A stretch of 64,000 bases of DNA from Dehalococcoidia bacterium (GTDB lineage: Bacteria; Chloroflexota; Dehalococcoidia; Lucifugimonadales; SAR202-VII-2): positions 193,311-257,310 of the forward strand of contig CBDDDS010000002.1 of NCBI GenBank assembly GCA_965226745.1, written 5' to 3'. The position numbers were made by a program, and so were the translations under genes. The notes beneath the pieces are model-generated. The model ran no database searches. It saw only the letters and a program-made list of their open reading frames with translations, and was not told the origin of the DNA. Of the stretch, positions 1 to 64,000 are shown in pieces. Each line of letters opens with the position of its first letter. Positions within the stretch are counted from its first letter, which is position 1.

Positions 1-213
1 CCTACCTGTAGCTGTGACCTAACTGTCGCCAAAAGCAACGCAAACAATCAAAAGCAGCGCAGACAATCAAACAGCGCATACCCCAAGCGAGACGTCCCAT
101 CTGGCCCTCCCCACCCCTGGCGAACGGGCGGGTCCATGCCGTCCCAGGGCCAATGGCTGAAGCCCTCCGGGCCCTCCTCGAGGCCGTGGTACAATGCCCG
201 CCGGGAGGGCTAC

Positions 214-1080
214 ATGAAGGTCCGTAAGGCAGTCGTTGCAGCCGCCGGCTTCGGTACCCGGTTCTTGCCCGCCAGCAAAACCGTGCCGAAGGAGATGCTG
301 CCCCTCCTGGACAAACCACTCATCCACTACACCGCCGCCGAAGCCGCGGCCTCCGGAATCGAGCACCTGATCATCGTCACCTCCCGCGGCAAGGAGACGA
401 TGGCCGACTACTTCGACAGGTCCCCCGACCTCGAACGAACGTTGCAGGAAAAGGGCCGGTCTCACCTCCTGGCGGAAGTGCGCGATCTCTACGAGCGCCT
501 GCAGCCGGCCTACGTCCGCCAGCACGAGCAGCTTGGCCTCGGACACGCCGTCCTGGCCGCCCGCAAGGCCGTGGGCGACGAGCCCTTCGCAGTCTTCCTC
601 CCGGACGACGTCATCATCAGCCCGCAGCGGCCCGCCTTGGCCCAAATGCTCGACGTCTTCGAGGGGCGCGGCGGCAGCGTCGTCGCCGTTCAGTCGCTGC
701 CCAGGGAAGAGCTTTCCAGCTACGGCGTCGTCGACGGACGGACGGTGGCCGATGGGATCACCCGGATCGAAGGGCTTGTGGAAAAGCCCCGCCCGGAGGA
801 CGCCCCATCCAACCTTGGCATCGTTGGCAGATACGTCTTCACGCCAGAGATCTTCGACTGCCTTGAGCGCACCCAACCGGGCGCGGGCGGCGAGATCCAA
901 CTCACCGACGGCATGGCCCTGCTGGCGCAGCGGCAGCCCGTGTTCGCCTACGAGTTCGCCGGCGCCCGCTTCGACGCGGGCAACCCTATGGGCATGCTCA
1001 AGGCGTCGCTGGCCGTGGCCCTCCAACGGGAGGACGCGGCCCCCGAGGTCCGCGATTGGCTGAAGGGTCTGACCCTCTAG
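214..1080 (+). CDS. galU: UTP--glucose-1-phosphate uridylyltransferase
   Basis: ORF 136..1080. The likely start is ATG 214. MKVRKAVVAAAGFGTRFLPASKTVPKEMLP is the N-terminal nucleotidyltransferase motif of the GalU family. Confidence 0.9.
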   Translation: MKVRKAVVAAAGFGTRFLPASKTVPKEMLPLLDKPLIHYTAAEAAASGIEHLIIVTSRGKETMADYFDRSPDLERTLQEKGRSHLLAEVRDLYERLQPAYVRQHEQLGLGHAVLAARKAVGDEPFAVFLPDDVIISPQRPALAQMLDVFEGRGGSVVAVQSLPREELSSYGVVDGRTVADGITRIEGLVEKPRPEDAPSNLGIVGRYVFTPEIFDCLERTQPGAGGEIQLTDGMALLAQRQPVFAYEFAGARFDAGNPMGMLKASLAVALQREDAAPEVRDWLKGLTL

Positions 1081-1151
1081 CTTGGCGGCAGCGTTCCGGA
1101 TTGCGCCGCTAGGGGCGGCGCTCCCATGGGATGCGGGCGCATTTCCCGAAC

Positions 1152-2379
1152 TCAGGCCCGGCGCCCCGCCATGAGCCGCAGGCTCAACACCGCCAGCACC
1201 GCCAGCAAAGCCGTCGCAACCCACGCCATCTGGTAGTCGCCGTCCGCCCGGTCCACCATCAGGCCAAAGGCCGGGGGGATGGCCATCGGCCCGAACCGGA
1301 GCAACGTCCCATTGAACCCCAGCGCCGTGCCGGTTAGCTCGGGGCCCCCCTACCTTGGCGATGTGCGTATAGAAGAGCCCCTGAAAGGCCGCCACCGTCA
1401 GCCCCAGTCCGCACACCAGCGCCCATACCAGGGCCCTCGGGGATTCGGGGGTCAGGAGGGCCATCGCCAGCAGCACAAGGCCCGCCAGCGAAAAGATGAT
1501 GAGCAGCACCGGCAGCCGTCGGCTCTTCATTGGACCGTCGCTGAAGGCGCCCCACATGATGCGCCCCACGACGCTGGACAGGTGGAAGGCCGCCAACCCC
1601 AGCCCGGCCACCGCCACCGAGAGCCCCATGGCCTCCCGTAGAAACAGGATCAGGTAGGTCACGTTCACAAAGAACAGACCAATCATGATGATGGACACCA
1701 GGGATGCCCCCAGCATGCGCCGGTCCAGGGCAACCAGCCTGAGCCCCTCGAGGAACGGATACCGCTCCCTGTCCGTCGCGGCGGCGGAGGGCCTCTGCCG
1801 GTAAAGCGCGCCAACGGCGAGGCCGGCCATCAGCGCCACCGACCCCAGGCCAAGGAGCACCGGACGCCATCCAATCCCATCGGCCAATGTCGGAAGCAAG
1901 GCGGCGCTGGCCATGCCGGTAGCCGGGACGGCCGCCTGCTTCAGTCCCATGGCCAGGCCCCGCAGTCGCCGCGGGGCCCACTCCAGCACCATCATGCTCG
2001 CCGCCGGGTTGCTGACGGGGAGCAGGGCGCCCATGAAGGCAGCCGTCAGCAGGATGTGCCAAAAGGCGTCGCCTAGGGAGAAGGTCATGAAGCCCAGACC
2101 CATGAGACCCAGCATCAGCGGGTAGACCCGGCGAATGGTGAAGCGGTCCAGGGCCCACCCGCCGGGCAGCGCCGTGACCGTCCCCGCAGCAAAGACCGAC
2201 GTAGTAATGAGGCCCAGTTGCCAACGGCTCAGGAGGAGCTCCTCCTGGATGAAGACGTAGACCGTGGACAGGCCCTGCGTCGCGGTGGCGCCAGCGCCCT
2301 TGGACGCGAAGGCTAGGGCCACCGCCGCCAGTGGGTACCATCGCCAGGCCGTCAGCATGTTCGACGTCTTCTCAGCCAC
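1152..2379 (-). pseudogene. MFS transporter with an apparent single-base frameshift
   Basis: The first ~343 codons of track ORF 67..2379 are MFS-like hydrophobic repeats. After the GGGGGGCCCC run (1341..1350 on the + strand) the MFS-like C-terminus (PELTGTALGFNGTLLRFGPMAIPPAFGLMVD...LRLMAGRRA*) continues in another frame to TGA at 1152..1154. The total is 1228 nt, which is 3n+1. Confidence 0.7.
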
Positions 2380-2539
2380 GGCCCCATTGTACGCGAGGAG
2401 AAGGTGTGGGCCGGGGGAAGGTGGCGGCGTCCTGCGTCGATCTCCGCCCCCAGCGGGCAGCCTCCAGGAAGCTGACCTCGCCGCCGCCCTACCAGGACGC
2501 CCTCAGACTTGCGGGAATCGGGGACCCCGGGGCAGCGAA

Positions 2540-3844
2540 TCAGTCGGATCCCTGCCGCGGCTCTGTCGCCGGGGATCCAGCGACGAGGGGCGCCCCGCCG
2601 CCCAGTGGGCAGGCGCCACAGGCCAGCCAGCGGCAGCCGTGCCGGTAGATGTGCATCATGCCCTGCTGCTCCCTGGCCGCGATACTCATGGAACCAGCAT
2701 CCGCGAGCGCCCTCGAGCGGAACTCCTTCGTCAGCTCGTTCTCTTCCCCTCTTGGCAGGATTGCATAGGAGTCCTGGGCGGCCTTGGCCAAGGAGCGGTC
2801 CTTGCGACGCAGCGCCAGGGAGTAGAAGAACGGCAGAATGACGTTGGCCGTCATGTCCAGTGCCCTGCCGCGGCCCACGAGCCGCCCGCCAGCGGCCCCC
2901 TCGACTGCAAGCGCCTCCAGCAACCCTCTACCGCTACCGGCCCTCACCAGCGCTTCCAGGCCGCTCACCAGCCCCGTTGGAAGCCACCGGTGCAGCAGCA
3001 ATGCCGCGCCCAGAAGCCGGCGCCGGGGATGATTGGCCGGCCTCAGGCCCCCCAGTCTCCAGTCGGACGCCCGCAGCACCGGAGGAACGCAGCCGCCGGC
3101 TGCTGCCGCCTCCGAAAGCCCGGAGGCGTCCATCAGCGCATCACTCAGCCACTGGGCTCTGGCCCTGCCGGGGAGGGCCAGAGCCCGCCGGCGAAGCCAG
3201 GAGTACGGAAGCATCAGGGCCAGCCTGCGGAAAGGCTCGCGGTTGGCGCTGTACCCCAGCGCCTCCATCAGCCCTCTGTACAGCACCTCCTCCTCCAACG
3301 CGTGGGCTATCCGCAGCCGGAACCTGCGCGCCTTCTCTCGAAAACGGGCGTCTCCGGCCCTCCTGAGCGCCTCCTCCACCCCCTCCCGCCCCAGCCGCAG
3401 CAATGCGTCCCCGCACGGATAGCCACCGCCTGCATCAGCACCGGACGCTACGGCGCCCCGGCCCTCCAGAGCCACGGTGGGCGCCATTATGCCAAGCTCC
3501 AACTGCGCGGCGGCGGCGCCCCGGAAGACCACGTGGAGCATCACGTTGTTGTAGCGGGGGTCCCGGTGGTGGCCGTGCTCCCGCCACCCCGACGGATGCC
3601 GGTGCACCTCCACGTCGCCCACAACCAGGCGGCCGCCGCTCGTCCTTGCCACTGCGTCCCGGAAATCCGGCCCCGGGCCGCGGCCCCGCCGACCCGGCGA
3701 CACGATCCGCAGGCGTTCTCCATCAGCCTCGACGGCGACACCCCGACGCACGGCGGACTCCCACATGTCCCAGAGGTCAGCCTCGGGGGGAGCGGCCAAG
3801 GCGTAGCGGAATGGCCGCTCCCTGACCAACCGCGTCGCCGCCAT
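2540..3844 (-). CDS. DUF2851-like protein
   Basis: Distal 435 codons of ORF 2540..4369. GPDFRDAVARTSGGRLVVGDVEVHRHPSGWREHGHHRDPRYNNVMLHVV resembles the conserved DUF2851 core. I chose ATG 3844 (MAATRLV...) because earlier starts overlap the XRE gene. Confidence 0.6.
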   Translation of the reverse strand: MAATRLVRERPFRYALAAPPEADLWDMWESAVRRGVAVEADGERLRIVSPGRRGRGPGPDFRDAVARTSGGRLVVGDVEVHRHPSGWREHGHHRDPRYNNVMLHVVFRGAAAAQLELGIMAPTVALEGRGAVASGADAGGGYPCGDALLRLGREGVEEALRRAGDARFREKARRFRLRIAHALEEEVLYRGLMEALGYSANREPFRRLALMLPYSWLRRRALALPGRARAQWLSDALMDASGLSEAAAAGGCVPPVLRASDWRLGGLRPANHPRRRLLGAALLLHRWLPTGLVSGLEALVRAGSGRGLLEALAVEGAAGGRLVGRGRALDMTANVILPFFYSLALRRKDRSLAKAAQDSYAILPRGEENELTKEFRSRALADAGSMSIAAREQQGMMHIYRHGCRWLACGACPLGGGAPLVAGSPATEPRQGSD

Positions 3845-4004
3845 TGCCGCCTCCCGGCCAATCCGCGGCGCCCCTGTCCCCACCGGCGTAGCGGAAGCCA
3901 GCCTCCCCGACGATGCGGGATAGGATCGACCGGTTGACGCCCCAATCGCGTGGCGGCGTGCGTCCTCACTGACCACGGTCGGCAACTTCACCAGCGCCTC
4001 CAAG

Positions 4005-4271
4005 TCAATCCGCGTCCCCGATGTGTGTTTCCCCATAGCGGAAGCCAGCCTCCTCAGCGATGCGGGACAGCATCGACCGGCTGATGCCGCGGGGGCGGTA
4101 GGCGCCTCGCTCCCACTCGCTGATGGTCTGCTGCCGGGTTCCCAGGCGGTCCGCCAACTCCGCCTGGGACAGGCGTAAATGACGCCGCAGGGCTTGCACC
4201 CTCTCCGGGTCCCAGGCGGCGGACGCCGGGCGTCTGTGCTGCGGATAGTCAACCATGAAGCCAGAGTACAC
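4005..4271 (-). CDS. XRE-family helix-turn-helix transcriptional regulator
   Basis: LRLSQAELADRLGTRQQTISEWERG is a classic HTH_XRE signature. An alternative start is ATG 4256. Confidence 0.8.
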   Translation of the reverse strand: MYSGFMVDYPQHRRPASAAWDPERVQALRRHLRLSQAELADRLGTRQQTISEWERGAYRPRGISRSMLSRIAEEAGFRYGETHIGDAD

Positions 4272-4389
4272 GAAACCGTGTAGCCAGACAAGAAACGGCG
4301 CTCTTGGAAGCAGCTTCCACCGGCCCCCTCAGAACGCGCAATGCGGGTGAAGACCGTGTAGAATCGCACTGATAAACCGAGGAGGCTAC

Positions 4390-5343
4390 ATGGAGACCAG
4401 AACGTTCGGAGGGCTTTGGGACGTCAGCGCGCTGACCCTGGGCGGCGGCGGCATCGGCCAGGTGTGGGGCGCGACGACGCGGGAGGAGGCCGTGGCCACG
4501 ACCCGAGAGGCGGTCGAAGCTGGGATCACGCTGTTGGATGTGGCGCCCCTCTATGGCCAGGGAGAAGCGGAGGTCGTGATTGGCGAGGCCTTCGGGGGCA
4601 GGCTGCCCCCAGGAGTTCGCGTGAGCACCAAGTGCCGGCTCGACAACCGCCCCGCCGCCGAGGTCGCCGCCACCTTGGAGGCCAGCCTGCGGGAGAGTCT
4701 GCGGAGAATGCGTCTCGAGCGCGTCGACGTCTTCTTCCTCCACAGCCAGGTCATCCAGGACGACGTCGAAAACCCGCACCAGAGCACGCCATTGAGTCTG
4801 CTTCGGGAAGCGGCCGCGCCGGCGCTCGCGATGATGCGGGAACAAGGTTGGATCGGCGCATGGGGCATGTCGGCCATCGGCGTCCCATCAGCGTTGCTCC
4901 AGGTCCTGGAGGACGGCCGGGCCCCGCAGGCAATCCAGGCCATCGCCAACTGCCTGGATTCACCCGGCGCTCTCAGACGCTACGACGAGCCGGACCGCCC
5001 CCGGGACATCATCGAGGCGGCGGTGCGGCGGGACGTCGCGGTCATGGGCATCAGAGCGGTGCAGGCCGGCGCCCTCACCGACGCGCTGGACAGGCCTCTC
5101 CCCGACGACCATCCGGAGATGGTCGATTTCCGCCGCGCCGCGCCTTTCCGGGCCATTGCCCAGGAGATCGGGGAAGCGCCCGCCGCCCTGGCGCACCGGT
5201 ACTCCCTTACGATGAAGGGCGTCGACACCGTGGTGCTGGGCGTCAAGAACCGGCGGGAGCTTCGGGAGTGCGTCGAAGCGGCGGAACGAGGTCCCCTAGA
5301 CCCAGAGCTGATGGCCCGCATCGACCAGGCGGTGGGCCGATAG
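4390..5343 (+). CDS. aldo/keto reductase
   Basis: 317-aa ORF. The LGGGGIGQVWG...EAVEAGITLLDVAPLYGQGEAEVVIGEA pattern is typical of the AKR family. Confidence 0.85.
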   Translation: METRTFGGLWDVSALTLGGGGIGQVWGATTREEAVATTREAVEAGITLLDVAPLYGQGEAEVVIGEAFGGRLPPGVRVSTKCRLDNRPAAEVAATLEASLRESLRRMRLERVDVFFLHSQVIQDDVENPHQSTPLSLLREAAAPALAMMREQGWIGAWGMSAIGVPSALLQVLEDGRAPQAIQAIANCLDSPGALRRYDEPDRPRDIIEAAVRRDVAVMGIRAVQAGALTDALDRPLPDDHPEMVDFRRAAPFRAIAQEIGEAPAALAHRYSLTMKGVDTVVLGVKNRRELRECVEAAERGPLDPELMARIDQAVGR

Positions 5344-5422
5344 CGTTGGCCGCGCGCCGTTGAAGAAGACCTTTGCAGAACCGGCGATGCCTCGCATCAA
5401 CCCGGTGGTGTACGACGCAATC

Positions 5423-5445
5423 CCTGCCCCCGACTACGGGGCAGG
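5423..5445. repeat. REP-like GC hairpin (family H3)
   Basis: CCTGCCCC-cgactac-GGGGCAGG lies between two convergent genes. It has the same consensus as the copies at 12588, 13034, 35554, 35658, 38783 and 57889. Confidence 0.6.
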
Positions 5446-5534
5446 TTGGGATAGAGGTCGCTGGGTAGTGCGGGAAACTCGGCGCAGGAGTTCTGCAATG
5501 GTTTCTAACGGGACGGGGTTCCGCCCGCGTCCGC

Positions 5535-6521
5535 TCAGGGATGCCGCCCATCAATCCCGGGAGGTGATGCCGGGCCTTCCAGCAGCGGCAGCACCTCCCG
5601 GGTGAACGTCTCGAGTTGCTCTAGGTAGCGGAACGAAGCGAACCGCACGACCACGGTTCCGGCCCCTGCCCTGGCGTACTGCGATATGCGCTCGGCCACG
5701 GCTTCAGGCCTGCCAAATGGCCCCCACCGGTCGCCCCAGTGGTTCACCCCGTAGTAGCGCATCAGAAAGGCGTTGGCCTCCTCCGACGCCCTTCCGGCGT
5801 CGGCGTCCAGGGCTACGGTCATGTAGAAGACCGTCTGGAGCTCGGCGGGGTCCCTGCCCTCCTCCCTGGCGTAGCCCCATACAGCGTCCCGGATGGCCGC
5901 AAACTCCTCGGGGGACGCCGTGATGGATATGAACCCATCTCCCAGGCAAGCCGCCCGCCGGAGCTGGCGCTCCGAGCCCGTATGGCTGTGGCAAGCCGTC
6001 AGCAGTGGCGCGCTCCCGTTGTGAGGCAGGGGGCGCACTGTCACCGGGTCGAAGCGGAAGTGGCGGCCCTCATGGGCAAACTCCCGTCCGGTCCACAGGC
6101 CGCGAAGAATCTGGATTGTCTCCTCCAAGCGGGCCCCGCGCTCGCCGGCGGGCACACCCGCGGCGGCCCATTCCCGCCGCATTTCCTCGGTGAACGCGCC
6201 TCCAACACCCATGCCGAGCACCAACCGCCCCCGCGATAGGTAGTCCACGGAGCCGATGACGTGCGCCAGTGGAACGGGATGCCTAAGGCTGGGCAGCAGG
6301 ACCGCCGTGCCCAGCCTTAGGCGGCTGGTCCGTGCGGCGATGGCCGCCAGCGTCGTCAGAGGGTCCAGCCGGGGCTTCGACGTGATGCTGTCTCCCACCC
6401 ACGCGGAGTCGAATCCTGCGGACTCGGCCAGCTCCGCCATGGCCAGCAACAGGCCGGCGTCGGGAGGCCCGCCATCCTGGGTCTCGAGGCCTCTGGTTGG
6501 CAACAGAACGCCGACGCGCAT
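5535..6521 (-). CDS. LLM-class (luciferase-like) flavin/F420-dependent oxidoreductase
   Basis: 328-aa ORF. AESAGFDSAWVGDS...RLRLGTAVLLPSLRHP...GRLVLGMGVGG is typical of luciferase-like monooxygenases. Confidence 0.85.
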   Translation of the reverse strand: MRVGVLLPTRGLETQDGGPPDAGLLLAMAELAESAGFDSAWVGDSITSKPRLDPLTTLAAIAARTSRLRLGTAVLLPSLRHPVPLAHVIGSVDYLSRGRLVLGMGVGGAFTEEMRREWAAAGVPAGERGARLEETIQILRGLWTGREFAHEGRHFRFDPVTVRPLPHNGSAPLLTACHSHTGSERQLRRAACLGDGFISITASPEEFAAIRDAVWGYAREEGRDPAELQTVFYMTVALDADAGRASEEANAFLMRYYGVNHWGDRWGPFGRPEAVAERISQYARAGAGTVVVRFASFRYLEQLETFTREVLPLLEGPASPPGIDGRHP

Positions 6522-6630
6522 GGAACCCTCCTAGGACGCCTTTGACCCATCCTACACGCTGCAATACCCGGCAGCAGCCCGCTCAGTGCCCTTCGCTCCC
6601 ATGTTGAAGCCAAATCCAGACTGGAAACGG

Positions 6631-6659
6631 TTGACGAATCGCGGGAATCGTGAGATAAA
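6631..6659 (+). promoter_or_regulatory. sigma70-like promoter candidate
   Basis: TTGACG, a 17-nt spacer, then GATAAA, located 44 nt upstream of the small ORF at 6703. Confidence 0.3.
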
Positions 6660-6702
6660 CGATGTAGCCTTGTCCATCTAGCCTTGCCTCCAGGAGGGTT
6701 CC

Positions 6703-6843
6703 ATGCAGGGATACTGCGTCAAGTGCCGAGCTTCGCGAGACATCAAGGACGCCAAGTCCATCACCATGAAGAATGGCCGCCCCGCGACGCAGGGCACCTG
6801 CCCGGTGTGCGGCACCAAGATGTTCCGGATCGGCAAAGCGTAG
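6703..6843 (+). CDS. small zinc-ribbon protein (DUF5679-like), 46 aa
   Basis: Absent from the track because it is under 60 aa. It encodes MQGYCVKCRASRDIKDAKSITMKNGRPATQGTCPVCGTKMFRIGKA, with CxxC...CxxC motifs. A GGAGG lies 6 nt upstream of the ATG. Confidence 0.6.
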   Translation: MQGYCVKCRASRDIKDAKSITMKNGRPATQGTCPVCGTKMFRIGKA

Positions 6844-7440
6844 CCGCGCCGCCCAGCCACTTGTCTGGGGGCTGACGCCCATCCAAGCGTCCGCCCCCGG
6901 CGACGGTCGCCCTCCGGCGCTGGGCGGGCTGACTGCATGGCTCTAGCTACGGAACGAGGCTCCCTGTGAGGGAGCGCCGGTTTATTACGCAGGGCTTTGT
7001 TGCGCGCGTGGAGGGCTAGGAGTTGTTGCGATAAGCGGGAGGCGGAGTCTGCGGACTCTTCCCCCTCACGTTCCTTGAGAACCGGGCTCTCCGAGCGCGG
7101 CCCCCGCTACCCTCAACTGGATACTTGATCCCCTCCCCGGTCAGGCGCCCTAGGAGTTTCCGCCTGACTGTTCACGAAGAAATCTGCCTGCCCTGGCTCG
7201 CGCCAAGCCCGCGGCTGCCAGCCTTCCCCTTGCCCTGGATGCCCTTCTGCGCCGGCCCTCTGAGCGCGTGCGCGAACAGCGCCCGAAGCCGATTGTTTCC
7301 CGATTGACCTCGGTGAGGCGGCCCGTGTTCCGTAAGGGGTTTGCAACACCAGCGGGGCGAGCATGATCCAGCAAAGTGCGGACCCCCGCGGGGCGCTTCC
7401 TGCTCACAACGCGCTGCGCATGCCTCCACCGGGCAGCCGG

Positions 7441-7761
7441 CTACGGCACAGACCTCCTGACCTTGGCCGCGGCCAGCTCGTCCAACCGCTTCAGATACCG
7501 CTCCACTGGTATGGCGGGCAGCGTGGTTATACCCACGGAGCCCCGTGCGCCGAGCTCCGCCGAGAGGTGGGTGATGGCGCCGTTGTCGGGCGCCTCCACG
7601 ATATTCACGAAGTCGTAGGCGCCAAGCACCGCATACTGTGCCACCAGCCTGCACCCGAACTCTTCGACTTCGCGGTTCACCTCCAGGAGACGGTCCGGGT
7701 TGGCGTGCAATGTGCGCCGCCCTTCCCTGGTCAGCTTGGTCAACAACACGTAGGTAGACAT
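7441..7761 (-). CDS. GYD domain protein
   Basis: 106-aa ORF. Its YVLLTKLT...VLGAYDFVNIVEAPD pattern matches the GYD family. Confidence 0.8.
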   Translation of the reverse strand: MSTYVLLTKLTREGRRTLHANPDRLLEVNREVEEFGCRLVAQYAVLGAYDFVNIVEAPDNGAITHLSAELGARGSVGITTLPAIPVERYLKRLDELAAAKVRRSVP

Positions 7762-7977
7762 GGCAGGCTCCCTCGGTGAAACCGAGCTAGAGGGTATGAA
7801 GAAAGGACTCCAATGTCAACGAGCGGAGACCCCGGCCGGCCGCTCACTGGACGCCAATGGCGCTTGAAGAGCCGCTTGACGTATCCAATGGCGTCTGGCC
7901 CAGCTTGGTTGCGCCGATTCACGCGCGCCGCGGCGTTCGCCGGCGCTCCGCGCGCGGCTATTCAGACTGGCGAGAAG

Positions 7978-9057
7978 CTAAGAAAAGCGAAAAACTCTGA
8001 TTGCCACTGCGGAGGCCAGGGCAATCCAGCCCGCCAGGATGGCCAGCTCCCCTGGAAACTCCCACAGCGGCCGCCCCTCCAGCGCCACGCCCCGCAGGGC
8101 ATCCAGCATCGGCGACAGCGGTAGGTACTCCACGATGGCCCGCAGGACGGTGGGCAGGCTGTCCCTGGGAAAGAACGCCCCCGACAGGAACATCATGGGC
8201 AGCGCGATAGCGTTGCCCATCCCACTGGCCGCCGCGGCCGTCTTCGAAAGAGCGCCCACGATGAACCCGAGGCTCAGGAACACCAGGTTGCCGAAGAGAA
8301 CAATGATGGCAATGGCAATGTAGCTGCCCTCCACCCTGGCGCCGTAGAACAGCACCCCCACTCCCAGAATGACGCCCGCCTGAAGCAGGGTCATCGCCAG
8401 GTACGCCAGCACCTGAGCCGAGAAGAAAGTGGAGATACGCAGGGGCGTGGCCTGAATCCGCTTGAGGATTCGCCGCTCCCGGAACACTGTGATCGACGAG
8501 GCCAGGCCCACGATGGAGTAGACCATGATGCCCATGCCCAGAATGCCCGGCAGAAGGAAGTCGAAGTAGTCCGCGCCAGCCGAGTAGACCCCCTCCGACT
8601 GCAGAACAAGAAGGGTCGGCGCCCCGGCAAGGGAGAGGTTGGCGTTGTCGAGGAACTGTCGAATGACCCCAACAACGAGGCCAGCCGTGGGGCTGCCCTC
8701 GTCGTAGAGGATCGTCACGTTGGCGGGAGGATTGTCCGTCACCCGTTCCTCGAGTCCGGCGGGCACGATGAGGAGGAACCCCAGGTCGCCGTCGGCAACC
8801 CCCTGCCTAGCCTTAGCCTCGTCGGCGCGGAACTCCACCTCCAGGACATCAACGTTGGCGAGGTCCCTCAGTAGACGGTCGGAGAGTGGGTCCTGGGCGT
8901 GATCGACGACGGTGATGGTTGTTACCGGAGCGCCATCGCCGATGAAGAAGCCGAACACGACGACAAACAGAAGGGGAAACGCCAGCGCCCAGAATACCGC
9001 CTGACGGTTCCGGAAGATGATCTTGAGGTTCGCGATGAAGAGACTGGGAAAGGCCAT
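7978..9057 (-). CDS. ABC-2 type transporter permease
   Basis: 359-aa multi-TM ORF located downstream of an ABC ATPase on the same strand. Confidence 0.85.
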   Translation of the reverse strand: MAFPSLFIANLKIIFRNRQAVFWALAFPLLFVVVFGFFIGDGAPVTTITVVDHAQDPLSDRLLRDLANVDVLEVEFRADEAKARQGVADGDLGFLLIVPAGLEERVTDNPPANVTILYDEGSPTAGLVVGVIRQFLDNANLSLAGAPTLLVLQSEGVYSAGADYFDFLLPGILGMGIMVYSIVGLASSITVFRERRILKRIQATPLRISTFFSAQVLAYLAMTLLQAGVILGVGVLFYGARVEGSYIAIAIIVLFGNLVFLSLGFIVGALSKTAAAASGMGNAIALPMMFLSGAFFPRDSLPTVLRAIVEYLPLSPMLDALRGVALEGRPLWEFPGELAILAGWIALASAVAIRVFRFS

Positions 9058-9191
9058 GGTCCGGCGCCCCTGTTCATTTCATTGTTTCGCCGCGGCTGTA
9101 GCCACCGCTGCCCGCTTCAGGGCCGGCGCTTGGGCCAAGCGACTGTGCCCCGCGCCGAGTCCTTCCCGGGGGACGAGGGGGTGACGCCGCC

Positions 9192-10130
9192 CTAATCCCT
9201 CAGGCCCCTACCCGTCAGCGACAGGAAGACGTCCTCCAGGTTGGACGGCTGAATCTCCAGGTGCTCCAACTCTCCGCCACATCGCCCCACCCAGGCCAGT
9301 AGAGCCGGAAGCGTCCGGGCGGCGTCCGAAGAACCCAGTGCGAAACCGGCATCGGCGTCCACGCGCACATTGACGACGGCGTCCAATGATTCCAGGGTCT
9401 CTCTGGGAGGCCCTCCTCTGACCACCGCCTTGATTTCGTAGGGAGTTGGCAGAGACTTCACGAGGTTCTGCGGCGCGTCCAGAGCCACGATCTTGCCGCG
9501 GTCCATAATGGCAACCCGGTGGCATAGCTGCTGGGCCTCTTCCATGTAGTGGGTGGTCAGCACCACCGTCCGGCCCTCGCCGTGGATTTCCAGAATGAGG
9601 TCCCAGAGGTTCCGACGGGCCTGGGGGTCAAGCCCCGTCGTCGGTTCGTCCAGAAAGATCAACTCCGGGTCGTTGAGCAACGTGGCGGAAATAGAGAAGC
9701 GCTGCTTCTGGCCGCCGGAGAGCTTCCCTACCGTTGCGCCGGCCTTGTCGGCCAGGTCCATACGCTGCAACAGGGCGTCGGCGGAGACGCGGCGGGGATA
9801 GAAGCGCTGGAAGAGCAGGAGCGTCTCTCGAAGCGACAGATAGTCGAAGTAGGAGGAGGTCTGAAGCTGAATGCCGATGCGCTTCTTGACCTCCCTGGCC
9901 TGCCGGGGAACCTCCAGGCCCAGGACGCGGATGGCGCCGGCCGACGGCTTCAGCAGGCCCTCGATGCACTCCAGCGTGGTCGTCTTGCCGGCGCCATTGG
10001 GCCCCAGAATGCCGAATATCTCGCCCCGATGCACCTCGAAGGAAACGCCGTCGACCGCGGTAACGCCCCCGAACCGCTTGACCAGGCTTTCCACAAGGAT
10101 GACGGGGTCACGTTCCGGCGCCACGCGCAC
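9192..10130 (-). CDS. ABC transporter ATP-binding protein
   Basis: Walker A GPNGAGKTT, signature LSGGQKQR and Walker B LIFLDEPTTGLD are all present. Confidence 0.9.
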   Translation of the reverse strand: MRVAPERDPVILVESLVKRFGGVTAVDGVSFEVHRGEIFGILGPNGAGKTTTLECIEGLLKPSAGAIRVLGLEVPRQAREVKKRIGIQLQTSSYFDYLSLRETLLLFQRFYPRRVSADALLQRMDLADKAGATVGKLSGGQKQRFSISATLLNDPELIFLDEPTTGLDPQARRNLWDLILEIHGEGRTVVLTTHYMEEAQQLCHRVAIMDRGKIVALDAPQNLVKSLPTPYEIKAVVRGGPPRETLESLDAVVNVRVDADAGFALGSSDAARTLPALLAWVGRCGGELEHLEIQPSNLEDVFLSLTGRGLRD

Positions 10131-10163
10131 TCTCCCTGCGCATCGTTGCGAACCAGCGCCTCA

Positions 10164-11117
10164 TCACTCTATCGGGTCGGCGACGTAGCGTTCGGTTATG
10201 CGGTCCAACTCGGCGACTTCGTCTTGGGTCAGCGCCCAGCCCACCGCGGCGGCGTTGGCCCTCACCTGCTCCGGCTTGGTGGCCCCGGCGATGACCGTGC
10301 ATACCTGGGGCCGGGCCAGAAGCCAGGCGAACGCCAGGTCCAGAACGGAGCGGCCGTGGTCTCCGGCAAACTTCTCGAGCTTGCCCAGCACCTCGTAGTT
10401 CGCGTCGTTGAGGATGCCTTGGAAACGGACGTCGCTCAGCCGCGTGCCCGACGCCGGCTCCTCCCCGGCGCGGTACTTCCCCGTGAGCAAGCCCTTGGCC
10501 AACGGGTAGTAGGGAATGATGCCGACGTTATAGGCCTGGCAGAACGACATCAGGCCCCGCTCGGGCGCACGGTGGTACAGGCTGTAGTGCGGCTGAACGC
10601 TGATGTAGGAGTTCAGGCCGAGCGACCGCGATGTCCAGGCTGCCTCGCAGGCCTGCCATGCAAGGTAGTTCGAGCAGCCGATGTACCGTATCTTGCCCTG
10701 CCGGACCATGTCGTCGAGGGCGCGGAGCGTCTCCTCGATGGGCGTGTATGGGTCGGGGAAGTGGAGCTGGTAGAGGTCAATGTGATCGGCGCCCAGCTTT
10801 CGCAGGCTGGTCTCCACCGATTGGACCAGGTGAAGCCTGGAGGCTCCGCCTTCATGGGGTCCCTGGCCGTAGCGCATTCCTGACTTGGTCATGAGCACGA
10901 GCCGATGACGCTCGCCCTTGATGGCCTTGCCGATGATCTCTTCCGACAAACCGCCGCCGTAGACATCGGCGGTGTCGATGGCGGTGATGCCCTCCTCTAT
11001 GGCGGTCTTCACGACGCGAATGCCGCCGGCCTCGTCAGTGCGGCCTCCAAAGTTATTGGCGCCGAGCCCTATGACCGAGACCTGTAGTCCGGAATTGCCC
11101 ACAAAGCGGAACTCCAA
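10164..11117 (-). CDS. aldo/keto reductase
   Basis: 317-aa ORF with GLGANNFGGRTDE...AIEEGITAIDTADVYGGGLSEEIIGKA. Confidence 0.9.
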   Translation of the reverse strand: MEFRFVGNSGLQVSVIGLGANNFGGRTDEAGGIRVVKTAIEEGITAIDTADVYGGGLSEEIIGKAIKGERHRLVLMTKSGMRYGQGPHEGGASRLHLVQSVETSLRKLGADHIDLYQLHFPDPYTPIEETLRALDDMVRQGKIRYIGCSNYLAWQACEAAWTSRSLGLNSYISVQPHYSLYHRAPERGLMSFCQAYNVGIIPYYPLAKGLLTGKYRAGEEPASGTRLSDVRFQGILNDANYEVLGKLEKFAGDHGRSVLDLAFAWLLARPQVCTVIAGATKPEQVRANAAAVGWALTQDEVAELDRITERYVADPIE

Positions 11118-11175
11118 CCCACACCTCCAACGCGCGCCTGGATGATAGTGAAGCCGGGAGAGAGCGCGACCGGCG

Positions 11176-11709
11176 TCAGGCGCCCAGGGCTATAGGTCCC
11201 GCGCCCTGCCGGTTGCCCCCCTTGGAGCGAGGTCGCCTGGTTGCCAGCCGCCTCATCTCGTCCTCCAGCAACCGGAAGTCCTGCTGGGGGAGCAGGTGCA
11301 ACTGGGCCTGGAAGAAAGCCAGCGGCCAGTCCTCGGGGACCCAACGCCGCACGTAGAGCAGCCTTGGCCCTATCTCTCGGGCGTCCAGCCAGTCCTCTTC
11401 TTCCAGGGAGACGTCCGCCTTGATATTGACGCGATACGGATATGGGTCCTTGTCGCCGTCGCTGGCCCAGATGGCGTCCTGCCCCTCAAAATACTCGGAC
11501 GCTATCGTCGCAGATGCGGGGAAGCTCTGGGTGTCCGGCAGGTAGAACGCCATGCGGTCGCCTGGCAGCATGCGTTGGGCCTTCTTCCTTTCCTTGGGGG
11601 TGACGCCCTGAATGGACAGGCCGCGTTCCTTGGTTATGCGGTAGTGCATCGAGGGAAGAACAACGAGCCAGTAGTTCCTGGGCTTCTTGCTCTCTTTCGC
11701 GTTGGCCAT
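11176..11709 (-). CDS. EVE (PUA-like) domain protein
   Basis: Distal 177 codons of ORF 11176..11955, starting at ATG 11709 (MANAKESKKPRNYWLVV...). The YWL..., GDRMAFY and YRV motifs fit the EVE/ASCH-like fold. Confidence 0.65.
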   Translation of the reverse strand: MANAKESKKPRNYWLVVLPSMHYRITKERGLSIQGVTPKERKKAQRMLPGDRMAFYLPDTQSFPASATIASEYFEGQDAIWASDGDKDPYPYRVNIKADVSLEEEDWLDAREIGPRLLYVRRWVPEDWPLAFFQAQLHLLPQQDFRLLEDEMRRLATRRPRSKGGNRQGAGPIALGA

Positions 11710-12080
11710 CTTTTCAGTTCCGTTGCGGGGGTTGGAGTCTGGGGGCGTTGCCGCCAGCCCTGTGGGGCCGCTCACCCAGGCCATTGTATCACGGGCGGCG
11801 GCAACGCCTTCACGGGCCGTTCCACTAACCCTGGCCCGGGGGGTTGCAGCGGACTGGAATCCACCGACACAGCGGGGCCATTGTTCCGACGCCCCGAGCA
11901 CCTCGGTGCGCCGCGCCCTGCGTGGGCAGCGCCGCCGGCGGCCTCCCAAGGGCAACAGCGACGGGAGCGAGAGCGGAAGTCCACAACACCTCGACGCGAT
12001 AACAGGTAAGACTTCTGGATGGTGAGCGAGGTCTTGTTACGCCAATCAGCCGGATTTCGGTGGGGGTAGGCACGGAGCCA

Positions 12081-12169
12081 GTACAAAGGCGTAATAGGGC
12101 GTAACGAGCCGTAATGAAGCTGTAAAGGATCTGTAATGGATCTGTAATGGAGCCGTAACGAACCGTAAT
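12081..12169. repeat. phased tandem array, 9 cores (GTAC, then GTAAT/C/A)
   Basis: Core starts are 12081, 12091, 12101, 12111, 12122, 12133, 12144, 12155 and 12165. The intervals are 10,10,10,11,11,11,11,10 bp. Confidence 0.85.
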
Positions 12170-12365
12170 GGAGCGGGATGGCTCCAAGGAGCCTGCCTCA
12201 CAACGGCAGTCGCTCCGGTCCCAGCCTTCCTCGGAGGGTTGTGGGCCTGGGGATGTTCCCCAAGCCCCTGCCACAGGGGGATTCTCTGTGGTTAGCCCCC
12301 AGTACATACGTTATGCGGCAGGCTCCAAGGAAGAGAAGCGGGCCGGGGGCCCACTTCCTGGCGAT

Positions 12366-12394
12366 ACCATAGCACAATAGTTCGGATTTTGCAA
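12366..12394 (-). promoter_or_regulatory. promoter-like motif at the distal end of copy A
   Basis: On the minus strand: TTGCAA, a 17-nt spacer, then tgtgcTATGGT (an extended -10 style TGn). The same arrangement is present in copy B. Confidence 0.35.
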
Positions 12395-12456
12395 TGGGGG
12401 GGGGCGCCTCCTAACCTGCCCTCAAGTACCGAGAGAGAGAGGGGCTTATGGTCGCG

Positions 12457-12555
12457 GGCACCGTTATCCCACCTAGCCCCCTCCAACGTTTGGGGTTACA
12501 GGGGGACACGCTGTTCCCCCGGCGGGGGCTGCGCCCCCTGCACCCTGCTTGGGGG
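12457..12555 (+). repeat. double-hairpin module H2
   Basis: GGGGGACAcgcTGTTCCCCC followed by GGGGGCtgcGCCCCC. It is homologous to 38850..38950 (inverted) and 15819..15925. Confidence 0.75.
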
Positions 12556-12587
12556 ACGGAGGAGGCGCGTCCGAACCCCCTTCCTAG

Positions 12588-12642
12588 CCTTCCTCCGAAT
12601 ACGGGGGCAAGGACAGACATCCTCTCCCCCGACTATAGGGTA
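12588..12642. repeat. two REP-like H3 hairpin copies
   Basis: CCTTCCTCCGaataCGGGGGCAAGG plus a second, degenerate copy CTCTCCCCCGACTATAGGG. Confidence 0.55.
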
Positions 12643-12688
12643 TGGTCCACCCACATGTGTCACGCATACCGCGGAGGCGTGCGGCGCC

Positions 12689-12717
12689 TTGAAAGCTGCG
12701 AGCCGGTCTCGTAGACT
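12689..12717 (+). promoter_or_regulatory. sigma70-like promoter candidate for the glutaredoxin-like gene
   Basis: TTGAAA, a 17-nt spacer, then TAGACT, located 43 nt upstream of ATG 12760. Confidence 0.35.
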
Positions 12718-12759
12718 CACCGTGTGGGGCAACGGCCCGGCCCGGGGAGGAGGACGCTT

Positions 12760-13005
12760 ATGAGTATGCCGATCACCGTATTCACCTCCAATGGCTGCGG
12801 GCCGTGTGAAATGGTCAAGGGCTACCTGGCGAAAGAGGGAGTTGCCTTCGAGGTGAGGAACGTCTCCGAGGACGCCGCCGCCAGGGATGAGCTGATAGAT
12901 CTGGGCCACCGGGCCACGCCGGTCACCGTGGTCGGCGACCGGCGGATCGTCGGCTACAAGCCCGATCAACTGGCCGAGGCGCTGGAGCTCGCGCGCTCGC
13001 TGTAG
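12760..13005 (+). CDS. glutaredoxin/NrdH-like redoxin
   Basis: MSMPITVFTSNGCGPCEMVKGYL carries a CGPC active site. A GGAGGAGG Shine-Dalgarno lies upstream. The track ORF starts earlier, at 12724. Confidence 0.8.
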   Translation: MSMPITVFTSNGCGPCEMVKGYLAKEGVAFEVRNVSEDAAARDELIDLGHRATPVTVVGDRRIVGYKPDQLAEALELARSL

Positions 13006-13033
13006 TTCCCCCATGGCCAGGGAGGGAATGTGA

Positions 13034-13060
13034 CCCTTTCCCCCGAATACTGGGGTAGGG
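13034..13060. repeat. REP-like H3 hairpin, degenerate copy
   Basis: CCCTTTCCCCCGAATACTGGGGTAGGG lies just downstream of the redoxin gene. Confidence 0.45.
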
Positions 13061-13136
13061 ATGGGAGCGTTGCCTCGAGCGCCACGGGAGGGGCTGGAGC
13101 GAGGTGGGAAGTACACCAACTGCCTCGGAGGGCCGG

Positions 13137-13907
13137 ATGCAGTGCGTCCAGTGTGGCCGCGACATTCTGACGGACGCAGTTTTCTGCCACTGGTGTGGCC
13201 ACCAGCTACAGGCTCGCTGCCAGCGCTGCGAATCGCCCAACCCCACGGGCAGCGCCTTCTGTCATAGCTGCGGTGCCGTCCTGTCCAGCCGCTTGGACAC
13301 TCCATCGCAGGAGCAAGCGCTTGAAAGCTCTCCTGCCCATCAGGCGCCCAGGGCCGCCCAATGCCCGCGGTGCGCCAGGATCAACGAGCCGGGCGCCGCG
13401 TACTGCTACCGCTGCGGCTTCTCCTTAGAGACTTCCCGTCCCGCGGGCGCCGACCCTCCCGGCATACCGGCCTACCGGGACGGGCGGCCCGCCGGGTTCT
13501 GGGTCCGCCTGGCGGCGTACCTCATAGACGGTATCGTCTTGAGCACTGGCTGGCTCGTCCTGGTCCGGACGCTAGGCGACGGCACATTCGAGGCGGACAG
13601 TGTGGGCGAGTATTTCGCAAACCTGGCGCTGGGCGCCGCCTACTTCACGCTCCTGGTTGCCGCTTGGGGCACGACAATCGGCAAGCGCGTCTTCAGCATG
13701 TACGTCGTCTGCTCCGACGGGTCGCGGGTGAGCCCACTCCGCTCCCTGGCGCGCACCCTTGCGCAGTACATATCGGCCGCCACCCTCTTCATCGGATTCA
13801 TCATGATCGGCGTTCGCAAAGACAAGCGGGGTCTCCACGACCTCATCTGCGACACCGTCGTCGTGATCAAGGACCGTCCACCCCGTTCGGGTCCCCCTAG
13901 CTCTTGA
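13137..13907 (+). CDS. RDD-family membrane protein with three N-terminal zinc-ribbon motifs
   Basis: There are three CxxC-N-CxxC units (CVQCG..CHWCG, CQRCE..CHSCG, CPRCA..CYRCG). An RDD-like TM region follows (WVRLAAYLIDGIV...KRGLHDLICDT). Confidence 0.8.
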   Translation: MQCVQCGRDILTDAVFCHWCGHQLQARCQRCESPNPTGSAFCHSCGAVLSSRLDTPSQEQALESSPAHQAPRAAQCPRCARINEPGAAYCYRCGFSLETSRPAGADPPGIPAYRDGRPAGFWVRLAAYLIDGIVLSTGWLVLVRTLGDGTFEADSVGEYFANLALGAAYFTLLVAAWGTTIGKRVFSMYVVCSDGSRVSPLRSLARTLAQYISAATLFIGFIMIGVRKDKRGLHDLICDTVVVIKDRPPRSGPPSS

Positions 13908-14773
13908 GCGCCCTCGGCGTGCTTCTGGCGGCGATTGCGCCCAGTGTCTTCTGGCTCTGGTTCTTCGCCCGCATGGATGTCTACCGTCCCGGCCCGCGCC
14001 GCCTGTTGGTAGCGACGTTCCTGCTGGGCGGCCTGTCAACTATCTTTGCGGGTCTCCTGGAGGGCGTCTTCGTGTATGGGGGGGACTTGGACATCGAGGG
14101 GGCCAGCCTGGCCTCCACAGCGGTGGCAATGCTGCTGGTGGTGGGGCCGGTGGAAGAGATCTGCAAGTTCGCAGCCGTGCGGTTCTACGCCTTCCGTTCG
14201 CTCTATTTCGACGAGCCTCTGGACGGGATGATCTATGGCGCGGCGGCGAGCCTGGGTTTCGTCACGGTGGAGAACATCGGGTACGTCGCGGCCTTTGGGC
14301 CGGAAGTCATGATCGTAAGGGCACCCCTCAGCACCCTGGCGCACGTCATCTTCGGGGGTCTTTGGGGCTATTCGTTGGGTCTGCATCACCGGTCAGGAAA
14401 CAAGCGGAGAGGGTTGGTCGTAGCCGGTGTTGGACTGGCCGCAGTGGCGCACGGCCTGTTCAACGTAGTGGTATTCGTCATGCCGTGGGCGTCGGTGGGA
14501 TTCGTCGGCCTGGGGGGCATCTGGCTGTTCACGCGGTTCAAGTGGGGACAGCGCATCTCCCCCTACCAGATGAGGCGAAACTATCCCCAGGCGCCATGCG
14601 GCGCTTGCGGGGCCATGATGAGGGCCGCAAACAGCCATTGCGACCAGTGCGGCGCTCGCCTCCCCTCGATCCCGGAAGCCCTCTACTGCAGCTACTGCGG
14701 TGCCCGCAACCGCCCGGACGCCTCCTTCTGTACGGGCTGCGGCGACCGGCTTCTTCGGGCCAACCAACGCTGA
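13904..14773 (+). CDS. PrsW-family intramembrane protease with two C-terminal zinc ribbons
   Basis: Carries EEICKFAAV and HVIFGGLWGY motifs of the PrsW family. The C-terminus has CGACG..CDQCG and CSYCG..CTGCG. The TTG start overlaps the upstream stop by 4 nt. Confidence 0.8.
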   Translation: MSALGVLLAAIAPSVFWLWFFARMDVYRPGPRRLLVATFLLGGLSTIFAGLLEGVFVYGGDLDIEGASLASTAVAMLLVVGPVEEICKFAAVRFYAFRSLYFDEPLDGMIYGAAASLGFVTVENIGYVAAFGPEVMIVRAPLSTLAHVIFGGLWGYSLGLHHRSGNKRRGLVVAGVGLAAVAHGLFNVVVFVMPWASVGFVGLGGIWLFTRFKWGQRISPYQMRRNYPQAPCGACGAMMRAANSHCDQCGARLPSIPEALYCSYCGARNRPDASFCTGCGDRLLRANQR

Positions 14774-14858
14774 TGCTTCCGGCGGAGGGAATCCTTGGGA
14801 GCAGTTCCCGACGCCGGGATGAGGGCGGAACGCTTGGCCCTCCGACGCCGGCCGGGGA

Positions 14859-15008
14859 CTGTTCACACTGGCGGGCTGGATTACCAGGCTAGCCGGAAGA
14901 ACGGCGGCTTTGTCAGGCCACATAAGGCTGATGAAAAGGGGGTGGCCCAACAGACGGGCGGGAACCTTGGGTTCTCTGAACCCTCCCTAGACGGAGGGCT
15001 TTGTTTGG
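14859..15008 (+). repeat. end module E5 plus linker module M6
   Basis: CTGTTCACACTGGCGGGCTGGATTACC...GATGAAAAGGGGGTGGC, then AGACGGGCGGGAACCTTGGG...CCTCCctagacGGAGGG. It is homologous to the reverse complement of 35750..35938. Confidence 0.75.
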
Positions 15009-15323
15009 GGGTATACACAAAGTGTTTCCCGGCGGTATCATCTGTGCGCGCTACGCGGAAACCGCTCTGTCTAGGGCAGGATGATGCGAGCCAAGGAACG
15101 GAGGAGCGGGATGGCCAAGAGACGAGGAGCAGAAGACCGACCGCGTCCAGCCATCCAAGCCGATACAGCCAATCTCCGGCGCCTTCGAGAGCGTGCTTCA
15201 GCCTCTAGTCCGGCCACGCCCTGCAAAGCAGCCCAAGCGCAGCCCCTAGGGTAGCGCCGACGATTGGCCTAACCCCCATCCGACGCCCAAACGGGCAAGA
15301 ATACCTCCTCAAGTGAGGTTGAC

Positions 15324-15770
15324 ATGAAGCGAAACGTGAAACTTTGGGCCGGCGGTCTGCTCGTTTTGCTCCTGGTCGCGGCGTGCGGCGGGGGACAAAG
15401 TGTCTTCTCTCTGGAGGTCGGAGACTGCTTTGACGACCCGGCCAGCCAGACCTCCGAGTTGTCGGAGGTCGACGAAGCCTCATGCTCGGAGCGCCACGAC
15501 AACGAGGTCTACGCGGTCGCCGACCACCCTGCGAGCGACAGCGCGCCGTATCCCGGCGATGACGTGTTTGAGGCCTACAGCTTTGGCTACTGCCTCAGTG
15601 AATTCGAGACCTACGTCGGACTCTCCTACGAGCTGTCCCGTCTCGACGTTGGTTACCTCTACCCTTTGCGGGACGGATGGCAGCAAGACGACGACCGTGA
15701 GGTCTCCTGTTACCTTTACGACCTGAATTTGGCCAAACTTACGGGGTCAATGAAGGGCAGTGGTGAGTAG
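15324..15770 (+). CDS. secreted lipoprotein (septum-formation-like Cys-rich domain)
   Basis: The signal peptide has a lipobox LLVAAC. The VGDCF...ASCSERHDNEVY...GYCLSEF pattern follows. A GAGG lies upstream of the ATG. Confidence 0.7.
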   Translation: MKRNVKLWAGGLLVLLLVAACGGGQSVFSLEVGDCFDDPASQTSELSEVDEASCSERHDNEVYAVADHPASDSAPYPGDDVFEAYSFGYCLSEFETYVGLSYELSRLDVGYLYPLRDGWQQDDDREVSCYLYDLNLAKLTGSMKGSGE

Positions 15771-15818
15771 CCCTCGCCGCGTGATCCAGCCTCGTGGGCA
15801 AAATCCCGCATAGGCCCC

Positions 15819-16020
15819 TTTGTTTTGGCCTGCGCCGCTATCCCGCCCGCTCCGCCCTCCGACGGTTTCCAAAGCAGGGGCACTCGCTGTACCCGCGGCG
15901 GCGGCTGCGCCCCCTGCACCCCGCTCGGCGAGACGAAAGCCCCATCCTTGACGGTGCAGGCGTATTGGTCGTTGTATGGTCCTCCAATGACAGCCCAATT
16001 CGGTGTATTAGCGTGAACAG
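15819..16020 (+). repeat. H2 module plus end module E4
   Basis: TTTGTTTTGGCCTGCGCCGCTATCCCGCCC...GCTGCGCCCCCTGCAC, then ...CAATTCGGTGTATTAGCGTGAACAG. The E4 part is the inverted homologue of 35435..35525. Confidence 0.75.
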
Positions 16021-16065
16021 TCTCTAGCCGAACATTCCACCCTACCCGCCCCCTGCTATCCCTTC

Positions 16066-17727
16066 TCAGGGCTGGGAGCGCTTGCGGGCGATCATGGCGT
16101 CGGCCAGGGGACTCTGGGCGGGCTTGATCACGACGTTGACCAGCGCAGGCTTGCCGCTGTTGAAGGCCCTTTGCAAAGCCCCGGACAGGTCCTCGCGACG
16201 CTCTACGAGCTCGCCGTGGCCCCCCATCGCCTCCACAACCCTGTCGTAGCGGACGAAACGCAGGTCTGTGGCAACCGCCCTGCCGTAGTAGGCAAGCTGG
16301 AAGTTGCGGTCGATGCCCCATAGAGCGTCGTTGCCCAGCACGATGACGACCGGCAGGTTGTGCCGAATCGCCGTGTCTATCTCCGCGAGGTAGAAGCCAA
16401 GGGATCCGTCGCCCATGAACAGCACGACCTGAGCATCGGGGTCGGCGTAACGGCAGGCCAGGGCAAAGGGAAGACCCGCGCCAAGCTGACCCAACGGACC
16501 CAGCCGCAGCCAGCCGCCAGGACGGCGTGCCCTCAGATAAAGGCGGGGCCATTGCACATAGTCGCCGCCGTCCACGATGACCATCGCATCATCGCGGAGC
16601 AGCGCTTCCACCTCCTGCGCCACGTGAAGCGGGTGTATCGCCTCAGCCTCGGCTGCCGCGGCGTCCCACTTCGCCCTCGTCCCTGCGGTGCTGCGCCGCA
16701 GCTCCTCCACCCATGGGCGGCCGGGCCACGGCCTGTTCGCCGCCCGTTCCGCGAGCTGCCCCACAATGGCCCCGATGTCGCCCACCAAGGCAACGTCCGC
16801 GGTGCGATTCACGCCCACCGCCTCATGCGAGGGCTCCACCTGGATGATCTTGGCCGATGCAGCGATTGAAGGGGGCTGCCCGAAGCCAATGCGAGCGTCC
16901 AGCTTCTTGCCCAGCAGGAGCACGACGTCGGACTGGGAGACGAGGCGGTAGGTCTCGTTCAAGGCCCTGTCGGCGTAGCCGAAGCACAGGGGGTGCTCGT
17001 CGGAGAGGAGGCCCCGGCTGAGCTCCACGGTAAACAGGGGGGTCTTCGTCGTCTCGATGAAGTTGGCCAACCCGTCCCTGGAAAGCGAGAACCACGCCGC
17101 CCCACCGGCGATGGCCACGGGCCGTTCGGCCCCGCGCAGCAGATCGAGGGCGCGGTCCACGTCTTCAGGGGAAGCGGTGGCGCGGGACGCCGTCTGGGGC
17201 CGGTAAGCCTCCGCCTCTGCGTCGGCGATTTGCTGCTCCTGCACGTCGACGGGGACGGACAGGTAGACGGGGCCCGGCCTTCCGCCGGCGGCAGAGCGGA
17301 AGGCCCTGCTCACGTACTCAGGGATGCGGCTGGCATCGGGTATTTGCCACGCCCCCTTGACCGTGGGCCTCGCCATGTCCACCTGGGGCACTTCCTGGGC
17401 GTTCCACATGCCCTGGAGGTAGGACTCAGGGGCGCCGCTTATGAAGACCAGGGGAGTCTCGGCCATCCAGGCCATGGGCAGCCCGGCAACGGCGTTGGCG
17501 TGCCCTGGGCCTCCGGTGGTCAGCGCCACCGCCGGGCGGCCGGTCACGCGGGTATAGGCATCGGCCATGTGGAGGGCGGCGGCTTCGTGGCGGGTGTCAA
17601 TCAGCTTGACGCCCTCATCCTCCAGCGCATCCACCAGAGGAAGGATGTGGTCGCCAACGAGGGTGAACACGGTGTCGATGCCCTCGGCTCTGAGGGCCCG
17701 CGCCAGCAGGTGGGCGCCTGTCGTCAT
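16066..17727 (-). CDS. thiamine-diphosphate-dependent enzyme (acetolactate synthase/oxalyl-CoA decarboxylase superfamily)
   Basis: 553-aa ORF. It has the N-terminal TPP-Pyr motif LTTGGPGHANAV and the C-terminal GDGSLGF TPP-binding motif. Confidence 0.85.
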   Translation of the reverse strand: MTTGAHLLARALRAEGIDTVFTLVGDHILPLVDALEDEGVKLIDTRHEAAALHMADAYTRVTGRPAVALTTGGPGHANAVAGLPMAWMAETPLVFISGAPESYLQGMWNAQEVPQVDMARPTVKGAWQIPDASRIPEYVSRAFRSAAGGRPGPVYLSVPVDVQEQQIADAEAEAYRPQTASRATASPEDVDRALDLLRGAERPVAIAGGAAWFSLSRDGLANFIETTKTPLFTVELSRGLLSDEHPLCFGYADRALNETYRLVSQSDVVLLLGKKLDARIGFGQPPSIAASAKIIQVEPSHEAVGVNRTADVALVGDIGAIVGQLAERAANRPWPGRPWVEELRRSTAGTRAKWDAAAAEAEAIHPLHVAQEVEALLRDDAMVIVDGGDYVQWPRLYLRARRPGGWLRLGPLGQLGAGLPFALACRYADPDAQVVLFMGDGSLGFYLAEIDTAIRHNLPVVIVLGNDALWGIDRNFQLAYYGRAVATDLRFVRYDRVVEAMGGHGELVERREDLSGALQRAFNSGKPALVNVVIKPAQSPLADAMIARKRSQP

Positions 17728-17855
17728 GCCTCACCTCTCGCAATCGCTGCCTGGGGAAGAAGGCGCCGGCGTGGGTGGAGCGCGGCCCTGCTGCCACGCG
17801 CCTCCAACCCTATCGTTCGTTGTCGTCCCCAGAGAGGTTGTTGCGCGGTCCCCGT

Positions 17856-17957
17856 CCTAGCACAGGGTAACCAAAGCACTCGTTTCCATGCCTGGCAGTC
17901 TAACACCGTGCGCATCGCGTCAAAACGATAATGCTGTTTTCCGACACTAGGCGCCAG
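17856..17957 (+). repeat. ~100-nt repeat R, copy 1
   Basis: CCTAGCACAGGGTAACCAAAGCACTCGTTTCCATGCCTGGCAGTC...CTGTTTTCCGACACTAGGCGCCAG. About 80% identical by eye to 19096..19197 in the same orientation. Confidence 0.75.
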
Positions 17958-17985
17958 AGGCGCTGCGAGTCACTCTATTAGTCGC

Positions 17986-18813
17986 TCACCCGCGGGTCAA
18001 GGCTGGCTGGGCATTTTCCGCGCGCCGCCGGGTTGTTATCACGCGATCGCCTGTGGGCTGGACAGGACGATTGTTGGGACCGCCGCTCAACGCCAGAAGG
18101 CTATCAACCTGCTCCGGGGAGATGGTTTTGGGCTGGCGCATGACGTACCAGTCAACCGGTTCACCGCACGGGGGTGTCGTCTTTGAGCCGTCGTACCGAT
18201 AATAGCCGAGTTCGCCCGGCGCGTAGCCCCTGGCATTGAGAGCAAAGCCGTCGACGACAGTATTGGTAGCCGCCGGGGCAGCATCGAGAATCTCCTGCGC
18301 TATTGGGCTGGGCGCGCCCAGCTCAAACAGCAGCCCGACGACTGCCAGGGCATCGTCAGCATCCGCATGGACCAAGTGCAGTTCTGCCGCAAAGCTCGCG
18401 CCGTCTATCCGATGCTCTGATGGTGAATGGAAGTGCGCCGACTTTAGCTCGTAGGTCCGCTGGCCAACGCTCAGGGTGTTACCCGCCATATAGTCAACAT
18501 GGACAAATTTGCCATCGTTGTGGACGGACGCAGCATCGACGCTGTATGAGAACGAAATGGGCGCGGCGTTGCCCTTGGAGGATCCGGCAATATCAATTGG
18601 AGATTGCTGCTTGCCGTCGGCGCAGGTTGCGTACTCTTCGGACAACGAGGCCCAAAATTCCGGCGCGCCCGGCCCATCGTACCCCCACTTCACCGCCTGA
18701 TCGGAACGGCCGCAAGCCGCGCCTGTGAGCAATGCCGCCAGCAGGCACGCCAGCATCAGCCCAACAATTCTCAGCCCTGGCTGATGCTTCAAGCTGAACT
18801 GGCTATCCATCAT
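17986..18813 (-). CDS. alpha-class carbonic anhydrase with lipoprotein-type signal
   Basis: QSPIDI, HFHSPSEH and ELHLVH zinc-ligand motifs of alpha-CA are present. The likely start is ATG 18813 (MMDSQ...LLTGAACG lipobox). The track ORF extends to 18897. Confidence 0.85.
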   Translation of the reverse strand: MMDSQFSLKHQPGLRIVGLMLACLLAALLTGAACGRSDQAVKWGYDGPGAPEFWASLSEEYATCADGKQQSPIDIAGSSKGNAAPISFSYSVDAASVHNDGKFVHVDYMAGNTLSVGQRTYELKSAHFHSPSEHRIDGASFAAELHLVHADADDALAVVGLLFELGAPSPIAQEILDAAPAATNTVVDGFALNARGYAPGELGYYRYDGSKTTPPCGEPVDWYVMRQPKTISPEQVDSLLALSGGPNNRPVQPTGDRVITTRRRAENAQPALTRG

Positions 18814-18911
18814 TGCCCGGCTGTCTCCGTTACCGTCTCGACGCGAATTCTCTCGTAGGCGGGCGCGATCTCCCACTGGAGGCAACACGATGTCCAACAG
18901 CGGATCGTCCT

Positions 18912-19079
18912 CTATCCGGGAGGGAACCTCCTCCGGTCATCCTCGAGGTCGAGGACGACCACGTAGTCCGCTTCGCGGCCCTTCAGCCCGTGAATGGCGC
19001 GGAACTCCTCCTACAGCGACCTGTTCCACGGGCATGTCAGGAGTGCGTTCCGGCTGTGGCGGTAACGCTCCAGCGCCAG
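18912..19079 (-). pseudogene. UvrD/helicase-IV-like C-terminal remnant
   Basis: The minus-strand translation is LALERYRHSRNALLTCPWNRSL*EEFRAIHGLKGREADYVVVLDLEDDRRRFPPG*. FRAIHGLKGREADYVVVL resembles helicase motif VI. There is an in-frame stop at 19011..19013 and no N-terminal part. Confidence 0.4.
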
Positions 19080-19095
19080 AACAGAGTGACGCGTA

Positions 19096-19197
19096 CCTAG
19101 CATCTGGTAACCAAAGTAAGCGTTTCCATGTTTGGCAGTCGAACGCCGTGTGCAAGGGGTCAAAACGACAACGCTGTTTTCCAACACTAGGCGCCAG
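19096..19197 (+). repeat. ~100-nt repeat R, copy 2
   Basis: Direct repeat of 17856..17957, 1240 bp away. Confidence 0.75.
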
Positions 19198-19272
19198 CCT
19201 TCACCGGGCGCCGGGAAGGGACAGGAGGATGTTCCTGCCTTGCGCCTGGAATGACATCCCCGGGAAATACGG

Positions 19273-20166
19273 CTAGTTCCTGTCCTTCCTCCGGCGCTGG
19301 GCGCGCGTGCCCTTGGGCCTGGGAGCGCTGGGAGAAGCAGAGGGACCGCTCATGTCCCCGGCGGTCCTGAGTCTGGCCTTCCACACCAGGATTGCCCCGG
19401 TGACGACCAGCACGGCAATGGAGATGACCTGCGCCTCCTGAAGCGGGCCGATGAACTTGTCGTCCAGACGGAAGAAGGTCTGGATGACGAGCCGGCCTGC
19501 GCCATAGAGAAACAGATAGAGAGCGAACATCATGCCATCCGGCTTGATCCGCCCCCTGGCGACTTTATACAGGAAGCCGAAGGCCAGCAGGTCGTAGATG
19601 AGCTCATAGCTAACGGCGGAGTGCATGGCTTTCGTTTCGATGAGGCCGGCGCCCCCCAGGGGCATGCACGAGAACGCGGGGCTCTCGGGGTGGGAGTAGA
19701 CGAAGCCCCAAGGCGCGTCCGTGGCCTTGGCGCAATGCTCTCCGTTGATGACGTCCCCGACCCGTCCAACCGCCTGGGACAGGAGCATCGCGGGCGCCGT
19801 CAGGTCCATGATCCGTCTGATGGGGTAGCCCATGCGCCATGCGGCAATCAGGCCGCCGGCAAGTCCTCCCAGCAGGCCTCCCCACAACCCCACCCCGCCG
19901 GTGTTGAGCGCGAGGATCCCGGTGAGGTCGTTTTGGTAGACCTCCCAGAAGTCCACCACGTGGACCACGCGGGCGCCGATGATGCCGCCCAAGACGGCCC
20001 AGATGGCGATGTTGTAGACAGCCTCTGACCCTATCCCCGCCCGCCGGGCCCAGCGGGCCACCAGAAAGATGGCGACAACCACCCCAACAAAGGTGAATAG
20101 GCCATGCCAGCTCAGAAGCAAAGGCCCAATGCTTCCGATGTTGGGGTCCGCGGTAATGCGAATCAA
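19273..20166 (-). CDS. lgt: prolipoprotein diacylglyceryl transferase
   Basis: LSWHGLF...GARVVHV...GGLLGG...GRVGDVINGEH is Lgt-like. I place the start at TTG 20166, because the track ORF (to 20340) runs through the tRNA. Confidence 0.85.
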   Translation of the reverse strand: MIRITADPNIGSIGPLLLSWHGLFTFVGVVVAIFLVARWARRAGIGSEAVYNIAIWAVLGGIIGARVVHVVDFWEVYQNDLTGILALNTGGVGLWGGLLGGLAGGLIAAWRMGYPIRRIMDLTAPAMLLSQAVGRVGDVINGEHCAKATDAPWGFVYSHPESPAFSCMPLGGAGLIETKAMHSAVSYELIYDLLAFGFLYKVARGRIKPDGMMFALYLFLYGAGRLVIQTFFRLDDKFIGPLQEAQVISIAVLVVTGAILVWKARLRTAGDMSGPSASPSAPRPKGTRAQRRRKDRN

Positions 20167-20203
20167 TAGTCTCTCGCTAAGCTGCCCCGAAGGGCGGTCT
20201 GGC

Positions 20204-20280
20204 TGGTCGGGGTGAGAGGATTTGAACCTCCGACCCCCTGCACCCCATGCAGGTGCGCTCCCGGGCTGCGCTACACCCCG
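20204..20280 (-). tRNA. tRNA-Pro (anticodon GGG)
   Basis: The minus strand reads CGGGGTG-TA-GCGC-AGCCCGGGA-GCGC-A-CCTGC-ATGGGGT-GCAGG-GGGTC-GGAGG-TTCAAAT-CCTCT-CACCCCG-A-CCA. This is a full cloverleaf with an encoded CCA. Confidence 0.9.
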
Positions 20281-20529
20281 ACGCTCATAGAGATTAGCAC
20301 ACGCCCGAAGGGCCTTCAACCGCGGCGCGTCCCTCAGCAAGCATGGCCTAACGACGATATCAGGTGCCTAGAAAGCTCACGCGGCCCACTATCGACAGCA
20401 ACCCGGGCACAGGTATCGAGACCCAGGCGTCATCGTTGACCCTGGCGGTTCTATGCTCCTATAATGGGCCGTCCCACACTAGGGCCCGGGCTTCGTCGTC
20501 TCCAGGCCCCCAACAAGGAGGTGGTCGCC

Positions 20530-21648
20530 GTGAAGAACGGATTCAAGGCTATGGACTCCGACATGCACATCATGGAGCCCGTCGATCTTTGGCAGAGCTA
20601 CATCGACCCCGCCTACGCCGAACGCGCCCCCGTCGGCTTGGATGAGTTCACCAGAGACCTGCGGGTTGAGGTGGACGGCAGGATCATGGGCGGCGCCTCC
20701 AACCGCTTCCCGCAGGCGTTCTACGACGTCATCGAGAAGAAGATGTGGGACCTGTACAGCGATGCGCTTGCCAGGAACTTCGACGGCCCATCACAGATCC
20801 AGGCCATGGACAATGAGGGGCTGGACACCGCCGTGCTCTTTCCCACCAGGGGGCTTTTCGTGCTGGGCATAGACCAACTGGACCCCGGCTACGCAGGGGC
20901 CATTGCCAAGGCCTACAACGATTGGATGCGCGACTTCTGCCAGACGGCGCCCACTCGCATGTACGGCGCCGCGATGGTGGCGCCCCATGACGTCGAGGGG
21001 GCGGTGGCGGAGGCGCGGCGCTGCGTTGAGGACTTTGGATTCAAGGCCATTTACATGCGGCCCACCTACGTCAACGGCCACATGTGGAGCGACCCGTACT
21101 ACGACCCCCTGTGGGCCGAGTGCCAGCGGCTGGGCATCCCCGTGGGTTTCCATGCCGCCGGGTTCGTCGACCTGCCTCAACCGGTCATGGAGCGCTTCGT
21201 GCCCACGTTCTCCATGATGAACACGCTCACCTTCCCCCTGGAGAACATGACGGCGGTCACGGACATGATCTTTGGCGGAGTCTTCGAGCGGTTCCCCACC
21301 CTCAAGGTGGCCTACCTTGAGGGCAACTGCTCCTGGATGCCCTGGCTCCTCTGGCGCATGAACGAGTACATGGAGGTGACCGGCTACGCGGAAATCCCGG
21401 AGCTGACGCTGATGCCCGACGAGTACTTCCGCCGCCAGTGCTTCACCGCCATAGAATGCGACGAGATAACAGCCAAGCACCTGCCGGAGTTTGGTCTGGG
21501 AGACAACGTGGTGTTCTCCACGGACTACCCGCACCTGGACGTGAAGTACCCCCACGCGGTGGAGACCCTTCTGAACCTTCCGATACCGGAGGAGGACAAG
21601 CGGAAATACCTCTGGGACAATTGCGCCAGGTTGTACGGCTTGGAATAG
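20530..21648 (+). CDS. amidohydrolase-2 (ACMSD-like) family protein
   Basis: MDSDMHIMEP...FPTR... and a C-terminal FSTDYPH motif are present. A GTG at 20530 is preceded by AAGGAGG. ATG 20551 is an alternative start. Confidence 0.8.
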   Translation: MKNGFKAMDSDMHIMEPVDLWQSYIDPAYAERAPVGLDEFTRDLRVEVDGRIMGGASNRFPQAFYDVIEKKMWDLYSDALARNFDGPSQIQAMDNEGLDTAVLFPTRGLFVLGIDQLDPGYAGAIAKAYNDWMRDFCQTAPTRMYGAAMVAPHDVEGAVAEARRCVEDFGFKAIYMRPTYVNGHMWSDPYYDPLWAECQRLGIPVGFHAAGFVDLPQPVMERFVPTFSMMNTLTFPLENMTAVTDMIFGGVFERFPTLKVAYLEGNCSWMPWLLWRMNEYMEVTGYAEIPELTLMPDEYFRRQCFTAIECDEITAKHLPEFGLGDNVVFSTDYPHLDVKYPHAVETLLNLPIPEEDKRKYLWDNCARLYGLE

Positions 21649-21748
21649 GCGCCCTTTCGCAAAGGGTTGGGAGGGGCTCCCCTGGGGGCGCCGGCCCAAG
21701 AGCGATGAGCCCCACGACGGAACGTCTGCAAGACACAAAGGAGCAACG

Positions 21749-22693
21749 ATGGCCACACTCATTACCGGCGCCGGCATGCTCGGCGTCCATCTCGCCAAGG
21801 ATCTCGCGGACCAGGGAGAGAAAGTCGCCCTGTTCGAGCTATCACCCGTCAATTGGTACATAGATAAGGTAGCCGGCAAGGACCGGGCTGATGTCATCCG
21901 CGGCGACGTCACCAACGTCGGCGACCTCGTGGCGGCGCTTCAGAGGACCAACGCCGACTGCCTGGTGCATACCGTGGGTCTGCTGGGGGGCGCAGTCGCC
22001 GCCGCTCCGTACACGGCCTTTAAGGTCAACGTGGGCGGGACGGTAAACGCCCTGGAGGCGGCTCGGCTCACCGGAGTCAAGCGGGTGGTGTTCGCAAGCA
22101 CAATGGGCGTCTACGACGTCACCGCCTCCGGCCCCATGAACGAGGACCAGCAGACGGCGCCGAACTCGCTGTATGGCGCCACCAAGCTGGCCGCGGAGCG
22201 GCTTGCGTTGCAATACGGGGCGCACTACGGCATAGAGGTCATTGCCCTGCGGTATCCCGTCGGCTACGGGTACACGTTCTCTGCCGCCGGCACGCCCTTC
22301 GGGAGCGTCATCTTCGAGGTGATCACGGGTCCAGCCGACGGCCGGGCCGTCACCGTGGAGCGAACCTCTCTCTGGATGGGGTACAACGAGTTCGTCTACG
22401 CCAAGGACATGGCGCGGGCCGCAGCCTTGGCCGTTCGGGCTGAGGGCTTGACCGACCACATTTTCAACATCGGCACGGGCGTGCTGAAGGATCTGGAGGA
22501 TATTGCGGCGGCTGTGCGGGAGGAGATTCCCGATGCCCAGATAACCATCACCGAGCCCAACGGCCCCGCGAAGGCCAGCCCAACGCGTTTCCCCTTCGAC
22601 CTCGTGAAGGCGGGCGAGCAACTGGGGTACAGGCCATCCTTCTTCATCCCCGAGGCGGTGAAGGACTACATAGCCAGCTTCAAGGCGTCCTAG
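21749..22693 (+). CDS. NAD-dependent epimerase/dehydratase (extended SDR)
   Basis: Has an N-terminal ITGAGMLG Rossmann motif and a YGATK catalytic YxxxK. Confidence 0.85.
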   Translation: MATLITGAGMLGVHLAKDLADQGEKVALFELSPVNWYIDKVAGKDRADVIRGDVTNVGDLVAALQRTNADCLVHTVGLLGGAVAAAPYTAFKVNVGGTVNALEAARLTGVKRVVFASTMGVYDVTASGPMNEDQQTAPNSLYGATKLAAERLALQYGAHYGIEVIALRYPVGYGYTFSAAGTPFGSVIFEVITGPADGRAVTVERTSLWMGYNEFVYAKDMARAAALAVRAEGLTDHIFNIGTGVLKDLEDIAAAVREEIPDAQITITEPNGPAKASPTRFPFDLVKAGEQLGYRPSFFIPEAVKDYIASFKAS

Positions 22694-22713
22694 GTGTAGC
22701 CTATCAGAGCGAT

Positions 22714-22748
22714 AGAGAGAGGGCGGGTCTATGACCCGCCCTCTCTCT
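22714..22748. terminator. bidirectional hairpin between convergent genes
   Basis: AGAGAGAGGGCGGGT-ctatg-ACCCGCCCTCTCTCT forms a 15-bp perfect stem. Confidence 0.6.
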
Positions 22749-22791
22749 CCAATCCCAGGGTGCTGCACTCCCTTGCGGGTGAGGAGGGGCG

Positions 22792-23202
22792 CTAGAGGGA
22801 CTCCCTCAGCGCATCGATGACGGCCTGGGCGCACTCCACGTCCTGCTCGCCGCTGCCGCCGCTGGCCGACACGCCGCACACGAGTTGGTCGCCGTCCATC
22901 AACACAAGGCCGCCGGGCAGCATGATCACCTTGCCGGCAAAGAGGGTCTCCAGGCTGGAGAAACCGGGCGCCTTCTGGCTCAGCTCCTGCAGGGCGGCTG
23001 TGCTCCGCCTGAAGGCAACCGCCGTGTACGCCTTGCCTATGGCGATGTCGACTGTGTTCCAACGGGCGCCGTCGCCCTGGACCGACATCTTGACGTGGCC
23101 GCCCTCGTCCATGATGCAAAAGCTGATCCTCTGGCCCATCTCAACGGCCTTGGCCATGCCAGCCTGAATACCCGCGTACATCTTTTCCACTGTGAGCGCC
23201 AT
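22792..23202 (-). CDS. GlcG/HbpS-like heme-binding protein (DUF336)
   Basis: Distal 136 codons of ORF 22792..23862, starting at ATG 23202 with a GGAGGTG SD. ...VDIAIGKAYTAVAF...GGLVL...GVSGGSGEQD is DUF336-like. Confidence 0.8.
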   Translation of the reverse strand: MALTVEKMYAGIQAGMAKAVEMGQRISFCIMDEGGHVKMSVQGDGARWNTVDIAIGKAYTAVAFRRSTAALQELSQKAPGFSSLETLFAGKVIMLPGGLVLMDGDQLVCGVSASGGSGEQDVECAQAVIDALRESL

Positions 23203-23382
23203 CGAGCACCTCCAACGTCTCGCTTTATACTGAATGAGTCTTGGTCGGCTCGGCGAACATAGCCCGTGATCTTGCGGGATGTCAAGGCGGCCCCGCAATA
23301 TTTGCGGCAACGCAGCGGCCGCGGCGCCGACTCTTCCCAGGCGCCACCACCGGGGCACAATCATCAACGCGAGGGGGAGACC

Positions 23383-23760
23383 ATGGCCAGGATACGGCAC
23401 GTCGCTATAGCAACGCAGGACCCGGAGGCAACCGCCCGTTTCTATATGGACGGCCTTGGCCTTCAGGAGGCTGGCCGCGTCTTCAACGACGCGGCGGAGG
23501 GATACTACCTCACCGACGGCCACGTGAACCTGGCCATTCTGAAGTTCAAGGACGACTTCGCAGCGACTACCGAAGGCGCGCCGCGATATGCGGGTGTTCA
23601 CCATCTGGGCTTTGCGGTGGACGAGATGACAACGGCTGAGCAACAGATCATCAACGCCGGCGCAAGGTATAAGTCGGAAGGCGACATGCCCGGCAATCGC
23701 CCGTCCCGCGGGGCCAACGTCGAGGTCAAGTTCACCGCCCCCGGACGGCGTCACCGTTGA
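23383..23760 (+). CDS. VOC (glyoxalase/bleomycin-resistance) family protein
   Basis: MARIRHVAIATQDPEATARFY...GVHHLGFAV. The start is ATG 23383, inside track ORF 23266..23760. Confidence 0.8.
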   Translation: MARIRHVAIATQDPEATARFYMDGLGLQEAGRVFNDAAEGYYLTDGHVNLAILKFKDDFAATTEGAPRYAGVHHLGFAVDEMTTAEQQIINAGARYKSEGDMPGNRPSRGANVEVKFTAPGRRHR

Positions 23761-24026
23761 CCTCTCCGAGTCCGGGTGGGCGGGAACCGGCTGACCAGGC
23801 CCGATGTCCCGAAGGCCATGCAGGGCGGCGCCCCTGGCCGCGGAGCATTGAACGGCATTCATAACAGCCGATAGCGTCCCCCGTCCGCCGGCGAGGGAGG
23901 TTGCTTGGGGCGCGGAACGGAGGCCTTCCTGCCTCTGCGCCGAACCTTTCCCTCACAGGGGCAAGCTGGTAGGATAGACTCAGCCCTGGCAGGGCTGTTC
24001 AACCCCCTCGCGGCGCGACAGATCTC

Positions 24027-24473
24027 GTGAAGCTACTTGTCGTCAACGGTCCCAACCTGAACCGCCTTGGCCAGCGGGATCCTGCCCTGTACGGCGCCAT
24101 GTCCCTGGCCGAGTTGGAGCAGAACATCAACGACCGAGCCTCTTACCACGGCGCAGAGGCAGCTTGCTTTCAGTCCAACCACGAGGGCGCCCTGGTCGAC
24201 TGGCTCCAGGAGCACGGCCCCGCAGCGGACGGAATCATCATCAATCCGGCGGCCCTGACAACCTACGGACTCTCTCTGCGGGATTGCCTGCAGGACCTGC
24301 GAGTCCCGGCGGTGGAGGTGCACATTTCGCACATTCACGCCCGAGAGGAGTGGCGCAGGGAGTCGGTCATCGCGCCGGTCTGCGTAGCCCAGGTCACGGG
24401 CATGGGCTGGCGCGGCTACCTGGCAGCCGTCGATTACCTCGCCGCTATCGCCAAGAAGGAAGGCGCCACATGA
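24027..24473 (+). CDS. aroQ: type II 3-dehydroquinate dehydratase
   Basis: LVVNGPNLNRLGQRDPALYG...FQSNHEGALVDW...IIINPAALT...HISHIHAREEWR. Confidence 0.9.
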   Translation: MKLLVVNGPNLNRLGQRDPALYGAMSLAELEQNINDRASYHGAEAACFQSNHEGALVDWLQEHGPAADGIIINPAALTTYGLSLRDCLQDLRVPAVEVHISHIHAREEWRRESVIAPVCVAQVTGMGWRGYLAAVDYLAAIAKKEGAT

Positions 24474-25555
24474 CATCACGCATCGGGCGGCTCCGCGAGC
24501 TTCTGGGGGAACTGGACGTCGACGCCATGCTGGTGTCCAGCCCGGAGAACCGGCGCTATTTGTCCGGGTTCACAGGCTCCGCCGGCTATCTGCTGGTCAC
24601 ACACGACGAGGCCGTCCTGGCCACCGACTTCCGTTACGTCGAACAGGCCGGCCGGCAGTCGCCGGCGTTTCGAGTGGAGCGCATCAGCGGCGATACCGAC
24701 TGGCTTCCCGGCCTTTCCTCGGCGATGAAGCTGAAGCGCATTGGCTTCGAGGCGACCAGCCTCACCTTCGCGCAGCATTCCAGCTTTACAGAGGCATTGG
24801 AGCAACTGCCCGCCCCCGAGCGGCCCGAACTGGTTGCCACCAAGGGCATCCTCCTGGCGCTGCGATCGGTCAAAGACCAGGAGGAAATGGAGGCCACCCA
24901 GCGCGCGATCGACATTGGCGACACCGCGTTCGACCGGGTGAGCGCCAGCCTTCGGCCCGGCGTAACGGAGCGGCAGATGGCCTGGGAGCTGGAGCGGACG
25001 ATGCGGGAGCTGGGCGCAGAGAGCACGTCGTTCGACATCATCGTGGCCTCCGGACCAAACTCGGCTCTGCCGCACCACCGTCCCAACGACCGCGAGTTGC
25101 GCCCCACCGAACCCGTCGTCATCGACATGGGGGCTCGTTACCAGGGCTATTGCAGCGACCTGACGCGCACGGTCTGCCTCGAGCCCCTGGACGATACCTT
25201 CCGGGAGGTCTACGGCGCAGTGCTCCGGGCGCAGCAGTTCGCCATGACCAACGTCACCGACGGCATGGAGGCCCAGGCGGCGGATGGCCTGGCCCGCTCA
25301 GTCATCGAAGAAGCCGGCTATGGCGACAACTTCGGCCACGGCTTGGGCCACGGCGTCGGACTGGCCATCCATGAATTCCCCAGGGTGGGCCAGCGTTCGC
25401 CGGACCTGCTGATCGACGGCATGGTGTTCACCATCGAGCCGGGAATCTACCTTTCGGGATGGGGCGGCGTTCGCATCGAGGACATCGTCGTTTTGGAAAA
25501 GGGCAAGGCCCGCTGCCTTAGCCACGCCAGGAAGCTGGCCTTGGACGTTGCCTAG
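24470..25555 (+). CDS. pepP: M24-family Xaa-Pro aminopeptidase
   Basis: ATG 24470 overlaps the aroQ stop (ATGA). The creatinase-like N-domain is followed by metal ligands of the pita-bread fold (DMGARYQGYCSD, HGLGHGVG, EPG, IED). Confidence 0.85.
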   Translation: MTSRIGRLRELLGELDVDAMLVSSPENRRYLSGFTGSAGYLLVTHDEAVLATDFRYVEQAGRQSPAFRVERISGDTDWLPGLSSAMKLKRIGFEATSLTFAQHSSFTEALEQLPAPERPELVATKGILLALRSVKDQEEMEATQRAIDIGDTAFDRVSASLRPGVTERQMAWELERTMRELGAESTSFDIIVASGPNSALPHHRPNDRELRPTEPVVIDMGARYQGYCSDLTRTVCLEPLDDTFREVYGAVLRAQQFAMTNVTDGMEAQAADGLARSVIEEAGYGDNFGHGLGHGVGLAIHEFPRVGQRSPDLLIDGMVFTIEPGIYLSGWGGVRIEDIVVLEKGKARCLSHARKLALDVA

Positions 25556-25710
25556 CGCCGCAGTCAGCGCGCAGGGCGCGGGCTCACGCTCCCTGTGGCA
25601 AGGGGGATCAGGGCAGAGCGGATGGGCGGCACGCTATGGGCCGCGCCAAACGGCCTCTGTAATGGAACGAGAAAGACAGCCTCTCAGAGGGATTCAAGGG
25701 TAAAGCCTCA

Positions 25711-26268
25711 ATGATCAGCTACAGCGACCTCCGCCGGGGCATGGTCCTGGAACTCGACGGCGAGCCATGGCAGGTGGTGGAGTACCAACACACCAAGATG
25801 CAGCAGCAAGCCCCTACCCTAACGCTGCGTATCAAGCACCTCAAAACGGGGCAGGTCCTGGAGCGCAAGCTGCCGGGCCACAAGCCTCTCCAGGTGGCCC
25901 ATGTGGAGCACCGGGAAGCCCAATACCTCTACGGCGAGGAAGGGCTGTACCACTTCATGGACCAGGAGACCTACGACCAGTACCCCCTCAGCGACGAGCA
26001 GATCGGCGAATACAAGAACTACCTGACCGAGACCGCCATCGTGGGGGTGGTGTTCTACAACGACAATCCCATCGCCATCGAAATGCCCACAAGCGTTACA
26101 TTGGAAATTGCCGAGACAATTCCAGGGGTCAAGGGCGACACCGCCCAGGGCGGGGCCAAGCCCGCCACGGTGGAAACGGGTCTCGTCGTTCAGGTTCCCC
26201 TGTTTATTAATGAGGGCGACCGCATCAAAGTGGACACCCGCACGGGCGCCTACCTTGAGCGGGCCTAA
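25711..26268 (+). CDS. efp: elongation factor P
   Basis: 185-aa ORF. LRRGMVLELDGEPWQVVEYQHTKMQQ...ETGLVVQVPLFINEGDRIKVDTRTGAYLER. Confidence 0.95.
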   Translation: MISYSDLRRGMVLELDGEPWQVVEYQHTKMQQQAPTLTLRIKHLKTGQVLERKLPGHKPLQVAHVEHREAQYLYGEEGLYHFMDQETYDQYPLSDEQIGEYKNYLTETAIVGVVFYNDNPIAIEMPTSVTLEIAETIPGVKGDTAQGGAKPATVETGLVVQVPLFINEGDRIKVDTRTGAYLERA

Positions 26269-27103
26269 GAGCGACCCGCCCCCAGCGCAGCCACGCCGAG
26301 GCGCCCCGCTGGGGCTCGGCTGGTTCTCCACCGGACGGGGGGAAGGGTCCCTGGGGATGCTGCGCACCACGGTCGAGGCCATCCAGCGCGGCGACCTCCA
26401 GGCGCAGATCGATTTCGTGTTCAGCAACCGCGAGCCCGGCGAGGCCGAGGGCAGCGACCGCTACTTCCAACAGGTCAGCGACTACGGCTTTCCCCTGGTG
26501 TGCCACTCCTCCCGCCGGTTCCGCGCCGAGCGCGGCGCCCGCGTCTCCGAAGACCGCGAGGCCTTCGACCGCGAGGCTGCGGCGCTCTTGGAGGGGTTTC
26601 ATCCCGACATTTGCGTGATGGCGGGCTACATGCTCATCCTGAGCCCGCTCCTCTGCAACAGGTTCTCCCTGGTCAACCTGCACCCCGCCCTGCCCGACGG
26701 CCCGGCGGGAACCTGGAAGCAGGTGATCTGGGACCTCATTGGGCAGAAGGCAGGCCAGTCGGGGGCGATGGTCCATCTCGTGACGGAGGCCGTGGACGAA
26801 GGGCCGCCGTTGAGCTACGCCCGCTTCCCCCTGAGGGGCGCCGGGTTCGACGAAGCCTGGCGGGAGGTTGAGGGAAAATCGCTGGAAGCGCTTCAACGGG
26901 ACCCCGGCGAGGAACTGACCCTATTCCGGCTCATTCGCCAGGCGGGCGTGCTCAGGGAACGGCCCCTCCTGCTGGCAACACTGGAGGCCCTGGCGGACGG
27001 AAGGCTCCGCATAGAAGAAGGGGCCGTTCTCGCGCAGGAAGGCGGGGAAACGCCGTTGTGCCTCGACGAGCAGGTAGAGGCCGCTCTGGCGCCCCAGGAG
27101 TAG
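26255..27103 (+). CDS. formyltransferase-family protein (PurN-like fold); start uncertain
   Basis: LGWFSTGRGEGS (an N-terminal nucleotide-loop-like motif) and LVNLHPALPDGPAG (the formyltransferase HPxLP motif) are present. The first ATG (26357) lies downstream of the first motif. TTG 26255 is the nearest canonical in-frame start. Confidence 0.55.
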   Translation: MSGPKSDPPPAQPRRGAPLGLGWFSTGRGEGSLGMLRTTVEAIQRGDLQAQIDFVFSNREPGEAEGSDRYFQQVSDYGFPLVCHSSRRFRAERGARVSEDREAFDREAAALLEGFHPDICVMAGYMLILSPLLCNRFSLVNLHPALPDGPAGTWKQVIWDLIGQKAGQSGAMVHLVTEAVDEGPPLSYARFPLRGAGFDEAWREVEGKSLEALQRDPGEELTLFRLIRQAGVLRERPLLLATLEALADGRLRIEEGAVLAQEGGETPLCLDEQVEAALAPQE

Positions 27104-27122
27104 CGGGGAGGGCCAGAGCCGC

Positions 27123-28421
27123 CTACGCCGACTTGCGTTGCGGGGCCTGTTCCACAGGGACGCCGGAGGTCGTGAGCAGAAGGGGCTGCTTCAGCCCGCG
27201 CACCGCATCGCCATCGATGACGCACCGGGTAACGTTGTTGAGGGACGGCAGGTCGTACATGACGTCCAACAACGTCCGCTCGATGATGCCGCGTAGGCTG
27301 CGGGCGCCGGTCTTGCTCTTCATGGCCTCGGTGGCCGCCGCCTCAAGGGCATCGGGCGTGAACGTCAACTCCACAGAGTCCATCTTGAAGAGCTGTTGGT
27401 ACTGCTTGACGACGGCGTCCTTGGGCTCGCTCAGGATGCGGAGCAGCGTTTCCTGGTCAGGAGAGTCGAGGCTCACGATCAGGGGAATGCGTCCGATGAA
27501 CTCGGGGATGAAGCCGTACTCCAGGAGGTCCTGCGGGCCTGCCTGCCGCAACAGGTCCTCCGTGATTGGGGCGCTCTGGTTGGCGGACCGAAAGCCAACG
27601 GACCGCTGGCTGCGAGCGACCCGCCGCTCAACGATTTGCTCCAGACCGTCGAAGGTCCCGCCGACGACGAACAGGATATTATCCGTGTTCATCTGAATGA
27701 ACTCTTGGTGGGGATGCTTGCGCCCGCCCTGCGGGGGCACGTTGGCCACGCAGCCTTCGATGATCTTGAGCAACCCCTGCTGCACCCCCTCGCCGGAGAC
27801 GTCTCGCGTGATGGAGGGGTTGGCGCTCTTCCGAGAAATCTTGTCGATCTCGTCAATGTAGATGATGCCGCGCTCCGCCCTGCCGATGTCGTCACCGGCG
27901 GCTTGCACCAACCGCAGCAAGATGTTCTCCACGTCCTCGCCCACGTAGCCCGCCTCCGTTAGGGACGTCGCGTCGGCAATGGCGAAGGGAACGTCGAGAA
28001 TACGGGCCAGGGTCTGGGCCAAGAGGGTCTTGCCGCTGCCAGTCCGGCCCAGCAACATGATGTTCGTCTTCTGGAGCTGGACGTCACAGTCGTCGTCGCC
28101 GGCGGCGCGGATGCGCTTGTAGTGATTGTAGACGGCAACGCTGAGAAGCCTCTTGGCTTGGTCCTGGCCAACGACGTATTCACAGAGACGGGCGTAGACC
28201 TCGTGGGGCGTGAGAGGCTCCAGCGCCGCATCATCGGCAACGGCCGACAGGTCGTCCTCGGTTTGTGAAGACTCATCTTCGAGGACCTGTTGGCAGAGGG
28301 TTATGCACTCGTCACAGATGAAGACCCTGCCCGGGCCTGCAATCAGGCGCTGGACCTGGCTCTGCGCCTTGCCGCAGAAGGAGCAGGTGTATTCAGCTTC
28401 TGGAATGCGGGGGGTCGGCAT
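27123..28421 (-). CDS. clpX: ATP-dependent Clp protease ATP-binding subunit ClpX
   Basis: N-terminal zinc finger CSFCGK...CDEC, then Walker A GRTGSGKT and the ClpX GYVG pore loop. Confidence 0.95.
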
Positions 28422-28508
28422 CCGGGTCTCTCCTGAACACTGGCGTTGCTGTGCCCGTCCGGCGGCTGAGCCTCGTCATCAACAGGGCGAATTTCAACCG
28501 CTGATCTC

Positions 28509-29120
28509 CTATGAGGCGGCGGCGTCCGTCCTGCTCAGCACCTCGTCGATGATGCCGTATTCGTTCGCTTGTTCGGCCGTCAGGTAGTAGTCGCGGTCGG
28601 TGTCCCGAGCAACCTTGTCGTAGGCCTGGCCGGTGTGACTCGAGATGATGGTGCGGATCTTGTCCTGCATACGAAGGATTTCGCGGGCGGCGATCTCGAT
28701 GTCGGTGGCCTGGCCCTGTGCGCCGCCCATGGGCTGGTGCATGTGGATCGTGGAGTTGGGAAGAGCGAACCGCTTCTTGGGAGCGCCGGCGCACAGCAGG
28801 ACGGTGCCCATGCTGGCGGCGAGACCGACGCAGATGGTTGACACATCGGGCCGGATGAGCTGCATGGTGTCGTAGATGGCGAGGCCTGCGCTGATCACGC
28901 CGCCAGGCGAGTGGATGTAGAGGCTGATGTCCTTATCGGGGTCTTCTCTGTCCAGGTAGAGGAGCTGCGCCACGATGAGATTGGCTATCTGGTCGTTGAT
29001 GGGGGTTCCCAGAAAGACGATTCGCTCCTTCAAGAGGAGCGAATAGATGTCGAAGGCCCGCTCCCCTCGCGCGCCTGACTCAATGACCATCGGAACGATG
29101 TTTTCGGGACGACTTATCAT
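28509..29120 (-). CDS. clpP: ATP-dependent Clp protease proteolytic subunit
   Basis: [19 protein letters not shown]...GLAASMG...HQPMGG carries the Ser-His-Asp ClpP motifs. Confidence 0.95.
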
Positions 29121-29150
29121 GTACTGCCTGCTCCTCTGGATGCCTTTGTC

Positions 29151-30572
29151 TTAGCTCGTCGGTTCCTCTTGTTGGTCCGCGGTCCCGGTGCCGTCAGCCT
29201 CAGCGGCTGCTTCTTCCGCTGGGACGTCTGCCGGGGCGTCTCCTGTTAGGGCCTGCGTCGCCGCCTCTTCCACCGCGGCTTCGGGGTCAGCTTCCAATTC
29301 GGGGGCCTCGCCCTTGGCAATGAGCACCAGCCGCTCCAGGACTCGCCGCGTCCACAGGGAACGCCCCAGCGACTCCCTTCCCCTCGGGGAATCCAAAACG
29401 CCCCGCAGGGATTCCCCCTGCTCGCCGGAGGTAAGCTGCTCCAATTCCTGCTCCACGTCCTCCGGCAGGACTTGAATCTTCTCCTTTTCAGCCAGGTGCT
29501 CCATAACGGTGGAGCGCTTGACGCGCAGGAGGGCGCTCTCGCGCAGGTCCTCGCGAAGCTCCTCAGGCGTCTTGCTGATGGCGCGGAGGTACTCCTCCAT
29601 GTTTGCACCGCGGCGTTGGATGTTCTCCTGATAGTCTTCCACCACGTGGTCAAGCTGATGCCCCACCATGATGGGCGCTATCTCCACGTCCACTTGCTCT
29701 AGCAGGGCTTCCATGACCTTTTCCTGGTAGCGGCTGTCGGCCATCCGCTGGGCCTGAGACTCGATGTCTCCCCTGGCGTGACTCCGCAGAGCCTCCAACG
29801 AGTCGTGTCCCTCGCCCTTGGCATACTCGTCATCGAGCTCGGGAAGCTCCTTGGCCTTGATCTCGTTGACCGTGACCTCGAAGCGGATGTCTTTCCCTGC
29901 GACGTTCGCGTCCGGGTGGTCCTCGGGCATGGCCACCGTGAACTCCTTCTCCTCCCCCGGGCCGACGCCTACGAGCGCCTCGGAGAACCCCGGCGCTGGG
30001 GCAAGGTTGCCTTCTTGGGGAATGTAGTTCACGTCGTGTTGGTCTCCCGCCAGTTCCTCGCCTATGTAGGCGTGGAAGCCCAGGGTCACCATGTCGCCGT
30101 ATTGGACGGGGCGCTCCACGGGGGCCCAGGGGGTGGAGTCGCTGAGCATTCGCTCTAGGACATTGTCGACCTGCTCGTCCGTCACTTCGACGGGGTCCTG
30201 GTCAACCCGCAGCGAGCGATAGTCACCCAGGTCCACCCTCGGAACGAGGGGAACGGTGGCCTTGATGGTTACCGGGTCATGCTCCACGATCTCAACCTGG
30301 GGCACGTCCCCCACCTCGAGGCCCTGCTCTTGGACGGCGTCGCCTGTGACCTCGGGGATCATGTCGTCCAACGCTTCGTGGAGAAGGCCCTCGCGCCCCA
30401 TGAACTGCTCGACGATGCGGCGCGGCGCCTTGCCCTTTCGAAAGCCGGGAACGTTGAGCCGCTGGACTACCTTGCGATAGGCCCGGTCGAGGTGCTTTTC
30501 CACCTCTTGGGTCTCGAGTTCGATCACCAGGGTGGTCTGCCGGTCGACGGTCCCCTCTTGGGTAACCTTCAT
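29151..30572 (-). CDS. tig: trigger factor
   Basis: The start is ATG 30572 (MKVTQEG...). NVPGFRKGKAPRRIVEQ is the signature motif. The C-terminal tail is acidic. The track ORF extends to 30677. Confidence 0.9.
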   Translation of the reverse strand: MKVTQEGTVDRQTTLVIELETQEVEKHLDRAYRKVVQRLNVPGFRKGKAPRRIVEQFMGREGLLHEALDDMIPEVTGDAVQEQGLEVGDVPQVEIVEHDPVTIKATVPLVPRVDLGDYRSLRVDQDPVEVTDEQVDNVLERMLSDSTPWAPVERPVQYGDMVTLGFHAYIGEELAGDQHDVNYIPQEGNLAPAPGFSEALVGVGPGEEKEFTVAMPEDHPDANVAGKDIRFEVTVNEIKAKELPELDDEYAKGEGHDSLEALRSHARGDIESQAQRMADSRYQEKVMEALLEQVDVEIAPIMVGHQLDHVVEDYQENIQRRGANMEEYLRAISKTPEELREDLRESALLRVKRSTVMEHLAEKEKIQVLPEDVEQELEQLTSGEQGESLRGVLDSPRGRESLGRSLWTRRVLERLVLIAKGEAPELEADPEAAVEEAATQALTGDAPADVPAEEAAAEADGTGTADQQEEPTS

Positions 30573-30723
30573 ATAGCGTCCTCCGAAAGCTGCATGGTCA
30601 TTGTAGCATGACCGAAAACGTTGTGAAAACTTTCGCGAGTCGCGGAAGGGCGCCGACCCGGCTTCCATGCCCGCCACGGCAACGGTCCGGGCCAGACGCA
30701 GTCCAGCCCGTCGAGAGCAGTCG

Positions 30724-32514
30724 CTATTCCACGACCCGCAGCTTCAACTGCCGGAGCTGCTGGGCGTCCACCGAGGCCGGAGCGCCGAACAACGGGTCGA
30801 CGCCGCTCTGCGTCTTTGGGAAGGCAATGACGTCCCGGATGGACTCAGCGTCGTTGGACAGCAGGATGATGAGGCGGTCGATGCCCGGTGCGATGCCCCC
30901 GTGGGGAGGGGCGCCGTACTCGAAGGCCTCCAGCAGGTGGCCAAAACGCTCCTGAATCTGGTCGTTGGTGTAGCCAAGGATCCTGAAGATACGCTCCTGA
31001 AGCGCTCTGTTGTGTATTCGGATGCTGCCGCTCGCCAGCTCATAGCCGTTGCAGACCATGTCGTAGGCATGGCTGCGGATGCTGCCGGGGTCGCTCTCCA
31101 GCGCGTGGAGGTCCTCGGCTGCCGGCGCCGTAAACGGATGGTGAGACGAATCCCAGCGGCCCTCGTCGTCGTTCCAATCGAACAGGGGAAACTCTTCGAT
31201 GAAGGCAAAGGCCAATAGGTCCGGGTCGGTCAGGCCGAGGCGTTCCCCCAGCTCATTGCGAAGCTGGCTCAGCGCCGTGTTCACGACCCTGGCCGGACCG
31301 CCCACCAGCAGCAGCAAGTCTCCCCGTCCGGCCCCTAGCCGCTCCGCCATGCCCGCTATCTCCGAGGGTTGGAAGATATGGGCTACGGGCCCCTTCACGT
31401 CCTCCGGCGCGAGCGCGTCAAGGCCGCCCTCTCCCGTCAGGGCGAACGTCACCAGGCCCTTCGCCCCCCGCATTTTGACGAACTCCGTAAGCTCGTCTAG
31501 CTCCCTCCGGGACCAGGAGGCCGCTCCCTGGGCAGCGATGCCCCTCACCACGCCCCCTCCCCCAACGATTCCCCTGAACACCTCGAAACTGGTCGCTGCG
31601 GCGAGGTCGGAGAGGTCCCGCACCTCCATGCCAAAACGCAGGTCAGGCTTGTCCGTGCCGAAGCGGTCCATGACGTCCCTGTACGATAGGCGAGGCCAAG
31701 GCTTGATCATGCGCTTGTGGGGCGTAATGGTCTCCACCATCTCCGTGTACAGCGCTTCCAGCAGGTCCAGCACGTCCTTGGCCTCCACGAAACTCATCTC
31801 GAGGTCGAGCTGCGTGAACTCAGGTTGGCGGTCGGCCCGCGGGTCCTCGTCGCGGAAGCACCGGGCAATTTGGAAGTACTTCTCCACGCCGGCCACCATG
31901 AGCAACTGCTTGAGCTGCTGCGGCGACTGCGGGAGAGCGTAGAATTTGCCAGGATACAGACGGCTCGGAACAAGGTAGTCCCGCGCCCCCTCCGGCGTGC
32001 TCTTGATAAGAATGGGCGTTTCCACCTCGAGGAATCCCCGGTCGCTGAGGAAGTCCCTGATGAACTTCACAACGCGATGGCGCAGGGTCAAGATGCCGCG
32101 CATTCGAGGCCGCCGGAGATCCAGGTAGCGGTAGCGCATCCGCAGAAGCTCATCGACCTCGGCGTCGCCGCCGATTTCAAAGGGCGGCGTATGGGCGGCG
32201 TTCAACACCTCAACCGAGTGGGCGTTGACTTCGACTCCGCCGGTGGGGAGCTGCGGGTTCTCCGTGCCGGACGGACGGACGGCGACCTCCCCGGTGACCT
32301 GCACCACCCACTCGTTGCGGAAGTCCGACGCCGCGTCGACGGCGGCCGGGGCAACCTCTGGATGGAAGACCACCTGCACCAGGCCCTCCCCGTCCCGCAG
32401 GTCGATGAAGAGGACTCCGCCGTGGTCCCGGCGACGATGCACCCAGCCGGCAAGCGTCACCGTGCGCCCCACGTCGTCCAACCGCAGCGCTCCGCAATTG
32501 GCGGTCCTCAGCAC
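30724..32514 (-). CDS. aspS: aspartate--tRNA ligase
   Basis: Class II AspRS motifs are present (FRDEDPRADRQPEFTQLD, GGIAPGIDRL). I prefer GTG 32514 (VLRTANCG...), which is preceded by AGGAGG-agct. The track start is ATG 32532. Confidence 0.9.
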   Translation of the reverse strand: MLRTANCGALRLDDVGRTVTLAGWVHRRRDHGGVLFIDLRDGEGLVQVVFHPEVAPAAVDAASDFRNEWVVQVTGEVAVRPSGTENPQLPTGGVEVNAHSVEVLNAAHTPPFEIGGDAEVDELLRMRYRYLDLRRPRMRGILTLRHRVVKFIRDFLSDRGFLEVETPILIKSTPEGARDYLVPSRLYPGKFYALPQSPQQLKQLLMVAGVEKYFQIARCFRDEDPRADRQPEFTQLDLEMSFVEAKDVLDLLEALYTEMVETITPHKRMIKPWPRLSYRDVMDRFGTDKPDLRFGMEVRDLSDLAAATSFEVFRGIVGGGGVVRGIAAQGAASWSRRELDELTEFVKMRGAKGLVTFALTGEGGLDALAPEDVKGPVAHIFQPSEIAGMAERLGAGRGDLLLLVGGPARVVNTALSQLRNELGERLGLTDPDLLAFAFIEEFPLFDWNDDEGRWDSSHHPFTAPAAEDLHALESDPGSIRSHAYDMVCNGYELASGSIRIHNRALQERIFRILGYTNDQIQERFGHLLEAFEYGAPPHGGIAPGIDRLIILLSNDAESIRDVIAFPKTQSGVDPLFGAPASVDAQQLRQLKLRVVE

Positions 32515-32540
32515 AGCTCCTCCTGGAGGCATCCGACGGA

Positions 32541-32580
32541 CACAAAAACCGCCCCCTCAGTGTCAACGTTCCGGGGGCGC
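32541..32580 (-). terminator. intrinsic-terminator-like hairpin in the aspS leader
   Basis: The minus strand reads CGCCCCC-16 nt-GGGGGCG followed by GUUUUUGUGU. It ends ~30 nt upstream of the aspS start, and no upstream gene on this strand needs terminating. Confidence 0.45.
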
Positions 32581-32777
32581 GGTGGGAGGTGTCCGGGAAG
32601 GTAGTCAATGGTGATTATAGGCGAAGGGGGAGGCGGATTGGAAGGGCGGCAGCCCAGGGCGGCGCGCCCCCCATGCAAGCAAAGACGCTTCAACAAGCCC
32701 TCACTACGCCTCCTCTTGTCCGCGTCAGCGGGCCCTGAGGGCCTGGAGCGTCGGCTTATGCCAAAGCCCGCGGCAAC

Positions 32778-32786
32778 TGCTAGAAT
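32778..32786 (+). promoter_or_regulatory. extended -10 promoter candidate for ilvE
   Basis: TGCTAGAAT, followed by AGGAGG-ccggcc-TTG at 32816. Confidence 0.35.
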
Positions 32787-32815
32787 GGCCTGAAGAGCGA
32801 TTCAGGAGGCCGGCC

Positions 32816-33793
32816 TTGACTACCCAGCCAACCGAGCGCGCGCCCAAAGAGGCGGCAATGTATCCCTCGCCCCAGAGCCATCCTGCCTACCTCTGGTGGC
32901 AGGGGCGGCAAATGGCGTGGGACGACGCCACGGTCCACGTCACCGCGTTGGCCTGGACCGGCATCTCGGCGGTGTTTGAAGGGGTCAGGGCCTATTGGAA
33001 CGAGCAGCAGCAGCGCCTCTACGCCCTCGCCCTGGATGATCATTTGAAACGGCTCTCCCAGTCCATGAAGCTGGTGCGCATGACGCCGCCCTACTCGGAC
33101 GGCGATATCAAACAGGCAGCGCTGGACCTTCTTCGCAACAACGATCTCCGCGAGGACTCCTACATCTTCCCCCTAGCCTACTTTCCCTCCGGCATCCCCG
33201 GCTACCTCGCCGCTTACGAGCAGCCCGGCGAGGTGGTGATGACGACTCGCCCCAGGGAGTCGAACATGCTCACCGGGCGAGCCATCCACTGCGCCATCAG
33301 CTCTTGGCGGCGCATCTCCGATAACACGATGCCCCCACGGGCCAAGATGATCACGAACTATCAGAACTCCCGCTTCGTCTCTACGGAAGCCGCCATCAAC
33401 GGCTACGACACCTCCCTCATTCTGAACGACCAGGGGAAGGTGGCGGAGTCTCCCTACGCCTGCGTTTTCATCGTGCGGGACGGGACAGCTATCACCCCTC
33501 CGGTGACCGCCGGCGTGCTTGAGAGCATCACCCGGAACATCATCCTGCGTCTGCTTCAGGAAGAGATGGGCGTCCCCTGCCTGGAGCGGGACGTAGACCG
33601 CACCGAAATGTACATCGCCGACGAGGCCTTTCTCTGCGGCACCTACGCCGAGGTCACCCCCATCGCTTCCGTGGACCGTTATACGCTCGGGGAGAGCGCC
33701 CCCGGCCCCATCACCAGCAGGCTGGCGCAGCTCTTCCACGACATCGCACGGGGCATTGACGGACGCTACCCGGAGTGGCGCACGCCTGTCTGA
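32816..33793 (+). CDS. ilvE: branched-chain amino acid aminotransferase (class IV)
   Basis: 325-aa ORF. ...FEGVRAYWNE...PRAKMITNYQNS...ESITRNIIL...EAFLCGTYAEVTPI is typical of fold-type IV aminotransferases. Confidence 0.85.
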   Translation: MTTQPTERAPKEAAMYPSPQSHPAYLWWQGRQMAWDDATVHVTALAWTGISAVFEGVRAYWNEQQQRLYALALDDHLKRLSQSMKLVRMTPPYSDGDIKQAALDLLRNNDLREDSYIFPLAYFPSGIPGYLAAYEQPGEVVMTTRPRESNMLTGRAIHCAISSWRRISDNTMPPRAKMITNYQNSRFVSTEAAINGYDTSLILNDQGKVAESPYACVFIVRDGTAITPPVTAGVLESITRNIILRLLQEEMGVPCLERDVDRTEMYIADEAFLCGTYAEVTPIASVDRYTLGESAPGPITSRLAQLFHDIARGIDGRYPEWRTPV

Positions 33794-33829
33794 TCATCCA
33801 GGTCATTCCCGGCGGGCAAGAGCCTCTCC

Positions 33830-35431
33830 ATGAACCACGACCCGCTGTCCATTCCAGGCGCCCTCGGTCGGACGGCGGCGACCACCCCCACGCTGGTGTT
33901 TCGCAACGCCAACGTCATCACCCTCCATCCCGGACAGCCGGTTGCAACGCAGGTCGCCATCACGGGCGGGCGGATTCGATGGGTGGGCGGCCCGGAGGGC
34001 TTGGGCGCCGCGCCGCCGGCGGCGGGTGCGCGGATCATCGACCTGGGAGGCCGCACGGTCCTGCCGGCCTTCAACGATGCGCACATTCACCTGCTGTCCC
34101 TGGCCGCCATCATTTGGTCCGTCGACTGCGGCCCCGGGCAGGTCAGGTCGATTCGGGATATTCAGCGTCTCATCGCCGGCCAGGCCCGCCGCGCTCGACC
34201 GGGCGAATGGGTGCGGGCCTTCGGGTACGACGAGGCTGCGTTGGGGGAGAGAAGACACCCCAACCGGGCGGACCTGGACGAAGCGTCCTTTGATGTTCCC
34301 GTTAGGCTCATCCACCGCTCGGGTCACGCCTCGGTGCTCAACACCGCGGGCCTCGACCGGGTCGGCCTCCGGTGGGACGCGCCCGACCCTGAGATTGGGT
34401 ATGTCGAGCGCGATCCGCTGACCGGCCACCCCACCGGCTTCCTCGTGGACATGGAGGAGCGACTTGCCGAAGCGGCGCCGAGACCGTCCTACGAGCTGGT
34501 GCGGGACGGTCTGGCTCAGGCCAGCCGTTGCCTGGTGAGCCAGGGCGTCGCGTCAGTGCAGGACGCCACTGTCAAGAACGACGTGGAGCGGTGGAACCTC
34601 CTTCAGCGGGTGAAGGCCGACGGGGTCTTTGCGCCGCACATCACCTTCATGCCGGGCATCAACCACCTTGGGGACTTCGCAGCGCGCGGCCTTGGCTTCG
34701 GCGCTCAGAGCGGCGGCCTCCGCATCGGCCACGCCAAGATTGTTGCAGCGCTGGCCAACGGCGGGGCGCAGCCCAGCGGAGAGGACTTGACGCGGCTGGC
34801 AACGGGGGCGCGGGCGGCGGGGTATCCGGTGGCCATCCACGCAGTCGAGGCTGAGGTCGTCGCGGCGGCTATACGAGCCCTGCGGGACGCCCAAGGCAGG
34901 GACGGCGACTGGAACCTGAGAGACAGAATAGAACACGCCTCGGAGCTTCCGGACGATCTGTTGCCCGCTCTATGGCAATCGAGGATTCAGGTGGTGACTC
35001 AGCCGTCTTTCCTATACTACAGCGGCGACCGCTACCTTGCCGAGATCGCGCCGGCCCGCCGGCCCTGGCTGTACCGCGGCGCCTCCCTCTTTGCCGCAGG
35101 CATCGCGCCGCCCGCCGCCGGTTCCGACGCCCCCGTAGCCCCGGCCAACCCCCTACGCAGCATTTACGCGGCCATCACCCGAAGGTCGCAGAGCGGAGCG
35201 CAACTGTCGCCGGAGGAAGGGGTCGCGCCTCTCCGGGCGGTGGAGATGCATACCCGCCATCCCGCCGCCGCCGCTCACGAGGAGAAGGCGCGGGGCGCCA
35301 TTACGCCCGGAAGGGTCGCGGACCTGGTGGTGTTGGACAGGAATCCACTGGACTGCCCTCCCGACGAGATCCCGGACATACGAGTCCACATGACGATCGT
35401 CGGCGGGCATATTGCCTGGGAGGGCGGCTAG
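33830..35431 (+). CDS. amidohydrolase-3 family metal-dependent hydrolase
   Basis: 533-aa ORF with an N-terminal ...LPAFNDAHIHLL metal-binding HxH and a C-terminal ...GRVADLVVLD. Confidence 0.8.
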   Translation: MNHDPLSIPGALGRTAATTPTLVFRNANVITLHPGQPVATQVAITGGRIRWVGGPEGLGAAPPAAGARIIDLGGRTVLPAFNDAHIHLLSLAAIIWSVDCGPGQVRSIRDIQRLIAGQARRARPGEWVRAFGYDEAALGERRHPNRADLDEASFDVPVRLIHRSGHASVLNTAGLDRVGLRWDAPDPEIGYVERDPLTGHPTGFLVDMEERLAEAAPRPSYELVRDGLAQASRCLVSQGVASVQDATVKNDVERWNLLQRVKADGVFAPHITFMPGINHLGDFAARGLGFGAQSGGLRIGHAKIVAALANGGAQPSGEDLTRLATGARAAGYPVAIHAVEAEVVAAAIRALRDAQGRDGDWNLRDRIEHASELPDDLLPALWQSRIQVVTQPSFLYYSGDRYLAEIAPARRPWLYRGASLFAAGIAPPAAGSDAPVAPANPLRSIYAAITRRSQSGAQLSPEEGVAPLRAVEMHTRHPAAAAHEEKARGAITPGRVADLVVLDRNPLDCPPDEIPDIRVHMTIVGGHIAWEGG

Positions 35432-35434
35432 GGC

Positions 35435-35938
35435 CTGTTCACGCTAATACACCGAATTGCGTTGTCAATGGAGGACTGTACAACGACAAATGCGCCTCCA
35501 CTGTCCATTATGGAGCTTTCGTCCCGCCGCGCGGGGTACAGGGGCGACTCTATCCCTTCCTCCGAGTACGGGGGCAGGTTAGGAAGCGTCTGGACGCGCC
35601 AAGGAGAGAAAGCGACGCCCCTTTCGTTCCTCAAGCGGGGGCCGGAGGTGTCTCTGTCCCTGCCCCCGAGTACGGGGGCAGGCTAGGAAGGGGGTTTCTC
35701 CCCCTGTTCTGGAAAACGTCGGAGGGCGGAGCGGGCGGGATAGCGGCGCAGGCCAAGACAGACCCTCCGCTGAAGGAGGGCGCAGGCGACAACAAGACCA
35801 TCCGTTCAGAGAGGGCCCAGGGCCACCCAAGGTTCCCGCCCGTCTATAGCGCCAACCCGTTTTCATCAACCTTATCTGGCCTGACAAAGCCTCTGTCCTA
35901 CCGGGCCAAGGCCGGTAATCCAACCCCCTAGTGTGAAC
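35435..35938. repeat. 504-bp composite repeat (E4-H2 remnant-H3-H3-H2 part-M6-E5) filling a convergent intergenic gap
   Basis: The left end is CTAGGGCCTGTTCACGCT. The right end, reverse-complemented, is CTAGGGCATGTTCACACT (16/18 identical). The internal modules are homologous to 12457..12642, 14859..15008, 15819..16020 and 38783..39012. Confidence 0.8.
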
Positions 35939-35943
35939 ATGCC

Positions 35944-36918
35944 CTAGACGCGCCGCTGGACGGCGTACTGGGCAAGGCCCGCCATACAGCGGCGGGTCTC
36001 GTTGTCCGGCAGAAGGTCAAGGGCGGCCATAGCCTTGGCGGAGAACTCTCCCGCAACACCGAAGGAGTCTCGCATGATGGGCGACTCGCGGATGAGGGCC
36101 ACAGCCCGTTCCAGGTTGAGGTCGGGCTCGGTCCCCTGGAACAACGCCTCGATGGGATTGTCTTTGGGTTGCCTCTCCAGCAGCAGTATAGCCGGAAGCG
36201 TGAGGGTTCCCTGCAACAGGTCGCTGCCCACGGGCTTGCCAACCTCTTCGGCGTCCCCCTCGATGTCCAGGATGTCGTCCATAACCTGAAAGGCCATGCC
36301 CAAGTTGTACCCGTACTCCCTCATTGCCTGCACCACGTCTTCCCCTGCCCCGCTGAGCACAGCGCCGGACTCGGTGGCGGTCTTGAACAGGGAGGCGGTC
36401 TTGCGATAGGTGCGCTCCAGGTACTGCTCCCGCGTCACTGTCCAGTCCCTGGCCGCCATGTACTCCATCAGCTCGCCGGAGGATAGCTCCATGATGGTCT
36501 CGGCGAAGCGGCGGATGACCCGGACGTTCCCTGTGTCGCACACGCAGGTGGCCGAGAGGGCAAAGACGTAGTCGCCCACGAGAACGGCGACTTTTTCTCC
36601 CCAGAGGCTATGGATTGTCGCCTTGCCCCGCCGCAGAGAAGACCTGTCCACAGTGTCGTCGTGAATCAGGGTGGCGATGTGCAAGAGCTCGACGGCCCGG
36701 GCCATCAGCAGCGGGTTGTGACGGCCCTCGGGGCCGAAATGGGAAGCCAGCATGGTCACCGCCGGCCTGATGACCTTCCCTGGAGTGTCCAGAACGTGGT
36801 CGAGCATGTCCGCCAGGACCGGGTAGTTGGCCTCCACGGCCAGGTCTTTGAGGCCCTGCTTGACCCTTGCCAGATCGTCCAGCACCGGTGCGTAGAGAGA
36901 GAGCAGTTGCGTTGTCAT
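35944..36918 (-). CDS. polyprenyl diphosphate synthase
   Basis: First DDxxD (LIHDDTVD) and second (FQVMDDILD) aspartate-rich motifs are present. Coordinates are from the track. Confidence 0.85.
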   Translation of the reverse strand: MTTQLLSLYAPVLDDLARVKQGLKDLAVEANYPVLADMLDHVLDTPGKVIRPAVTMLASHFGPEGRHNPLLMARAVELLHIATLIHDDTVDRSSLRRGKATIHSLWGEKVAVLVGDYVFALSATCVCDTGNVRVIRRFAETIMELSSGELMEYMAARDWTVTREQYLERTYRKTASLFKTATESGAVLSGAGEDVVQAMREYGYNLGMAFQVMDDILDIEGDAEEVGKPVGSDLLQGTLTLPAILLLERQPKDNPIEALFQGTEPDLNLERAVALIRESPIMRDSFGVAGEFSAKAMAALDLLPDNETRRCMAGLAQYAVQRRV

Positions 36919-36937
36919 AGCAGATTCGTCTTTGCGG

Positions 36938-38608
36938 TCAACGCCCGGAGTACAGGCGCTGCTCCTCCTGATGAATGACGTCGTCCTCCAACTTGGTAAA
37001 CAGGGGCTCGGGACTCTGCATGGGCTGGCCGGCCGGGACCTCGCGATACGCCCATCCCCCCTCCGAGGCCCCGTCGGAGAAGCCCACCATCTGGCGAATT
37101 CTATCTCCGCTGAACGGCAAGAACGGCCAAGCCAGCGTGCTGAGCGCGCCGATGACGTTGACGGCTACCCACAAACTTGTCGCGGCCCGCGGCCTGTCCA
37201 CCTTGATCGCCTTCCAGGGCGCCGCGCCGTCCAGATAGCGGTTGGCCTCTTGGCACAGGACCATGATGAGCCGCAAGGCGTCGCGGAAATGGCAGGCAGA
37301 CAGCTCCCCGCCCACGTCGGCAAAGGCGGCTCGCGCCTTGTCCAGGAGGTCGGAGTCCCTCTGTTCCAGGCTGCCCGGCTCGGGGACCCGCCCGTCGAAG
37401 TTGCGGTGGGTGAAGGAGAGAACCCGGTGCACCAGGTTTCCAAACGTGGCCACGAGTTCATCGTTGTTGCGCCGCTGGAACTCCCGCCAGGAAAAGGACG
37501 AGTCGCTGGTTTCCGGCATGTGGGCCGAGAGGTAGTAGCGCAGGGGGTCGGGGTCGAAGCGCTCCAGGTAATCGGGAACCCAGACGGCCCAGTTGCGGCT
37601 TGTGGAGAGCTGGCTGCCCTCGATGGTGAGGAACTCGTTGGCGGGGACGTCGTAGGGCAGGTTGAGATGCTCATAGCCCATCAACATGGCCGGCCAGATG
37701 ATGGTGTGGAACGGTATGTTGTCCTTGCCGATGAAGTAGTGGGGCCGGCACGAAGGGTCCTTCCAAAAGGCCTCCCAGGCATCCGGGTCGCCTCGAAGTT
37801 TTGCCCATTCCTTCGACGCCGACAGATACCCTATAACCGCCTCGAACCACACGTAGACCCGCTTGGAGTCCTGCCCGTCCACGGGGAGCGGCACGCCCCA
37901 CGAAATGTCGCGCGATATGGGCCGGTCCTTCAACTCCCCCTCGAGGAAGCTGACCGTGAAGTTGCGCACGTTGGGCCGCCACCGGTCCTGCGGTTTGACC
38001 CAATTGAGCAACGCCTCTCTGAAGGCGCTGAGCTTGAAGAAGAAGTGCTCCGACTCTCGTATCTCCGGCGAGGCGCCGCAGAGCCTGCATCGGAGGTCCT
38101 GCATTTCCTGCGGCTCCAGGGTGCGGCCGCAGTTGTCGCACTGATCGCCTCGCGCCTTGTCGAAGGCGCAGTGGGGGCATGTTCCCTCAACGTAGCGGTC
38201 GGGAAGGAAGCGCCTATCGACATGGCAATAGGGCAGCGGCATGACCGCCGTATAGATGAACCCCTTTTCATCCAGCGTGCGCCAGATGTCGTGGACGACT
38301 TCTCGGTGATTGGTTGTGGAGGTAGACGTGAAGAGGTCCCACTGGATGCCCAGTCCCTCCCACGATTGCATGAAGCTATCGTGGTAACGGGCCAGCAGCT
38401 CTTCCGGGGCGACGCCCTCTTGCTCCGCCCGCAGGGTGATGGGCGTACCGTGGGCGTCCGAGCCGGACACCATGAGCACGTCGTTTCCTTTGAGACGATG
38501 ATAGCGGGCGAAGATGTCGGCGGGAAGATAGCAGCCGGCGATGTGCCCCAAGTGGAGGTGGCCGTTGGCGTAGGGCCAAGCCACTGCTACGAGTATGCGT
38601 TCAGCCAT
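36938..38608 (-). CDS. metG: methionine--tRNA ligase
   Basis: The start is ATG 38608 (MAERILVAVAWPYANGHLHLGH, the HIGH motif). Zinc knuckles CPHC...CDNC and KMSTS-like SQLSTS are also present. The track ORF extends to 38752. Confidence 0.9.
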   Translation of the reverse strand: MAERILVAVAWPYANGHLHLGHIAGCYLPADIFARYHRLKGNDVLMVSGSDAHGTPITLRAEQEGVAPEELLARYHDSFMQSWEGLGIQWDLFTSTSTTNHREVVHDIWRTLDEKGFIYTAVMPLPYCHVDRRFLPDRYVEGTCPHCAFDKARGDQCDNCGRTLEPQEMQDLRCRLCGASPEIRESEHFFFKLSAFREALLNWVKPQDRWRPNVRNFTVSFLEGELKDRPISRDISWGVPLPVDGQDSKRVYVWFEAVIGYLSASKEWAKLRGDPDAWEAFWKDPSCRPHYFIGKDNIPFHTIIWPAMLMGYEHLNLPYDVPANEFLTIEGSQLSTSRNWAVWVPDYLERFDPDPLRYYLSAHMPETSDSSFSWREFQRRNNDELVATFGNLVHRVLSFTHRNFDGRVPEPGSLEQRDSDLLDKARAAFADVGGELSACHFRDALRLIMVLCQEANRYLDGAAPWKAIKVDRPRAATSLWVAVNVIGALSTLAWPFLPFSGDRIRQMVGFSDGASEGGWAYREVPAGQPMQSPEPLFTKLEDDVIHQEEQRLYSGR

Positions 38609-38644
38609 AGAGGGGAGGCGGCGCCAGGTTAAGAGGGATGCCTC

Positions 38645-38655
38645 ATTGTAGCACA
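38645..38655 (-). promoter_or_regulatory. extended -10 promoter candidate for metG
   Basis: The minus strand reads TGTGCTACAAT about 37 nt upstream of the metG ATG. Confidence 0.35.
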
Positions 38656-38782
38656 GGGCCGGTGAAAGCATCAGGCCGCTTATGCTCTCGGGACTCGAGA
38701 CTCTTGCATTACCTGTATCACGCGCAAATGGCTCCATGCTTACCGACGACACCTCGCGTCACCTGGCGGTGTGCGACTCTGT

Positions 38783-38810
38783 CCCTGCCCCCGACTACAG
38801 GGCAGCCTGG
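38783..38810. repeat. REP-like H3 hairpin copy
   Basis: CCCTGCCCCCGACTACAGGGCAGCCTGG. Confidence 0.55.
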
Positions 38811-38849
38811 GAAGCGCCCAGACGCGCCAACGCAAGCTCGCCCCCGTCT

Positions 38850-38950
38850 CCCAAGCGGTGTGCAGGGGGCGCAGCCCCCGCCGGGGGTACAGCGTGTACC
38901 CCTGTACCCAGAAACGTCGGAGGGTGGGCAGGTGGGACAACGGCGCAGGC
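38850..38950 (-). repeat. double-hairpin module H2 (inverted copy)
   Basis: GGGGGCgcaGCCCCC and GGGGTACAgcgTGTACCCC. Colinear with the reverse complement of 12457..12555. Confidence 0.75.
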
Positions 38951-39012
38951 CAAAGCAGACCCTCCGCCGAAGGAGGGCGCAAGCCAAAACAAATCCATCC
39001 GCCCAGGTTATG
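38951..39012 (-). repeat. partial linker module M6
   Basis: CAGACCCTCCgccgaaGGAGGGCGCAAGCC... is homologous to 35757..35800. Confidence 0.6.
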
Positions 39013-39023
39013 CCCCACCCCCC

Positions 39024-39052
39024 TTGCAAAATACGAACTATTGTGCTACGGT
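39024..39052 (+). promoter_or_regulatory. promoter-like motif at the distal end of copy B
   Basis: TTGCAA, a 17-nt spacer, then tgtgcTACGGT. It is orthologous to 12366..12394 and points through the element toward the ABC operon. Confidence 0.35.
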
Positions 39053-39250
39053 ACCCCCATGAAGTGGGCCACCGGCCCGCTTCTCTTTCTCGGAGCCTGC
39101 CGCATATGTTCGGACAGGGGGATTCTCTGTGGACTCCCCCTGTGGCAGGGGCGCTGAGGGAACAACCCAAGGGGCAAGACCCTCCGAGGAAGGCTGGGAC
39201 CGGAGCGAATGCCGTTGTAAAGCACAGGCTCTTTGGAGCCATCCCGCTCC

Positions 39251-39349
39251 GTAACGACTCGTAACGACTCGTAACAACTAGGTAACGGTTCGTAACGGCT
39301 CCGTAACGACTCGTAACAGCTTTGTAACGGCCTGTAACGCCTTTGTAAT
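39251..39349. repeat. phased tandem array, 10 cores (GTAAC x9, GTAAT x1 on the + strand)
   Basis: Core starts are 39251, 39261, 39271, 39282, 39292, 39303, 39313, 39324, 39334 and 39345. The intervals are 10,10,11,10,11,10,11,10,11 bp. Confidence 0.85.
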
Positions 39350-39515
39350 GGCTCCGTGCCTGCAAACCCCGAAATCTGGCTGACAAGCGTTACAAAGCCT
39401 CGCTCACCGTCCGGAAGTCTTACCTGTTGTCACATGGAGGTGCTATAGATTACCGCTCCCGTTCCCGCCGCTTTAGCCCTTGGTGCGCCCACCGGCTCTC
39501 GCCTGCTCTGCGCTC

Positions 39516-39526
39516 TGTGCTAGACT
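39516..39526 (+). promoter_or_regulatory. extended -10 promoter candidate for the ABC operon
   Basis: TGTGCTAGACT lies 53 nt upstream of ATG 39579. Confidence 0.3.
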
Positions 39527-39578
39527 CGCTCATGGCCTCAGAGCCATCGGCTGCGCCGGCCGGAGACAGCGGCCAGCG

Positions 39579-40508
39579 ATGGAGTCCAGCGCATTGAGCC
39601 TCCAGGGCCCCATAAACCAGGTCTCAGCGCGCGACCTCTGGAAGTCGTTTGACGAGCGTCCAGTGGTCCAGGGCGTATCCTTCGACGTCCCGCAGGGGCG
39701 GATTCTGGGCCTCGTGGGACCAAACGGGGCCGGCAAGACCACCACCATCCGCATGCTGCTGGACATCCTGCGCCCGGACCGCGGAGAGGTGACGGTCTTC
39801 GGCCAGCCCATCACTGAGGCCACCAAGGAGCAGATAGGCTACCTGCCGGAGGAGCGCGGCCTCTACCAAGGCCAACGGGTCGCCGACACCCTGACGTATC
39901 TTGGGGAACTTAAGGGCCTCTCCCGGCGCGCCGCAGCCGCGAACGCCCAGGCCCTCCTCGAGCGGCTGGGGATGGCGCCCCATGGAAGGAAGAAGGTCAA
40001 GGAACTCAGCCGAGGAATGGCCCAACTCATTCAGGTAGCGGCGATGCTGGTTCACCAACCGGCGCTGGTGGTGCTGGACGAGCCCTTCTCGGCGCTGGAC
40101 CCGGTGAACGTGCGTCTGCTAAAGGAAATCATCGCCGAGGCCCGCGCTAGGGGGGCAGCCCTTGTCCTCTCCACCCACCAGATGAACCAGGTGGAGGAGC
40201 TCTGCGACCGCGTGGTGATGATTGACCAAGGCCGGGTGGTGCTCTCCGGAGACCTGGCGGACATCAAGCAACGTTACCGGAGCAACAACGTGATGGTGGC
40301 CTGCAGCCCCTGGCCCGAAGACCTTCAGGGCGTCAGCCGCGTCCGCCGGGAGGGCGACTCCCGCGTCATGGCCCTCGATCCCGGCATCACTCCAGAGGAA
40401 GTCCTTCGGCAGCTCCTGGACCGCGGCGCCTCCATCGACCGGTTTGAGGTTGGGACGCCAAGCATGGAGGAGATCTTCGTGACGGTGGTGCGAGGGCGCG
40501 TTGCGTAA
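39579..40508 (+). CDS. ABC transporter ATP-binding protein
   Basis: Start ATG 39579 (MESSALS...). Walker A GPNGAGKTT and Walker B LVVLDEPFSALD are present. The track ORF starts at 39480. Confidence 0.85.
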   Translation: MESSALSLQGPINQVSARDLWKSFDERPVVQGVSFDVPQGRILGLVGPNGAGKTTTIRMLLDILRPDRGEVTVFGQPITEATKEQIGYLPEERGLYQGQRVADTLTYLGELKGLSRRAAAANAQALLERLGMAPHGRKKVKELSRGMAQLIQVAAMLVHQPALVVLDEPFSALDPVNVRLLKEIIAEARARGAALVLSTHQMNQVEELCDRVVMIDQGRVVLSGDLADIKQRYRSNNVMVACSPWPEDLQGVSRVRREGDSRVMALDPGITPEEVLRQLLDRGASIDRFEVGTPSMEEIFVTVVRGRVA

Positions 40509-41709
40509 GACGCTTGTGGTCCTGAGGCGAGAGTTCAGCGTGACCGTTCAGCGGACCAGCTTCCGCGTGTTGACGCTGGGGATCCCGGCGCTTGCGCTAC
40601 TTGCTGTGGCCGCGCTCCTGATATTCCAGGCAGTGCGCGACCCGTCCTCCCACGACCAAACCGCAAACGTGGGCTATATCGACCGCTCGGGACTGTTGAC
40701 GGCATTCCAAGACCAGGGAGAAGTGATTTTTCTGCCTTTCCAAGAGGAGGATGCAGGCATCCAGTCTTTGCTAGTGGGTGAGATCTCGGCCCTCTACGTC
40801 ATTCCCGAAGCGTACTTGGAGACGGGCCAGGTCGTCAGCGTCGCACCGGAGCGGGCTGGACTGGACTTTGGCCGTGGAGACTACGGTCCGCTGGAGCGGT
40901 TCTTGCTGGACAACATCCTGGAGGGACAGGTCTCCGAAGAACGGCGGCAGCGGGTGCTCAGGCCCATTATTGCCACCATGATTGAGGTGGACGAGCAGGG
41001 TCTTCCGGTTGAAGACACCCGGGATTACGGCCACCTTCCCTTCTTCATAGCCTTTGCCTTGCTCATCGTAGTATCCATACTGGGGGCTTCCGGGTATCTC
41101 CTCCAGGGGCTGAACGAGGAGAAAGAGAACAGGATCATGGAAGTGCTGCTGTCGTCGGTGACGCCGGAGAAGCTCATGCTGGGGAAGCTGGCGGGGTTGG
41201 CGCAGATGGGCGTCTGGGCAGGGGCAGGGGTGGCCGTTTTCTTTGCTCTTCGGATCGGGCCGGTGGACCTGCCCGGCCTGAGCCTTCCCCCGGTGCCCCT
41301 CATACTGGTGGCGCTGCTGTACTTCGTCCTCAGCTATGCTTTCATCGGAGCGTTGATGGCGGGGCTGGGCGCTGTCACCACTTCTCAGCGGGAAGCCGGA
41401 CAGATCACCTTCGTTTTCGTCCTGCCCATCGTGGCGCCGATGTGGTTCTTCTCTCTCCTGCTGGAAAACCCCAACGGGATCGCAGGGCAAATCCTCTCGC
41501 TCATCCCCTTCACGGCGCCGCTGACCGGCCTCATCCGGCTGTCTGTGAACGCCATGAGCCCCGTTGACATAGCTGCCAGCCTCGGCGTACTGGCAATTGC
41601 GGTTGGCTTGGCCGTCCTGATGGCTACCCGCCTCTTCCGCGCCTATCTGTTGATGTACGGACAGAGACCCAAGCTCAAGCAGATCGCGCGCACGCTCGCT
41701 TTCGGGTAG
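40501..41709 (+). CDS. ABC-2 family transporter permease
   Basis: 402-aa ORF with one N-terminal TM, a large loop and a C-terminal multi-TM block. The TTG start overlaps the ATPase stop. Confidence 0.8.
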   Translation: MRKTLVVLRREFSVTVQRTSFRVLTLGIPALALLAVAALLIFQAVRDPSSHDQTANVGYIDRSGLLTAFQDQGEVIFLPFQEEDAGIQSLLVGEISALYVIPEAYLETGQVVSVAPERAGLDFGRGDYGPLERFLLDNILEGQVSEERRQRVLRPIIATMIEVDEQGLPVEDTRDYGHLPFFIAFALLIVVSILGASGYLLQGLNEEKENRIMEVLLSSVTPEKLMLGKLAGLAQMGVWAGAGVAVFFALRIGPVDLPGLSLPPVPLILVALLYFVLSYAFIGALMAGLGAVTTSQREAGQITFVFVLPIVAPMWFFSLLLENPNGIAGQILSLIPFTAPLTGLIRLSVNAMSPVDIAASLGVLAIAVGLAVLMATRLFRAYLLMYGQRPKLKQIARTLAFG

Positions 41710-41736
41710 GCGGCGTTGCCAGCCGGAGTATGCGCC

Positions 41737-42414
41737 CTACCCTAACGGAGGCAGCGCTCCCCTCATCCAGGAAACCAAGTCGCTTAGCGCGTCGTGGCTG
41801 ATCTCGTGCCCCATCGCGTATTCGTGGTATGCGGGCGCGTATCCGGCGCCCTCCAGGTAGTGTTTGATGCCCCGGGCTTCTTCGATGGCAATGAGAGGAT
41901 CGTGATGGCCGTGGGAAACGAAGATGGATTGCGCTCGCGATACCGGAAGCCGGTCGTCCAGAACGCGGGGCTCCTGCAACGACGGGCTGAGGGCGCCCAG
42001 GCCAGCGAAGACGTCAGGACGCCCAATGCCGCATCGAAGCGTCATCCCGCCGCCTTGGGAGAACCCAATCAGCAGCGCTCCGGCCGAGCTTCCGAACTCG
42101 CCGAACGCCTCCTGAAAGAAGCCGTCCAACAACCGCTCGGACTCCCGTATTTCCCCGGCGGCGGAGTCGCTGCGAGGCGTATACCAGCCAAATCCAGCCT
42201 GCCCCATACCGACGTCAAAGGAGATCGGCGCGTTAGGACAGAGGTAGACGTAGCCGGTGGCGCTGATTGCCGGCGCCAGGCCCGCGAGGTCGCGCATGTT
42301 GGCCCCGAACCCGTGCAGCAGAATGACAAAGGGATAGGGAAGGGAGGAATCGTAGCCGTCGGGCAGGATCACAAGGTGTTGGAGTGGTCCACCCTGCCGC
42401 TGCTCTGCTTTCAC
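41737..42414 (-). CDS. alpha/beta hydrolase (phospholipase/carboxylesterase family)
   Basis: FVILLHGFGAN..., the GFSQGG nucleophile elbow, and a C-terminal H (GHEI). Confidence 0.8.
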   Translation of the reverse strand: MKAEQRQGGPLQHLVILPDGYDSSLPYPFVILLHGFGANMRDLAGLAPAISATGYVYLCPNAPISFDVGMGQAGFGWYTPRSDSAAGEIRESERLLDGFFQEAFGEFGSSAGALLIGFSQGGGMTLRCGIGRPDVFAGLGALSPSLQEPRVLDDRLPVSRAQSIFVSHGHHDPLIAIEEARGIKHYLEGAGYAPAYHEYAMGHEISHDALSDLVSWMRGALPPLG

Positions 42415-42446
42415 GAACGCCTCACTGCCGCCGGCGCCTGTATGGG

Positions 42447-43820
42447 TTAGCGGGACGCCACGAACGCGTTGAACTGTTCCAGCTTCTTCTGTTCCAGCCA
42501 GCGGGTGTTGAGACGCCCCTCCAGATAGTCCTGCTCGTCCATGAGCCAGGCCAGGAAGGGAATGTTTGTCTCGATGCCCTCAACCCTGAAGTCCATGAGG
42601 GCGTCCTTCATGCGCTGGATGGCCTCGGCCCGGCTGGCCCCTCGCGTGATCAGCTTGGCAATCATCGAGTCGTAGAAGGGCGGCACAACGTAACCGGGGT
42701 AGCAGTGGGTGTCGATCCGCAGGCCTGGCCCGGTGGGCGGGGCCCATTCGGTGAGCAGGCCCGGCGACGGCTGGAAATTGCGCAGGGCGGATTCCGCGGT
42801 AATCCGGCATTCGATGGAGTGGCCAAAGAAGCGCACGTCGGTCTGGGTGAAGGGCAGCGGGTTGCCGGAGGCGATGCGGAGCTGCTCCTGGACCAAGTCC
42901 ACGCCCGTGATCATCTCGGTGACGGGGTGCTCCACTTGAATCCGCGTGTTCATTTCCAGGAAGTAGAACTTGTTGGCATCCTGGTCCAGCATGAATTCGA
43001 CGGTGCCGGCGCTCTCGTAGCCGATCCGGCGCGCCGCCGTTGCCGCCGTCTCTCTGATTTCCTCGCGGAGGGCCTCAGAGACCGCGTGGGCCGGAGCCTC
43101 TTCGATGATCTTCTGGTAGCGCCGCTGCACCGAGCAGTCGCGCTCTCCCAGATGGACCACGTTGCCGAAGCGGTCGCCGAGGACCTGGACTTCGATATGG
43201 CGCCCGTTGCCGACGAACCGCTCCATATAGAGGGAGTCGTCTCCAAAGGCGGCGAGGGACTCGGCTGCCGCCGTCTCGAAGGTGGACTGCAACTGGTCGC
43301 TCTCGTGGACGATCTTGATGCCGCGCCCGCCTCCGCCTGCGGCGGCCTTGAAGAGCACGGGAAAACCGATCTCGGCGGCAACCGACGCGGCTTCCTGCGC
43401 GCTGCGCACTCTGGGCGAGCCTGGGACCAATGGGACTCCATAGGCCTTCACCGCCTCGCGGGCCTCCAGCTTGTTCCCCATCAGGCGGATGCTCTCCGCT
43501 CGCGGGCCCACGAACTGGATACTGTTTTCGACGCAGGCCTCAGCCAGAGCGGGAGATTCAGCCAGGAAGCCGTAGCCGGGGTGCAAGGCGTCGCAACCTG
43601 TGCCCAAGGCGGTCTCGATCAGTGCGCCCACCCGGAGATAGCTGTCAGCGGAGCGCGGCGGCCCGATGCACACAGCCCGGTCTGCGATCTGCGGGCCCAT
43701 GCTGTGCCGGTCCGCCTCGGAGAAAACGGCCACGGTTTCGATGCCCAACGCCTGGCATGCTCTGATGACTCTGACCGCGATCTCGCCTCGGTTGGCGACT
43801 AGAACGCGGGAGACGCTCAT
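42447..43820 (-). CDS. accC: biotin carboxylase
   Basis: 457-aa ORF. VLVANRGEIAVRVIRA...ATP-grasp...EMNTRIQVEHPVTE. Confidence 0.9.
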   Translation of the reverse strand: MSVSRVLVANRGEIAVRVIRACQALGIETVAVFSEADRHSMGPQIADRAVCIGPPRSADSYLRVGALIETALGTGCDALHPGYGFLAESPALAEACVENSIQFVGPRAESIRLMGNKLEAREAVKAYGVPLVPGSPRVRSAQEAASVAAEIGFPVLFKAAAGGGGRGIKIVHESDQLQSTFETAAAESLAAFGDDSLYMERFVGNGRHIEVQVLGDRFGNVVHLGERDCSVQRRYQKIIEEAPAHAVSEALREEIRETAATAARRIGYESAGTVEFMLDQDANKFYFLEMNTRIQVEHPVTEMITGVDLVQEQLRIASGNPLPFTQTDVRFFGHSIECRITAESALRNFQPSPGLLTEWAPPTGPGLRIDTHCYPGYVVPPFYDSMIAKLITRGASRAEAIQRMKDALMDFRVEGIETNIPFLAWLMDEQDYLEGRLNTRWLEQKKLEQFNAFVASR

Positions 43821-44377
43821 TCGGAGCCGCCGTCCGGCCTGATCAGGAACAGGGCCTGGCCGTATTCCACGAATTGGGCGTTCTGCACCAGGATCTGCTC
43901 GATGACGCCGTTGACGCCCGCACTGATGCTGTTGAACACCTTCATGACCTCAATGAGGCCCACCGTGGCGTCCTCATCCACCCTTGCGCCCACCTCGGTG
44001 AACGGAGGAGCGCTGGGTTCAGGCGCAGCGTAGAACGTCCCCACCATTGGGGCGTGGACGGGCACGAGCCCCTCGGTGGAGGCCGGGGGAGCGGGCGCGG
44101 CCGGCTCAGGGGCCGCGGCCGGAGCAGGCGCGGCGACCGGAGCGGGCGCGGCGGCCGGCTCGGAAGCGGCAGCCGGAGCTGGCTCAGGGGTCGCAGCCGC
44201 CACCGCAGGAGCGGGCGCGGCGGCAGCGGCGGCAACAATGGCCGGGGCCATGCTCAGGTCGATGTCGCCGCGGCTGACGGTCAGGTTCAAGTCGCCCATG
44301 CGCAACTGGAAGTAATCGAAGCTGGACTTGTCGATCAGGTCGAGGATTTGAATGATGTCTTCTTCGGTGAGGTCCAT
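43817..44377 (-). CDS. accB: biotin carboxyl carrier protein with a long Ala/Pro linker
   Basis: The C-terminal biotinyl domain has IEVMKV (the biotinyl-Lys motif). A ~70-aa AP-rich linker precedes it. There is a 4-nt overlap with accC. Confidence 0.85.
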   Translation of the reverse strand: MDLTEEDIIQILDLIDKSSFDYFQLRMGDLNLTVSRGDIDLSMAPAIVAAAAAAPAPAVAAATPEPAPAAASEPAAAPAPVAAPAPAAAPEPAAPAPPASTEGLVPVHAPMVGTFYAAPEPSAPPFTEVGARVDEDATVGLIEVMKVFNSISAGVNGVIEQILVQNAQFVEYGQALFLIRPDGGSE

Positions 44378-44621
44378 ATGTGGTTCCGCCCCTAGGAGAA
44401 TTTTCTCGCCGATACGCTACCACACTCGCTGTCAGGGTAGCAATCGGCGCCATGGCAATTGGCCCTAGGGCAATCGGCGTTATCCACGGAAAGAGGGCGC
44501 TGTAGTATACTTTTGACGCCACAGCGGCGATGCCACACCAGCGCTGCCCGCATAGGCGCTGCCACACAGGCTCAGCGCATGACCGTCCCGCGCTGAGGGC
44601 TCTATCACTCAAGGAGGAATC

Positions 44622-45479
44622 ATGGAAGTCGTAGGAATCGACGTTCACGTACACCTGCGGGACCAGGCGGCCCTCGACGCCCGAGGCGCGGCGCGGACTC
44701 AGCAGATGGCGAACTATTTCGGCCGGGCGCCCACGCCCGTCTCCGTCGACGAAATGGCCGACCAGTACCGCGAGCGCAAGATGATGGCCGTCATTATGAA
44801 CGGCACGGACGAGACCATCACCGGCTTGAAGCCGCTGCCAAACGACCACATCGCTGATGCGGTGCGCAGGCACCCGGACGTCTTCCTCGGCTTCGCAGCC
44901 ATCGACCCGTGGATGGGGCAAGCCGCCATCGACGAGGTGAAGCGATGCAGGGAGGAGCTGGGAATGCACGGGATTGGCGAGATCAACCCCGCACGCCAGC
45001 ACTTCTACCCCAACGATCAACGCTTCTACCCCATTTGGGAAGAGATCCAAAAGCAGGGCATGCCCATCCTGTTCCACGGTGGCATGGCTGCCGCGGGAGC
45101 GGGGACGCCGGGGGGTATGGGGGTCAAGCTGAAGTACACGCAGCCCATGCTCTTGGACGATGTGGCCGCCGATTTCCCGGAGTTGAACATCATCTGCGCC
45201 CACCCCACCTGGCCATGGACGGACGAGAGCCTGGCAATCGCCCGGCACAAGAGCAACTTCTACATTGACCTGTCCGGCTGGGCGCCCAAATACTGGCCGC
45301 CGCAGATCGCGCAGCAGGTCAATTCCCTCCTTCAGAACAAGGCGCTGTTCGGCTCGGACTGGCCGGCGATCCCCGTGGAGCGCTGGCTTGAGGAGTTCAA
45401 CCAGTACGATTGGAAGCCCGAGGTGAAGCAGAAAATCATGGTGGACAACGCCAAGAAGCTGTTCGGGCTGGAGTTCTAG
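44622..45479 (+). CDS. amidohydrolase-2 family protein
   Basis: GIDVHVHL metal-binding HxH, ...CAHPTWPW..., ...LFGSDWP. Confidence 0.8.
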   Translation: MEVVGIDVHVHLRDQAALDARGAARTQQMANYFGRAPTPVSVDEMADQYRERKMMAVIMNGTDETITGLKPLPNDHIADAVRRHPDVFLGFAAIDPWMGQAAIDEVKRCREELGMHGIGEINPARQHFYPNDQRFYPIWEEIQKQGMPILFHGGMAAAGAGTPGGMGVKLKYTQPMLLDDVAADFPELNIICAHPTWPWTDESLAIARHKSNFYIDLSGWAPKYWPPQIAQQVNSLLQNKALFGSDWPAIPVERWLEEFNQYDWKPEVKQKIMVDNAKKLFGLEF

Positions 45480-45603
45480 GCGAGGCGATGCTTGGCCTGG
45501 AGAGGAAAGGAAGGGCGGGGTCATAGTTACTCTGCCCTTCCCTGTTGGCTCCCCGTCCATCTCCCGCAATGTCTTGCTGTTTGCCTAGGGCGCCTCACGA
45601 GGG

Positions 45604-47091
45604 CTATGGGACGGGCGAACCACCCACTGCGTCCGACTTCCTTAGCGTAATGGACGCGTCGCCGCGCTGGACGAAGATGTGGCTCCGCTCCGTGCGCTCC
45701 GTAAGCTGGCGCACTAGGGACACTAGGGACTGCTCGGCCATCAGAGAGTAGCCGGTATAGCGAGGATTGCTGGCCCGCATCACGTCGATTTCGTCCTGGC
45801 CTATCGTGAAGCGCAGCAGCAGCTCCTCATCGGAGAGGCCCGGGCCGCCGTATTCGGCGCGAAGCTCTTCTAGCGTCGGCTGGGGCGGATCCCAGTCCTC
45901 CAGCTCCTTCGCCCTGCGCCGGTCCAGAATCCTGTCGCGGGTGTCCTGGTCCATGGCGTTGATTGCCTCCTCCCCGCCGAACCGGCCAAGCGCATAGTGG
46001 ATCGTCTGGTCGGTGACTTCTTTGTAGCGTTCCCCGACGATGACGTTGATGGCCGCCTGGCTCCCCACGAACTGAGACAGAGGCGTGACCATTACTGGGT
46101 AGCCAAACTCGGCGCGGACCCGGGTCGCTTCGATCAGCGAGTCCTCCAGCTTGTCTTCCATGCCCACGAGCTTGAGCTGATGGCGCAGGTTGGAGATCAT
46201 GCCGCCCGGGACTTGGTGCTCGAATTGCGCGGCGTCGTACTCTTTGGCCTTGCCTACGGGCATGTGCTCCCTCTGCGCGACGGCCGAGAAGTGCTGCGAC
46301 ACGACTCTGGCCTCCTCCTCGTTGAAGACGGGCGCGTAGCCCAGGGCCTTGGCATTCCTGGCCACGTTGAACACGGATGGGTTCCCTGATCCGTCGGCAA
46401 GCGGAGGAATGCCTGTGTTGATGATCCCGATGCCCAGCTTGATGGCTTCCAGCGCGACCAGGGGCCCTAGCCCGGTGGTGCAGTGGGTGTGGAGCTCGAG
46501 CTCTTTGCCGCCGATGTTGGCCTGAATGGCGGGAACGATGGTCTGCATGCGGTCGGGCGTCAGCAGTCCGCCGGGGTCCTTGAGCACGATGCGGAAGGGA
46601 TCGAGGGAGAGGGCTTGCCTCGCTCGTTCAGCGTAGTAGGCATCGGTGTGACGGGGCGAAACCGAGTAAATGAGGTTGATGAGGGGCTGCATGCCGACAG
46701 CCTTGGAAACCTCGATCTTCCGCTTCCACCCCACATACTGGTTCCACTCCTCCGAGATTCGGGTCTGCCGGATGCCATTGGCAAACATCCGCTTGATGTA
46801 CAGGTAGTACATCGAGTCCGGGGTTACGTCGAAGGGACGGAACCGGCCGGCGACCGTGCGCAGGGGAGTCTCGGTGACCCGCTCGCTGACCAAGCGTATG
46901 CGAGTCCAGGGGTCTTCCTTCAGCTCGCGGACGCTCTTCCTTCCATCGATGGGCGACAACTCGATGGCCTCGAAGCCGCATCGGTCAAGGCGCCCGGCGA
47001 CGGGCAGGATCCACTCGGTGCGGGCGTTGTTGGCCCAGAGACTCTGGTTGCCGTCCCGGATGGTGGTGTCTACAAAGCGGATTTCAGTCAT
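45604..47091 (-). CDS. pyruvate-carboxyltransferase (HMGL-like, PycB/OadA-type) domain protein without a biotinyl domain
   Basis: FVDTTIRDGNQSLW... N-terminal TIM-barrel carboxyltransferase motif and ...HTHCTTGLG.... The 495-aa ORF has no MKM-type biotin motif. Confidence 0.8.
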   Translation of the reverse strand: MTEIRFVDTTIRDGNQSLWANNARTEWILPVAGRLDRCGFEAIELSPIDGRKSVRELKEDPWTRIRLVSERVTETPLRTVAGRFRPFDVTPDSMYYLYIKRMFANGIRQTRISEEWNQYVGWKRKIEVSKAVGMQPLINLIYSVSPRHTDAYYAERARQALSLDPFRIVLKDPGGLLTPDRMQTIVPAIQANIGGKELELHTHCTTGLGPLVALEAIKLGIGIINTGIPPLADGSGNPSVFNVARNAKALGYAPVFNEEEARVVSQHFSAVAQREHMPVGKAKEYDAAQFEHQVPGGMISNLRHQLKLVGMEDKLEDSLIEATRVRAEFGYPVMVTPLSQFVGSQAAINVIVGERYKEVTDQTIHYALGRFGGEEAINAMDQDTRDRILDRRRAKELEDWDPPQPTLEELRAEYGGPGLSDEELLLRFTIGQDEIDVMRASNPRYTGYSLMAEQSLVSLVRQLTERTERSHIFVQRGDASITLRKSDAVGGSPVP

Positions 47092-47149
47092 GGACTCCTA
47101 GGGAAGTTCAAGCGCGAGCGAGTTCGCTCGCCGTGTTTATTCGCCGGGC

Positions 47150-48328
47150 CTATATGGCCTCTTCCTCGGCGAGGCGGGCTAGGTCCTCTTCCGTGTAACC
47201 CATGTCCATCAGGACTTCGGTGCTGTGCTCTCCCAGGAGGGGCGGAGGCAGGCCCGCCTCGCAGGCGGTATTGCCATAGGCCACGGGGAAGCCCACCAAG
47301 TCCAGGGCCCTATCGCCGTCTCCGAAGGTCTGAACCATCCCCAAGTGCTGCACCTGTGGGTCGGCCAGGGCCTCGGGAATGTTGTAGAGCGGGCCGCAGG
47401 GCACGTCGCTTTCCTCCAGCAGTTCCAGCCACTCGGCCCGGGGGCGGCTCCTGAAGCTCTCTTGAAGGAGGTCGTGGATTTCGTCATAGCGCTCGATCCG
47501 GCTCCGCTTGGTCAGGAAGCGAGGGTCGTCGACGAACTCCGGGTGTCCGGCCACCGTCACGAGCCCCTGCCAGAACTTGGGCGGCGTCGAAAGGTGAATG
47601 GCGAAGGGTTTGTCGTCCGATCCCACGAAGGCGTAGGACTGGGACTGGTGGGGCCTTGAAAACTTGTCGGCGATCTTGCCCTCCATCATGTACTCGGCAA
47701 TGGAGGCGGGGTTGAAAGCAATACCCGCCCCCAACATGCTCACGTCCAGCCGCTGGCCCTTCCCGGTCATGCCGCGGCCAACTAGGGCCCCCAAGACGCC
47801 GTAGGCCGTGAACATCCCCGTGAGCTGGTCGCAGATGGCGGGTCCCACCGGCTCCGGGTCATCCATCTCCGTCAACTGGCTCCAAAGGCCGCTCATGGCC
47901 TGGGCGATCTGGTCGTAGGTGGGACGGTCGCGATACGGGCCGCTGGGCCCCATGCCGCTGACCGAGCAGTAGATCAGCCCCGGGTTGTCCTTGCTCAGGT
48001 CTTCATAGCCAATGCCGTACTTCTCCAGCGCGCCCGGCCGGAAGTTCTCCACGACAACATCGGCGGTGGCCACGAGCTTCTTGTACACCTCGCGCCCGCT
48101 TTCGTTCCGGATGTTGATCGTGACGCTCTTCTTGCCGCGGTTGTACCCTGCGAAGGGGGGGCGGATGGCTCCCTCCTTGGCGTCCCATTGCCTGAAGTAG
48201 TCCCCGGTCCCAGGCATCTCAACCTTGATGACCTCGGCGCCCAGGTCTCCTAGAAGCATCCCCCCGTAGGGCCCACTGATGACGTGGGCCATCTCCACCA
48301 CCCGAATCCCCGTGAGCGGTCCTGCCAT
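47150..48328 (-). CDS. CaiB/BaiF family (class III) CoA-transferase
   Basis: GIRVVEMAHVISGPYGGMLLGDLGAEVIKVE is the family N-terminal signature. Confidence 0.85.
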   Translation of the reverse strand: MAGPLTGIRVVEMAHVISGPYGGMLLGDLGAEVIKVEMPGTGDYFRQWDAKEGAIRPPFAGYNRGKKSVTINIRNESGREVYKKLVATADVVVENFRPGALEKYGIGYEDLSKDNPGLIYCSVSGMGPSGPYRDRPTYDQIAQAMSGLWSQLTEMDDPEPVGPAICDQLTGMFTAYGVLGALVGRGMTGKGQRLDVSMLGAGIAFNPASIAEYMMEGKIADKFSRPHQSQSYAFVGSDDKPFAIHLSTPPKFWQGLVTVAGHPEFVDDPRFLTKRSRIERYDEIHDLLQESFRSRPRAEWLELLEESDVPCGPLYNIPEALADPQVQHLGMVQTFGDGDRALDLVGFPVAYGNTACEAGLPPPLLGEHSTEVLMDMGYTEEDLARLAEEEAI

Positions 48329-48443
48329 GATCCACCTTCCTGCTAGAGTCGTTTGAGGCCGCGGGGCGGCCTGCTGTCAATCTAGAGCACATTGCCTGCA
48401 ATGGCAACCGCCGGCGCCTCACGGCTGAGCGCGCCATCCGGCC

Positions 48444-49271
48444 TCACCGTCTTCCGCTCTCCACCCAGGCGCCGTAAGCCTCCCTTCGGGACACGCGCAT
48501 CTCCTCCACCGCCAGCGCCACCGCCTCGTTGGGGGGCAGGCCCTGTCTCCTGAATTCAGCCATGAGCGCTTCCAACCGCTCCCGGCTAACAGGCTCGGCG
48601 GAGGCCGCGGGCGCTCCACCCTCCACCACCAGCGTGAACTCCCCTCTGGGCTCCAGGAAGTAAGCGGCCGCTTCCGAAAATGCACCGCGGAAAACTTCCT
48701 CATGCAGCTTGGTGATCTCCCTACACACCGCCGCCTGACGGTCTCCCAGAACCTGCTGGAGGTCGTGGAGGGTCTGTTGAAGGCGGTGGGGCGCCTCGTA
48801 GAGAACGACGGGCCTGCCCTCCTGGGCCAGACGCTCCAGCGATTGCCGGCGCTGTTTGCCCTTCCTGGGCAGAAACCCAGCGAAGGTGAACTCCTGCGCC
48901 GCCAGTCCGGCAATCGAGACGGCCGCCGTCAGCGCCGAGGGGCCAGGGATGGCAACAACTTCATGGCCCGCCCCAACCGCGGCCTGCACGAGGTCAGATC
49001 CAGGGTCGCTCAGGACCGGGGTCCCAGCATCGGAGACCAACGCCACGTCCTCTTGCTCCAGGGCCTCTACGAGGCGGGGAATCCGAGAGCGGCTGTTGTG
49101 CTCGTTGTAGCTGATGAGACGAGACCTTATCCCGTGGGCCGTGAGTAGCTTGCGGGTCATCCGCGTGTCCTCAGCGGCGACGAGGGGAGCGCTGCGAAGC
49201 ACCCGCAGCGCGCGGAGGGTGATGTCCTCCAGGTTCCCGATGGGCGTGGCGACCACGTAAAGCGTTCCCAA
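48444..49271 (-). CDS. rsmI: 16S rRNA (cytidine1402-2'-O)-methyltransferase
   Basis: GTLYVVATPIGNLEDITLRALRVL...AEDTR is the tetrapyrrole-methylase-fold RsmI signature. Confidence 0.9.
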   Translation of the reverse strand: MGTLYVVATPIGNLEDITLRALRVLRSAPLVAAEDTRMTRKLLTAHGIRSRLISYNEHNSRSRIPRLVEALEQEDVALVSDAGTPVLSDPGSDLVQAAVGAGHEVVAIPGPSALTAAVSIAGLAAQEFTFAGFLPRKGKQRRQSLERLAQEGRPVVLYEAPHRLQQTLHDLQQVLGDRQAAVCREITKLHEEVFRGAFSEAAAYFLEPRGEFTLVVEGGAPAASAEPVSRERLEALMAEFRRQGLPPNEAVALAVEEMRVSRREAYGAWVESGRR

Positions 49272-49441
49272 TGAGGGCCGCCTCCTTCAGAATTGGACCC
49301 GCCGCCAGGCTCATTCCCCGGCCATGCTGAGCGCAACGAGGAACGGAGGGGCGTTGACTCCCTGCCCATGAAGGTGAGACGCCAGCGCCCGACCCCCGCA
49401 CGTTATACTAGAGACCCTAACGCCGCAAAGCGAGTTCAGGC

Positions 49442-51001
49442 ATGAAGCGACTGCTTATTCGAGGAGGCGGGGCCGGGCTAGTCGCCGGGGTTGCATTGGC
49501 GCTTGGGCTGTTGACCCTCGCCGGCATTCTCGGCATCCAGTCCCTCCCAAGCCTGTTGGCTGAAGGATTCGCATCCCTTCTCCCGGCGTCCCTCTTCTCT
49601 TTCGCCATCGTGCGGCTGCAAGAGCTGGCCAAGCCCCTGACCCTGCTGGGAATATCCGTCGCCCTCATCGTGCTGACCGGAGGCGTCGGATGGGGATTCG
49701 CCCTGACGCTGCGGCGGTATCCCCGTCTGCGCCAGCCGCCCTGGGATGGCATGACCGTTGGCCTTGTGCTCTGGTTCGCCGCCATGACCGTGGCGGTGCC
49801 GTTCCTGGGCAGGGAGGGCGCCTTTGCATCAACCTTCCCAATCGGATCGCAGGTGCGGTTCAACGCGGCCTCCTTCCTATCATTCCTATTTTCGGGGTAC
49901 GTGCTGTCGTTGGTGGCGCAGGCCTTGCTGAAAGAGCTGGCGCCCACCTCGGAGGCAGCGGTGGTCTACGAATCGCGCCGCAGGCTGCTCCGGGGAATCG
50001 CGCTTGCAGGATTCGGCGCGGTTGTCGCCGGTTTCCTGACGCGGTGGGCCGTAACCGACGGGCAATTCGGCATGGGCGCGGGCGGCGCCAGGGGGGTCCC
50101 CCACGGCCAGATGCCTCCGGAAATCACCCCGAATGAGAACTTCTACGTGGTGTCCAAAAATCTCGAAGACCCCGTTGTTTCTTCCGAGGACTGGCTGCTC
50201 AAGATCGATGGGGAGACCAAGACCAAGGAGCAGCTCAACCTGGAAGACCTCCTGTCGTTGCCGGCCCGGGAGGAGTTCGTGACGCTGGAGTGCGTGAGCA
50301 ACCCCGTGGGCGGCCTCCTCATCAGCACGGCCCGTTGGAAGGGCGTCCGGCTGAGAGACCTCTTGGACGTCGTGAAACTGGAGCCCAACGTGGTGGACGT
50401 AGCCTTCTACGCAGAGGACGGCTACTCGGAAAGCCTTACGCTGGAAAAGGCCATGAGCGACGAGGTCATGGTGGCCTACGAGATGAACGGCGAGCCTCTA
50501 CCCGACAGCCACGGATTTCCCGCCAGACTCCTGGTCCCGGGGTATTTCGGCCTCAAGAGCGTCAAGTGGCTGAAGCGCATCGCCCCGGTGAATTACGACT
50601 TCACGGGTTTTTGGCAGCACAGGGGTTGGTCCGACCTGCCCTCCGTCAAGACAACGTCCCAATTCCGGATCCCCGCCAACAAGGCCGGCGCTCCCCTGCC
50701 TGAAATCCCGCTTGGAGGCATTGCCTTCGCCGGGGACCGCGGCATCAGGGCCGTCGAGTTTAGCGTCGACGATGGCGAGACGTGGCAGCCCGCCCGCGTC
50801 CAGAACCCGTTGTCTCCCTACACGTGGTCCCACTGGCGGGCCCAGTGGAAACCGTCGGGCGCAGGCGCCTACGACCTGCGGGTCAGGGCCACGGACGGCA
50901 ACGGCGAGGTCCAAATAGCCAGGTCCTCCCCCACGTCGCCGGACGGAGCGACGGGGCATCACCGAATCACGGTGCGCGCGGAACACGCAGAGGACATCTA
51001 G
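49442..51001 (+). CDS. membrane-anchored molybdopterin-dependent oxidoreductase (sulfite-oxidase fold)
   Basis: A ~190-aa N-terminal multi-TM region is followed by ...LECVSNPVGG...ARWKGVRLRDLL...GFPARLLVPGYFGLKSVKWL... and a C-terminal Ig-like domain. Confidence 0.8.
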   Translation: MKRLLIRGGGAGLVAGVALALGLLTLAGILGIQSLPSLLAEGFASLLPASLFSFAIVRLQELAKPLTLLGISVALIVLTGGVGWGFALTLRRYPRLRQPPWDGMTVGLVLWFAAMTVAVPFLGREGAFASTFPIGSQVRFNAASFLSFLFSGYVLSLVAQALLKELAPTSEAAVVYESRRRLLRGIALAGFGAVVAGFLTRWAVTDGQFGMGAGGARGVPHGQMPPEITPNENFYVVSKNLEDPVVSSEDWLLKIDGETKTKEQLNLEDLLSLPAREEFVTLECVSNPVGGLLISTARWKGVRLRDLLDVVKLEPNVVDVAFYAEDGYSESLTLEKAMSDEVMVAYEMNGEPLPDSHGFPARLLVPGYFGLKSVKWLKRIAPVNYDFTGFWQHRGWSDLPSVKTTSQFRIPANKAGAPLPEIPLGGIAFAGDRGIRAVEFSVDDGETWQPARVQNPLSPYTWSHWRAQWKPSGAGAYDLRVRATDGNGEVQIARSSPTSPDGATGHHRITVRAEHAEDI

Positions 51002-51017
51002 GCGCTCCGGCGCATCG

Positions 51018-51046
51018 TTGACGCTCCCGCAGTCCCACAATAGAAT
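51018..51046 (+). promoter_or_regulatory. sigma70-like promoter candidate for rex
   Basis: TTGACG, a 17-nt spacer, then TAGAAT. The inverted repeat TGAAA-ccgt-TTTCA(CAAA) at 51046..51063 overlaps the -10/+1 region. Confidence 0.45.
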
Positions 51047-51082
51047 GAAACCGTTTTCACAAACGATTCGTTTCTCGGCAAA

Positions 51083-51775
51083 GTGCGACGGCGGGGAGGC
51101 CGAACACTGGCTAATCGGGAGGCAGCCGCAAGAAGTCAGGCAGCCGAGGCGCCCGAGGTGGTCGTGTCGCGCTTGCCCATCTATCTGCGAGCCCTGAGGC
51201 AGCTGCTGGGCGACGGCTCAGAGGTGGCCAGCTCGCAGAGCCTGGGGCGCAGGCTCCACATGACCCCGGCGCAGATACGAAAGGACCTCGGCTACTTTGG
51301 ACGTTTCGGGAAGCAGGGCCGCGGCTATGACATCCGCAACCTCATCAGCGAGTTGGAGCACATCCTTGGCCTAAACCAGGAATGGCCCGTTGCGCTCGTG
51401 GGCGTTGGCCGTCTCGGAAGGGCAATCCTAGGCTACCCCGGCTTCAACCCTGAAGGCTTCACCATCAAGGCCGCCTTCGACAACAGTCCCTCGGTGGTGG
51501 GGCAGAACCTTGGAGGCATCGAGGTCCGCAGCACCCGGGACATGGCGGCGACACTGCGCAGCGAAGGAATTCGCATTGCCGTTGTGGCGGTGCCCGCGGC
51601 GCAGACCCAGTCGGTCATTGACCAGTTGGTGAGCGCAGGGGTTCAGGCCATCCTGAACTACTCCCCCACCTCTCCGCAGGCGCCCCGCGAGGTGAAGGTC
51701 CGCAACGTCGATCCGGTCATGTCGCTCCAGTCCATGACCTACTTTCTCAGAGCCGCCCAAGACCCCGGCCAGTAG
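51083..51775 (+). CDS. rex: redox-sensing transcriptional repressor Rex
   Basis: SRLPIYLRALRQL winged-helix motif plus a Rossmann domain (VALVGVGRLGRAIL...AVVAVPA). The true start may be a downstream GTG near 51150. Confidence 0.85.
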   Translation: MRRRGGRTLANREAAARSQAAEAPEVVVSRLPIYLRALRQLLGDGSEVASSQSLGRRLHMTPAQIRKDLGYFGRFGKQGRGYDIRNLISELEHILGLNQEWPVALVGVGRLGRAILGYPGFNPEGFTIKAAFDNSPSVVGQNLGGIEVRSTRDMAATLRSEGIRIAVVAVPAAQTQSVIDQLVSAGVQAILNYSPTSPQAPREVKVRNVDPVMSLQSMTYFLRAAQDPGQ

Positions 51776-51798
51776 TCCAGAAGCTTCGAAAAGGGAAG

Positions 51799-51828
51799 GG
51801 GCGCCTCATGCAGGGCGCCTCTTCTCTA
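51799..51828 (+). terminator. rex terminator candidate
   Basis: GGCGCC-tcatgcag-GGCGCC followed by TCTTCTCT. Confidence 0.4.
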
Positions 51829-51876
51829 CTCTCTTGCCGGTCTGGGGGCTGCGCCGCCCCTGCCGGCCGGGCCGTA

Positions 51877-52323
51877 CTATTGTTCGTTTGGGCGCAGTGA
51901 AGGAACACCCTCGCCGCGGGACTTACGGCTTCGGGCCACCCTCAAACGCACCTGGGCCCGTTGCAATGCCTGGACCGTCTGCTCCAAATCAACGTCCGAG
52001 TCCCTGTGCTCCAGTCGCTCTTGGGCCCGCCGGATGGCTTCGTTGGCCCGCTCCTCATCAATCTCCTCGGCGCGCTCGGCGGCGTCGGCCAAGACCGTGA
52101 CCTTTTCGCCCATCACCTCTAGGAAGCCGCCCGTCAGCACAAGGTTGCCCTCCCTACCCTGCTGCCGGAAGCGGAGCTCGCCGGGCTTGAGGGTCGTGAG
52201 CAAGGGGGCATGGTGCGGCAGCACGGCCAACTCTCCCTCCGCGCCCGGGGCCACAACAACGTCGACCTCCTCCGAGAGGACGAGCCGTTCCGCGGTCACA
52301 ATTTCAAGGGTGATGGTTGCCAT
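51877..52323 (-). CDS. atpC: F1 ATP synthase subunit epsilon
   Basis: 148-aa ORF and the last gene of the atp operon. ...[21 protein letters not shown]... Confidence 0.9.
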
Positions 52324-52328
52324 AGTCC

Positions 52329-53735
<1,407 letters not shown>

Positions 53736-53774
53736 TCAGCCTCCCTTGGTTCGCCTGAGCGGTTGGCCGGGGAC

Positions 53775-54632
53775 CTATCGTTCGAGGGCGGCGGCGCCGC
53801 CCACGAGGTCCAACAGCTCGTTGGTAATCATTTCCTGCCGCACCTTGTTCATGTGCAGCGTCAGTTCGTCAACCATGTCGTTGGCGCTTTCGGTGGCGTT
53901 GCGCATAGCGACCATCCGCGCCGACTGTTCGCTGGCGTTGTTCTCCAGCACCGCGTGATAGACCAGCATTTCCACGTAGCGCGGAAGCAGCGCCTCCAAT
54001 ACTACGCGGCTGTTCGGCTCATAGATGTAGCCGACCTGCTCGTGGGGCTTCAGGAGGGCAGGCTGGATTGGAAGGAGCTGCCTGACGACCGGGGCCTGAA
54101 GCGTAGTGTTCACGAAGCGGGAGTACGCCAGGAAGACCCGGTCCACGGCGCCTGAGGTATAGTCCTCAGCAATCAGGTAGGAAATGGGAAGCACGTCCGC
54201 GATGCCGGGCCGGTCGCCGATGCCGGTGAACGTTGCCCGCAGGTCCAGCGAGGCTCGCACTATGAAGTCGCGCCCCTTCTTCCCCACCGCAATGACCGAG
54301 ACCGGCGCCTCGCTTTCCAGAATGAATTGGCCCGAGGCGCGGTTCATGTTGGAAGGCAGACCGCCGCAGAGGCCTCTGTCAGGTGTGACGTGCACCACCT
54401 GGACGCGCTCCACGGGCCTGCTTTGCAGCAGCGCAGGGGCCTTCTCGCCTTGTTCCTGGGCGGCCAGGTTGGCGAGCAGGGCATCCAGGCGTTCGGCGTA
54501 GGGCCGGGCGGCCAGGACCTGCTGCTGGGCGCGGCGCATCTTGGAGGCGGCCACCATCTCCATGGCCTTGGTGACCTTGGCGGTGTTCTGCACGCTTCGG
54601 ATGCGGCGTCTGATTTGTCGTAGGCTGGGCAT
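53775..54632 (-). CDS. atpG: F1 ATP synthase subunit gamma
   Basis: Start ATG 54632 (MPSLRQIRRRIRSVQNTAKVTKAMEMVAASKMRRAQ). The track ORF extends to 54806. Confidence 0.9.
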   Translation of the reverse strand: MPSLRQIRRRIRSVQNTAKVTKAMEMVAASKMRRAQQQVLAARPYAERLDALLANLAAQEQGEKAPALLQSRPVERVQVVHVTPDRGLCGGLPSNMNRASGQFILESEAPVSVIAVGKKGRDFIVRASLDLRATFTGIGDRPGIADVLPISYLIAEDYTSGAVDRVFLAYSRFVNTTLQAPVVRQLLPIQPALLKPHEQVGYIYEPNSRVVLEALLPRYVEMLVYHAVLENNASEQSARMVAMRNATESANDMVDELTLHMNKVRQEMITNELLDLVGGAAALER

Positions 54633-54663
54633 ACTCTCTCGGTGACTCGCTTGGGAGCGTCCC

Positions 54664-56190
54664 CTACGCGGCGAATCCCTTCTTGAACTCCTCGATAGCG
54701 TTCCGCAACTGACCTTCCGTCTCCTCGTCGAGGCTCTTGGTCTCAATGATGCGCTGTCCGACCTCGGGGTGCACCGAGTCCATGAAACGGTGGAACTCCT
54801 CCTCAAAGCGATGGACTTGCTCGTTGGGAATGTCGTCTAGCAGGCCGTTGACGGCGGCGTAGATGATGGCGACCTGCCGCTCTAGGAGGACAGGCTGGTT
54901 CTGGCGCTGCTTGAGGACCTCTGTTGCCCGCTGGCCCCGCTCCAATTGTTGCCGGGTGGCGGCGTCCAGGTCGGCGGTGCCGAATTGAGCGAACGCCGCG
55001 AGGGCGCGGTACTGGGCGAGGTCCAAGCGCAGCCTTCCCGCCACGCGTCTCATGGCGCGGGTTTGGGCCGCTCCACCCACCCGGGACACAGAGAGGCCCA
55101 CGTTCACCGCAGGCCTGATGCCGGCATTGAACATGTCCGATTCCAGATAGATCTGCCCATCGGTGATGGAAATGACGTTCGTGGGGATGTAGGCGCTCAC
55201 GTCGCCCGCCTGGGTTTCGATGATGGGCAGCGCCGTCAGCGACCCGCCCCCGTGCTCGTCGTTCATGCGGGCGGCCCGCTCCAGCAGGCGGCTGTGAAGG
55301 TAGAAGACGTCTCCGGGGTAGGCCTCCCGGCCCGGGGGCCTACGCAGGAGCAATGAGAGTTGGCGGTAAGCCCAGGCGTGCTTGGACAGGTCGTCATAGA
55401 CAATGAGGGCGTCCCTGCCCTGCTCCATGAACCATTCGCCGATGGCGCAGCCTGCGTAGGGGGCCAGATACTGAAGCGGCGCCGGGTCTGAGGCGTTGGC
55501 GGCAACGACCACGGTATGCTCCATGGCCCCGTGCTCTTCCAACGTGGCAACGACCTGGGTTACCTTGCTGGCCTTCTGGCCCACGGCGACATAGATGCAG
55601 AAGAGGTCGCCGCCCTTCTGGTTGATGATGGCGTCTATGGCAACGGCGCTCTTGCCGGTGAAGCGGTCGCCAATGATCAGCTCCCGTTGGCCCCGGCCAA
55701 TAGGAATCATGCCGTCTATGGCCTTGATTCCGGTCTGCACCGGGGTGTCCACTCCCTTGCGGGCCACGACGTTGGGAGCGATGCGCTCCACGGGGCGGGT
55801 CTCCGAGGCGTCGATGGGGCCGCGCCCGTCCAGGGGACGGCCCAGCGGGTCAACGACTCGGCCGATGAGGCTGTCGCCGACGGGAACTTCAGCCACGCGG
55901 CCGGTGGAGCGGGCCTCGTCGCCTTCCTTGATGATTCTGGCGTTGCCAAGGATCACGGCTCCGACCGTGTTCTCCTCCAGGTTCAAGGCGAGGGCTGTGA
56001 CGGCGTCACCTCCCTGGCTGGGGATGAGTTCCAGCAGCTCGCCGTAGCTGGCGCCCGACAGGCCGTGGATGCGGGCGATGCCGTCGCCGACTTCCGTGAC
56101 GACGCCGGCGTCCACCATGGTGACCTGGCCGCCGAAGCCCTCTATTTGCCGCTTGATGACCGAGGCGATGTCTTGACCGCGCCCTGCCAT
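54664..56190 (-). CDS. atpA: F1 ATP synthase subunit alpha
   Basis: Start ATG 56190 preceded by GGGAGG. Walker A GDRFTGKS. Confidence 0.95.
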
Positions 56191-56343
56191 ATTCCTACCT
56201 CCCGTGGAGCGAAGCCCCACCCTTCCGGTTAAGCAAATTCGTTTAGACAGTCATCGGGTCAGCGATAACCGTTTGATTGTTTGTTGGCGTTGTGTAGCTA
56301 TTTGATTGTTTGTCGACGCACGAAAGCCGTTAAACCCGGGGAC

Positions 56344-56907
56344 TCAAGGGGCCAGCCTTCCATCTCTTGGGGCACCCTCCCGGAGGGCGCCCTTGAGCTG
56401 CAGAAGCCTCGACTTGGTGGAGCCGTCGATGAGCTTGTCGCCGACGCGGGCGACGAAACCGCCCAGGATGGACTCGTCCACTTCCAGGTCTACGACAACC
56501 TCGCCTCCGGTGATCTCGCGGAGCCGGGAGGCGATCCTGGCCTCCTCCGCGGGTTCGAGGGCAACGGCGGTCTTCACCCGGGCCCGCTGCACTCCCCTGT
56601 GGCGGTCGATCAGCCTCCGGTATTCCCCTGCGATGCCGGAGATGAGGGGCAGGGCGCTCTTCGAGAGGAGCAGGGCCACGAGATTGTGCAACAGCGGGTC
56701 CACCGGCGGTATCACGCGGTCAAGCAGGGTCAACCGCTGCTCCGGAGCGAGACCCGGCGTCTGGAGATGCGGTATCAGCTCCGTGGAGACCAGGGTGTCG
56801 GCGACGGTGGCAAGTTGCTCATACCATTCGTCGAGGCGGTCCTGTTCCTGGGCCAGCGAAAAGACCGCTTCCGCGTAGCGCTTTGCCGCGACAGCGCCGC
56901 CGGGCAT
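56344..56907 (-). CDS. atpH: F1 ATP synthase subunit delta
   Basis: 187-aa OSCP-like ORF located between atpF and atpA. Confidence 0.85.
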   Translation of the reverse strand: MPGGAVAAKRYAEAVFSLAQEQDRLDEWYEQLATVADTLVSTELIPHLQTPGLAPEQRLTLLDRVIPPVDPLLHNLVALLLSKSALPLISGIAGEYRRLIDRHRGVQRARVKTAVALEPAEEARIASRLREITGGEVVVDLEVDESILGGFVARVGDKLIDGSTKSRLLQLKGALREGAPRDGRLAP

Positions 56908-56910
56908 ACG

Positions 56911-57450
56911 CTAGTTCCTCCCCAGCCCGGAGCTCTCTTCGAGCACGCGTTCCACGAGCTCTCGATGGGCGCCCCGGTCCAGGGAACGGCCGATGACCTG
57001 TTCCGCCGCCTGGATTGCCAGGTCGGCAAACTGACGCCTCACCTCGGCGACCGCCTCGTCCCGCTCGCGTTGGATCTCTTCGCGGGCGCGGGCCGTGAGA
57101 CGCTCGGCCTCTTCGCGGGCACGGTCCATTTCCTGTTGGCGGACCTGGCCGGCGACCTGGCGGGCCTGCTCCAGCATGCGCTGGCTCTCCTGCCTCCCTT
57201 CCTGAAGCTGGTGCTCCAGCTCCTCTCGCTGGTGCTGGGCTTCCTGGCGCACGCGGCCGGCCTCGTCCAGGCTTTCCTGAATGGTCTGACGCCGATTGTC
57301 CAGCATGCGGAGGATGGGCTTGTAGGCCACCAGGTACAGGAGCGCCAGCAGGATGCCAAAGTTAACGACATAGACGAGCAGGCTAATGCCGTCTATGCCA
57401 AGAGCCCCAATGCCTGAGGACTCTTCGGCCAACACAGGTGCAAGCAACAC
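56911..57450 (-). CDS. atpF: Fo ATP synthase subunit b
   Basis: One N-terminal TM followed by a long charged helix. The GTG start is preceded by GGGAGG. Confidence 0.85.
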   Translation of the reverse strand: MLLAPVLAEESSGIGALGIDGISLLVYVVNFGILLALLYLVAYKPILRMLDNRRQTIQESLDEAGRVRQEAQHQREELEHQLQEGRQESQRMLEQARQVAGQVRQQEMDRAREEAERLTARAREEIQRERDEAVAEVRRQFADLAIQAAEQVIGRSLDRGAHRELVERVLEESSGLGRN

Positions 57451-57478
57451 GATGCCTCCCTAGCGCCTTGCCAACCGG

Positions 57479-57712
57479 CTAGGCCACGAAAACGAGCAAA
57501 ATGGCCACGACGAGCACGTAGATACCGATGGCCTCTGCGAAGGCAATGGCCAGGATCATATTGGGCAGGATGGCCCCTCTGGCCTCCGGGTTCCGTCCCA
57601 GGGCGTTCATTGCGGCGGCGCCCAGGATTCCAATGCCCAAGCCCGGCCCAAGCATACCCAGGCCCGCGGCCAGTCCAACGGCCAACATTCTTACGGCTTC
57701 AGTCTCGATCAT
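57479..57712 (-). CDS. atpE: Fo ATP synthase subunit c
   Basis: 77-aa hairpin proteolipid with GxGxGxG (GLGMLGPGLGIG) and the essential Glu in AFAEAIGIY. A GAGGAGG SD is present. Confidence 0.9.
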   Translation of the reverse strand: MIETEAVRMLAVGLAAGLGMLGPGLGIGILGAAAMNALGRNPEARGAILPNMILAIAFAEAIGIYVLVVAILLVFVA

Positions 57713-57799
57713 CTAGTCCTCCTCATGCTCTAGTCTCATGGGGCCCTGCGCGCCCCTTCTTCTCCATGCGGCCAATCAACGACGCCAACCAGCGCCCTG

Positions 57800-57967
57800 C
57801 GCTAGTTATCGTCCCCAGGGAGGTTGTGCGCGACCACCATCTTAACCGTTCCTCGTACCCGATAGGAAGGAGGGGTCCCCCTTCCTATCCTTCCCCCGTA
57901 ACCGGGGGAAGGGACGGGAGATGCTCCCGCCTCGCGCCTGCAACTGTACGATCCCTGGGAAGTACAG
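57800..57967. repeat. cluster of four hairpins plus repeat fragments in the atpB-atpE spacer
   Basis: Hairpins at 57862..57888, 57889..57912 (H3 family, CCTTCCCCCG-taac-CGGGGGAAGG), 57915..57929 and 57944..57967. TCGTCCCCAGGGAGGTTGTGCGCG at ~57809 matches 17825..17848. Confidence 0.6.
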
Positions 57968-58882
57968 CTATTCGTGGGCCTCCTCGTGGGGGGCCACTGC
58001 CACCGAAGTGAAGGCAAGCGTCAGTCCGGCAAAGATGAGCGCTTGCACAAACCCAACCAACAACTCCAATCCATAGAACACGATGGAAACGACGAACGAG
58101 GCCAGGAACGTGGACATCACCAGCACGATTTCACCGGCGGTCATGTTGCCAAAGAGACGGAAGGTGAAGCTGAGCACCCGCGTCCCGTGGCTGAAAATCT
58201 CCAGGATGCCAACGAACACATCTATGGCGCCCATGAAGATGAGGCCGATGTTGAGCCGACGCAGGCCGCGGCCCAGAGTCTTGACGCGCACGAACTCGGA
58301 CAGGTAGCCCGGGCCGTGGGCCCTCAGTCCCCAGAACTCGATGGCGACCAGGGAGACAATGGCCAGGGCCAGCGGCATGTTCAGGTCGGTCCCGGCGGAG
58401 CGGAACAGGTGGGCCTGAACGTTGCCGGCCAACTCGTGGCCCTCCGGATAGATCAGCCCAACGCTGGGGTAGATGGGAAGGAGGGCGATCCAGGAGTTGA
58501 AGGCGACAAAGAGGAAAATGGTGGCGATAAGCGGGAAGAAGCGCCTGCCGTTCTGCTCTCCGACGACGCTGGCAACGAAGTTGAACAATTGCTCGATGAT
58601 GATTTCAAGGACATTCTGGAGCCCCCGGGGCACAACGGACATGCGGCGGGTGGTTATGGCAAAGACAATCACGAGGCCGGCGGTGACGAGCCAGGCGGAT
58701 AGCAGGGTGTTGGTGACCTTGAAGGCCCCCAGGTGAAAGATGGCCTGGGGCGCCAAGTGGAACTCCGGGGTTGAAAGGAGGGGTTCCCTGCCAAATAGAT
58801 TAGCTCCGACGACCCCTGTCACCACCCCAGTGAGCGCAAGGGCCACCGCTATGATTCCGAAGGGTATCAGGACTCTTCGCAC
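57968..58882 (-). CDS. atpB: Fo ATP synthase subunit a
   Basis: 304-aa multi-TM ORF with the conserved FRLFGNMTAGE motif carrying the essential Arg. Confidence 0.9.
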   Translation of the reverse strand: MRRVLIPFGIIAVALALTGVVTGVVGANLFGREPLLSTPEFHLAPQAIFHLGAFKVTNTLLSAWLVTAGLVIVFAITTRRMSVVPRGLQNVLEIIIEQLFNFVASVVGEQNGRRFFPLIATIFLFVAFNSWIALLPIYPSVGLIYPEGHELAGNVQAHLFRSAGTDLNMPLALAIVSLVAIEFWGLRAHGPGYLSEFVRVKTLGRGLRRLNIGLIFMGAIDVFVGILEIFSHGTRVLSFTFRLFGNMTAGEIVLVMSTFLASFVVSIVFYGLELLVGFVQALIFAGLTLAFTSVAVAPHEEAHE

Positions 58883-58891
58883 CGGCGCGTT

Positions 58892-59134
58892 TTACACCTC
58901 AGAGTTTTTGCCGTCGTCGCCACCGGAGTACATGAGCGGCGCCACCATCCGGTACAAGCCATAGAAGCCCAGGGCCACTCCCAGCAGCAAACCGATAACC
59001 GTCAGGAGAGGAGTCGTGCCCAACCGGCCGTCCAGCCACAAGCCGCCGAGCGTACCTCCCACAATGCAGAGCGCCACATACCATCCCAAGCCGACGACTT
59101 CGGCCAACAGGACCGGAGTCTTCTTGTTTTTCAT
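58892..59134 (-). CDS. AtpZ/AtpI-like small membrane protein
   Basis: 80-aa ORF with two TM helices, the first gene of the atp operon. Confidence 0.6.
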   Translation of the reverse strand: MKNKKTPVLLAEVVGLGWYVALCIVGGTLGGLWLDGRLGTTPLLTVIGLLLGVALGFYGLYRMVAPLMYSGGDDGKNSEV

Positions 59135-59152
59135 GACGCTTCAACCGTGCGA

Positions 59153-59181
59153 ATGATACTACACTACCAAAACTGCGTCAA
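59153..59181 (-). promoter_or_regulatory. sigma70-like promoter candidate for the atp operon
   Basis: The minus strand reads TTGACG, a 17-nt spacer, then TATCAT. It ends 19 nt upstream of the atpZ ATG. Confidence 0.45.
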
Positions 59182-59307
59182 TCGAGAGAGATGGCGATTT
59201 ACAGGGATGCCGGCGCTCGTTACCACCTTGAATCGACACCGCTCACCCGTTGTGGGGAGGGGTTTCGACGCAGTTGGCCCTGTTGCCGGAGCATTGCAGT
59301 GCCGGGG

Positions 59308-59862
59308 TCACTGCTCCTTTCGTTCCCCTCCCGGGTCGAAGTCCTCCATGTCCAACGTCTGGATGAAGTCCTTGAACGCGGATAGGCGCTCTATCTCGGC
59401 GGCGTCCACGGGCTTGTTGCCCTGCTCGCCGCCGTCGGCCTCGATGGGGCGGCCCGTTTCCTTGTCCAAGAGGACGCCGGCCTTGTCGAGCACGCTCTCG
59501 TGGGCAAAGATGGGAGCCTGGGTCCTAACGGCCAGGGCTATGGCGTCGCTGGGCCGCGAGTCGACCTCGATTTCCTTGCCGTTGCTCTTGATGATGACCT
59601 TGGCGTAGAACGTGTCGTTGTTCAGGTCGGTGACAACGATATGGCTCACCGCGGCGCCGAGAGATTCGAGCATCGAGCGCAGAAGGTCGTGGGTGAGGGG
59701 CCGGGGCACGGTAACGTCCTGAAGCTTCACCGCGATGGCATCGGCTTCGGCGGGGCCGATCCAGATGGGCAGATACCGGTCCGACACCTTTTCCTTGAGG
59801 ATGACAACCCGCTGGTAGTTCATCAGGCTCACCCGGATGCTGTCGATGACCATTTCCATCAT
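59308..59862 (-). CDS. bifunctional nuclease (DUF151/BFN) family protein
   Basis: VVILKEKVSDRYLPIWIGPAEADAIA...PRPLTHDLL is the BFN signature. The start is ATG 59862 or nearby. Confidence 0.75.
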   Translation of the reverse strand: MMEMVIDSIRVSLMNYQRVVILKEKVSDRYLPIWIGPAEADAIAVKLQDVTVPRPLTHDLLRSMLESLGAAVSHIVVTDLNNDTFYAKVIIKSNGKEIEVDSRPSDAIALAVRTQAPIFAHESVLDKAGVLLDKETGRPIEADGGEQGNKPVDAAEIERLSAFKDFIQTLDMEDFDPGGERKEQ

Positions 59863-60105
59863 GGCTTGGTCCCTCCCTTGCATCCTCGGTTGAACAACGA
59901 TTCTAGTCCCCGCCCGTTTGGAGTGTCAATGAACGGAAGGCGCAGGGGAGGACGCTTCCTAGCCTTCCCACGAGTATTAGGGAAGGCCTAGGAAGGATTC
60001 CGCTTTGCGGGTGTTCCGTGATGTTCCGGGGAAGCATCCTTGGCTTGAGGGGGTCGTCCTTGCCCGCTAGGGTAGCCATAGCTATACTTGAATGAAAGGA
60101 GCTTG

Positions 60106-62463
60106 GTGAAAATAATGGACTACGGCCACCAGGCTGGGTCCGCCGACGCGGACAGCGTGGAATTCTCCGACCTCTTGGCCAAAGCTGAGACGTACCTCCC
60201 CAAGGAGCGCCTCAGCTTCCTACAGGACGCCTGCGACTATGCCGACGCCTGCCATGCCGGCCAGACGCGGCGCTCCGGCGACCCCTACATCGTCCATCCG
60301 CTGAGCACCGCCCTGTTCCTGGCCGATCTGCATCTCGACGCTCAGACCCTTGCCGCCTGCCTCCTCCATGACGTGATGGAGGATTGCGGCGTGAGCCTCC
60401 GGGAGCTCGAGGAGCGGTTCGGTCCGGAAGTGGCAAAGCTGGTGGACGGGGTGACCAAGCTGACGCAGCTGGACCTGATCACCCATGCCGACCCCGAGGC
60501 CCTCCAGCGGGCCCAGGCCGCCAGCGAGAACGCGGGCCACGCAGCCAGCCTCCGCAAGATGCTGGTGGCGATGGCGGAGGATATTCGCGTCGTGTTGATC
60601 AAGCTGGCGGATCGCCTCCACAACATGCAAACGCTCGATGCGCTGTCGCCCGAGAGGCAGAAGGTCATAGCCCAAGAGACGCTGGAGATCTACGCCCCGC
60701 TGGCCCACCGGCTGGGCATCGGCGAGATCAAATGGCGGCTGGAGGACCTGGCCTTCCGCTACGTGAATCCGGTCGCCTACAAGGCGATTTCCTCTCTGAT
60801 CAATGAGAAGCGAGACGAGCGGGAGCAATACGTCACCGAGGTCCTGTCGATCCTGGAGGCCGAGCTCGTCCGGTACGGCATCAAGGCGGAGGTAACCGGA
60901 AGGGCCAAGCACCTGTACAGCGCCTACCACAAGATGAACAAGTACGCCCAGATGGGCCGGGACTTCGGGGAGATCTACGACCTTTTGGCGCTTCGGGTCA
61001 CGGTTGAGACCGTTCCGGAGTGCTACACCGCTTTGGGCGTCGTGCATCAGCTCTGGCATCCAATGCCGGGACAGTTCGACGACTATATAGCCACCCCTAA
61101 GGACAACATGTACCAGTCCCTGCACACCACGGTGATGGGAGTGCGGGGGAAGCCCCTGGAAGTGCAAATCCGCACCTCGGGCATGCACGAGCTGGCCGAG
61201 TACGGGGTTGCCGCCCACTGGCAGTACAAGGAAGGCAGCGCCGCGGACATGCGCTTCGAAGAGAAGATGACGTGGCTTCGCCAGCTTCTGGAATGGCAGC
61301 GGGAAGTTACCGGGCCCGAGGAGTTCATGGAAGGGGTGAAGCTGGACCTCTTCCAGGACCAGGTGTTCGTATATACGCCCAAGGGAGACATCAAGGAACT
61401 CCCCGCCGGCGCAACGCCGATTGACTTTGCCTACCGCATCCACACGGAGGTGGGGCACCGGTGCATCGGCGGGAAGGTGAACGGCAAGCTAGCGCCGCTG
61501 AACTACCGACTGAAGAACGGCGACACCGTTGAGATCCTCGCCAGCAAGGTTGCCCGGGGACCGAGCCTCGACTGGCTCAACATTGACCTTGGATACGTGC
61601 GGTCGGCGAGCGCGCGGGAGCGGATCCGCCAGTGGTTCCGCAAGCAGGAGAGAGGGGCCAACCTGGAGCGCGGACGCGATCTCGTGGCGAAGGAGCTGCG
61701 GCGCGCCGGGACCGACATCACAGCGGCCGAGGCCGCCCGCCTGATGCGTTTGGATACGGTCGAGGACCTCTACGTGGCCGTGGGCAGCGGCTCCATCACG
61801 GTCAGCCAGATCGTTTACCGCATCCACGCCGCTCAGCAGGAGGGTCCCGACAGGCGCCCCCCTGTGGCGATCCCACCCGTGGGGCCAACATCAGGAGTGG
61901 AGGTCCTTGGCGTTGGGGACCTCCTCACGCAGATGGCCCAATGCTGCACGCCCCTGCCCGGCGACGAGATCATCGGCTTCATAACGCGCATGAGAGGCGT
62001 GTCCATCCACCACCAGGACTGTCCCAACATCACTGCGGTGAAGGAAATCGAGCGGCTGGTTCCGGTCAACTGGGGCCGCGTGCAGCAGCTTCACCCCGTG
62101 CAGATCCGCATCGAGGCGTGGGACCGCATGGGTCTGCTGCGGGACATCTCGACGCTGGTGTCCGAGGAGCGGGTCAACATTGCCTCGGTGCTCACGCAGG
62201 AGTACGAACAGGGGAAGATAACCTTCTTCCTGACGTTGTATACTACGGGACTGGACCAGTTGAGCCGATTGTCGGCCAAGCTGGAGGGAATTCAGGGAGT
62301 CCTAGGCGTCACCCGGGCCGCGATGTCAGATGCCCCTGCGTCTAAGGCGGACGGGGCCAAGACCCGGCGGAGCAAAGCGGCCTCCGCGTCCAACGGCGTC
62401 AAGAGCCGCAGCAAGCCTGCGCCGAGGGCCCCGGCGCCCCGGCAGGCCACCAAGACGATATAG
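60106..62463 (+). CDS. relA: bifunctional (p)ppGpp synthetase/hydrolase (RelA/SpoT homologue)
   Basis: HD domain (HPLSTALFLADLHLD...HD), synthetase domain (YKAISS...DYIATPKDNMYQSLHTTV), TGS and ACT regions. The start is GTG 60106 or ATG 60115, both after AAAGGAG. The C-terminal tail is basic. Confidence 0.9.
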   Translation: MKIMDYGHQAGSADADSVEFSDLLAKAETYLPKERLSFLQDACDYADACHAGQTRRSGDPYIVHPLSTALFLADLHLDAQTLAACLLHDVMEDCGVSLRELEERFGPEVAKLVDGVTKLTQLDLITHADPEALQRAQAASENAGHAASLRKMLVAMAEDIRVVLIKLADRLHNMQTLDALSPERQKVIAQETLEIYAPLAHRLGIGEIKWRLEDLAFRYVNPVAYKAISSLINEKRDEREQYVTEVLSILEAELVRYGIKAEVTGRAKHLYSAYHKMNKYAQMGRDFGEIYDLLALRVTVETVPECYTALGVVHQLWHPMPGQFDDYIATPKDNMYQSLHTTVMGVRGKPLEVQIRTSGMHELAEYGVAAHWQYKEGSAADMRFEEKMTWLRQLLEWQREVTGPEEFMEGVKLDLFQDQVFVYTPKGDIKELPAGATPIDFAYRIHTEVGHRCIGGKVNGKLAPLNYRLKNGDTVEILASKVARGPSLDWLNIDLGYVRSASARERIRQWFRKQERGANLERGRDLVAKELRRAGTDITAAEAARLMRLDTVEDLYVAVGSGSITVSQIVYRIHAAQQEGPDRRPPVAIPPVGPTSGVEVLGVGDLLTQMAQCCTPLPGDEIIGFITRMRGVSIHHQDCPNITAVKEIERLVPVNWGRVQQLHPVQIRIEAWDRMGLLRDISTLVSEERVNIASVLTQEYEQGKITFFLTLYTTGLDQLSRLSAKLEGIQGVLGVTRAAMSDAPASKADGAKTRRSKAASASNGVKSRSKPAPRAPAPRQATKTI

Positions 62464-62484
62464 AGAGGATTGAGGGAGGTTCAC

Positions 62485-62742
62485 TTGCCAGCAGAGAAAG
62501 CAGCCAGCAGGGCCCAGTTCCGGGCCGCGGTGAATCGACAGCACCGCACGACCTCTAGGACGATGGTGGCCCGGGCGCGGCGGGCGCTCCAGGGGCCCGA
62601 CCTCGAAGCGGCGGAGCAGGCCGTGCAAGCGGCGGAAAAGGCCCTGGACCACGCCGCCACCAAGGGCGTGCTTCACAGCAACAACGCCTCGCGCCGCAAG
62701 AGCCGCCTCCAGCAGGCGTTGAACAAGCGCCGCGCTAGCTAG
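62485..62742 (+). CDS. rpsT: 30S ribosomal protein S20
   Basis: Small basic all-helical ORF (...HSNNASRRKSRLQQALNKR). TTG 62485 follows GGGAGG. Confidence 0.75.
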   Translation: MPAEKAASRAQFRAAVNRQHRTTSRTMVARARRALQGPDLEAAEQAVQAAEKALDHAATKGVLHSNNASRRKSRLQQALNKRRAS

Positions 62743-62747
62743 CTGAG

Positions 62748-62766
62748 AGGGGGAGGAACCCCCTTT
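62748..62766 (+). terminator. rpsT terminator candidate
   Basis: AGGGGG-aggaa-CCCCCT followed by TT. Confidence 0.45.
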
Positions 62767-64000
62767 GTACGACCGGGCACATGAGTAACAGTTAGCCTAG
62801 GGACATAGGTAACACTTTCGTCGCCGTCTTGTCGATCCGCCACGCAAGGTCGTCGAGCATGCCGATGAGGAGTGGACCGAAGCGGAGTTCCCAGGTGCGC
62901 TCGGTCCGCTGGACGAGGCCTATGGGCTCGCCTGCGAGGGATTCGCTGACGTAGACGTGTCCACCTTTCCATTTGATCTCACCGTTGTGGCGCACCCGCC
63001 GCACCGTGACCTCCGCTCCGTACTCCGGCGATGTGACGCGGGACGGAAAGGGCCGAAGTGAGGGTGTGTAGAGCCTGACCGGCTGTCGCTGTCCCAGGGC
63101 CTCGTGCGGTCGTTCGGCGTTGTAGTCGTGACGAAAGCCATCGAAAGCTCGTCGCTGCCCTCTCCGGTTGGCTCTCGGCGGCGATGCCGTCTCCGCCTTG
63201 AGGGTGCGATGAAGTCGCTCAAGGCGGCCGTTCTGCTCGGGATGCCCCGGCGCGATGCGCTCAGGGATGATCCCCAGTTTGACCCACCATGCGGAGAGAG
63301 GTGAGAGGCTGCCCAGGCCGACGCTGGCGAAGGGCGGGCCGTTGTCGGTTCGGATGACACGCGGCAGGCCGTACTCACGGAAGGCTCTCTCCAGGACGGG
63401 TCTGATCTCGAGACCGGTGGGGTGGGCCAATCCGTCGCACACCAACAGATAGCGGGACATCGCGTCTTGAGCCGTCAGTGGATCAATGCGAATACCGTCG
63501 CCCGGCCGAAACCAGCCCTTCAGGTCGATGGCCCACACGTCGTTGGGCTGTGGGGCGTGCGCGAAGGGCTCGCCCCACGGCGAGGACCTGCGGCGACGCC
63601 GGCGACGACGTACAAGCCCCGCCCGATCAAGGATGGCCCCCGCAGTGCTGTTGGACGGCCACGGTGCGTCTGGCTCCTGGTTACACAGCCACGCGACGAT
63701 CTTCTTCGGGCCCCACGTCAGGTGGGCGCGCTTCGCCTTTAGGATGCGCGCCGATACCGCTCTCGTCGTGGCGTTAGGGTGGTGATGGGGAGCTCGACTC
63801 CGGTCGCGCAGACCGTCTTCACCGTACGCCCCATAGCGTTTGATCAGCTTGTAGCCGGTCTTGCGGCTGATCACCCATTGGCGACACAACTCCGCGATCG
63901 ACTCCTCCCCCGCCAACACACGCTCGATAAACCGCAATCGCTCCGATTCGACGCTCGTCTCTTTCCAAGGCAACACAGCTTCCTCCTGTGGGATTGCTTC
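62767..64000 (-). mobile_element. IS481-family insertion sequence, truncated by the window edge
   Basis: The terminus starting TGTACGACCGGGCAC at 62767 is inferred from the TGT-type IS481 end. The element contains the transposase gene. The other end lies beyond 64000. Confidence 0.6.
62792..63976 (-). CDS. IS481-family transposase (HTH plus DDE integrase core)
   Basis: 394-aa ORF. The N-terminal HTH region (ERLRFIERVLAGEESIAELCRQWVISRKTGYKLIKRY) is followed by an rve-like core (WAIDLKG...VIRTDNGPPF...HPEQNGRLERLHRTLK). Confidence 0.9.
   Translation of the reverse strand: MLPWKETSVESERLRFIERVLAGEESIAELCRQWVISRKTGYKLIKRYGAYGEDGLRDRSRAPHHHPNATTRAVSARILKAKRAHLTWGPKKIVAWLCNQEPDAPWPSNSTAGAILDRAGLVRRRRRRRRSSPWGEPFAHAPQPNDVWAIDLKGWFRPGDGIRIDPLTAQDAMSRYLLVCDGLAHPTGLEIRPVLERAFREYGLPRVIRTDNGPPFASVGLGSLSPLSAWWVKLGIIPERIAPGHPEQNGRLERLHRTLKAETASPPRANRRGQRRAFDGFRHDYNAERPHEALGQRQPVRLYTPSLRPFPSRVTSPEYGAEVTVRRVRHNGEIKWKGGHVYVSESLAGEPIGLVQRTERTWELRFGPLLIGMLDDLAWRIDKTATKVLPMSLG

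Follow-up and report, generated by a model that had tools for sequence, protein, structure and literature searches.

Two similar non-coding stretches in the window (the 64,000-nt stretch of a Dehalococcoidia contig analysed here), named copy A and copy B, belong to a family that is dispersed, in at least 44 copies, over the genome of one uncultured Dehalococcoidia lineage, and are not simply the two paralogous elements of the original prediction. Their common 370-nt core, the M1 module, is best read, with a probability of roughly 0.55, as a new family of bacterial interspersed repeats comparable to BIME, BOX and Correia elements, which is probably transcribed and carries an iteron-like array.

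The similarity between copies A and B was evident both in a MAFFT alignment (81% mean column identity) and in blastn, which aligned positions 11934-12562 with 39496-38841 at 74% identity over 665 nt. The similarity first noticed is thus real, but its length of ~460 nt was an underestimate: homology totals ~700 nt (11934-12638 versus 39496-38770), passing the ends originally given by ~220 nt, up to ~12638 and ~38770. The landmarks then listed (a solitary GTWAC, an array of 9-10 units, the bracket and conserved blocks, and a GC hairpin) are all present in both copies. The 28-nt block CGCTCCGGTCCCAGCCTTCCTCGGAGGG is the same in copies A and B, and both this block and the AT-richer block had 2 matches, versus 0.00 expected by chance. 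The features of the two copies are listed in Table 1. Module U of copy A was found by blastn only in copy B and in loci L018, L022, L025 and L035. The inverted repeat formed by the solitary unit and the array of copy A spans 11 nt with 91% complementarity, and the first of the two hairpins that close this array (GGAGC-GGGATG-GCTCC) is found exactly reverse-complemented in four members of the family. The inverted hairpin loop of copy B was seen by aligning the window with loci L001-L003, and also occurs in L008, L009 and L027.

Table 1. Features of repeat copies A and B, with positions in the window.
Feature	Position	Strand	Remarks
AACAGGTAAGACTTC	12001-12015 (copy A), 39414-39428 (copy B)		Within module U
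GGAGCGGGATGGCTCC	12170-12185 (copy A), 39235-39250 (copy B)		
Copy A, alternative 5' module U, including AACAGGTAAGACTTC	11934..12033	+	Replaces the TTTGATTGTWTG motif of most members
Copy A, core module M1 (370 nt)	12034..12401	+	nhmmer model positions 2-373, E = 6e-118; 41-copy alignment
Copy A, solitary inverted repeat unit TTGTTACGC (GTTAC)	12034..12042	+	Complementary to array units, e.g. GGCGTAACGAG
Copy A, tandem array of 9 type-A units (GTAAY)	12081..12169	+	10- or 11-bp spacing; TRF periods 11 and 22
Copy A, two small overlapping array-closing hairpins	12170..12193	+	GGAGC-GGGATG-GCTCC and GGCTC-CAAG-GAGCC
Copy A, block CGCTCCGGTCCCAGCCTTCCTCGGAGGG	12211..12238	+	Most conserved of the family
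Copy A, GC hairpin GAAGCGGGCC-GGG-GGCCCACTTC	12335..12357	+	Copy B counterpart at 39061-39083
Copy A, predicted sigma-70-type promoter	12366..12394	-	Leftward through M1; -35 TTGCAA 12394-12389, 17-nt spacer ending TGC, -10 TATGGT 12371-12366
Copy A, M2 module	12404..12638	+	nhmmer E = 3e-66; hairpins 12494-12543, terminal H-type hairpin 12595-12616
Copy B, module U	39396..39496	-	
Copy B, core module M1	39016..39395	-	nhmmer E = 8e-113
Copy B, solitary unit TTGTAACGC (GTAAC)	39387-39395	-	
Copy B, array of 10 type-T units (RTTAC)	39350 down to 39256	-	
Copy B, conserved block	39180-39207	-	
Copy B, hairpin	39112..39150	-	Loop inverted relative to copy A and to orthologous copies of other strains
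Copy B, predicted promoter	39024..39052	+	Rightward through M1 to the ABC operon; -35 TTGCAA 39024-39029, TG 39044-39045, -10 TACGGT 39047-39052
Copy B, M2 module	38770..38964	-	Between M1 and the metG promoter (TGTGCTACAAT, 38655-38645)

The extent of the family was assessed in OZ253584.1, a 3.09-Mb Dehalococcoidia MAG, from which 35 tiles of 8 kb (280 kb, ~9% of the genome) were read. At least 43 near-full copies of M1 were found there, and nhmmer searches with the M1 model gave 52 hits, 45 of them near-full. A 24-mer of the conserved block had 36 exact matches among 185,579 species genomes, all of them in OZ253584.1 and distributed along its whole chromosome, which agrees with the earlier view that the pair is not a one-off duplication of junk. 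A single copy of this modular repeat is 0.4-0.8 kb long. M1 copies were also present in several near-identical assemblies. A sister species (83-85% amino-acid identity) had no M1 copy in the ~57 kb examined, where the sites corresponding to A and B are empty. No M1 match was obtained by blastn at distant sensitivity in plasmid or phage collections, and a core 22-mer gave nothing in viral contigs. As far as these collections show, the family appears to be restricted to one narrow Dehalococcoidia lineage.

Read in the orientation of the original prediction, a typical copy begins with a short 5' piece, which is TTTGATTGTWTG in most copies and module U in those of the window. One inverted repeat unit follows, then a linker of 44-45 nt in two unrelated versions, so that in most copies the solitary unit lies 44-45 nt upstream of the array. 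The array consists of about 5-12 units with a CGTWAC core at 10 or 11 bp, with GTCGY in a few cases, and is followed by an almost invariant block of ~100 nt, with ~98% column conservation over 36 copies. Beyond this block lie GC hairpins, a promoter pointing back into the element, and a variable number of M2 and H hairpin modules. M2 gave ~90 nhmmer hits in the loci read, often in tandem. The H hairpin (CCCCCGAGTACGGGGG) and the M2 hairpins are short GC-rich palindromic units, and the intergenic clusters contain several modules in variable order and copy number, both of which are BIME-like traits; the variable-number array between a conserved 5' piece and a conserved block is BOX-like, with a unit of 10-11 bp. 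The modules that flank M1 are themselves repeats (H, M2 and a TTTGATTG motif), masking any target-site duplication, and a search of two copies and their flanks found internal inverted pairs only, with no terminal inverted repeats joining the two ends.

Several observations indicate mosaicism. The family contains alternative versions of the linker and of the 5' piece, two of each, and the array type switches at least eight times on a tree of the 3' part. A single tract, spanning both the array and the solitary unit, distinguishes the window from OZ253584.1 at site A. The OZ253584.1 copy at this site is 88.8% identical to copy B of the window, whereas copies A and B of the window share only 74%. 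Gene conversion between sites A and B is demonstrated. The number of M2 modules varies by strain at site A and at the polA-ino1 site, the latter having an extra stretch of ~330 nt with two M2 hits, flanked by direct copies of the H half-site GTACTCGRGGGCAGG. IS insertions into the repeats involve an rve-type IS at locus L243 and IS5-family ISs, which adjoin some copies and interrupt H hairpins at their GTAC loop, accompanied by short duplications; the targets are the H loop and the G-run. Spread and homogenisation of the family take place at the DNA level, with modules recombining, copies converting each other and module number differing between strains. The near-invariant 100-nt block and the promoter, conserved over 41 copies, look like the products of purifying selection. 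Unless gene conversion by itself maintains the likeness, such conservation would be better explained by a function, as RNA or as DNA, than by purely selfish DNA.

The array is the most regular part of M1. Its units are tandem direct repeats at helical-turn spacing, as in iterons: successive units are separated by 10 bp in 104 cases and by 11 bp in 167, with a mean of 10.6, which makes up 271 of the 272 intervals in the 9-12 bp range. The core is kept while the spacers vary, which is not the pattern of recent slippage. Three core types were distinguished, GTAAY (type A), RTTAC (type T) and GTCGY; types A and T are never mixed in one array and are complementary to each other over CCGTWACGG. Among the 21 copies with the first linker, 20 have a solitary unit complementary to the array; among the 11 with the other linker, five lack this complementarity. 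Complementarity as a selected pairing was rejected: given these counts, and with the solitary unit and the array changed together in one conversion tract at site A, physical linkage suffices. A neutral model accounts for the unmixed arrays and for the complementarity only through this linkage. Inversion of the array between bracketing repeats was rejected as the source of types A and T, given that the spacers keep their orientation and the core alone differs. A polarity of GTAAY relative to replication was also rejected (G-rich strand in 19 of 35 copies). Candidate homologous GTAAC arrays in more than 120 metagenome contigs and 73 viral contigs proved to be unrelated 10-11-bp arrays (iterons and satellites) holding the heptamer by chance; in phage contigs, such unrelated arrays with a GTAAC core lie inside or beside replication genes.

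The original prediction offered a protein-coated DNA site as one possible identity of the element, and for the array alone this seems reasonable because all but one of the 272 intervals in the 9-12 bp range measure 10 or 11 bp. The array would serve, by a weaker argument, as a row of sites on one DNA helix face for a putative sequence-specific protein, as iterons do. The three core types would require one tolerant protein or several. A more speculative proposal, which we regard as improbable, is that the more than 40 transcribed M1 units, with 5-12 motifs each and three apparent specificities (GTAAY, its mirror RTTAC and GTCGY), constitute a genome-wide titration system. They would act either as a DNA decoy for iteron-binding initiators of invading phages or plasmids, or, as RNA or as DNA, as a sponge or scaffold that engages a host protein; the inverted solitary unit and the A/T complementarity would then belong to the mechanism.

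There is strong sequence evidence for a promoter inside M1. A conserved putative promoter of the extended -10 type, TTGCAA-N14-TGTGCTATAGT, lies on the strand opposite to that read in the original prediction, and its conservation suggests that the opposite strand is the one likely transcribed. Of 41 copies, 37 have TTGCAA as their -35 hexamer; the 17-nt spacer is constant (41/41), as are -12T and -7T (41/41 each), while TG and -11A are each found in 40 of 41. Variation in the 41-copy alignment is limited to the spacer and to positions -9 and -8, the pattern expected of a promoter. The motif TGTGCTAnnnT occurs five times in the window, versus 0.43 expected, and its three occurrences outside M1 are located directly upstream of a tRNA gene (20291), metG (38645) and the ABC ATPase gene (39516), all on the correct strand. 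A candidate forward-strand promoter at CACAAT was rejected, as its final positions are unconserved. Each copy would be transcribed from its own host-type extended -10 promoter, giving a predicted transcript of ~0.35-0.45 kb that runs on the opposite strand through the conserved block and the array to whatever lies beyond. The GC hairpin of copy A, read on this strand, would form the extreme 5' end of the transcript. With transcription from every copy, M1 would therefore scatter promoters, together with antisense and read-through transcripts, along the chromosome while serving no particular gene.

The genomic context bears on the proposal that M1 is a cis-regulatory 5' leader, riboswitch-like or protein-bound, for the EVE gene at copy A and the ABC exporter at copy B. 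The flanking polarity was described correctly (the EVE gene on the minus strand to the left of copy A, and the ABC ATPase gene on the plus strand to the right of copy B), the inferred promoter fires at the neighbouring gene in both window copies, and ABC-2 exporter genes are found in both neighbourhoods. However, neighbour genes of 45 copies show all four orientation combinations. On the side faced by the promoter, the gene is co-directional in 18 cases and convergent in 23, with unrelated products, and M1 neighbours in general are unrelated housekeeping and metabolic genes, which contradicts a constant gene set. The polarity shared by the window copies is therefore a coincidence and, with every intergenic context occupied, M1 is not a gene-specific leader. 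Moreover, the EVE, ABC and metG genes have their own promoter-like TGnTAnnnT element nearer to the start codon. In keeping with the first impression that the element resembles no riboswitch or large ncRNA class, Rfam gave no match to it in searches of the whole window and both loci: the only Rfam 15 hit in the window at gathering score was a tRNA elsewhere, and the best sub-threshold hits in the two loci, at an E-value threshold, were scattered and different between copies. A leader function is accordingly very improbable. Even less credence is given to a degenerate coding sequence or a recently duplicated segment of meaningless DNA, although long ORFs (160, 208 and 222 aa in the window) traverse the element on both strands and gene callers annotate such frames as hypothetical proteins of 160-200 aa, 24 of them in a public collection. 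The 222-aa ORF at 38718-39386 exists and translates the array, as had been noted, but frames and lengths differ from copy to copy, and the called products have no Pfam domain. The ORFs depend on array type, because TAA stops come and go with GTAAC versus GTTAC. The earlier judgement that no ORF is believable and that the element is conserved and non-coding is supported by these unconserved frames, and at least 44 copies that share the conserved promoter and array architecture are more than a single duplication.

Two further readings carry more weight. It is possible, albeit unlikely, that the M1 copies constitute a gene family encoding a functional ncRNA of ~0.4 kb. This RNA would have a 5' domain made of a hairpin and a long-range helix to the invariant block, would display 5-12 GUWAC motifs, and would either serve an RNA-binding protein as sponge or scaffold or pair with complementary arrays of other copies. 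The promoter conserved in 41 of 41 copies agrees with this, as does a shared 5' domain predicted in both window copies despite their sequence differences (z-scores -4.8 and -3.2) and also obtained from RNAalifold with 97.4% of cells paired. Frequent C/U polymorphisms preserve G-U pairs on the strand of the predicted transcript (columns 40-150, CG 22 and UG 19; columns 43-147, CG 21 and UG 13), the type-A and type-T units could pair with each other over CCGTWACGG, and ACAAUCAAA, on the 3' side of the predicted RNA, recurs sense-oriented in the atpH-atpA spacer. Nevertheless, the forward strand folds about equally well (-45.6 versus -47.5 kcal/mol for the alignment; z-scores -3.5 and -3.25) and has its own G-U pairs. 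Only four of 39 pairs changed on both sides, and the covariation term is ~0 on either strand, the copies being too similar. Both strands fold better than shuffles, and the choice of an RNA strand by structure was rejected, since alignment folds, single-sequence z-scores and pair counts are alike for the two. The "conserved structured element" of the original prediction thus stands as conserved, while a structured RNA is not supported. In addition, most copies have an unrelated sequence in place of an inner hairpin, the 10/11-bp period makes no evident sense in an RNA, and no terminator with a U tract was found. At least 40 copies also far exceeds sponge-RNA families, which to our knowledge have copy numbers far below forty. 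Quite unlikely as well is that M1, alone or together with M2 and H, represents a MITE-like non-autonomous transposon mobilised in trans by a transposase from another locus of the genome, with the array as a set of subterminal binding sites for this enzyme. Its numerous copies dispersed in intergenic DNA, the empty sites A and B of the sister species, and the extra ~330 nt at polA-ino1, bounded by direct H half-sites, would be expected of such an element. There is also a modest orientation bias relative to replication as judged by GC skew (30:13 copies, p = 0.014; 23:11 loci, p = 0.06), and IS elements occur in the same repeat clusters. On the other hand, terminal inverted repeats were not detected, and M1 itself showed no presence/absence polymorphism among the strains compared. 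Alignments of M1 ends with those of the IS5-family IS of the same genome scored like shuffled sequence, in keeping with the initial impression that the element does not look like IS ends, and both the IS5-family and the rve-type IS sit inside repeats without sharing ends with them. An origin of M1 as a MITE derived from the neighbouring IS5-family IS was rejected in the ~9% of the genome read, as end-to-end alignments remained at shuffle level.

The repeat family accounts for on the order of 1% of a 3-Mb genome, which is notable for Dehalococcoidia, whose genomes are generally regarded as compact. The family places at least 40 seemingly good promoters, randomly oriented, beside genes, is a hotspot for IS insertion, and has loci that convert one another; in this way it contributes visibly to regulatory noise and rearrangement in an uncultured lineage. 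The repeats have already been mis-annotated as proteins, and can pass for leaders or ncRNAs of neighbouring genes. The array, with one site per helical turn and three unmixed core types, offers a clean testable platform, and its putative partner, if found, would be new.

Among the closest known systems are the BIMEs of enterobacteria, which are built from REP/PU palindromes and, according to a review (PMC3184786) and general knowledge, are intergenic, multi-copy mosaics of modules and targets of ISs. The M1 family shares with them a strictly intergenic location, multiple copies, a few modules in variable order and number, GC-rich palindromic units and a role as IS-insertion targets. It differs from BIMEs in its core, which is 370 nt long, non-palindromic and equipped with a predicted promoter and a 10/11-bp array, and has no sequence similarity to them. 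Among the multi-copy proteins of the 35 tiles read, none stood out as a RAYT (IS200/605-like) transposase, the enzyme associated with REP/BIME repeats. The BOX elements of Streptococcus pneumoniae have the structure boxA-boxB(n)-boxC, with a boxB of 45 bp, are predicted to fold, and lie beside unrelated genes. Likened by description, M1 also has a tandem middle module of variable number between conserved end modules, predicted folding and unrelated neighbours; unlike boxB, its unit is 10-11 bp with a conserved core of 5-6 nt, and M1 has its own promoter and a host of a different phylum.

Correia elements (NEMIS/CREE) of Neisseria are MITEs of ~100-150 bp with terminal inverted repeats, TA duplications and an IHF site. 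Like them, M1 is a dispersed non-coding repeat that carries promoter elements to many loci, with read-through and antisense transcripts (predicted in the case of M1), but terminal inverted repeats, TA duplications and an IHF site were not found in M1, whose flanks are themselves repeats. Iterons of plasmid and phage origins and ParR-type centromeres, such as parC of plasmid R1 with its ten 11-bp repeats, bind Rep and ParR proteins. M1 has no adjacent initiator or partition gene, an AT-rich unwinding region and a DnaA box were not seen in it, and its arrays number at least 44 per chromosome, with three core types, in contrast to the single locus per replicon of iterons. The array of M1 nonetheless resembles iterons and ParR centromeres in its direct repeats with a conserved core, variable spacers and helical-turn spacing, and in the extra inverted copy nearby.

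The best-supported reading of copies A and B, the two look-alike non-coding elements of the window, is that they are members of a new mosaic family of interspersed repeats, which is restricted to a narrow Dehalococcoidia lineage and is spread and homogenised at the DNA level. Every landmark listed in the original prediction was found in its place in both copies, and the match of ~460 nt is real, but it extends ~220 nt beyond the reported end. The alignment of copy A to the reverse complement of copy B has a mean column identity of 81%, and blastn gave 74% identity over 665 nt. A 28-nt block has two exact occurrences in the window and the AT-richer block exactly two, each against 0.00 expected.

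The idea of just two paralogous elements did not hold. A 24-mer of the conserved block, used as query in a scan of 185,579 species with one genome per species, gave 36 matches, every one in the related 3.09-Mb Dehalococcoidia MAG OZ253584.1, where they are distributed around the entire chromosome. A nhmmer profile made from copy A produced 52 hits in the window and 35 fetched tiles, 45 of which span at least 250 of the 374 model positions. The window is 92-97% identical to OZ253584.1 and 99.95% identical to ERZ28763718 ctg125183 (3.33 Mb). The 370-nt core repeat, M1, was present in all five fetched contigs of other assemblies (E = 1e-101 to 1e-125), and spurious ORFs within it, used as queries, retrieved 24 'proteins' from a public collection. 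In the nearest other lineage (MetRS and the aldo-keto reductase 83-85% identical at the amino-acid level) the sites of copies A and B are both empty, and neither M1 nor M2, a hairpin module, was found in ~57 kb. Plasmids and phages gave no match to M1, nor did viral contigs.

In that lineage, a sister species (L004; 85% MetRS identity), metG lies ~80 nt after an Abhydrolase_2 gene, and the ABC-2 exporter operon with its M1/M2 is entirely absent; operon and repeats were either gained together by the window lineage or lost in the sister species. L002, one of the near-identical assemblies, carries a strain-specific insert relative to L001, with ParA/MipZ-like (AAA_31, CbiA) genes, upstream of the common region.

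The anatomy of M1 was read from a 41-copy alignment and a junction listing, in the orientation originally used for the two copies. M1 copies are mosaic in build. Most start at the 5' end with TTTGATTGTWTG, occasionally doubled, which in both window copies and a few others is replaced by the 100-nt piece U. The 5' piece is followed by one repeat unit in inverted orientation (the solitary unit), a linker of 44-45 nt found in two unrelated versions of equal length, and an array, in which conserved cores alternate with variable spacers rich in purines and whose 3' end is closed by two overlapping small hairpins. Then come a ~98% conserved block, GC hairpins, TAGCACAAT..TTTTGCAA and a G-run. M2 modules (~190 nt each, roughly 90 hits) and H hairpins (CCCCCGAGTACGGGGG) are located 3' of M1, and their number at a given site varies from strain to strain. 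Fragments of M2 and H also stand alone in the window, so the hairpin modules outnumber M1 and are more widely dispersed.

Several hairpins exist in two forms, one being the loop inversion of the other. The loop of the hairpin after CCTGCCACAGGGGGA is inverted in copy B, L008, L009 and L027, and the 16-nt GGAGCGGGATGGCTCC (alignment columns 205-218) is exactly reverse-complemented in L017, in two copies at L019 and in L035; such inversions are recurrent. Direct-repeat pairs of TTTGATTGTWTG, 18-29 nt apart, were also found at two window places unrelated to M1. The pair in the ATP synthase spacer reads CAAACAAUCAAA in the mRNA sense. In L007-L041 most M1 copies likewise have the motif on their 5' side; it may be an A/C-rich leader element, or else a site for a protein or for processing.

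A 1.2-kb IS5-family IS (DDE_Tnp_1 and DUF772; ends GAGACCTTTGCRTAA) was inserted, with a short duplication, in the loop (GTAC or CTAC) of H hairpins. The repeat clusters are IS targets. Another IS, with an rve-type transposase, has doubled TGACCTCAAAATTNNGGTTACCGAAG at its ends.

Coordinates of the repeats, associated motifs, insertion sequences and look-alike arrays
Feature	Locus	Position	Strand	Context
Copy A	window	11934-12638	+	EVE gene (-) and glutaredoxin gene (+)
Copy B	window	39496-38770	-	ABC-2 exporter operon (+) and metG (-)
Hairpin after CCTGCCACAGGGGGA	window	39112-39150		
M2/H fragments without M1	window	15820-15949; 35547-35769; 57865-57920; about 5380-5451		
TTTGATTGTWTG pair	window	30-71	-	left edge of window
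TTTGATTGTWTG pair	window	56272-56312	+	spacer between ATP synthase alpha gene and its upstream ORF
TGTGCTAnnnT	window	20291-20301	-	just upstream of tRNA gene (20207-20280)
TGTGCTAnnnT	window	38645-38655	-	just upstream of metG
TGTGCTAnnnT	window	39516-39526	+	just upstream of ABC ATPase
Exporter operon with M1/M2	window	38600-41709		
metG region, sister species	L004	9205-9998		
Strain-specific insert	L002	1142-2683		
IS5-family IS	L008	5736-6952		
IS5-family IS	L013	about 3740-4930	-	
IS5-family IS	L017	about 3600-4900	-	
IS with rve-type transposase	L243	about 3760-5070		G-run between M2 and promoter end of M1
Phage GTAAC-core array	L173	9361-9500		
Phage GTAAC-core array	L198	12297-12380		
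Phage GTAAC-core array	L237	1883-1990		
GAGCAAAATTTAAAATTCAATTAGTGATGGGCAAAATCGATATTTTCC element	L059, L060, L070, L073, L075, L077 and others			many short contigs, samples Ga0056126 and Ga0209458

Mapped on a tree built from the 3' part, array type switches at least 8 times, indicating that M1 copies are recombinants. At the orthologous site A, a type-A (GTAAY) array with a solitary GTTAC is found in the window, and a type-T (RTTAC) array with a solitary GTAAC in OZ253584.1 and L043. The difference between the window and OZ253584.1 is one single tract with near-identical flanks, and the OZ253584.1 copy shares 88.8% identity with window copy B, compared with 74% between copies A and B. This is gene conversion, between loci separated by 27 kb. 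The solitary unit is complementary to the array in 20/21 copies with the first linker and in 6/11 with the other, where it is always GTTAC; since both can change jointly in one conversion tract, this complementarity needs no selection. M1 is oriented in agreement with the sign of local GC skew (repeats masked) in 30/43 copies (p = 0.014) and, by locus, in 23/34 (p = 0.06), while the GTAAY strand showed no correspondence with GC skew (19/35).

The AT-richer block, read from the opposite strand, is TTGCAA-N14-TGC-TATAGT. The -35 hexamer TTGCAA is present in 37/41 copies, the TG and -11A in 40/41 each, and the 17-nt spacer, -12T and -7T in all 41. Only the spacer and -9/-8 are variable: none of the ten positions conserved below 90% is among the eleven critical ones (-35 hexamer, TG, -12, -11 and -7), for which our own hypergeometric estimate gives a chance of about 0.03. 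There are five TGTGCTAnnnT sites in the window (0.43 expected), two of these being in the M1 copies and the other three all lying on the correct strand for their gene; the motif looks like an extended -10 promoter of the source organism. The conservation across the 41 copies and the placement of this motif suggest a genuine extended -10 promoter of host type within M1. M1 is very probably transcribed from this promoter of its own; transcription would cross the GC hairpin, then the conserved block and the array. With a score of 8/12, the promoter escapes a simple consensus scan. CACAAT, the mirrored forward-strand candidate, was discarded, its key positions being lost in many copies.

Both copies had been proposed to face a flanking gene with the same polarity. 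Neighbours were found in all four orientation combinations, with unrelated products, which excludes M1 as a gene leader. The elements are non-coding as predicted: the coding reading was rejected, and the 222-aa ORF exists as a mere translation of the array. The proposal of a conserved structured element stands for the conservation of the block, but a structured RNA was not demonstrated, since both strands fold similarly. In RNAalifold the promoter strand reached -47.5 kcal/mol and the other strand -45.6, the covariation terms being close to zero, and single-sequence z-scores were -4.8 and -3.2 versus -3.5 and -3.25; only 4/39 pairs changed on both sides. Frequent C/U polymorphisms preserve G-U pairs in the promoter-strand model, which does not decide the strand because the other model has G-U pairs of its own. 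An Rfam search gave no M1 match, in line with the expected absence of a recognised ncRNA class. M1 as a MITE of the nearby IS was rejected, as terminal inverted repeats were looked for in M1 and not found, and the IS5-family IS ends resemble those of M1 no better than shuffles do, as anticipated for an element unlike any IS end.

Core-to-core spacing in the arrays is 10 bp (x104) or 11 bp (x167), with a mean of 10.6. The cores are GTAAY in 20 copies, RTTAC in 17 and GTCGY in 4, and no single array mixes A and T units. RTTAC mirrors GTAAY exactly, degenerate end included; array inversion as the origin of the two types was ruled out because the spacers keep their orientation. Type-A and type-T units are complementary to each other over CCGTWACGG, so paired copies might fold into long, imperfect hairpins or favour rearrangements. 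M1 pairs about 600-690 nt apart occur in L007, L010 and L033, and in 3/4 tandem M1-M2-M1-M2 pairs the upstream array is type A and the downstream one type T.

A search for three CCGTAAC units at 10-11-bp spacing returned >120 metagenome contigs and 73 viral contigs, which on inspection were rejected as homologues of M1, these unrelated arrays being analogues. Among them are phage arrays with GTAAC cores, a 10-11-bp period and inverted copies, positioned directly after a primase-helicase gene, in an ORF upstream of DnaB and in an ORF with a DnaT-like domain; they probably serve several unrelated phage groups as origin iterons. Other matching arrays are plasmid-like iteron sets and one eukaryote-like satellite. 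A multi-copy element of another kind (about 46% GC), which starts ...GAGCAAAATTTAAAATTCAATTAGTGATGGGCAAAATCGATATTTTCC and continues with a variable GTAACGNTCC array, has the appearance of a satellite or transposon from some other organism, possibly a eukaryote. The analogues indicate that the same geometry, often with inverted copies close by, is what DNA-binding initiators use. Because of this initiator-like geometry and the 10.6-bp period, a putative role in binding at the DNA level is favoured for the M1 array, for which the three core types are a difficulty. In kind, the M1 family is nearest to BIMEs (review PMC3184786), BOX and Correia elements.

Follow-up and report, generated by a model that had tools for sequence, protein, structure and literature searches.

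A dispersed intergenic element of a Dehalococcoidia lineage carries pentamer arrays in mirror-image forms and resembles a multicopy small-RNA gene

Several described systems come close to the locus considered here. Modular intergenic repeats include the BOX elements of Streptococcus pneumoniae as well as BIME/REP, Correia/NEMIS and ERIC sequences. Repeated motifs are also found in the protein-sponge small RNAs CsrB/RsmZ and CrcZ, and the ToxI-like antitoxin RNAs of type III toxin-antitoxin systems carry tandem repeats of ~34-45 nt directly upstream of an endoribonuclease toxin gene. At the DNA level, the parC centromere of plasmid R1 contains ten 11-bp iterons bound by ParR, and CpxR boxes have the form GTAAA-N5-GTAAA. 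Likewise, the GlnR box, gTnAc-n6-GaAAC, is bound head-to-tail by four or more protomers (PMC10235972).

The element analyzed here occurs twice, as copies A and B, in a 64,000-nt stretch of a 3.33-Mb metagenomic contig (hereafter the window; Table 1), and each copy contains a tandem array of GTAAY-like pentamers and one further, solitary pentamer. A blastn self-comparison aligns the two as inverted copies (11934-12562 against 39496-38841) with 74% identity over ~630-665 bp (665 columns), and a narrower MAFFT block of ~390-400 columns reaches a mean column identity of 84%. Copy A is flanked by an EVE-domain gene and a glutaredoxin gene, and copy B by the genes for methionyl-tRNA synthetase and an ABC ATPase; these flanks are unrelated, which rules out paralogous flanking genes or a shared leader.

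Table 1. Positions within the window of the two element copies and of their parts; the strand is that of the predicted transcript.
Feature	Position	Strand	Description and basis
Copy A of dispersed element	11934..12562	-	blastn self-comparison; nhmmer family profile, E=5e-64
Copy B of dispersed element	38841..39496	+	blastn self-comparison; nhmmer, E=1.4e-66
Copy A promoter-like site	12366..12394	-	-35 TTGCAA 12394..12389, 17-nt spacer, -10 TATGGT 12371..12366, TG upstream of -10
Copy B promoter-like site	39024..39052	+	TTGCAA 39024-39029, 17-nt spacer, TACGGT 39047-39052, TG 39044-39045
Copy A conserved domain	12187..12359	-	5' hairpin 12357..12335, long pyrimidine/purine helix, CCUGCCGCA/UGUGGCAGG helix; RNAalifold consensus
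Copy B conserved domain	39059..39234	+	5' hairpin 39061-39083; hairpin 39114-39143 with loop inverted relative to copy A
Copy A array-bordering hairpin	12170..12185	-	GGAGC-CAUCCC-GCUCC; sequence and RNAalifold consensus
Copy B array-bordering hairpin	39235..39250	+	GGAGCCATCCCGCTCC; sequence and RNAalifold consensus
Array A	12081..12169	-	9 units, first degenerate; cassette type A, GTAAN on + strand, NUUAC in predicted RNA; spacing 10/11 nt; TRF
Array B	39251..39349	+	10 units; cassette type B, GUAAY in predicted RNA, RTTAC in scaffold orientation; spacing alternates 10/11 nt
Copy A conserved segment, array to solitary motif	12047..12079	-	CAGCCGGATTTCGG...GGCACGGAGCC; alignments
Copy B conserved segment, array to solitary motif	39350..39382	+	alignments
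Copy A solitary motif	12033..12043	-	GTTAC 12036-12040 on + strand; predicted 3' helix arm with unit 12098-12105
Copy B solitary motif	39388..39398	+	GTTAC 39389-39393; predicted 3' arm of 11-bp helix with 39319-39329

Further copies were found in OZ253584.1, a related Dehalococcoidia chromosome of 3.09 Mb (a MAG), which holds 33, and in another metagenome, which contributes one (L043, an ortholog of copy L011). Specifically, a 20-mer from the most conserved block (GGTCCCAGCCTTCCTCGGAG) has 28 exact matches on OZ253584.1, besides two chance matches, and five more emerged there from a profile search, which also showed the window to hold only two. The copies in OZ253584.1 are spread over the chromosome, all copies lie between genes, and none of the fetched loci of that chromosome is orthologous to the locus of A or B. 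The number of array units ranges from 4 to 13, orthologous copies differ by one unit and alternative 3' modules exist, so that the family shows the many intergenic copies and the variable number of internal tandem subunits that are typical of modular dispersed repeats (BOX/BIME-like). When the element ends (CCTTGCAAAATAC... and ...ACATACAATCAAAGG) were compared by eye for MITE-like organization, they shared ~8/16 positions in inverted orientation and no target-site duplication was recognized, the boundaries being blurred by adjoining repeat modules. Rfam has no family for the element: the only gathering-threshold match in the 64 kb is a tRNA, and a search with both copies at E<=10 returned only weak chance matches far below the cut-offs. 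Additionally, metagenome and viral collections scanned with a 20-mer yielded nothing beyond chance matches inside coding regions, and a search of the translated element against 5.8 billion proteins, in which mis-called ORFs were sought, gave a single match that is itself an element copy (L043). By these searches, the family is lineage-restricted and undescribed. With ~35 copies per genome in an uncultured Dehalococcoidia lineage, the element has the appearance of a small-RNA gene.

On the + strand, array A begins with a degenerate unit, AGTAC at 12080-12084 (GTAC core from 12081), and continues with the cores GTAAT, GTAAC, GTAAT, GTAAA, GTAAT, GTAAT, GTAAC and GTAAT, which start at 12091, 12101, 12111, 12122, 12133, 12144, 12155 and 12165. 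Array B consists of nine GTAAC and one GTAAT on the same strand, the reverse complement of which reads ATTAC followed by nine GTTAC. Brought into the common scaffold orientation, array A is GTAAN and array B is RTTAC, and the solitary pentamer is GTTAC in A vs GTAAC in B. A previous inspection of the letters alone (the sequence-only reading) had described a systematic flip of the array cores between the copies, a solitary motif flipped the opposite way and, on the window + strand, GTAAY in both arrays and GTTAC in both solitary motifs; each of these observations was borne out, the core flip holding for every unit of A after the degenerate first one. A further 34 copies show the same array purity and the same opposition of solitary motif and array, which argues against chance. 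The mirror pattern is real and non-random.

The sequence-only reading had further claimed that the spacers between the cores match in sequence and order. This holds in a unit-level alignment, which scores 19 in scaffold orientation against a mean of 10.3 for shuffled spacer orders (P=0.024), but not in a nucleotide-level global alignment, which is not significant. Since all spacers share a GRNNYC-like vocabulary, the argument from spacer order is only moderately strong. The alternative that the array was simply inverted as a whole between the GGAGCC/GGCTCC repeats at its flanks, named beforehand as the result that would overturn the claimed flip, was rejected: realignment with the array inverted lowers the unit-level score from 19 to -1, and the spacers, the 33-nt segment and the flanking hairpin all keep the scaffold orientation.

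The agreement of both arrays and both solitary motifs on the + strand of the window had been taken as a possible sign of strand-polar recognition relative to replication or transcription, i.e., of a motif selected for a particular chromosomal strand independently of the scaffold orientation. The copies in OZ253584.1 refute this proposal. With the GC skew of the fetched loci switching near 0.75 and 2.6 Mb, copies reading GTAAY and copies reading RTTAC on the + strand are split 7:7 within one replichore and 3:5 within the other; the elements show no orientation bias, and both polarities occur with either element orientation and with the same orientation of the element's own promoter. Selection for a chromosomal strand is thus extremely improbable, the shared GTAAY of the two window arrays is a 1-in-2 coincidence, and the mirror arrays have no bearing on replication-strand biology.

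Among the 36 copies, the arrays belong to three cassette types: type A, with the core GTAAN in scaffold orientation and NUUAC in RNA sense (17 copies); type B, with RYTAC and GUAAY, respectively (11 copies); and type C, with GTCGY and GCGAC (8 copies). Arrays of mixed polarity in additional copies had been named as a finding that would speak against the flip; the arrays proved to be nearly pure, the exceptions being the first unit of L018, which is flipped, and a small number of decayed units. Read on the GTAAY strand, types A and B are alike in having a conserved GTAA and a variable fifth base, and type B is therefore a true in-place mirror of type A. In each of them, nearly every unit is preserved between the genome of the window and OZ253584.1, which implies that both cassettes are old. 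In addition, clustering of the conserved domain is not congruent with array type (within-type distance 0.119, between-type distance 0.132): window copy B clusters with the A-type copies L004 and L005, and window copy A with C-type copies. This discordance implies that cassettes have been exchanged between copies. As judged from these comparisons, the reported flip is a difference between two cassette alleles and did not arise in situ at either window locus. The independent evolutionary events behind it are therefore few; A and B may trace to a single ancient event, and the association of array and solitary motif likewise rests on few such events. The claim that orthologous units had flipped non-neutrally is consequently supported in a different form, as two old and conserved cassettes.

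Alternatively, the array may be a functionless, hitch-hiking minisatellite within a selfish dispersed repeat. Two or three founder cassettes would have been amplified by duplication and recombination, quasi-palindrome centers would flip easily by hairpin-mediated minute inversion or template switching, and array purity as well as the association with the solitary motif would reflect inheritance. In line with this possibility, the cassettes are of just three types and are transferred as blocks, unit number differs between orthologous copies (11 in L011 vs 10 in L043), and other modular intergenic repeats abound in the genome. Other parts of the element have undergone true inversions of hairpin loops, as in the hairpin at 39114-39143 vs 12271-12302 and in the loop of the GGAGC[CATCCC]GCTCC hairpin, which is inverted in L013 and L026. 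However, the individual identity retained by each unit in ~15 copies from two genomes speaks against free turnover, and a pentamer with 2-4-bp arms and a 1-nt center cannot form the hairpin that minute inversion would use. Together with the minimal pair and the cost of mixed arrays described below, these points make a functionless origin unlikely.

The anatomy of the element suggests a transcript. Each copy has the same order of parts, namely promoter, 5' hairpin, ~215-nt conserved domain, array, a conserved segment of ~33 nt and the solitary pentamer, which always lies 6 nt from CAGCC. The family promoter-like site, TTGCAA-17-TATAGT with a TG upstream of the -10 (called in L023 as a match to the consensus), is sigma-70-like; the pattern was found in 22 places, is conserved among copies, coincides with the 5' edge of conservation and points towards the array. 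The consensus match suggests that the element is transcribed from its own sigma-70-type promoter, on the - strand in A and on the + strand in B. The 5' hairpin comprises 10 bp followed by a pyrimidine tract and was flagged as terminator-like; it is the only terminator-like hairpin found, and a search for an intrinsic terminator 3' of the solitary motif gave none. A small hairpin (GGAGCCAUCCCGCUCC) separates the conserved domain from the array. The RNAalifold consensus joins the pyrimidine tract to a purine tract (GAGGAAGG..GGGA), and CCUGCCGCA to UGUGGCAGG, with 98% of cells paired. At three positions (47/49/52), C and U alternate opposite G in 6-14 copies, and several further U.G pairs are invariant; since U.G pairs become A.C mismatches on the complementary strand, the predicted fold belongs to the promoter-driven strand only. 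As the copies are close relatives, double-sided covariation is limited to 3 base pairs. The full-length RNAs of A and B fold with z=-4.9 and z=-3.6, respectively.

Other roles for such a transcript were considered and rejected. The predicted start has an ATG, some copies contain a long open frame, and the 208-aa ORF called on copy B has another element copy as its sole database relative; a protein-coding gene is rejected, as no frame survives the 1- and 2-nt indels and the inverted loops by which the copies differ. A cis-regulatory leader or riboswitch does not fit, given that the downstream gene is co-oriented in only 17/28 copies and that the neighbors in the window (EVE-domain gene, ABC ATPase) are unrelated. 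Nor does a ToxI-like antitoxin RNA, the units being 10/11 nt long and the flanking genes unrelated and variable between copies.

The relation between the solitary motif and the array could be followed in the 19 A/B copies that have the CAGCC 3' module and a homologous GTWAY. The motif opposes the array in 9/10 type-A and 9/9 type-B copies (18/19; Fisher P ~1e-4, calculated by hand and ignoring relatedness), and the anticorrelation on which the sequence-only reading had made its case depend is thus seen across further copies. The complementarity between solitary motif and array that it had pointed out, 8 bp in A (GTTACGCC/GGCGTAAC; P=0.007 against shuffles) and 11 bp in B (CGTTACAAAGC/GCTTTGTAACG; 0/300 shuffles reached 11), was confirmed as the longest inverted match found in either copy. 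Extended complementarity of 8-12 nt is present in ~14 copies, and the partner unit differs between them. When 20 A/B copies were folded, the solitary center paired with the array at a probability of 0.94-1.00 in 15/20 on the promoter-driven strand and, by the same threshold, in 17/20 on the scaffold strand. Flipping the solitary center in silico abolished this pairing at a cost of 1.6-4.1 kcal/mol on the promoter-driven strand; copy A pairs at 0.99 and loses 3.2 kcal/mol, and copy B pairs at 1.00 and loses 4.1 kcal/mol. A minimal pair with identical flanks, CTTGT[T/A]ACGCCAATCAGCC, is provided by CTTGTTACGCCAATCAGCC in window A (type A) vs CTTGTAACGCCAATCAGCC in L024b (type B). That the same flanks carry either center base, in agreement with the array type, is difficult to reconcile with the minisatellite explanation. 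Taken together, the complementarity, the folding, the minimal pair and the change of partner unit give computational support to the proposal that the outlier pairs with the array cores in several registers.

This helix is not universal. In L004, L008 and L025 the solitary motif pairs at only 0.22-0.28 on the promoter-driven strand, and no pairing is predicted in L005, which is without the pentamer, or in L012, a counter-example with a pentamer of the same sense as its array. The helix is also absent from the eight copies with the GTCGY cassette, in which the solitary position reads GTTAA and not an inverted GTCGC, and from seven copies with another 3' module. It follows from these absences that the helix is not essential. 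Moreover, it is predicted equally well on either strand, and a DNA-level hairpin may form instead of an RNA helix.

The uniform polarity of the arrays can be approached by the same means. The array units are quasi-palindromes (CCGTNACGG) with their only asymmetry at the center. Arrays alone fold no better than shuffles (z -1.0 to +0.8, with z=+0.8 for array A) and form diffuse ensembles. In-place inversion of half of the pentamers, carried out in 200 random variants for each of four arrays, stabilized every variant by 10-16 kcal/mol. As mixed arrays self-pair strongly, uniform polarity should keep the array open and leave the solitary motif as its only perfect partner. The folding models suggest that uniform polarity prevents the quasi-palindromic units from pairing with each other, in RNA and single-stranded DNA alike. 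Array purity thereby acquires a plausible selective reason, which also weighs against the minisatellite explanation.

From these results a working model can be drawn. The transcript would begin with a stable hairpin, continue with the ~215-nt folded domain and end in a tail made of the array, the ~33-nt segment and the solitary pentamer. The uniform array would remain open and present its repeated motifs in single-stranded form, with the solitary pentamer as sole perfect partner; this pentamer would form the 3' arm of an 8-12-bp helix, hence its opposite polarity, and would close the tail by pairing with any of several units. Any mixture of polarities would create perfect 9-nt inverted repeats and fold the array on itself; mixed states would be disfavored, and only the two uniform mirror states would persist, passed between copies as blocks by recombination.

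The complementarity between the two mirror states allows a further possibility, in which type-A and type-B transcripts are partners that anneal in trans through many short helices, for mutual sponging or assembly, and each center flip was selected for the helix it adds. In such a scheme, A and B would be a deliberately complementary pair joined by ~10 phased short helices in multivalent RNA-RNA pairing or assembly, the solitary motif would serve as competitor or nucleation site, and GTCGY would be an orthogonal third channel. For A x B arrays, hetero-duplex formation is predicted to gain -21 to -27 kcal/mol, compared with -5 to -10 kcal/mol for like pairs (A x A, B x B) and for all combinations that include C; after an in-silico flip the gain is -5.7 kcal/mol. 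In addition, both types are maintained in both genomes, and 2/3 tandem element pairs are a B followed by an A. However, the gain arises from the cores by construction, and the contribution of the real spacers is not significant (P=0.18 for the window pair, P=0.03 for an OZ253584.1 pair); co-evolved spacers for pairing in trans were accordingly rejected for the window pair, the effect not being significant. The C cassette, moreover, is without a complementary partner type among the 36 copies. Pairing in trans as the reason for the mirror forms is therefore doubtful, with long odds against it.

A more serious competitor operates on duplex DNA. A protein of the OmpR/PhoB winged-helix or ParR type could bind GTAAY head-to-tail on one face of the helix, with co-oriented sites required for cooperative contacts and the solitary inverted site acting as a cap or in looping; types A and B would then be the two polarities of one operator, and type C the operator of a paralogous protein. 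As expected of OmpR/PhoB operators, the arrays repeat a 5-7-nt motif directly, once every 10-11 bp, and in A/B arrays the spacing alternates between 10 and 11 with a mean of 10.4-10.7, which equals the helical repeat of DNA; this ~10.5-nt phasing fits double-stranded DNA and is left unexplained by the RNA model. Additionally, the variability is mirror-symmetric (GTAA plus a variable fifth base, Y, on the GTAAY strand), which would be natural for duplex recognition, and the motif resembles the GlnR and CpxR boxes. Nevertheless, the arrays lie ~215-320 nt downstream of the sole recognizable promoter and not at or upstream of its -35, and no tandem GTAAY-N5-6-GTAAY pair occurs outside the element arrays in the ~300 kb examined, giving no sign of a regulon. 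The complementarity between solitary motif and unit extends over 8-12 nt, beyond the pentamer, which independent protein sites would not need, the C cassette has GTTAA where an inverted GTCGC would be expected of an operator, and no candidate protein was identified. An operator is hence judged improbable, at about the level of the functionless minisatellite, although both are serious rivals, and the RNA-level reading is favored over it with moderate confidence.

Overall, copies A and B are best explained as members of an intergenic multicopy family, specific to the lineage, that behaves as a small-RNA gene would and has an RNA-level tail for display and closure, a reading to which we tentatively assign a probability of roughly 0.45. 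The family membership, anatomy, cassette types, array/solitary association and folding predictions were computed here; we infer from them that the element is transcribed, that the helix forms in vivo and that a partner binds the open array. If the element is transcribed as predicted, it would represent an undescribed multicopy RNA family of an uncultured Dehalococcoidia lineage with an unusual design, in which a folded body carries an open tandem array in discrete mirror forms held apart by the cost of the mixed state. It would also be a clean natural example of quasi-palindromic repeats constrained to uniform polarity, and the arrays, the solitary motif and the three cassettes would offer a handle for finding the RNA- or DNA-binding partner. 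Were the element only a selfish repeat, it would still document recurrent center and loop inversions and cassette shuffling in bacterial intergenic repeats.

Compared with known systems, the element is like BOX elements and their kin in its dozens of dispersed intergenic copies, its modularity and its variable number of internal tandem subunits, as well as in its predicted stable RNA structure and in mosaic copies generated by recombination; some of those families also carry promoters. It differs from them in having units of only 10/11 nt, three discrete cassettes of which two are mirror images, and a conserved full promoter at one edge, and it shares no sequence similarity with them; no clear terminal inverted repeats or target duplications were recognized when its ends, blurred by adjoining modules, were compared by eye. 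Similar to the tandem operators of the OmpR/PhoB family, it has co-oriented, head-to-tail pentamers of the GTnAC/GTAAA form with a 10-11-bp period; unlike those operators, it has 8-13 units instead of 2-6, places them ~215-320 nt downstream of a promoter and only inside the element, and has a solitary site with extended base complementarity to a unit. With parC of R1 it shares ~10 direct 11-bp repeats beside a promoter, whereas its ~35 chromosomal copies, the absence of adjacent parMR genes and its three motif types set it apart. Finally, unlike CsrB/RsmZ and CrcZ, it has motifs that are regular, tandem and outside hairpin loops, and it forms a multicopy family with mirror and third motif types; like these small RNAs, it is predicted to be a stand-alone promoter-driven RNA that presents many short motifs in accessible single-stranded form.

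A hairpin within the conserved domain of the element carries its loop in opposite orientations in copies A and B. Copy B and the copies at loci L004 and L005 of OZ253584.1 have the loop form ACAGGGGGA-uucucuguggac-UCCCCCUGU, and in the remaining copies this hairpin reads GGGGG-cuaaccacagagaau-CCCCC. Because the loop is inverted, 18 nt (CAGGGGGATTCTCTGTGG) are identical on the + strand of the window in copies A and B, which themselves lie in inverted orientation. The flip looks like the product of a hairpin-mediated minute inversion or of a template switch, and the inverted loop is found with both array types. Additionally, at loci L013 and L026 the small hairpin bordering the array has its entire loop flipped, from GGAGC[CATCCC]GCTCC to GGAGC[GGGATG]GCTCC.

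The array also varies in unit number. Orthologous copies from two assemblies, L011 (2470-2600) and L043 of another metagenome (2787-2900), hold 11 and 10 units, respectively; the difference sits in the promoter-proximal (GGAACC-GTAAC)n run, and thus the array acts like a variable-number tandem repeat at this end. A divergent copy at L003 (~2100-2290) carries four GTGAC pentamers on the solitary-motif side (spacing 10, 22, 10), opposite a short array that begins GTCAC, GTCGC; this is a third complementary state, and the arrangement is two-sided. Elements also occur in three tandem pairs, whose members lie on the same strand ~600-700 bp apart and differ in array type (A, GTAAN; B, RYTAC; C, GTCGY) in all three cases.

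A 3' module with a second promoter-like box is common to copies A and B and to those at L003, L015, L017 and L026. The box is oriented toward the downstream gene, which encodes an ABC ATPase next to copy B and an EVE-domain protein next to copy A. A 208-aa ORF that gene calling on the assembly had predicted over copy B has no Pfam match and is almost certainly spurious.

Several further families of short dispersed intergenic repeats in the window consist of GC-rich hairpin modules (e.g., GTACAGGGGGAC..GTACCCCCGGCGGGGGCTGCGCCCCCTGCACCC), and the promoter side of the element is often adjoined by such modules. Modular repeats are abundant in this genome.

Element-related features and other repeats (positions without a locus name refer to the window)
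Feature	Position	Strand	Detail
Tandem element pair	L002 2688-3510		array B then A
Tandem element pair	L024 1706-2611		array B then A
Tandem element pair	L004 7148-8000		array C then A
Conserved-domain hairpin	39114-39143 (copy B); 12271-12302 (copy A)		loop orientation opposite
Small hairpin next to array	12170-12185; 39235-39250		homologues of flipped L013/L026 hairpin
Second promoter-like box	39426-39453 (copy B); ~11985-12010 (homologous part of copy A)		TG-extended -10 (ttgtcacatggaggTGcTATAGA)
208-aa ORF	38638-39264	+	covers copy B promoter, conserved domain, array start
Short intergenic repeat	14860-15005/35939-35791
Short intergenic repeat	15821-16030/35760-35425/38957-38845
Short intergenic repeat	12499-12552/15875-15928
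Short intergenic repeat	17856-17957/19096-19197
Short intergenic repeat	5380-5451/38742-38812
Short intergenic repeat	3848-3941/3995-4088

Follow-up and report, generated by a model that had tools for sequence, protein, structure and literature searches.

The convergent genes for a YtcJ-like amidohydrolase and a polyprenyl synthase, located within a 64,000-nt stretch of Dehalococcoidia DNA (hereafter, the window), are separated by a repeat that begins at the stop codon of one gene and ends at the stop codon of the other. How could a repeat come to fill an intergenic gap so precisely? The amidohydrolase ends in a TAG at 35429-31 and the polyprenyl synthase in a TAG that is read on the + strand as cta at 35944-46, leaving 512 bp between both stops. 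A preliminary description of this DNA was right in stating that a composite repeat fills the convergent gap, except that it gave the length as 504 bp. It had also pointed out 18-nt inverted ends that include the TAGs of both genes, and we found these as described, the left end reading CTAGGGCCTGTTCACGCT (35428-45) and the right end, as its reverse complement, CTAGGGCATGTTCACACT (35947-30), with 16/18 positions identical (17/20 if extended). Its statement that there is no target-site duplication does not stand: the two borders (35428-31 and 35944-47) carry CTAG as a direct repeat on the + strand, which was missed because CTAG was counted there as part of the inverted repeat. In our view, the interval 35432..35943 is very probably a non-autonomous, non-coding MITE, which inserted in a CTAG shared by the overlapping stops of both genes and duplicated that CTAG. 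This agrees with one of the two options of the preliminary description, a MITE-like non-autonomous element, and is supported by the inverted repeats at its termini, the duplicated target, empty sites in two relatives and further copies at loci unrelated to this one.

Filled and empty sites

The most direct evidence comes from the orthologous locus in related lineages, where empty sites had been proposed as a check. In the sister lineage L005, both genes (4001..5596 on the + strand and 5593..6567 on the - strand) overlap by 4 bp in a single CTAG without the element, and the empty site reads ...GGCGGCTAGACGCG... (or ...GAGGGCGGCTAGACGCG...). The window and three further lineages (L004, L006 and L002) instead read ...GGCGGCTAG, the element, and CTAGACGCG... 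in succession. Neighbor-joining trees of both flanking genes place L005 as sister to the occupied clade, and in the outgroups L007, L009 and L010 (70% amino-acid identity) the genes lie 5-6 bp apart with neither a CTAG nor the element. These comparisons show that the insertion occurred in the ancestor of the four sampled lineages. It is conceivable that the element was instead ancestral at this site and later disappeared from L005, either excised precisely or deleted between its CTAG borders, since a deletion between 4-bp direct repeats would restore the exact L005 sequence. Nevertheless, the four occupied lineages all have L005 as their sister, and the next outgroups carry neither the element nor the CTAG, making a single gain the more parsimonious scenario and such a loss very unlikely; even if true, it would be transposon behaviour all the same.

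The empty site also reveals the ancestral, overlapping stops. The element had been suspected of supplying stop codons, whereas both TAGs are copies of the pre-existing CTAG in which the stops overlapped, and the repeat-less orthologue ends in ...CTAGACGCG rather than in the TAGGGC that would have spoken against an insertion. The element entered the single CTAG where the two convergent TAG stops overlapped. Since the palindrome CTAG contains TAG on either strand, its duplication leaves each gene with its own stop and the protein unchanged; the same duplication accounts for a repeat that exactly fills the gap and starts at both stops. More generally, whenever a palindromic target with a stop on each strand is duplicated, an insertion between overlapping convergent genes alters neither protein. 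IS481 makes a 6-bp duplication of NCTAGN, and this type does not fit: GCTAGA at the empty site corresponds to GCTAGG at the left border and CCTAGA at the right border of the filled one, with only CTAG repeated. In L006, the gene caller gave a 681-aa "amidohydrolase" that reads through the element.

A second filled/empty pair was found at an unrelated locus. The metagenome-assembled genome Dehalococcoidia OZ253584.1 (L012) carries a complete 353-bp copy with the borders CTAG/AGCC...GGCC/CTAG, one flanking CTAG providing a 2-hydroxyacid dehydrogenase gene with its stop, TAG. In the relative L021, which is 95% identical in the encoded protein, there is one CTAG at the corresponding site, and the downstream flanks of L012 and L021 are homologous, with 15 nt matching exactly at an equal offset (score 30 vs 14.4 +/- 2.2 for shuffles).

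Both pairs bear upon the other option of the preliminary description, namely two independent 3'-UTR modules (structured RNAs or terminators), one per gene, which meet head-on and are kept by selection. It is true that both ends have the sense orientation of their upstream genes, with their start at the stop or close to it, and that the fold of the region is better than those of shuffled sequences (z = -3.2). A sense orientation, however, is automatic for the outward ends of an inverted-repeat element between convergent genes. Furthermore, the arms were gained together, both being missing in L005 and L021, and the E4...E5 unit, present or absent as one block, also occurs beside unrelated genes. 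Selection is likewise not apparent from divergence: element identity between orthologous copies is 0.88-0.90, compared with 0.89-0.93 at the third codon positions of the flanking genes. This comparison shows an element that drifts neutrally, at the synonymous rate. Rfam at its gathering threshold gave no match in the whole window other than a tRNA elsewhere, and at E <= 1 it gave none in the region 35300-36100. The promoter scan returned no promoter-like site, and the terminator scan a single weak terminator-like site, not above shuffles (mean 0.7). Six-frame translation of the element likewise had no match in Pfam, and the ORFs within it are spurious only. Given all of this, we regard head-on 3'-UTR modules as extremely unlikely. 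For annotation, the repeat should not be called an sRNA, a 3'UTR motif or a protein extension.

Architecture of the element

The basic element is ~355-365 bp in length and comprises the arms E4 (left) and E5 (right) with the central module H2-M6 between them, bounded by 14-nt imperfect terminal inverted repeats, 5'-RGCCTGTTCACRCT. This sequence is found at both ends in three independent full copies as well as in their orthologues, and the termini pair with each other in folds of both the window copy and the L012 copy. On its own, the 11-mer core is only weakly enriched (5 matches vs 1.6 expected, <=1 mismatch); the significance derives from homologous copies and empty sites, not from a motif count. 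The features are listed in Table 1.

Table 1. Coordinates in the window of the element, its second copy and the flanking features.
Feature	Position	Strand	Basis or remark
Amidohydrolase (YtcJ-like), left flanking gene	33830..35431	+	ORF list; Pfam Amidohydro_3, E = 4.7e-74
Left copy of duplicated target CTAG, holding amidohydrolase stop	35428..35431	.	Sequence; single CTAG at L005 empty site
Left terminal inverted repeat GGCCTGTTCACGCT	35432..35445	+	Same end at 16012-16025 (-), L012, L020, L004, L006
Left arm, E4 and 5' part of H2 hairpin	35432..35544	+	85% identity to reverse complement of 15911-16029; aligned with L004, L006, L012
Secondary insertions	35545..35699	+	Not in 363-bp orthologous copy of L004 (alignment)
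3' part of H2 and M6 module	35700..35757	+	93% identity to reverse complement of 15821-15880; 82% to 38899-39001
34-bp hairpin insertion CCCTCCGCTGAAGGAGGG	35758..35791	+	Window copy only; gap in L004, L006 (alignment)
Right arm E5	35792..35943	-	80% identity to reverse complement of 14860-15005; aligned with L004, L006, L012, L013, L014
Right terminal inverted repeat GGCATGTTCACACT	35943..35930	-	End of right arm E5
Right copy of duplicated target CTAG, holding polyprenyl synthase stop	35944..35947	.	Sequence, ORF list
Polyprenyl synthase, right flanking gene	35944..36918	-	ORF list; Pfam polyprenyl_synt, E = 5e-66
Second copy, E5 half	14856..15009	+	Alignment vs full copies of L012, L004
~0.8-kb segment splitting second copy	15010..15810	+	Alignment; Pfam; ORF list
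Second copy, M6-H2-E4 half, ending in terminal inverted repeat AGACTGTTCACGCT	15811..16025	-	BLAST, alignment
CTAG flanking second copy	16026..16029	.	36 nt downstream of TPP-enzyme stop (16066-68)

It had been noted that the interior is built from modules seen elsewhere in the window, and a BLAST search against the window bears this out, with 35426-35602 and 35621-35939 matched and ~18 nt uncovered. The matches lie at 15911-16029, 15821-15880, 14860-15005, 38773-38830 and 38899-39001, with hairpins at 5413, 12574 and 57877. At 512 bp, the window copy is longer than the basic copies (353-363 bp). Its secondary insertions comprise a ~104-bp unit with an H3 hairpin at 35554-35586, as well as another such hairpin, at 35658-35690, in place of the H2 centre, and sequence related to its 34-bp hairpin insertion is present at 38950-38990. 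H3 itself is a REP-like hairpin with a 10-bp G+C stem, dispersed at 5413, 12574, 38777, 57877 and 59938, and the alignment of its family contains compensatory stem changes. The orthologous copies show that the element was enlarged from 363 bp to 458 bp and then to 512 bp via nested insertion of small REP-like hairpins. Presence or absence of the element and its size (0, 363, 458, 512 or 1293 bp) are markers that order closely related uncultured Dehalococcoidia lineages.

Such an interior raises the question of whether the whole repeat might be a REP/BIME-like mosaic of palindromes, dispersed through recombination or the action of a RAYT (Y1) transposase, rather than an element with terminal inverted repeats. 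Both the H3 hairpins and the dispersed H2-M6 module would be in keeping with this, as would the location, since REPs are biased toward convergent intergenic regions (PMC3184786). The H3 hairpins, however, are later additions that are missing from the L004 and L012 copies, and at both loci the unit that distinguishes the filled from the empty site is framed by 14-nt inverted repeats, with the CTAG duplicated, features that REP/BIMEs lack. A REP/BIME origin of the entire repeat is consequently highly improbable. The central H2-M6 module is nonetheless dispersed outside the element as well, with independent copies in L013, L020, L004 and L006; as it occurs there without the ends, part of the mosaic may result from recombination between repeats, not from transposition.

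Copies elsewhere, target preference and cargo

Copies were found at three unrelated loci, namely the amidohydrolase site, the spacer between the PrsW and TPP-enzyme genes of the window and the L012 site, together with partial copies in L013 and L014, which have one recognisable end each, flanked by TTAG. The intact flanks are CTAG at three loci and TTAG at the two with one-ended copies, and hence all are YTAG. Copy number appears to be low: the 64-kb window has two copies, and the OZ253584.1 genome (3.09 Mb) contains only 3 exact ends of the E5 type. At 80-91% identity, no copies from different loci are near-identical, and recent activity is therefore not evident. The E5-type end pattern matched one genome only in a scan of GTDB genomes and had no match in viral contigs; neither the E4-type nor the E5-type pattern matched JGI metagenomes, and blastn of the L012 copy against plasmids gave no match.

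The element had been thought to target gene 3' ends. It does lie at stops here, but the counts of CTAG and TAG are better read as targeting of CTAG/YTAR. CTAG is depleted, with 85 occurrences against the 209 (mononucleotide) or 126 (Markov) expected; 13/85 serve as stop codons, and with 32/54 genes TAG is the most frequent stop in this genome. The location at gene ends would thus follow from the target sequence together with selection: with CTAG depleted, TAG the main stop and a stop-regenerating insertion harmless, the element would tend to persist at gene ends.

The second copy in the window was previously described as separate ends past two genes. These ends are real, with CTGTTCACGCT at 16010-16020 (-), ~45 nt past the TPP-enzyme stop (16066-68), and CTGTTCACACT at 14859, 86 nt past the PrsW stop (14771-73), but they are the two ends of one split copy. 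Outside its E5 half lies CCGG (14852-55), which is CCAG in L020, a 97% relative; this flank probably derives from a CTAG that has decayed. The ~0.8-kb segment that splits the copy contains a gene for a 148-aa Septum_form-domain lipoprotein (15324..15770), which is not between PrsW and the TPP enzyme in the outgroups L017 and L018, and (C)TTTGTTT(T)GG, an element sequence, is repeated at both junctions of the segment. An exact empty site for this copy was not obtained, as PrsW and the TPP enzyme are directly convergent in L017 and L018, with a spacer that is unalignable with that of the window. Integron attC sites have the consensus GTTRRRY, to which the internal GTTTTGG junction does not fit.

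Additional DNA is associated with CTAG-bounded repeats at other sites as well. In L002, the orthologous copy contains another cargo, 1 kb in length, of 50% G+C and with two small ORFs, and a carbonic anhydrase gene missing from the outgroups has a copy of a different, ~94-bp CTAG-bounded repeat on either side. From these two cases and the split copy with its lipoprotein gene, one might suppose that, in this gene-dense Dehalococcoidia lineage, new DNA uses the element family as a landing pad or carrier. We consider this unlikely; if true, one CTAG-directed machinery would move both repeats and single genes, constituting a route of gene gain parked on TAG stops.

Mobilization and relation to known systems

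To move, a non-autonomous element needs an enzyme from elsewhere, here most likely a DDE cut-and-paste transposase acting in trans, which would recognise the inverted repeats and make staggered cuts at a YTAR tetranucleotide, usually CTAG, resulting in duplication of the target. The presence of the element implies that a CTAG/YTAR-directed transposase is, or formerly was, active in the lineage. The autonomous partner envisaged previously, with the same ends and a transposase, was found neither in the window nor among 21 loci, GTDB contigs, JGI metagenome contigs, viral contigs and plasmids. Two candidate parents were rejected. The only IS5-type IS encountered, in L020 (7293-8509, DUF772 + DDE_Tnp_1), has different ends, GAGACCTTTGCRTAA; as judged by terminal sequence, this mismatch rules out that IS as the parent, not the IS5 family. 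The other candidate, an rve integrase gene in L005 (8449..9596), likewise lacks matching ends and is without a relative elsewhere. A tblastn search with the proteins of both against all loci and the window yielded nothing further.

Among known systems, the IS5 family and its derived MITEs offer one close parallel. IS5-family ends typically begin with GG or GA, and the short terminal inverted repeats described here start with G/A-G in an element that is likewise non-coding and of MITE size. IS5 also duplicates Py-T-A-Pu, mostly CTAG and sometimes TTAG (PMC5493358), much like the flanks observed in the present study. A 4-bp duplication fits these flanks, although duplication of TA only fits equally well, the target being a palindrome. 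Unlike that family, the host is an uncultured Dehalococcoidia lineage, and no IS5-type transposase with matching ends was found in our searches, the ends of the L020 IS being unrelated.

The same kind of element could alternatively have been moved by an IS630/Tc1-mariner-type transposase, with only the TA within CTAG duplicated. In that case the element itself would run G...C and gain one base per end (GGGCCTGTTCAC...). MITEs of this group, of which the Correia elements of Neisseria are an example, are also small inverted-repeat elements in intergenic DNA. According to PMC2170065, which cites Tenzen & Ohtsubo 1991, IS630 transposes preferentially to TA in 5'-CTAG-3'. Both empty sites, with a palindromic CTAG and TAG before every end, and indeed every flank, are compatible with either a TA or a 4-bp duplication, and G follows TA at all ends seen, as expected if it were the element's own. 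On the other hand, C or T precedes TA at every intact flank, which is the YTAR pattern of IS5 (PMC5493358), and an IS630-type transposase was not seen at any locus examined; the sample of intact flanks (three CTAG loci, two TTAG) is far too small to decide. The element is also without sequence similarity to any searched collection. We view an IS630-type enzyme as possible, if somewhat unlikely.

The modular interior is reminiscent of the BIMEs and REPs of E. coli and of pneumococcal BOX, RUP and SPRITE clusters, in which elements are inserted in one another (PMC10969869): all are mosaic intergenic repeats with small G+C-rich hairpins and nested insertion. Unlike these, the present element has terminal inverted repeats, a target duplication and two empty sites, with the hairpins as passengers. 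REP/BIME units are 20-40-bp palindromes with a RAYT gene and have neither terminal inverted repeats nor a duplication. Borders that coincide with flanking stop or start codons are also known from the mycobacterial MIRUs, which are intergenic repeats as well. MIRUs, however, are tandem minisatellite units in co-directional operons and lack inverted ends. The coincidence of a border with a stop codon is thus common to both, and here it is explained by the duplicated CTAG target. When viewed against these systems, the family is new and resides in uncultured Dehalococcoidia, whereas the kind of element is ordinary.

The amidohydrolase/polyprenyl synthase site

The DNA between the TAG stops of the convergent amidohydrolase and polyprenyl synthase genes is, as the preliminary description held, entirely filled by a repeat, although its size is 512 bp (35432..35943) rather than 504 bp. 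The 18-nt ends, CTAGGGCCTGTTCACGCT and CTAGGGCATGTTCACACT, each beginning 1 base before a stop and read outward-in, agree at 16 of 18 positions, and BLAST against the window found relatives for all except ~18 nt of the 512 bp, which bears out the construction of the interior from modules present elsewhere in the window. Target-site duplication, previously reported as missing, is in fact present: CTAG brackets the element on the + strand (35428-31 and 35944-47). It had been overlooked because CTAG is its own reverse complement, such that the direct repeat mimics 4 extra inverted-repeat bases.

Amidohydrolase orthologues were searched for and their contigs fetched for comparison of the site. In the related locus L005, the two genes overlap by 4 bases (4001..5596, +; 5593..6567, -) and both stops lie in a single CTAG, ...GAGGGCGGCTAGACGCG..., whereas in the window and in the related loci L004, L006, and L002 the same flanks enclose the element, ...GGCGGCTAG-element-CTAGACGCG.... 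In NJ trees built from either flanking gene, L005 is the sister of these four occupied lineages. In three more distant relatives (L007, L009, and L010; ~70% amino-acid identity), the genes are 5-6 bp apart, with neither CTAG nor element. The simplest history of the site is a single insertion following the split from L005. An alternative frame is open through the element (window 34972-35931), and in L006 a gene caller returned a 681-aa "amidohydrolase" spanning it (4001-6046) despite an intact CTAG stop, probably through a frameshift or an error of annotation.

Genes, element parts, and hairpin copies (window coordinates unless a related locus is named)
Feature	Position	Strand	Detail
Amidohydrolase gene	33830..35431	+	stop TAG at 35429-31
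Polyprenyl synthase gene	35944..36918	-	stop TAG, seen as cta at 35944-46
Basic element, E4 (left arm)			inverted repeat + ~90 bp
Basic element, H2-M6 (central hairpin and module)			~135 bp
Basic element, E5 (right arm)			~125 bp + inverted repeat
Second copy, E5 half	14856-15009		aligned with full copies of L012 and L004
Second copy, M6-H2-E4 half	15811-16025		aligned with full copies of L012 and L004
H3 (small REP-like hairpin), window	5413-5451, 12574-12617, 35554-35586, 35658-35690, 38777-38814, 57877-57915, 59938-59976		
H3, relatives	L012 3920-3960; L014 6119-6164		

Other insertions and the CTAG target

When one genome per GTDB species was scanned for the E5-type end pattern, matches were found in a single genome, the MAG Dehalococcoidia OZ253584.1, at 3 places. 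The related locus L012, from this genome, carries a complete 353-bp copy, CTAG-AGCCTGTTCACGCT...AGTGTGAACAGGCC-CTAG, the second CTAG of which contains the stop of a 2-hydroxyacid dehydrogenase gene (4349..5422, -). At L021, which encodes a dehydrogenase of 95% identity, ...CTGCTGGGCTAG closes the gene and the sequence passes directly into the downstream flank without an element. Past CTAG, the two loci have a 15-nt exact block in common at equal offset, and their flanks give a local score of 30 vs 14.4 +/- 2.2 in 500 shuffles. The L012 copy is an independent insertion, also at a TAG stop within CTAG.

A second window copy lies between the PrsW and TPP-enzyme genes, and its ends at 14859 and 16020, correctly located in the preliminary description, belong to one canonical element by alignment with the L012 and L004 copies. 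Its halves are separated by ~0.8 kb (15010-15810) carrying a gene for a 148-aa Septum_form-domain lipoprotein (15324..15770), with the element sequence (C)TTTGTTT(T)GG at both junctions. This segment could be an insertion into the copy, or the copy could be a cargo-bearing form. CTAG flanks this copy on the right (16026-29); on the left, the window has CCGG and a 97% relative (L020) has CCAG, which would fit a CTAG decaying step by step. In the outgroups L017 and L018, the convergent PrsW and TPP-enzyme genes are direct neighbors separated by 113 and 38 bp, and these spacers contain neither the element nor the lipoprotein gene. The earlier remark that both ends are sense to the upstream gene follows from geometry alone, as any inverted-repeat element between convergent genes would be so oriented.

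The window, with a G+C content of ~64%, contains 85 CTAG sites, compared with 209 expected from base composition (a ratio of 0.41) or 126 from a Markov estimate, and stop codons account for 13 of the 85. TAG is the commonest stop (32/54 called genes), which is unusual at 64% G+C. An element requiring CTAG and surviving only where harmless would often be found at C-TAG stops, and CTAG duplication upon insertion restores the stop. Of the original proposal of a MITE that targets gene 3' ends and may supply stops, the MITE itself is supported, while the targeting is of sequence rather than gene ends and the stops derive from the target. Two of the 3 independent CTAG insertions are at stops, too few to claim an active preference for gene ends.

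Growth of the element and neighboring repeats

H2-M6 also occurs without arms, at window 38845-38978 and 12479-12552, three times in L013, and in L020, L004, and L006. Along the tree of the occupied clade, the element becomes longer: the basal L004 has 363 bp, L006 has 458 bp, and the window copy has 512 bp. Added in L006 was a ~104-bp unit bearing an H3 hairpin, whereas the window copy acquired another H3 within H2 together with a hairpin of 34 bp (35758-91). H3 is dispersed (consensus CTCTGTCCCTGCCCCCGAnTACGGGGGCAGGTTAGGAAGGGGG, 10-bp stem), with compensatory G-C to T-A changes among copies. The orthologous L002 copy (5606-6898) is rearranged and 1293 bp long, with E5-type ends on both sides, an inverted H2-M6, and a 50%-G+C insert whose two products, a 151-aa protein and a Cys-rich peptide of 47 aa, lack Pfam matches. 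Such nested growth can be set beside that of pneumococcal repeats, which are known to insert into one another (PMC10969869).

Several other repeats were encountered. Direct copies of a ~94-bp repeat (17857-17950 and 19097-19190; 83% identical, CTAG at both ends of each, no Rfam match) flank an alpha-type carbonic anhydrase gene (17986..18897, -); in L017 and L018 the LGT gene directly adjoins the TPP-enzyme gene, without carbonic anhydrase. A ~700-bp mosaic repeat lies in inverted orientation upstream of two divergent gene pairs (11946-12617 and 38761-39483; 79-89% identical) and contains H2-M6 copies and tandem 10-11-bp units, CGTAACGRCT (39250-39343; 12150-12195). The MetRS/ABC-transporter spacer is only 190 bp in outgroup L007. 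The gene 43817..44377 (-) contains a tandem array of 18-bp units (GCGGCCGGAGCAGGCGC-like) with a minimum of 5 copies (44078-44218).

Function and transposase affinity

Identity between orthologous element copies is 0.88-0.90, taken as equal to that at third codon positions in the two flanking genes (0.89-0.93). The element has no Rfam match, no Pfam match in six-frame translation, and no promoter-like site by scan; one weak terminator-like site did not exceed shuffles, and the pairing of its termini in single-strand folds is expected of inverted repeats. The alternative of two 3'-UTR modules meeting head-on is rejected. Our interpretation is that the element is selfish or neutral DNA, any influence on transcript 3' ends being putative.

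No autonomous partner was found in the window or the related loci, and the metagenomes, viral contigs, and plasmids that were scanned gave no match. L020 carries an IS5-family IS (7293-8509; 316-aa DUF772 + DDE_Tnp_1 transposase, ends GAGACCTTTGCRTAA, flanking GTGGTC repeats) in place of the window's repeat-rich spacer 11955-12724, and it is ruled out as partner by its different ends. L005, which lacks the MITE, has an rve-domain integrase gene adjoining MetRS (8449-9596), at the position occupied in the window by the ~700-bp mosaic repeat.

Comparison of filled and empty sites excludes an IS481-type 6-bp duplication. IS630 targets the TA inside CTAG, and TA alone is duplicated (Tenzen & Ohtsubo 1991, as cited in PMC2170065); because the target is palindromic and TAG precedes every end, this and an IS5-like 4-bp duplication are inseparable here. 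The duplication made by IS5 is Py-T-A-Pu, most frequently CTAG, with TTAG also occurring (PMC5493358), a pattern matched by the element flanks, with CTAG at 3 loci and TTAG at two one-ended copies. The element represents a MITE family that is new, from an uncultured lineage, yet of a kind already known, its distinctive point being insertion into a CTAG common to two overlapping convergent stop codons.
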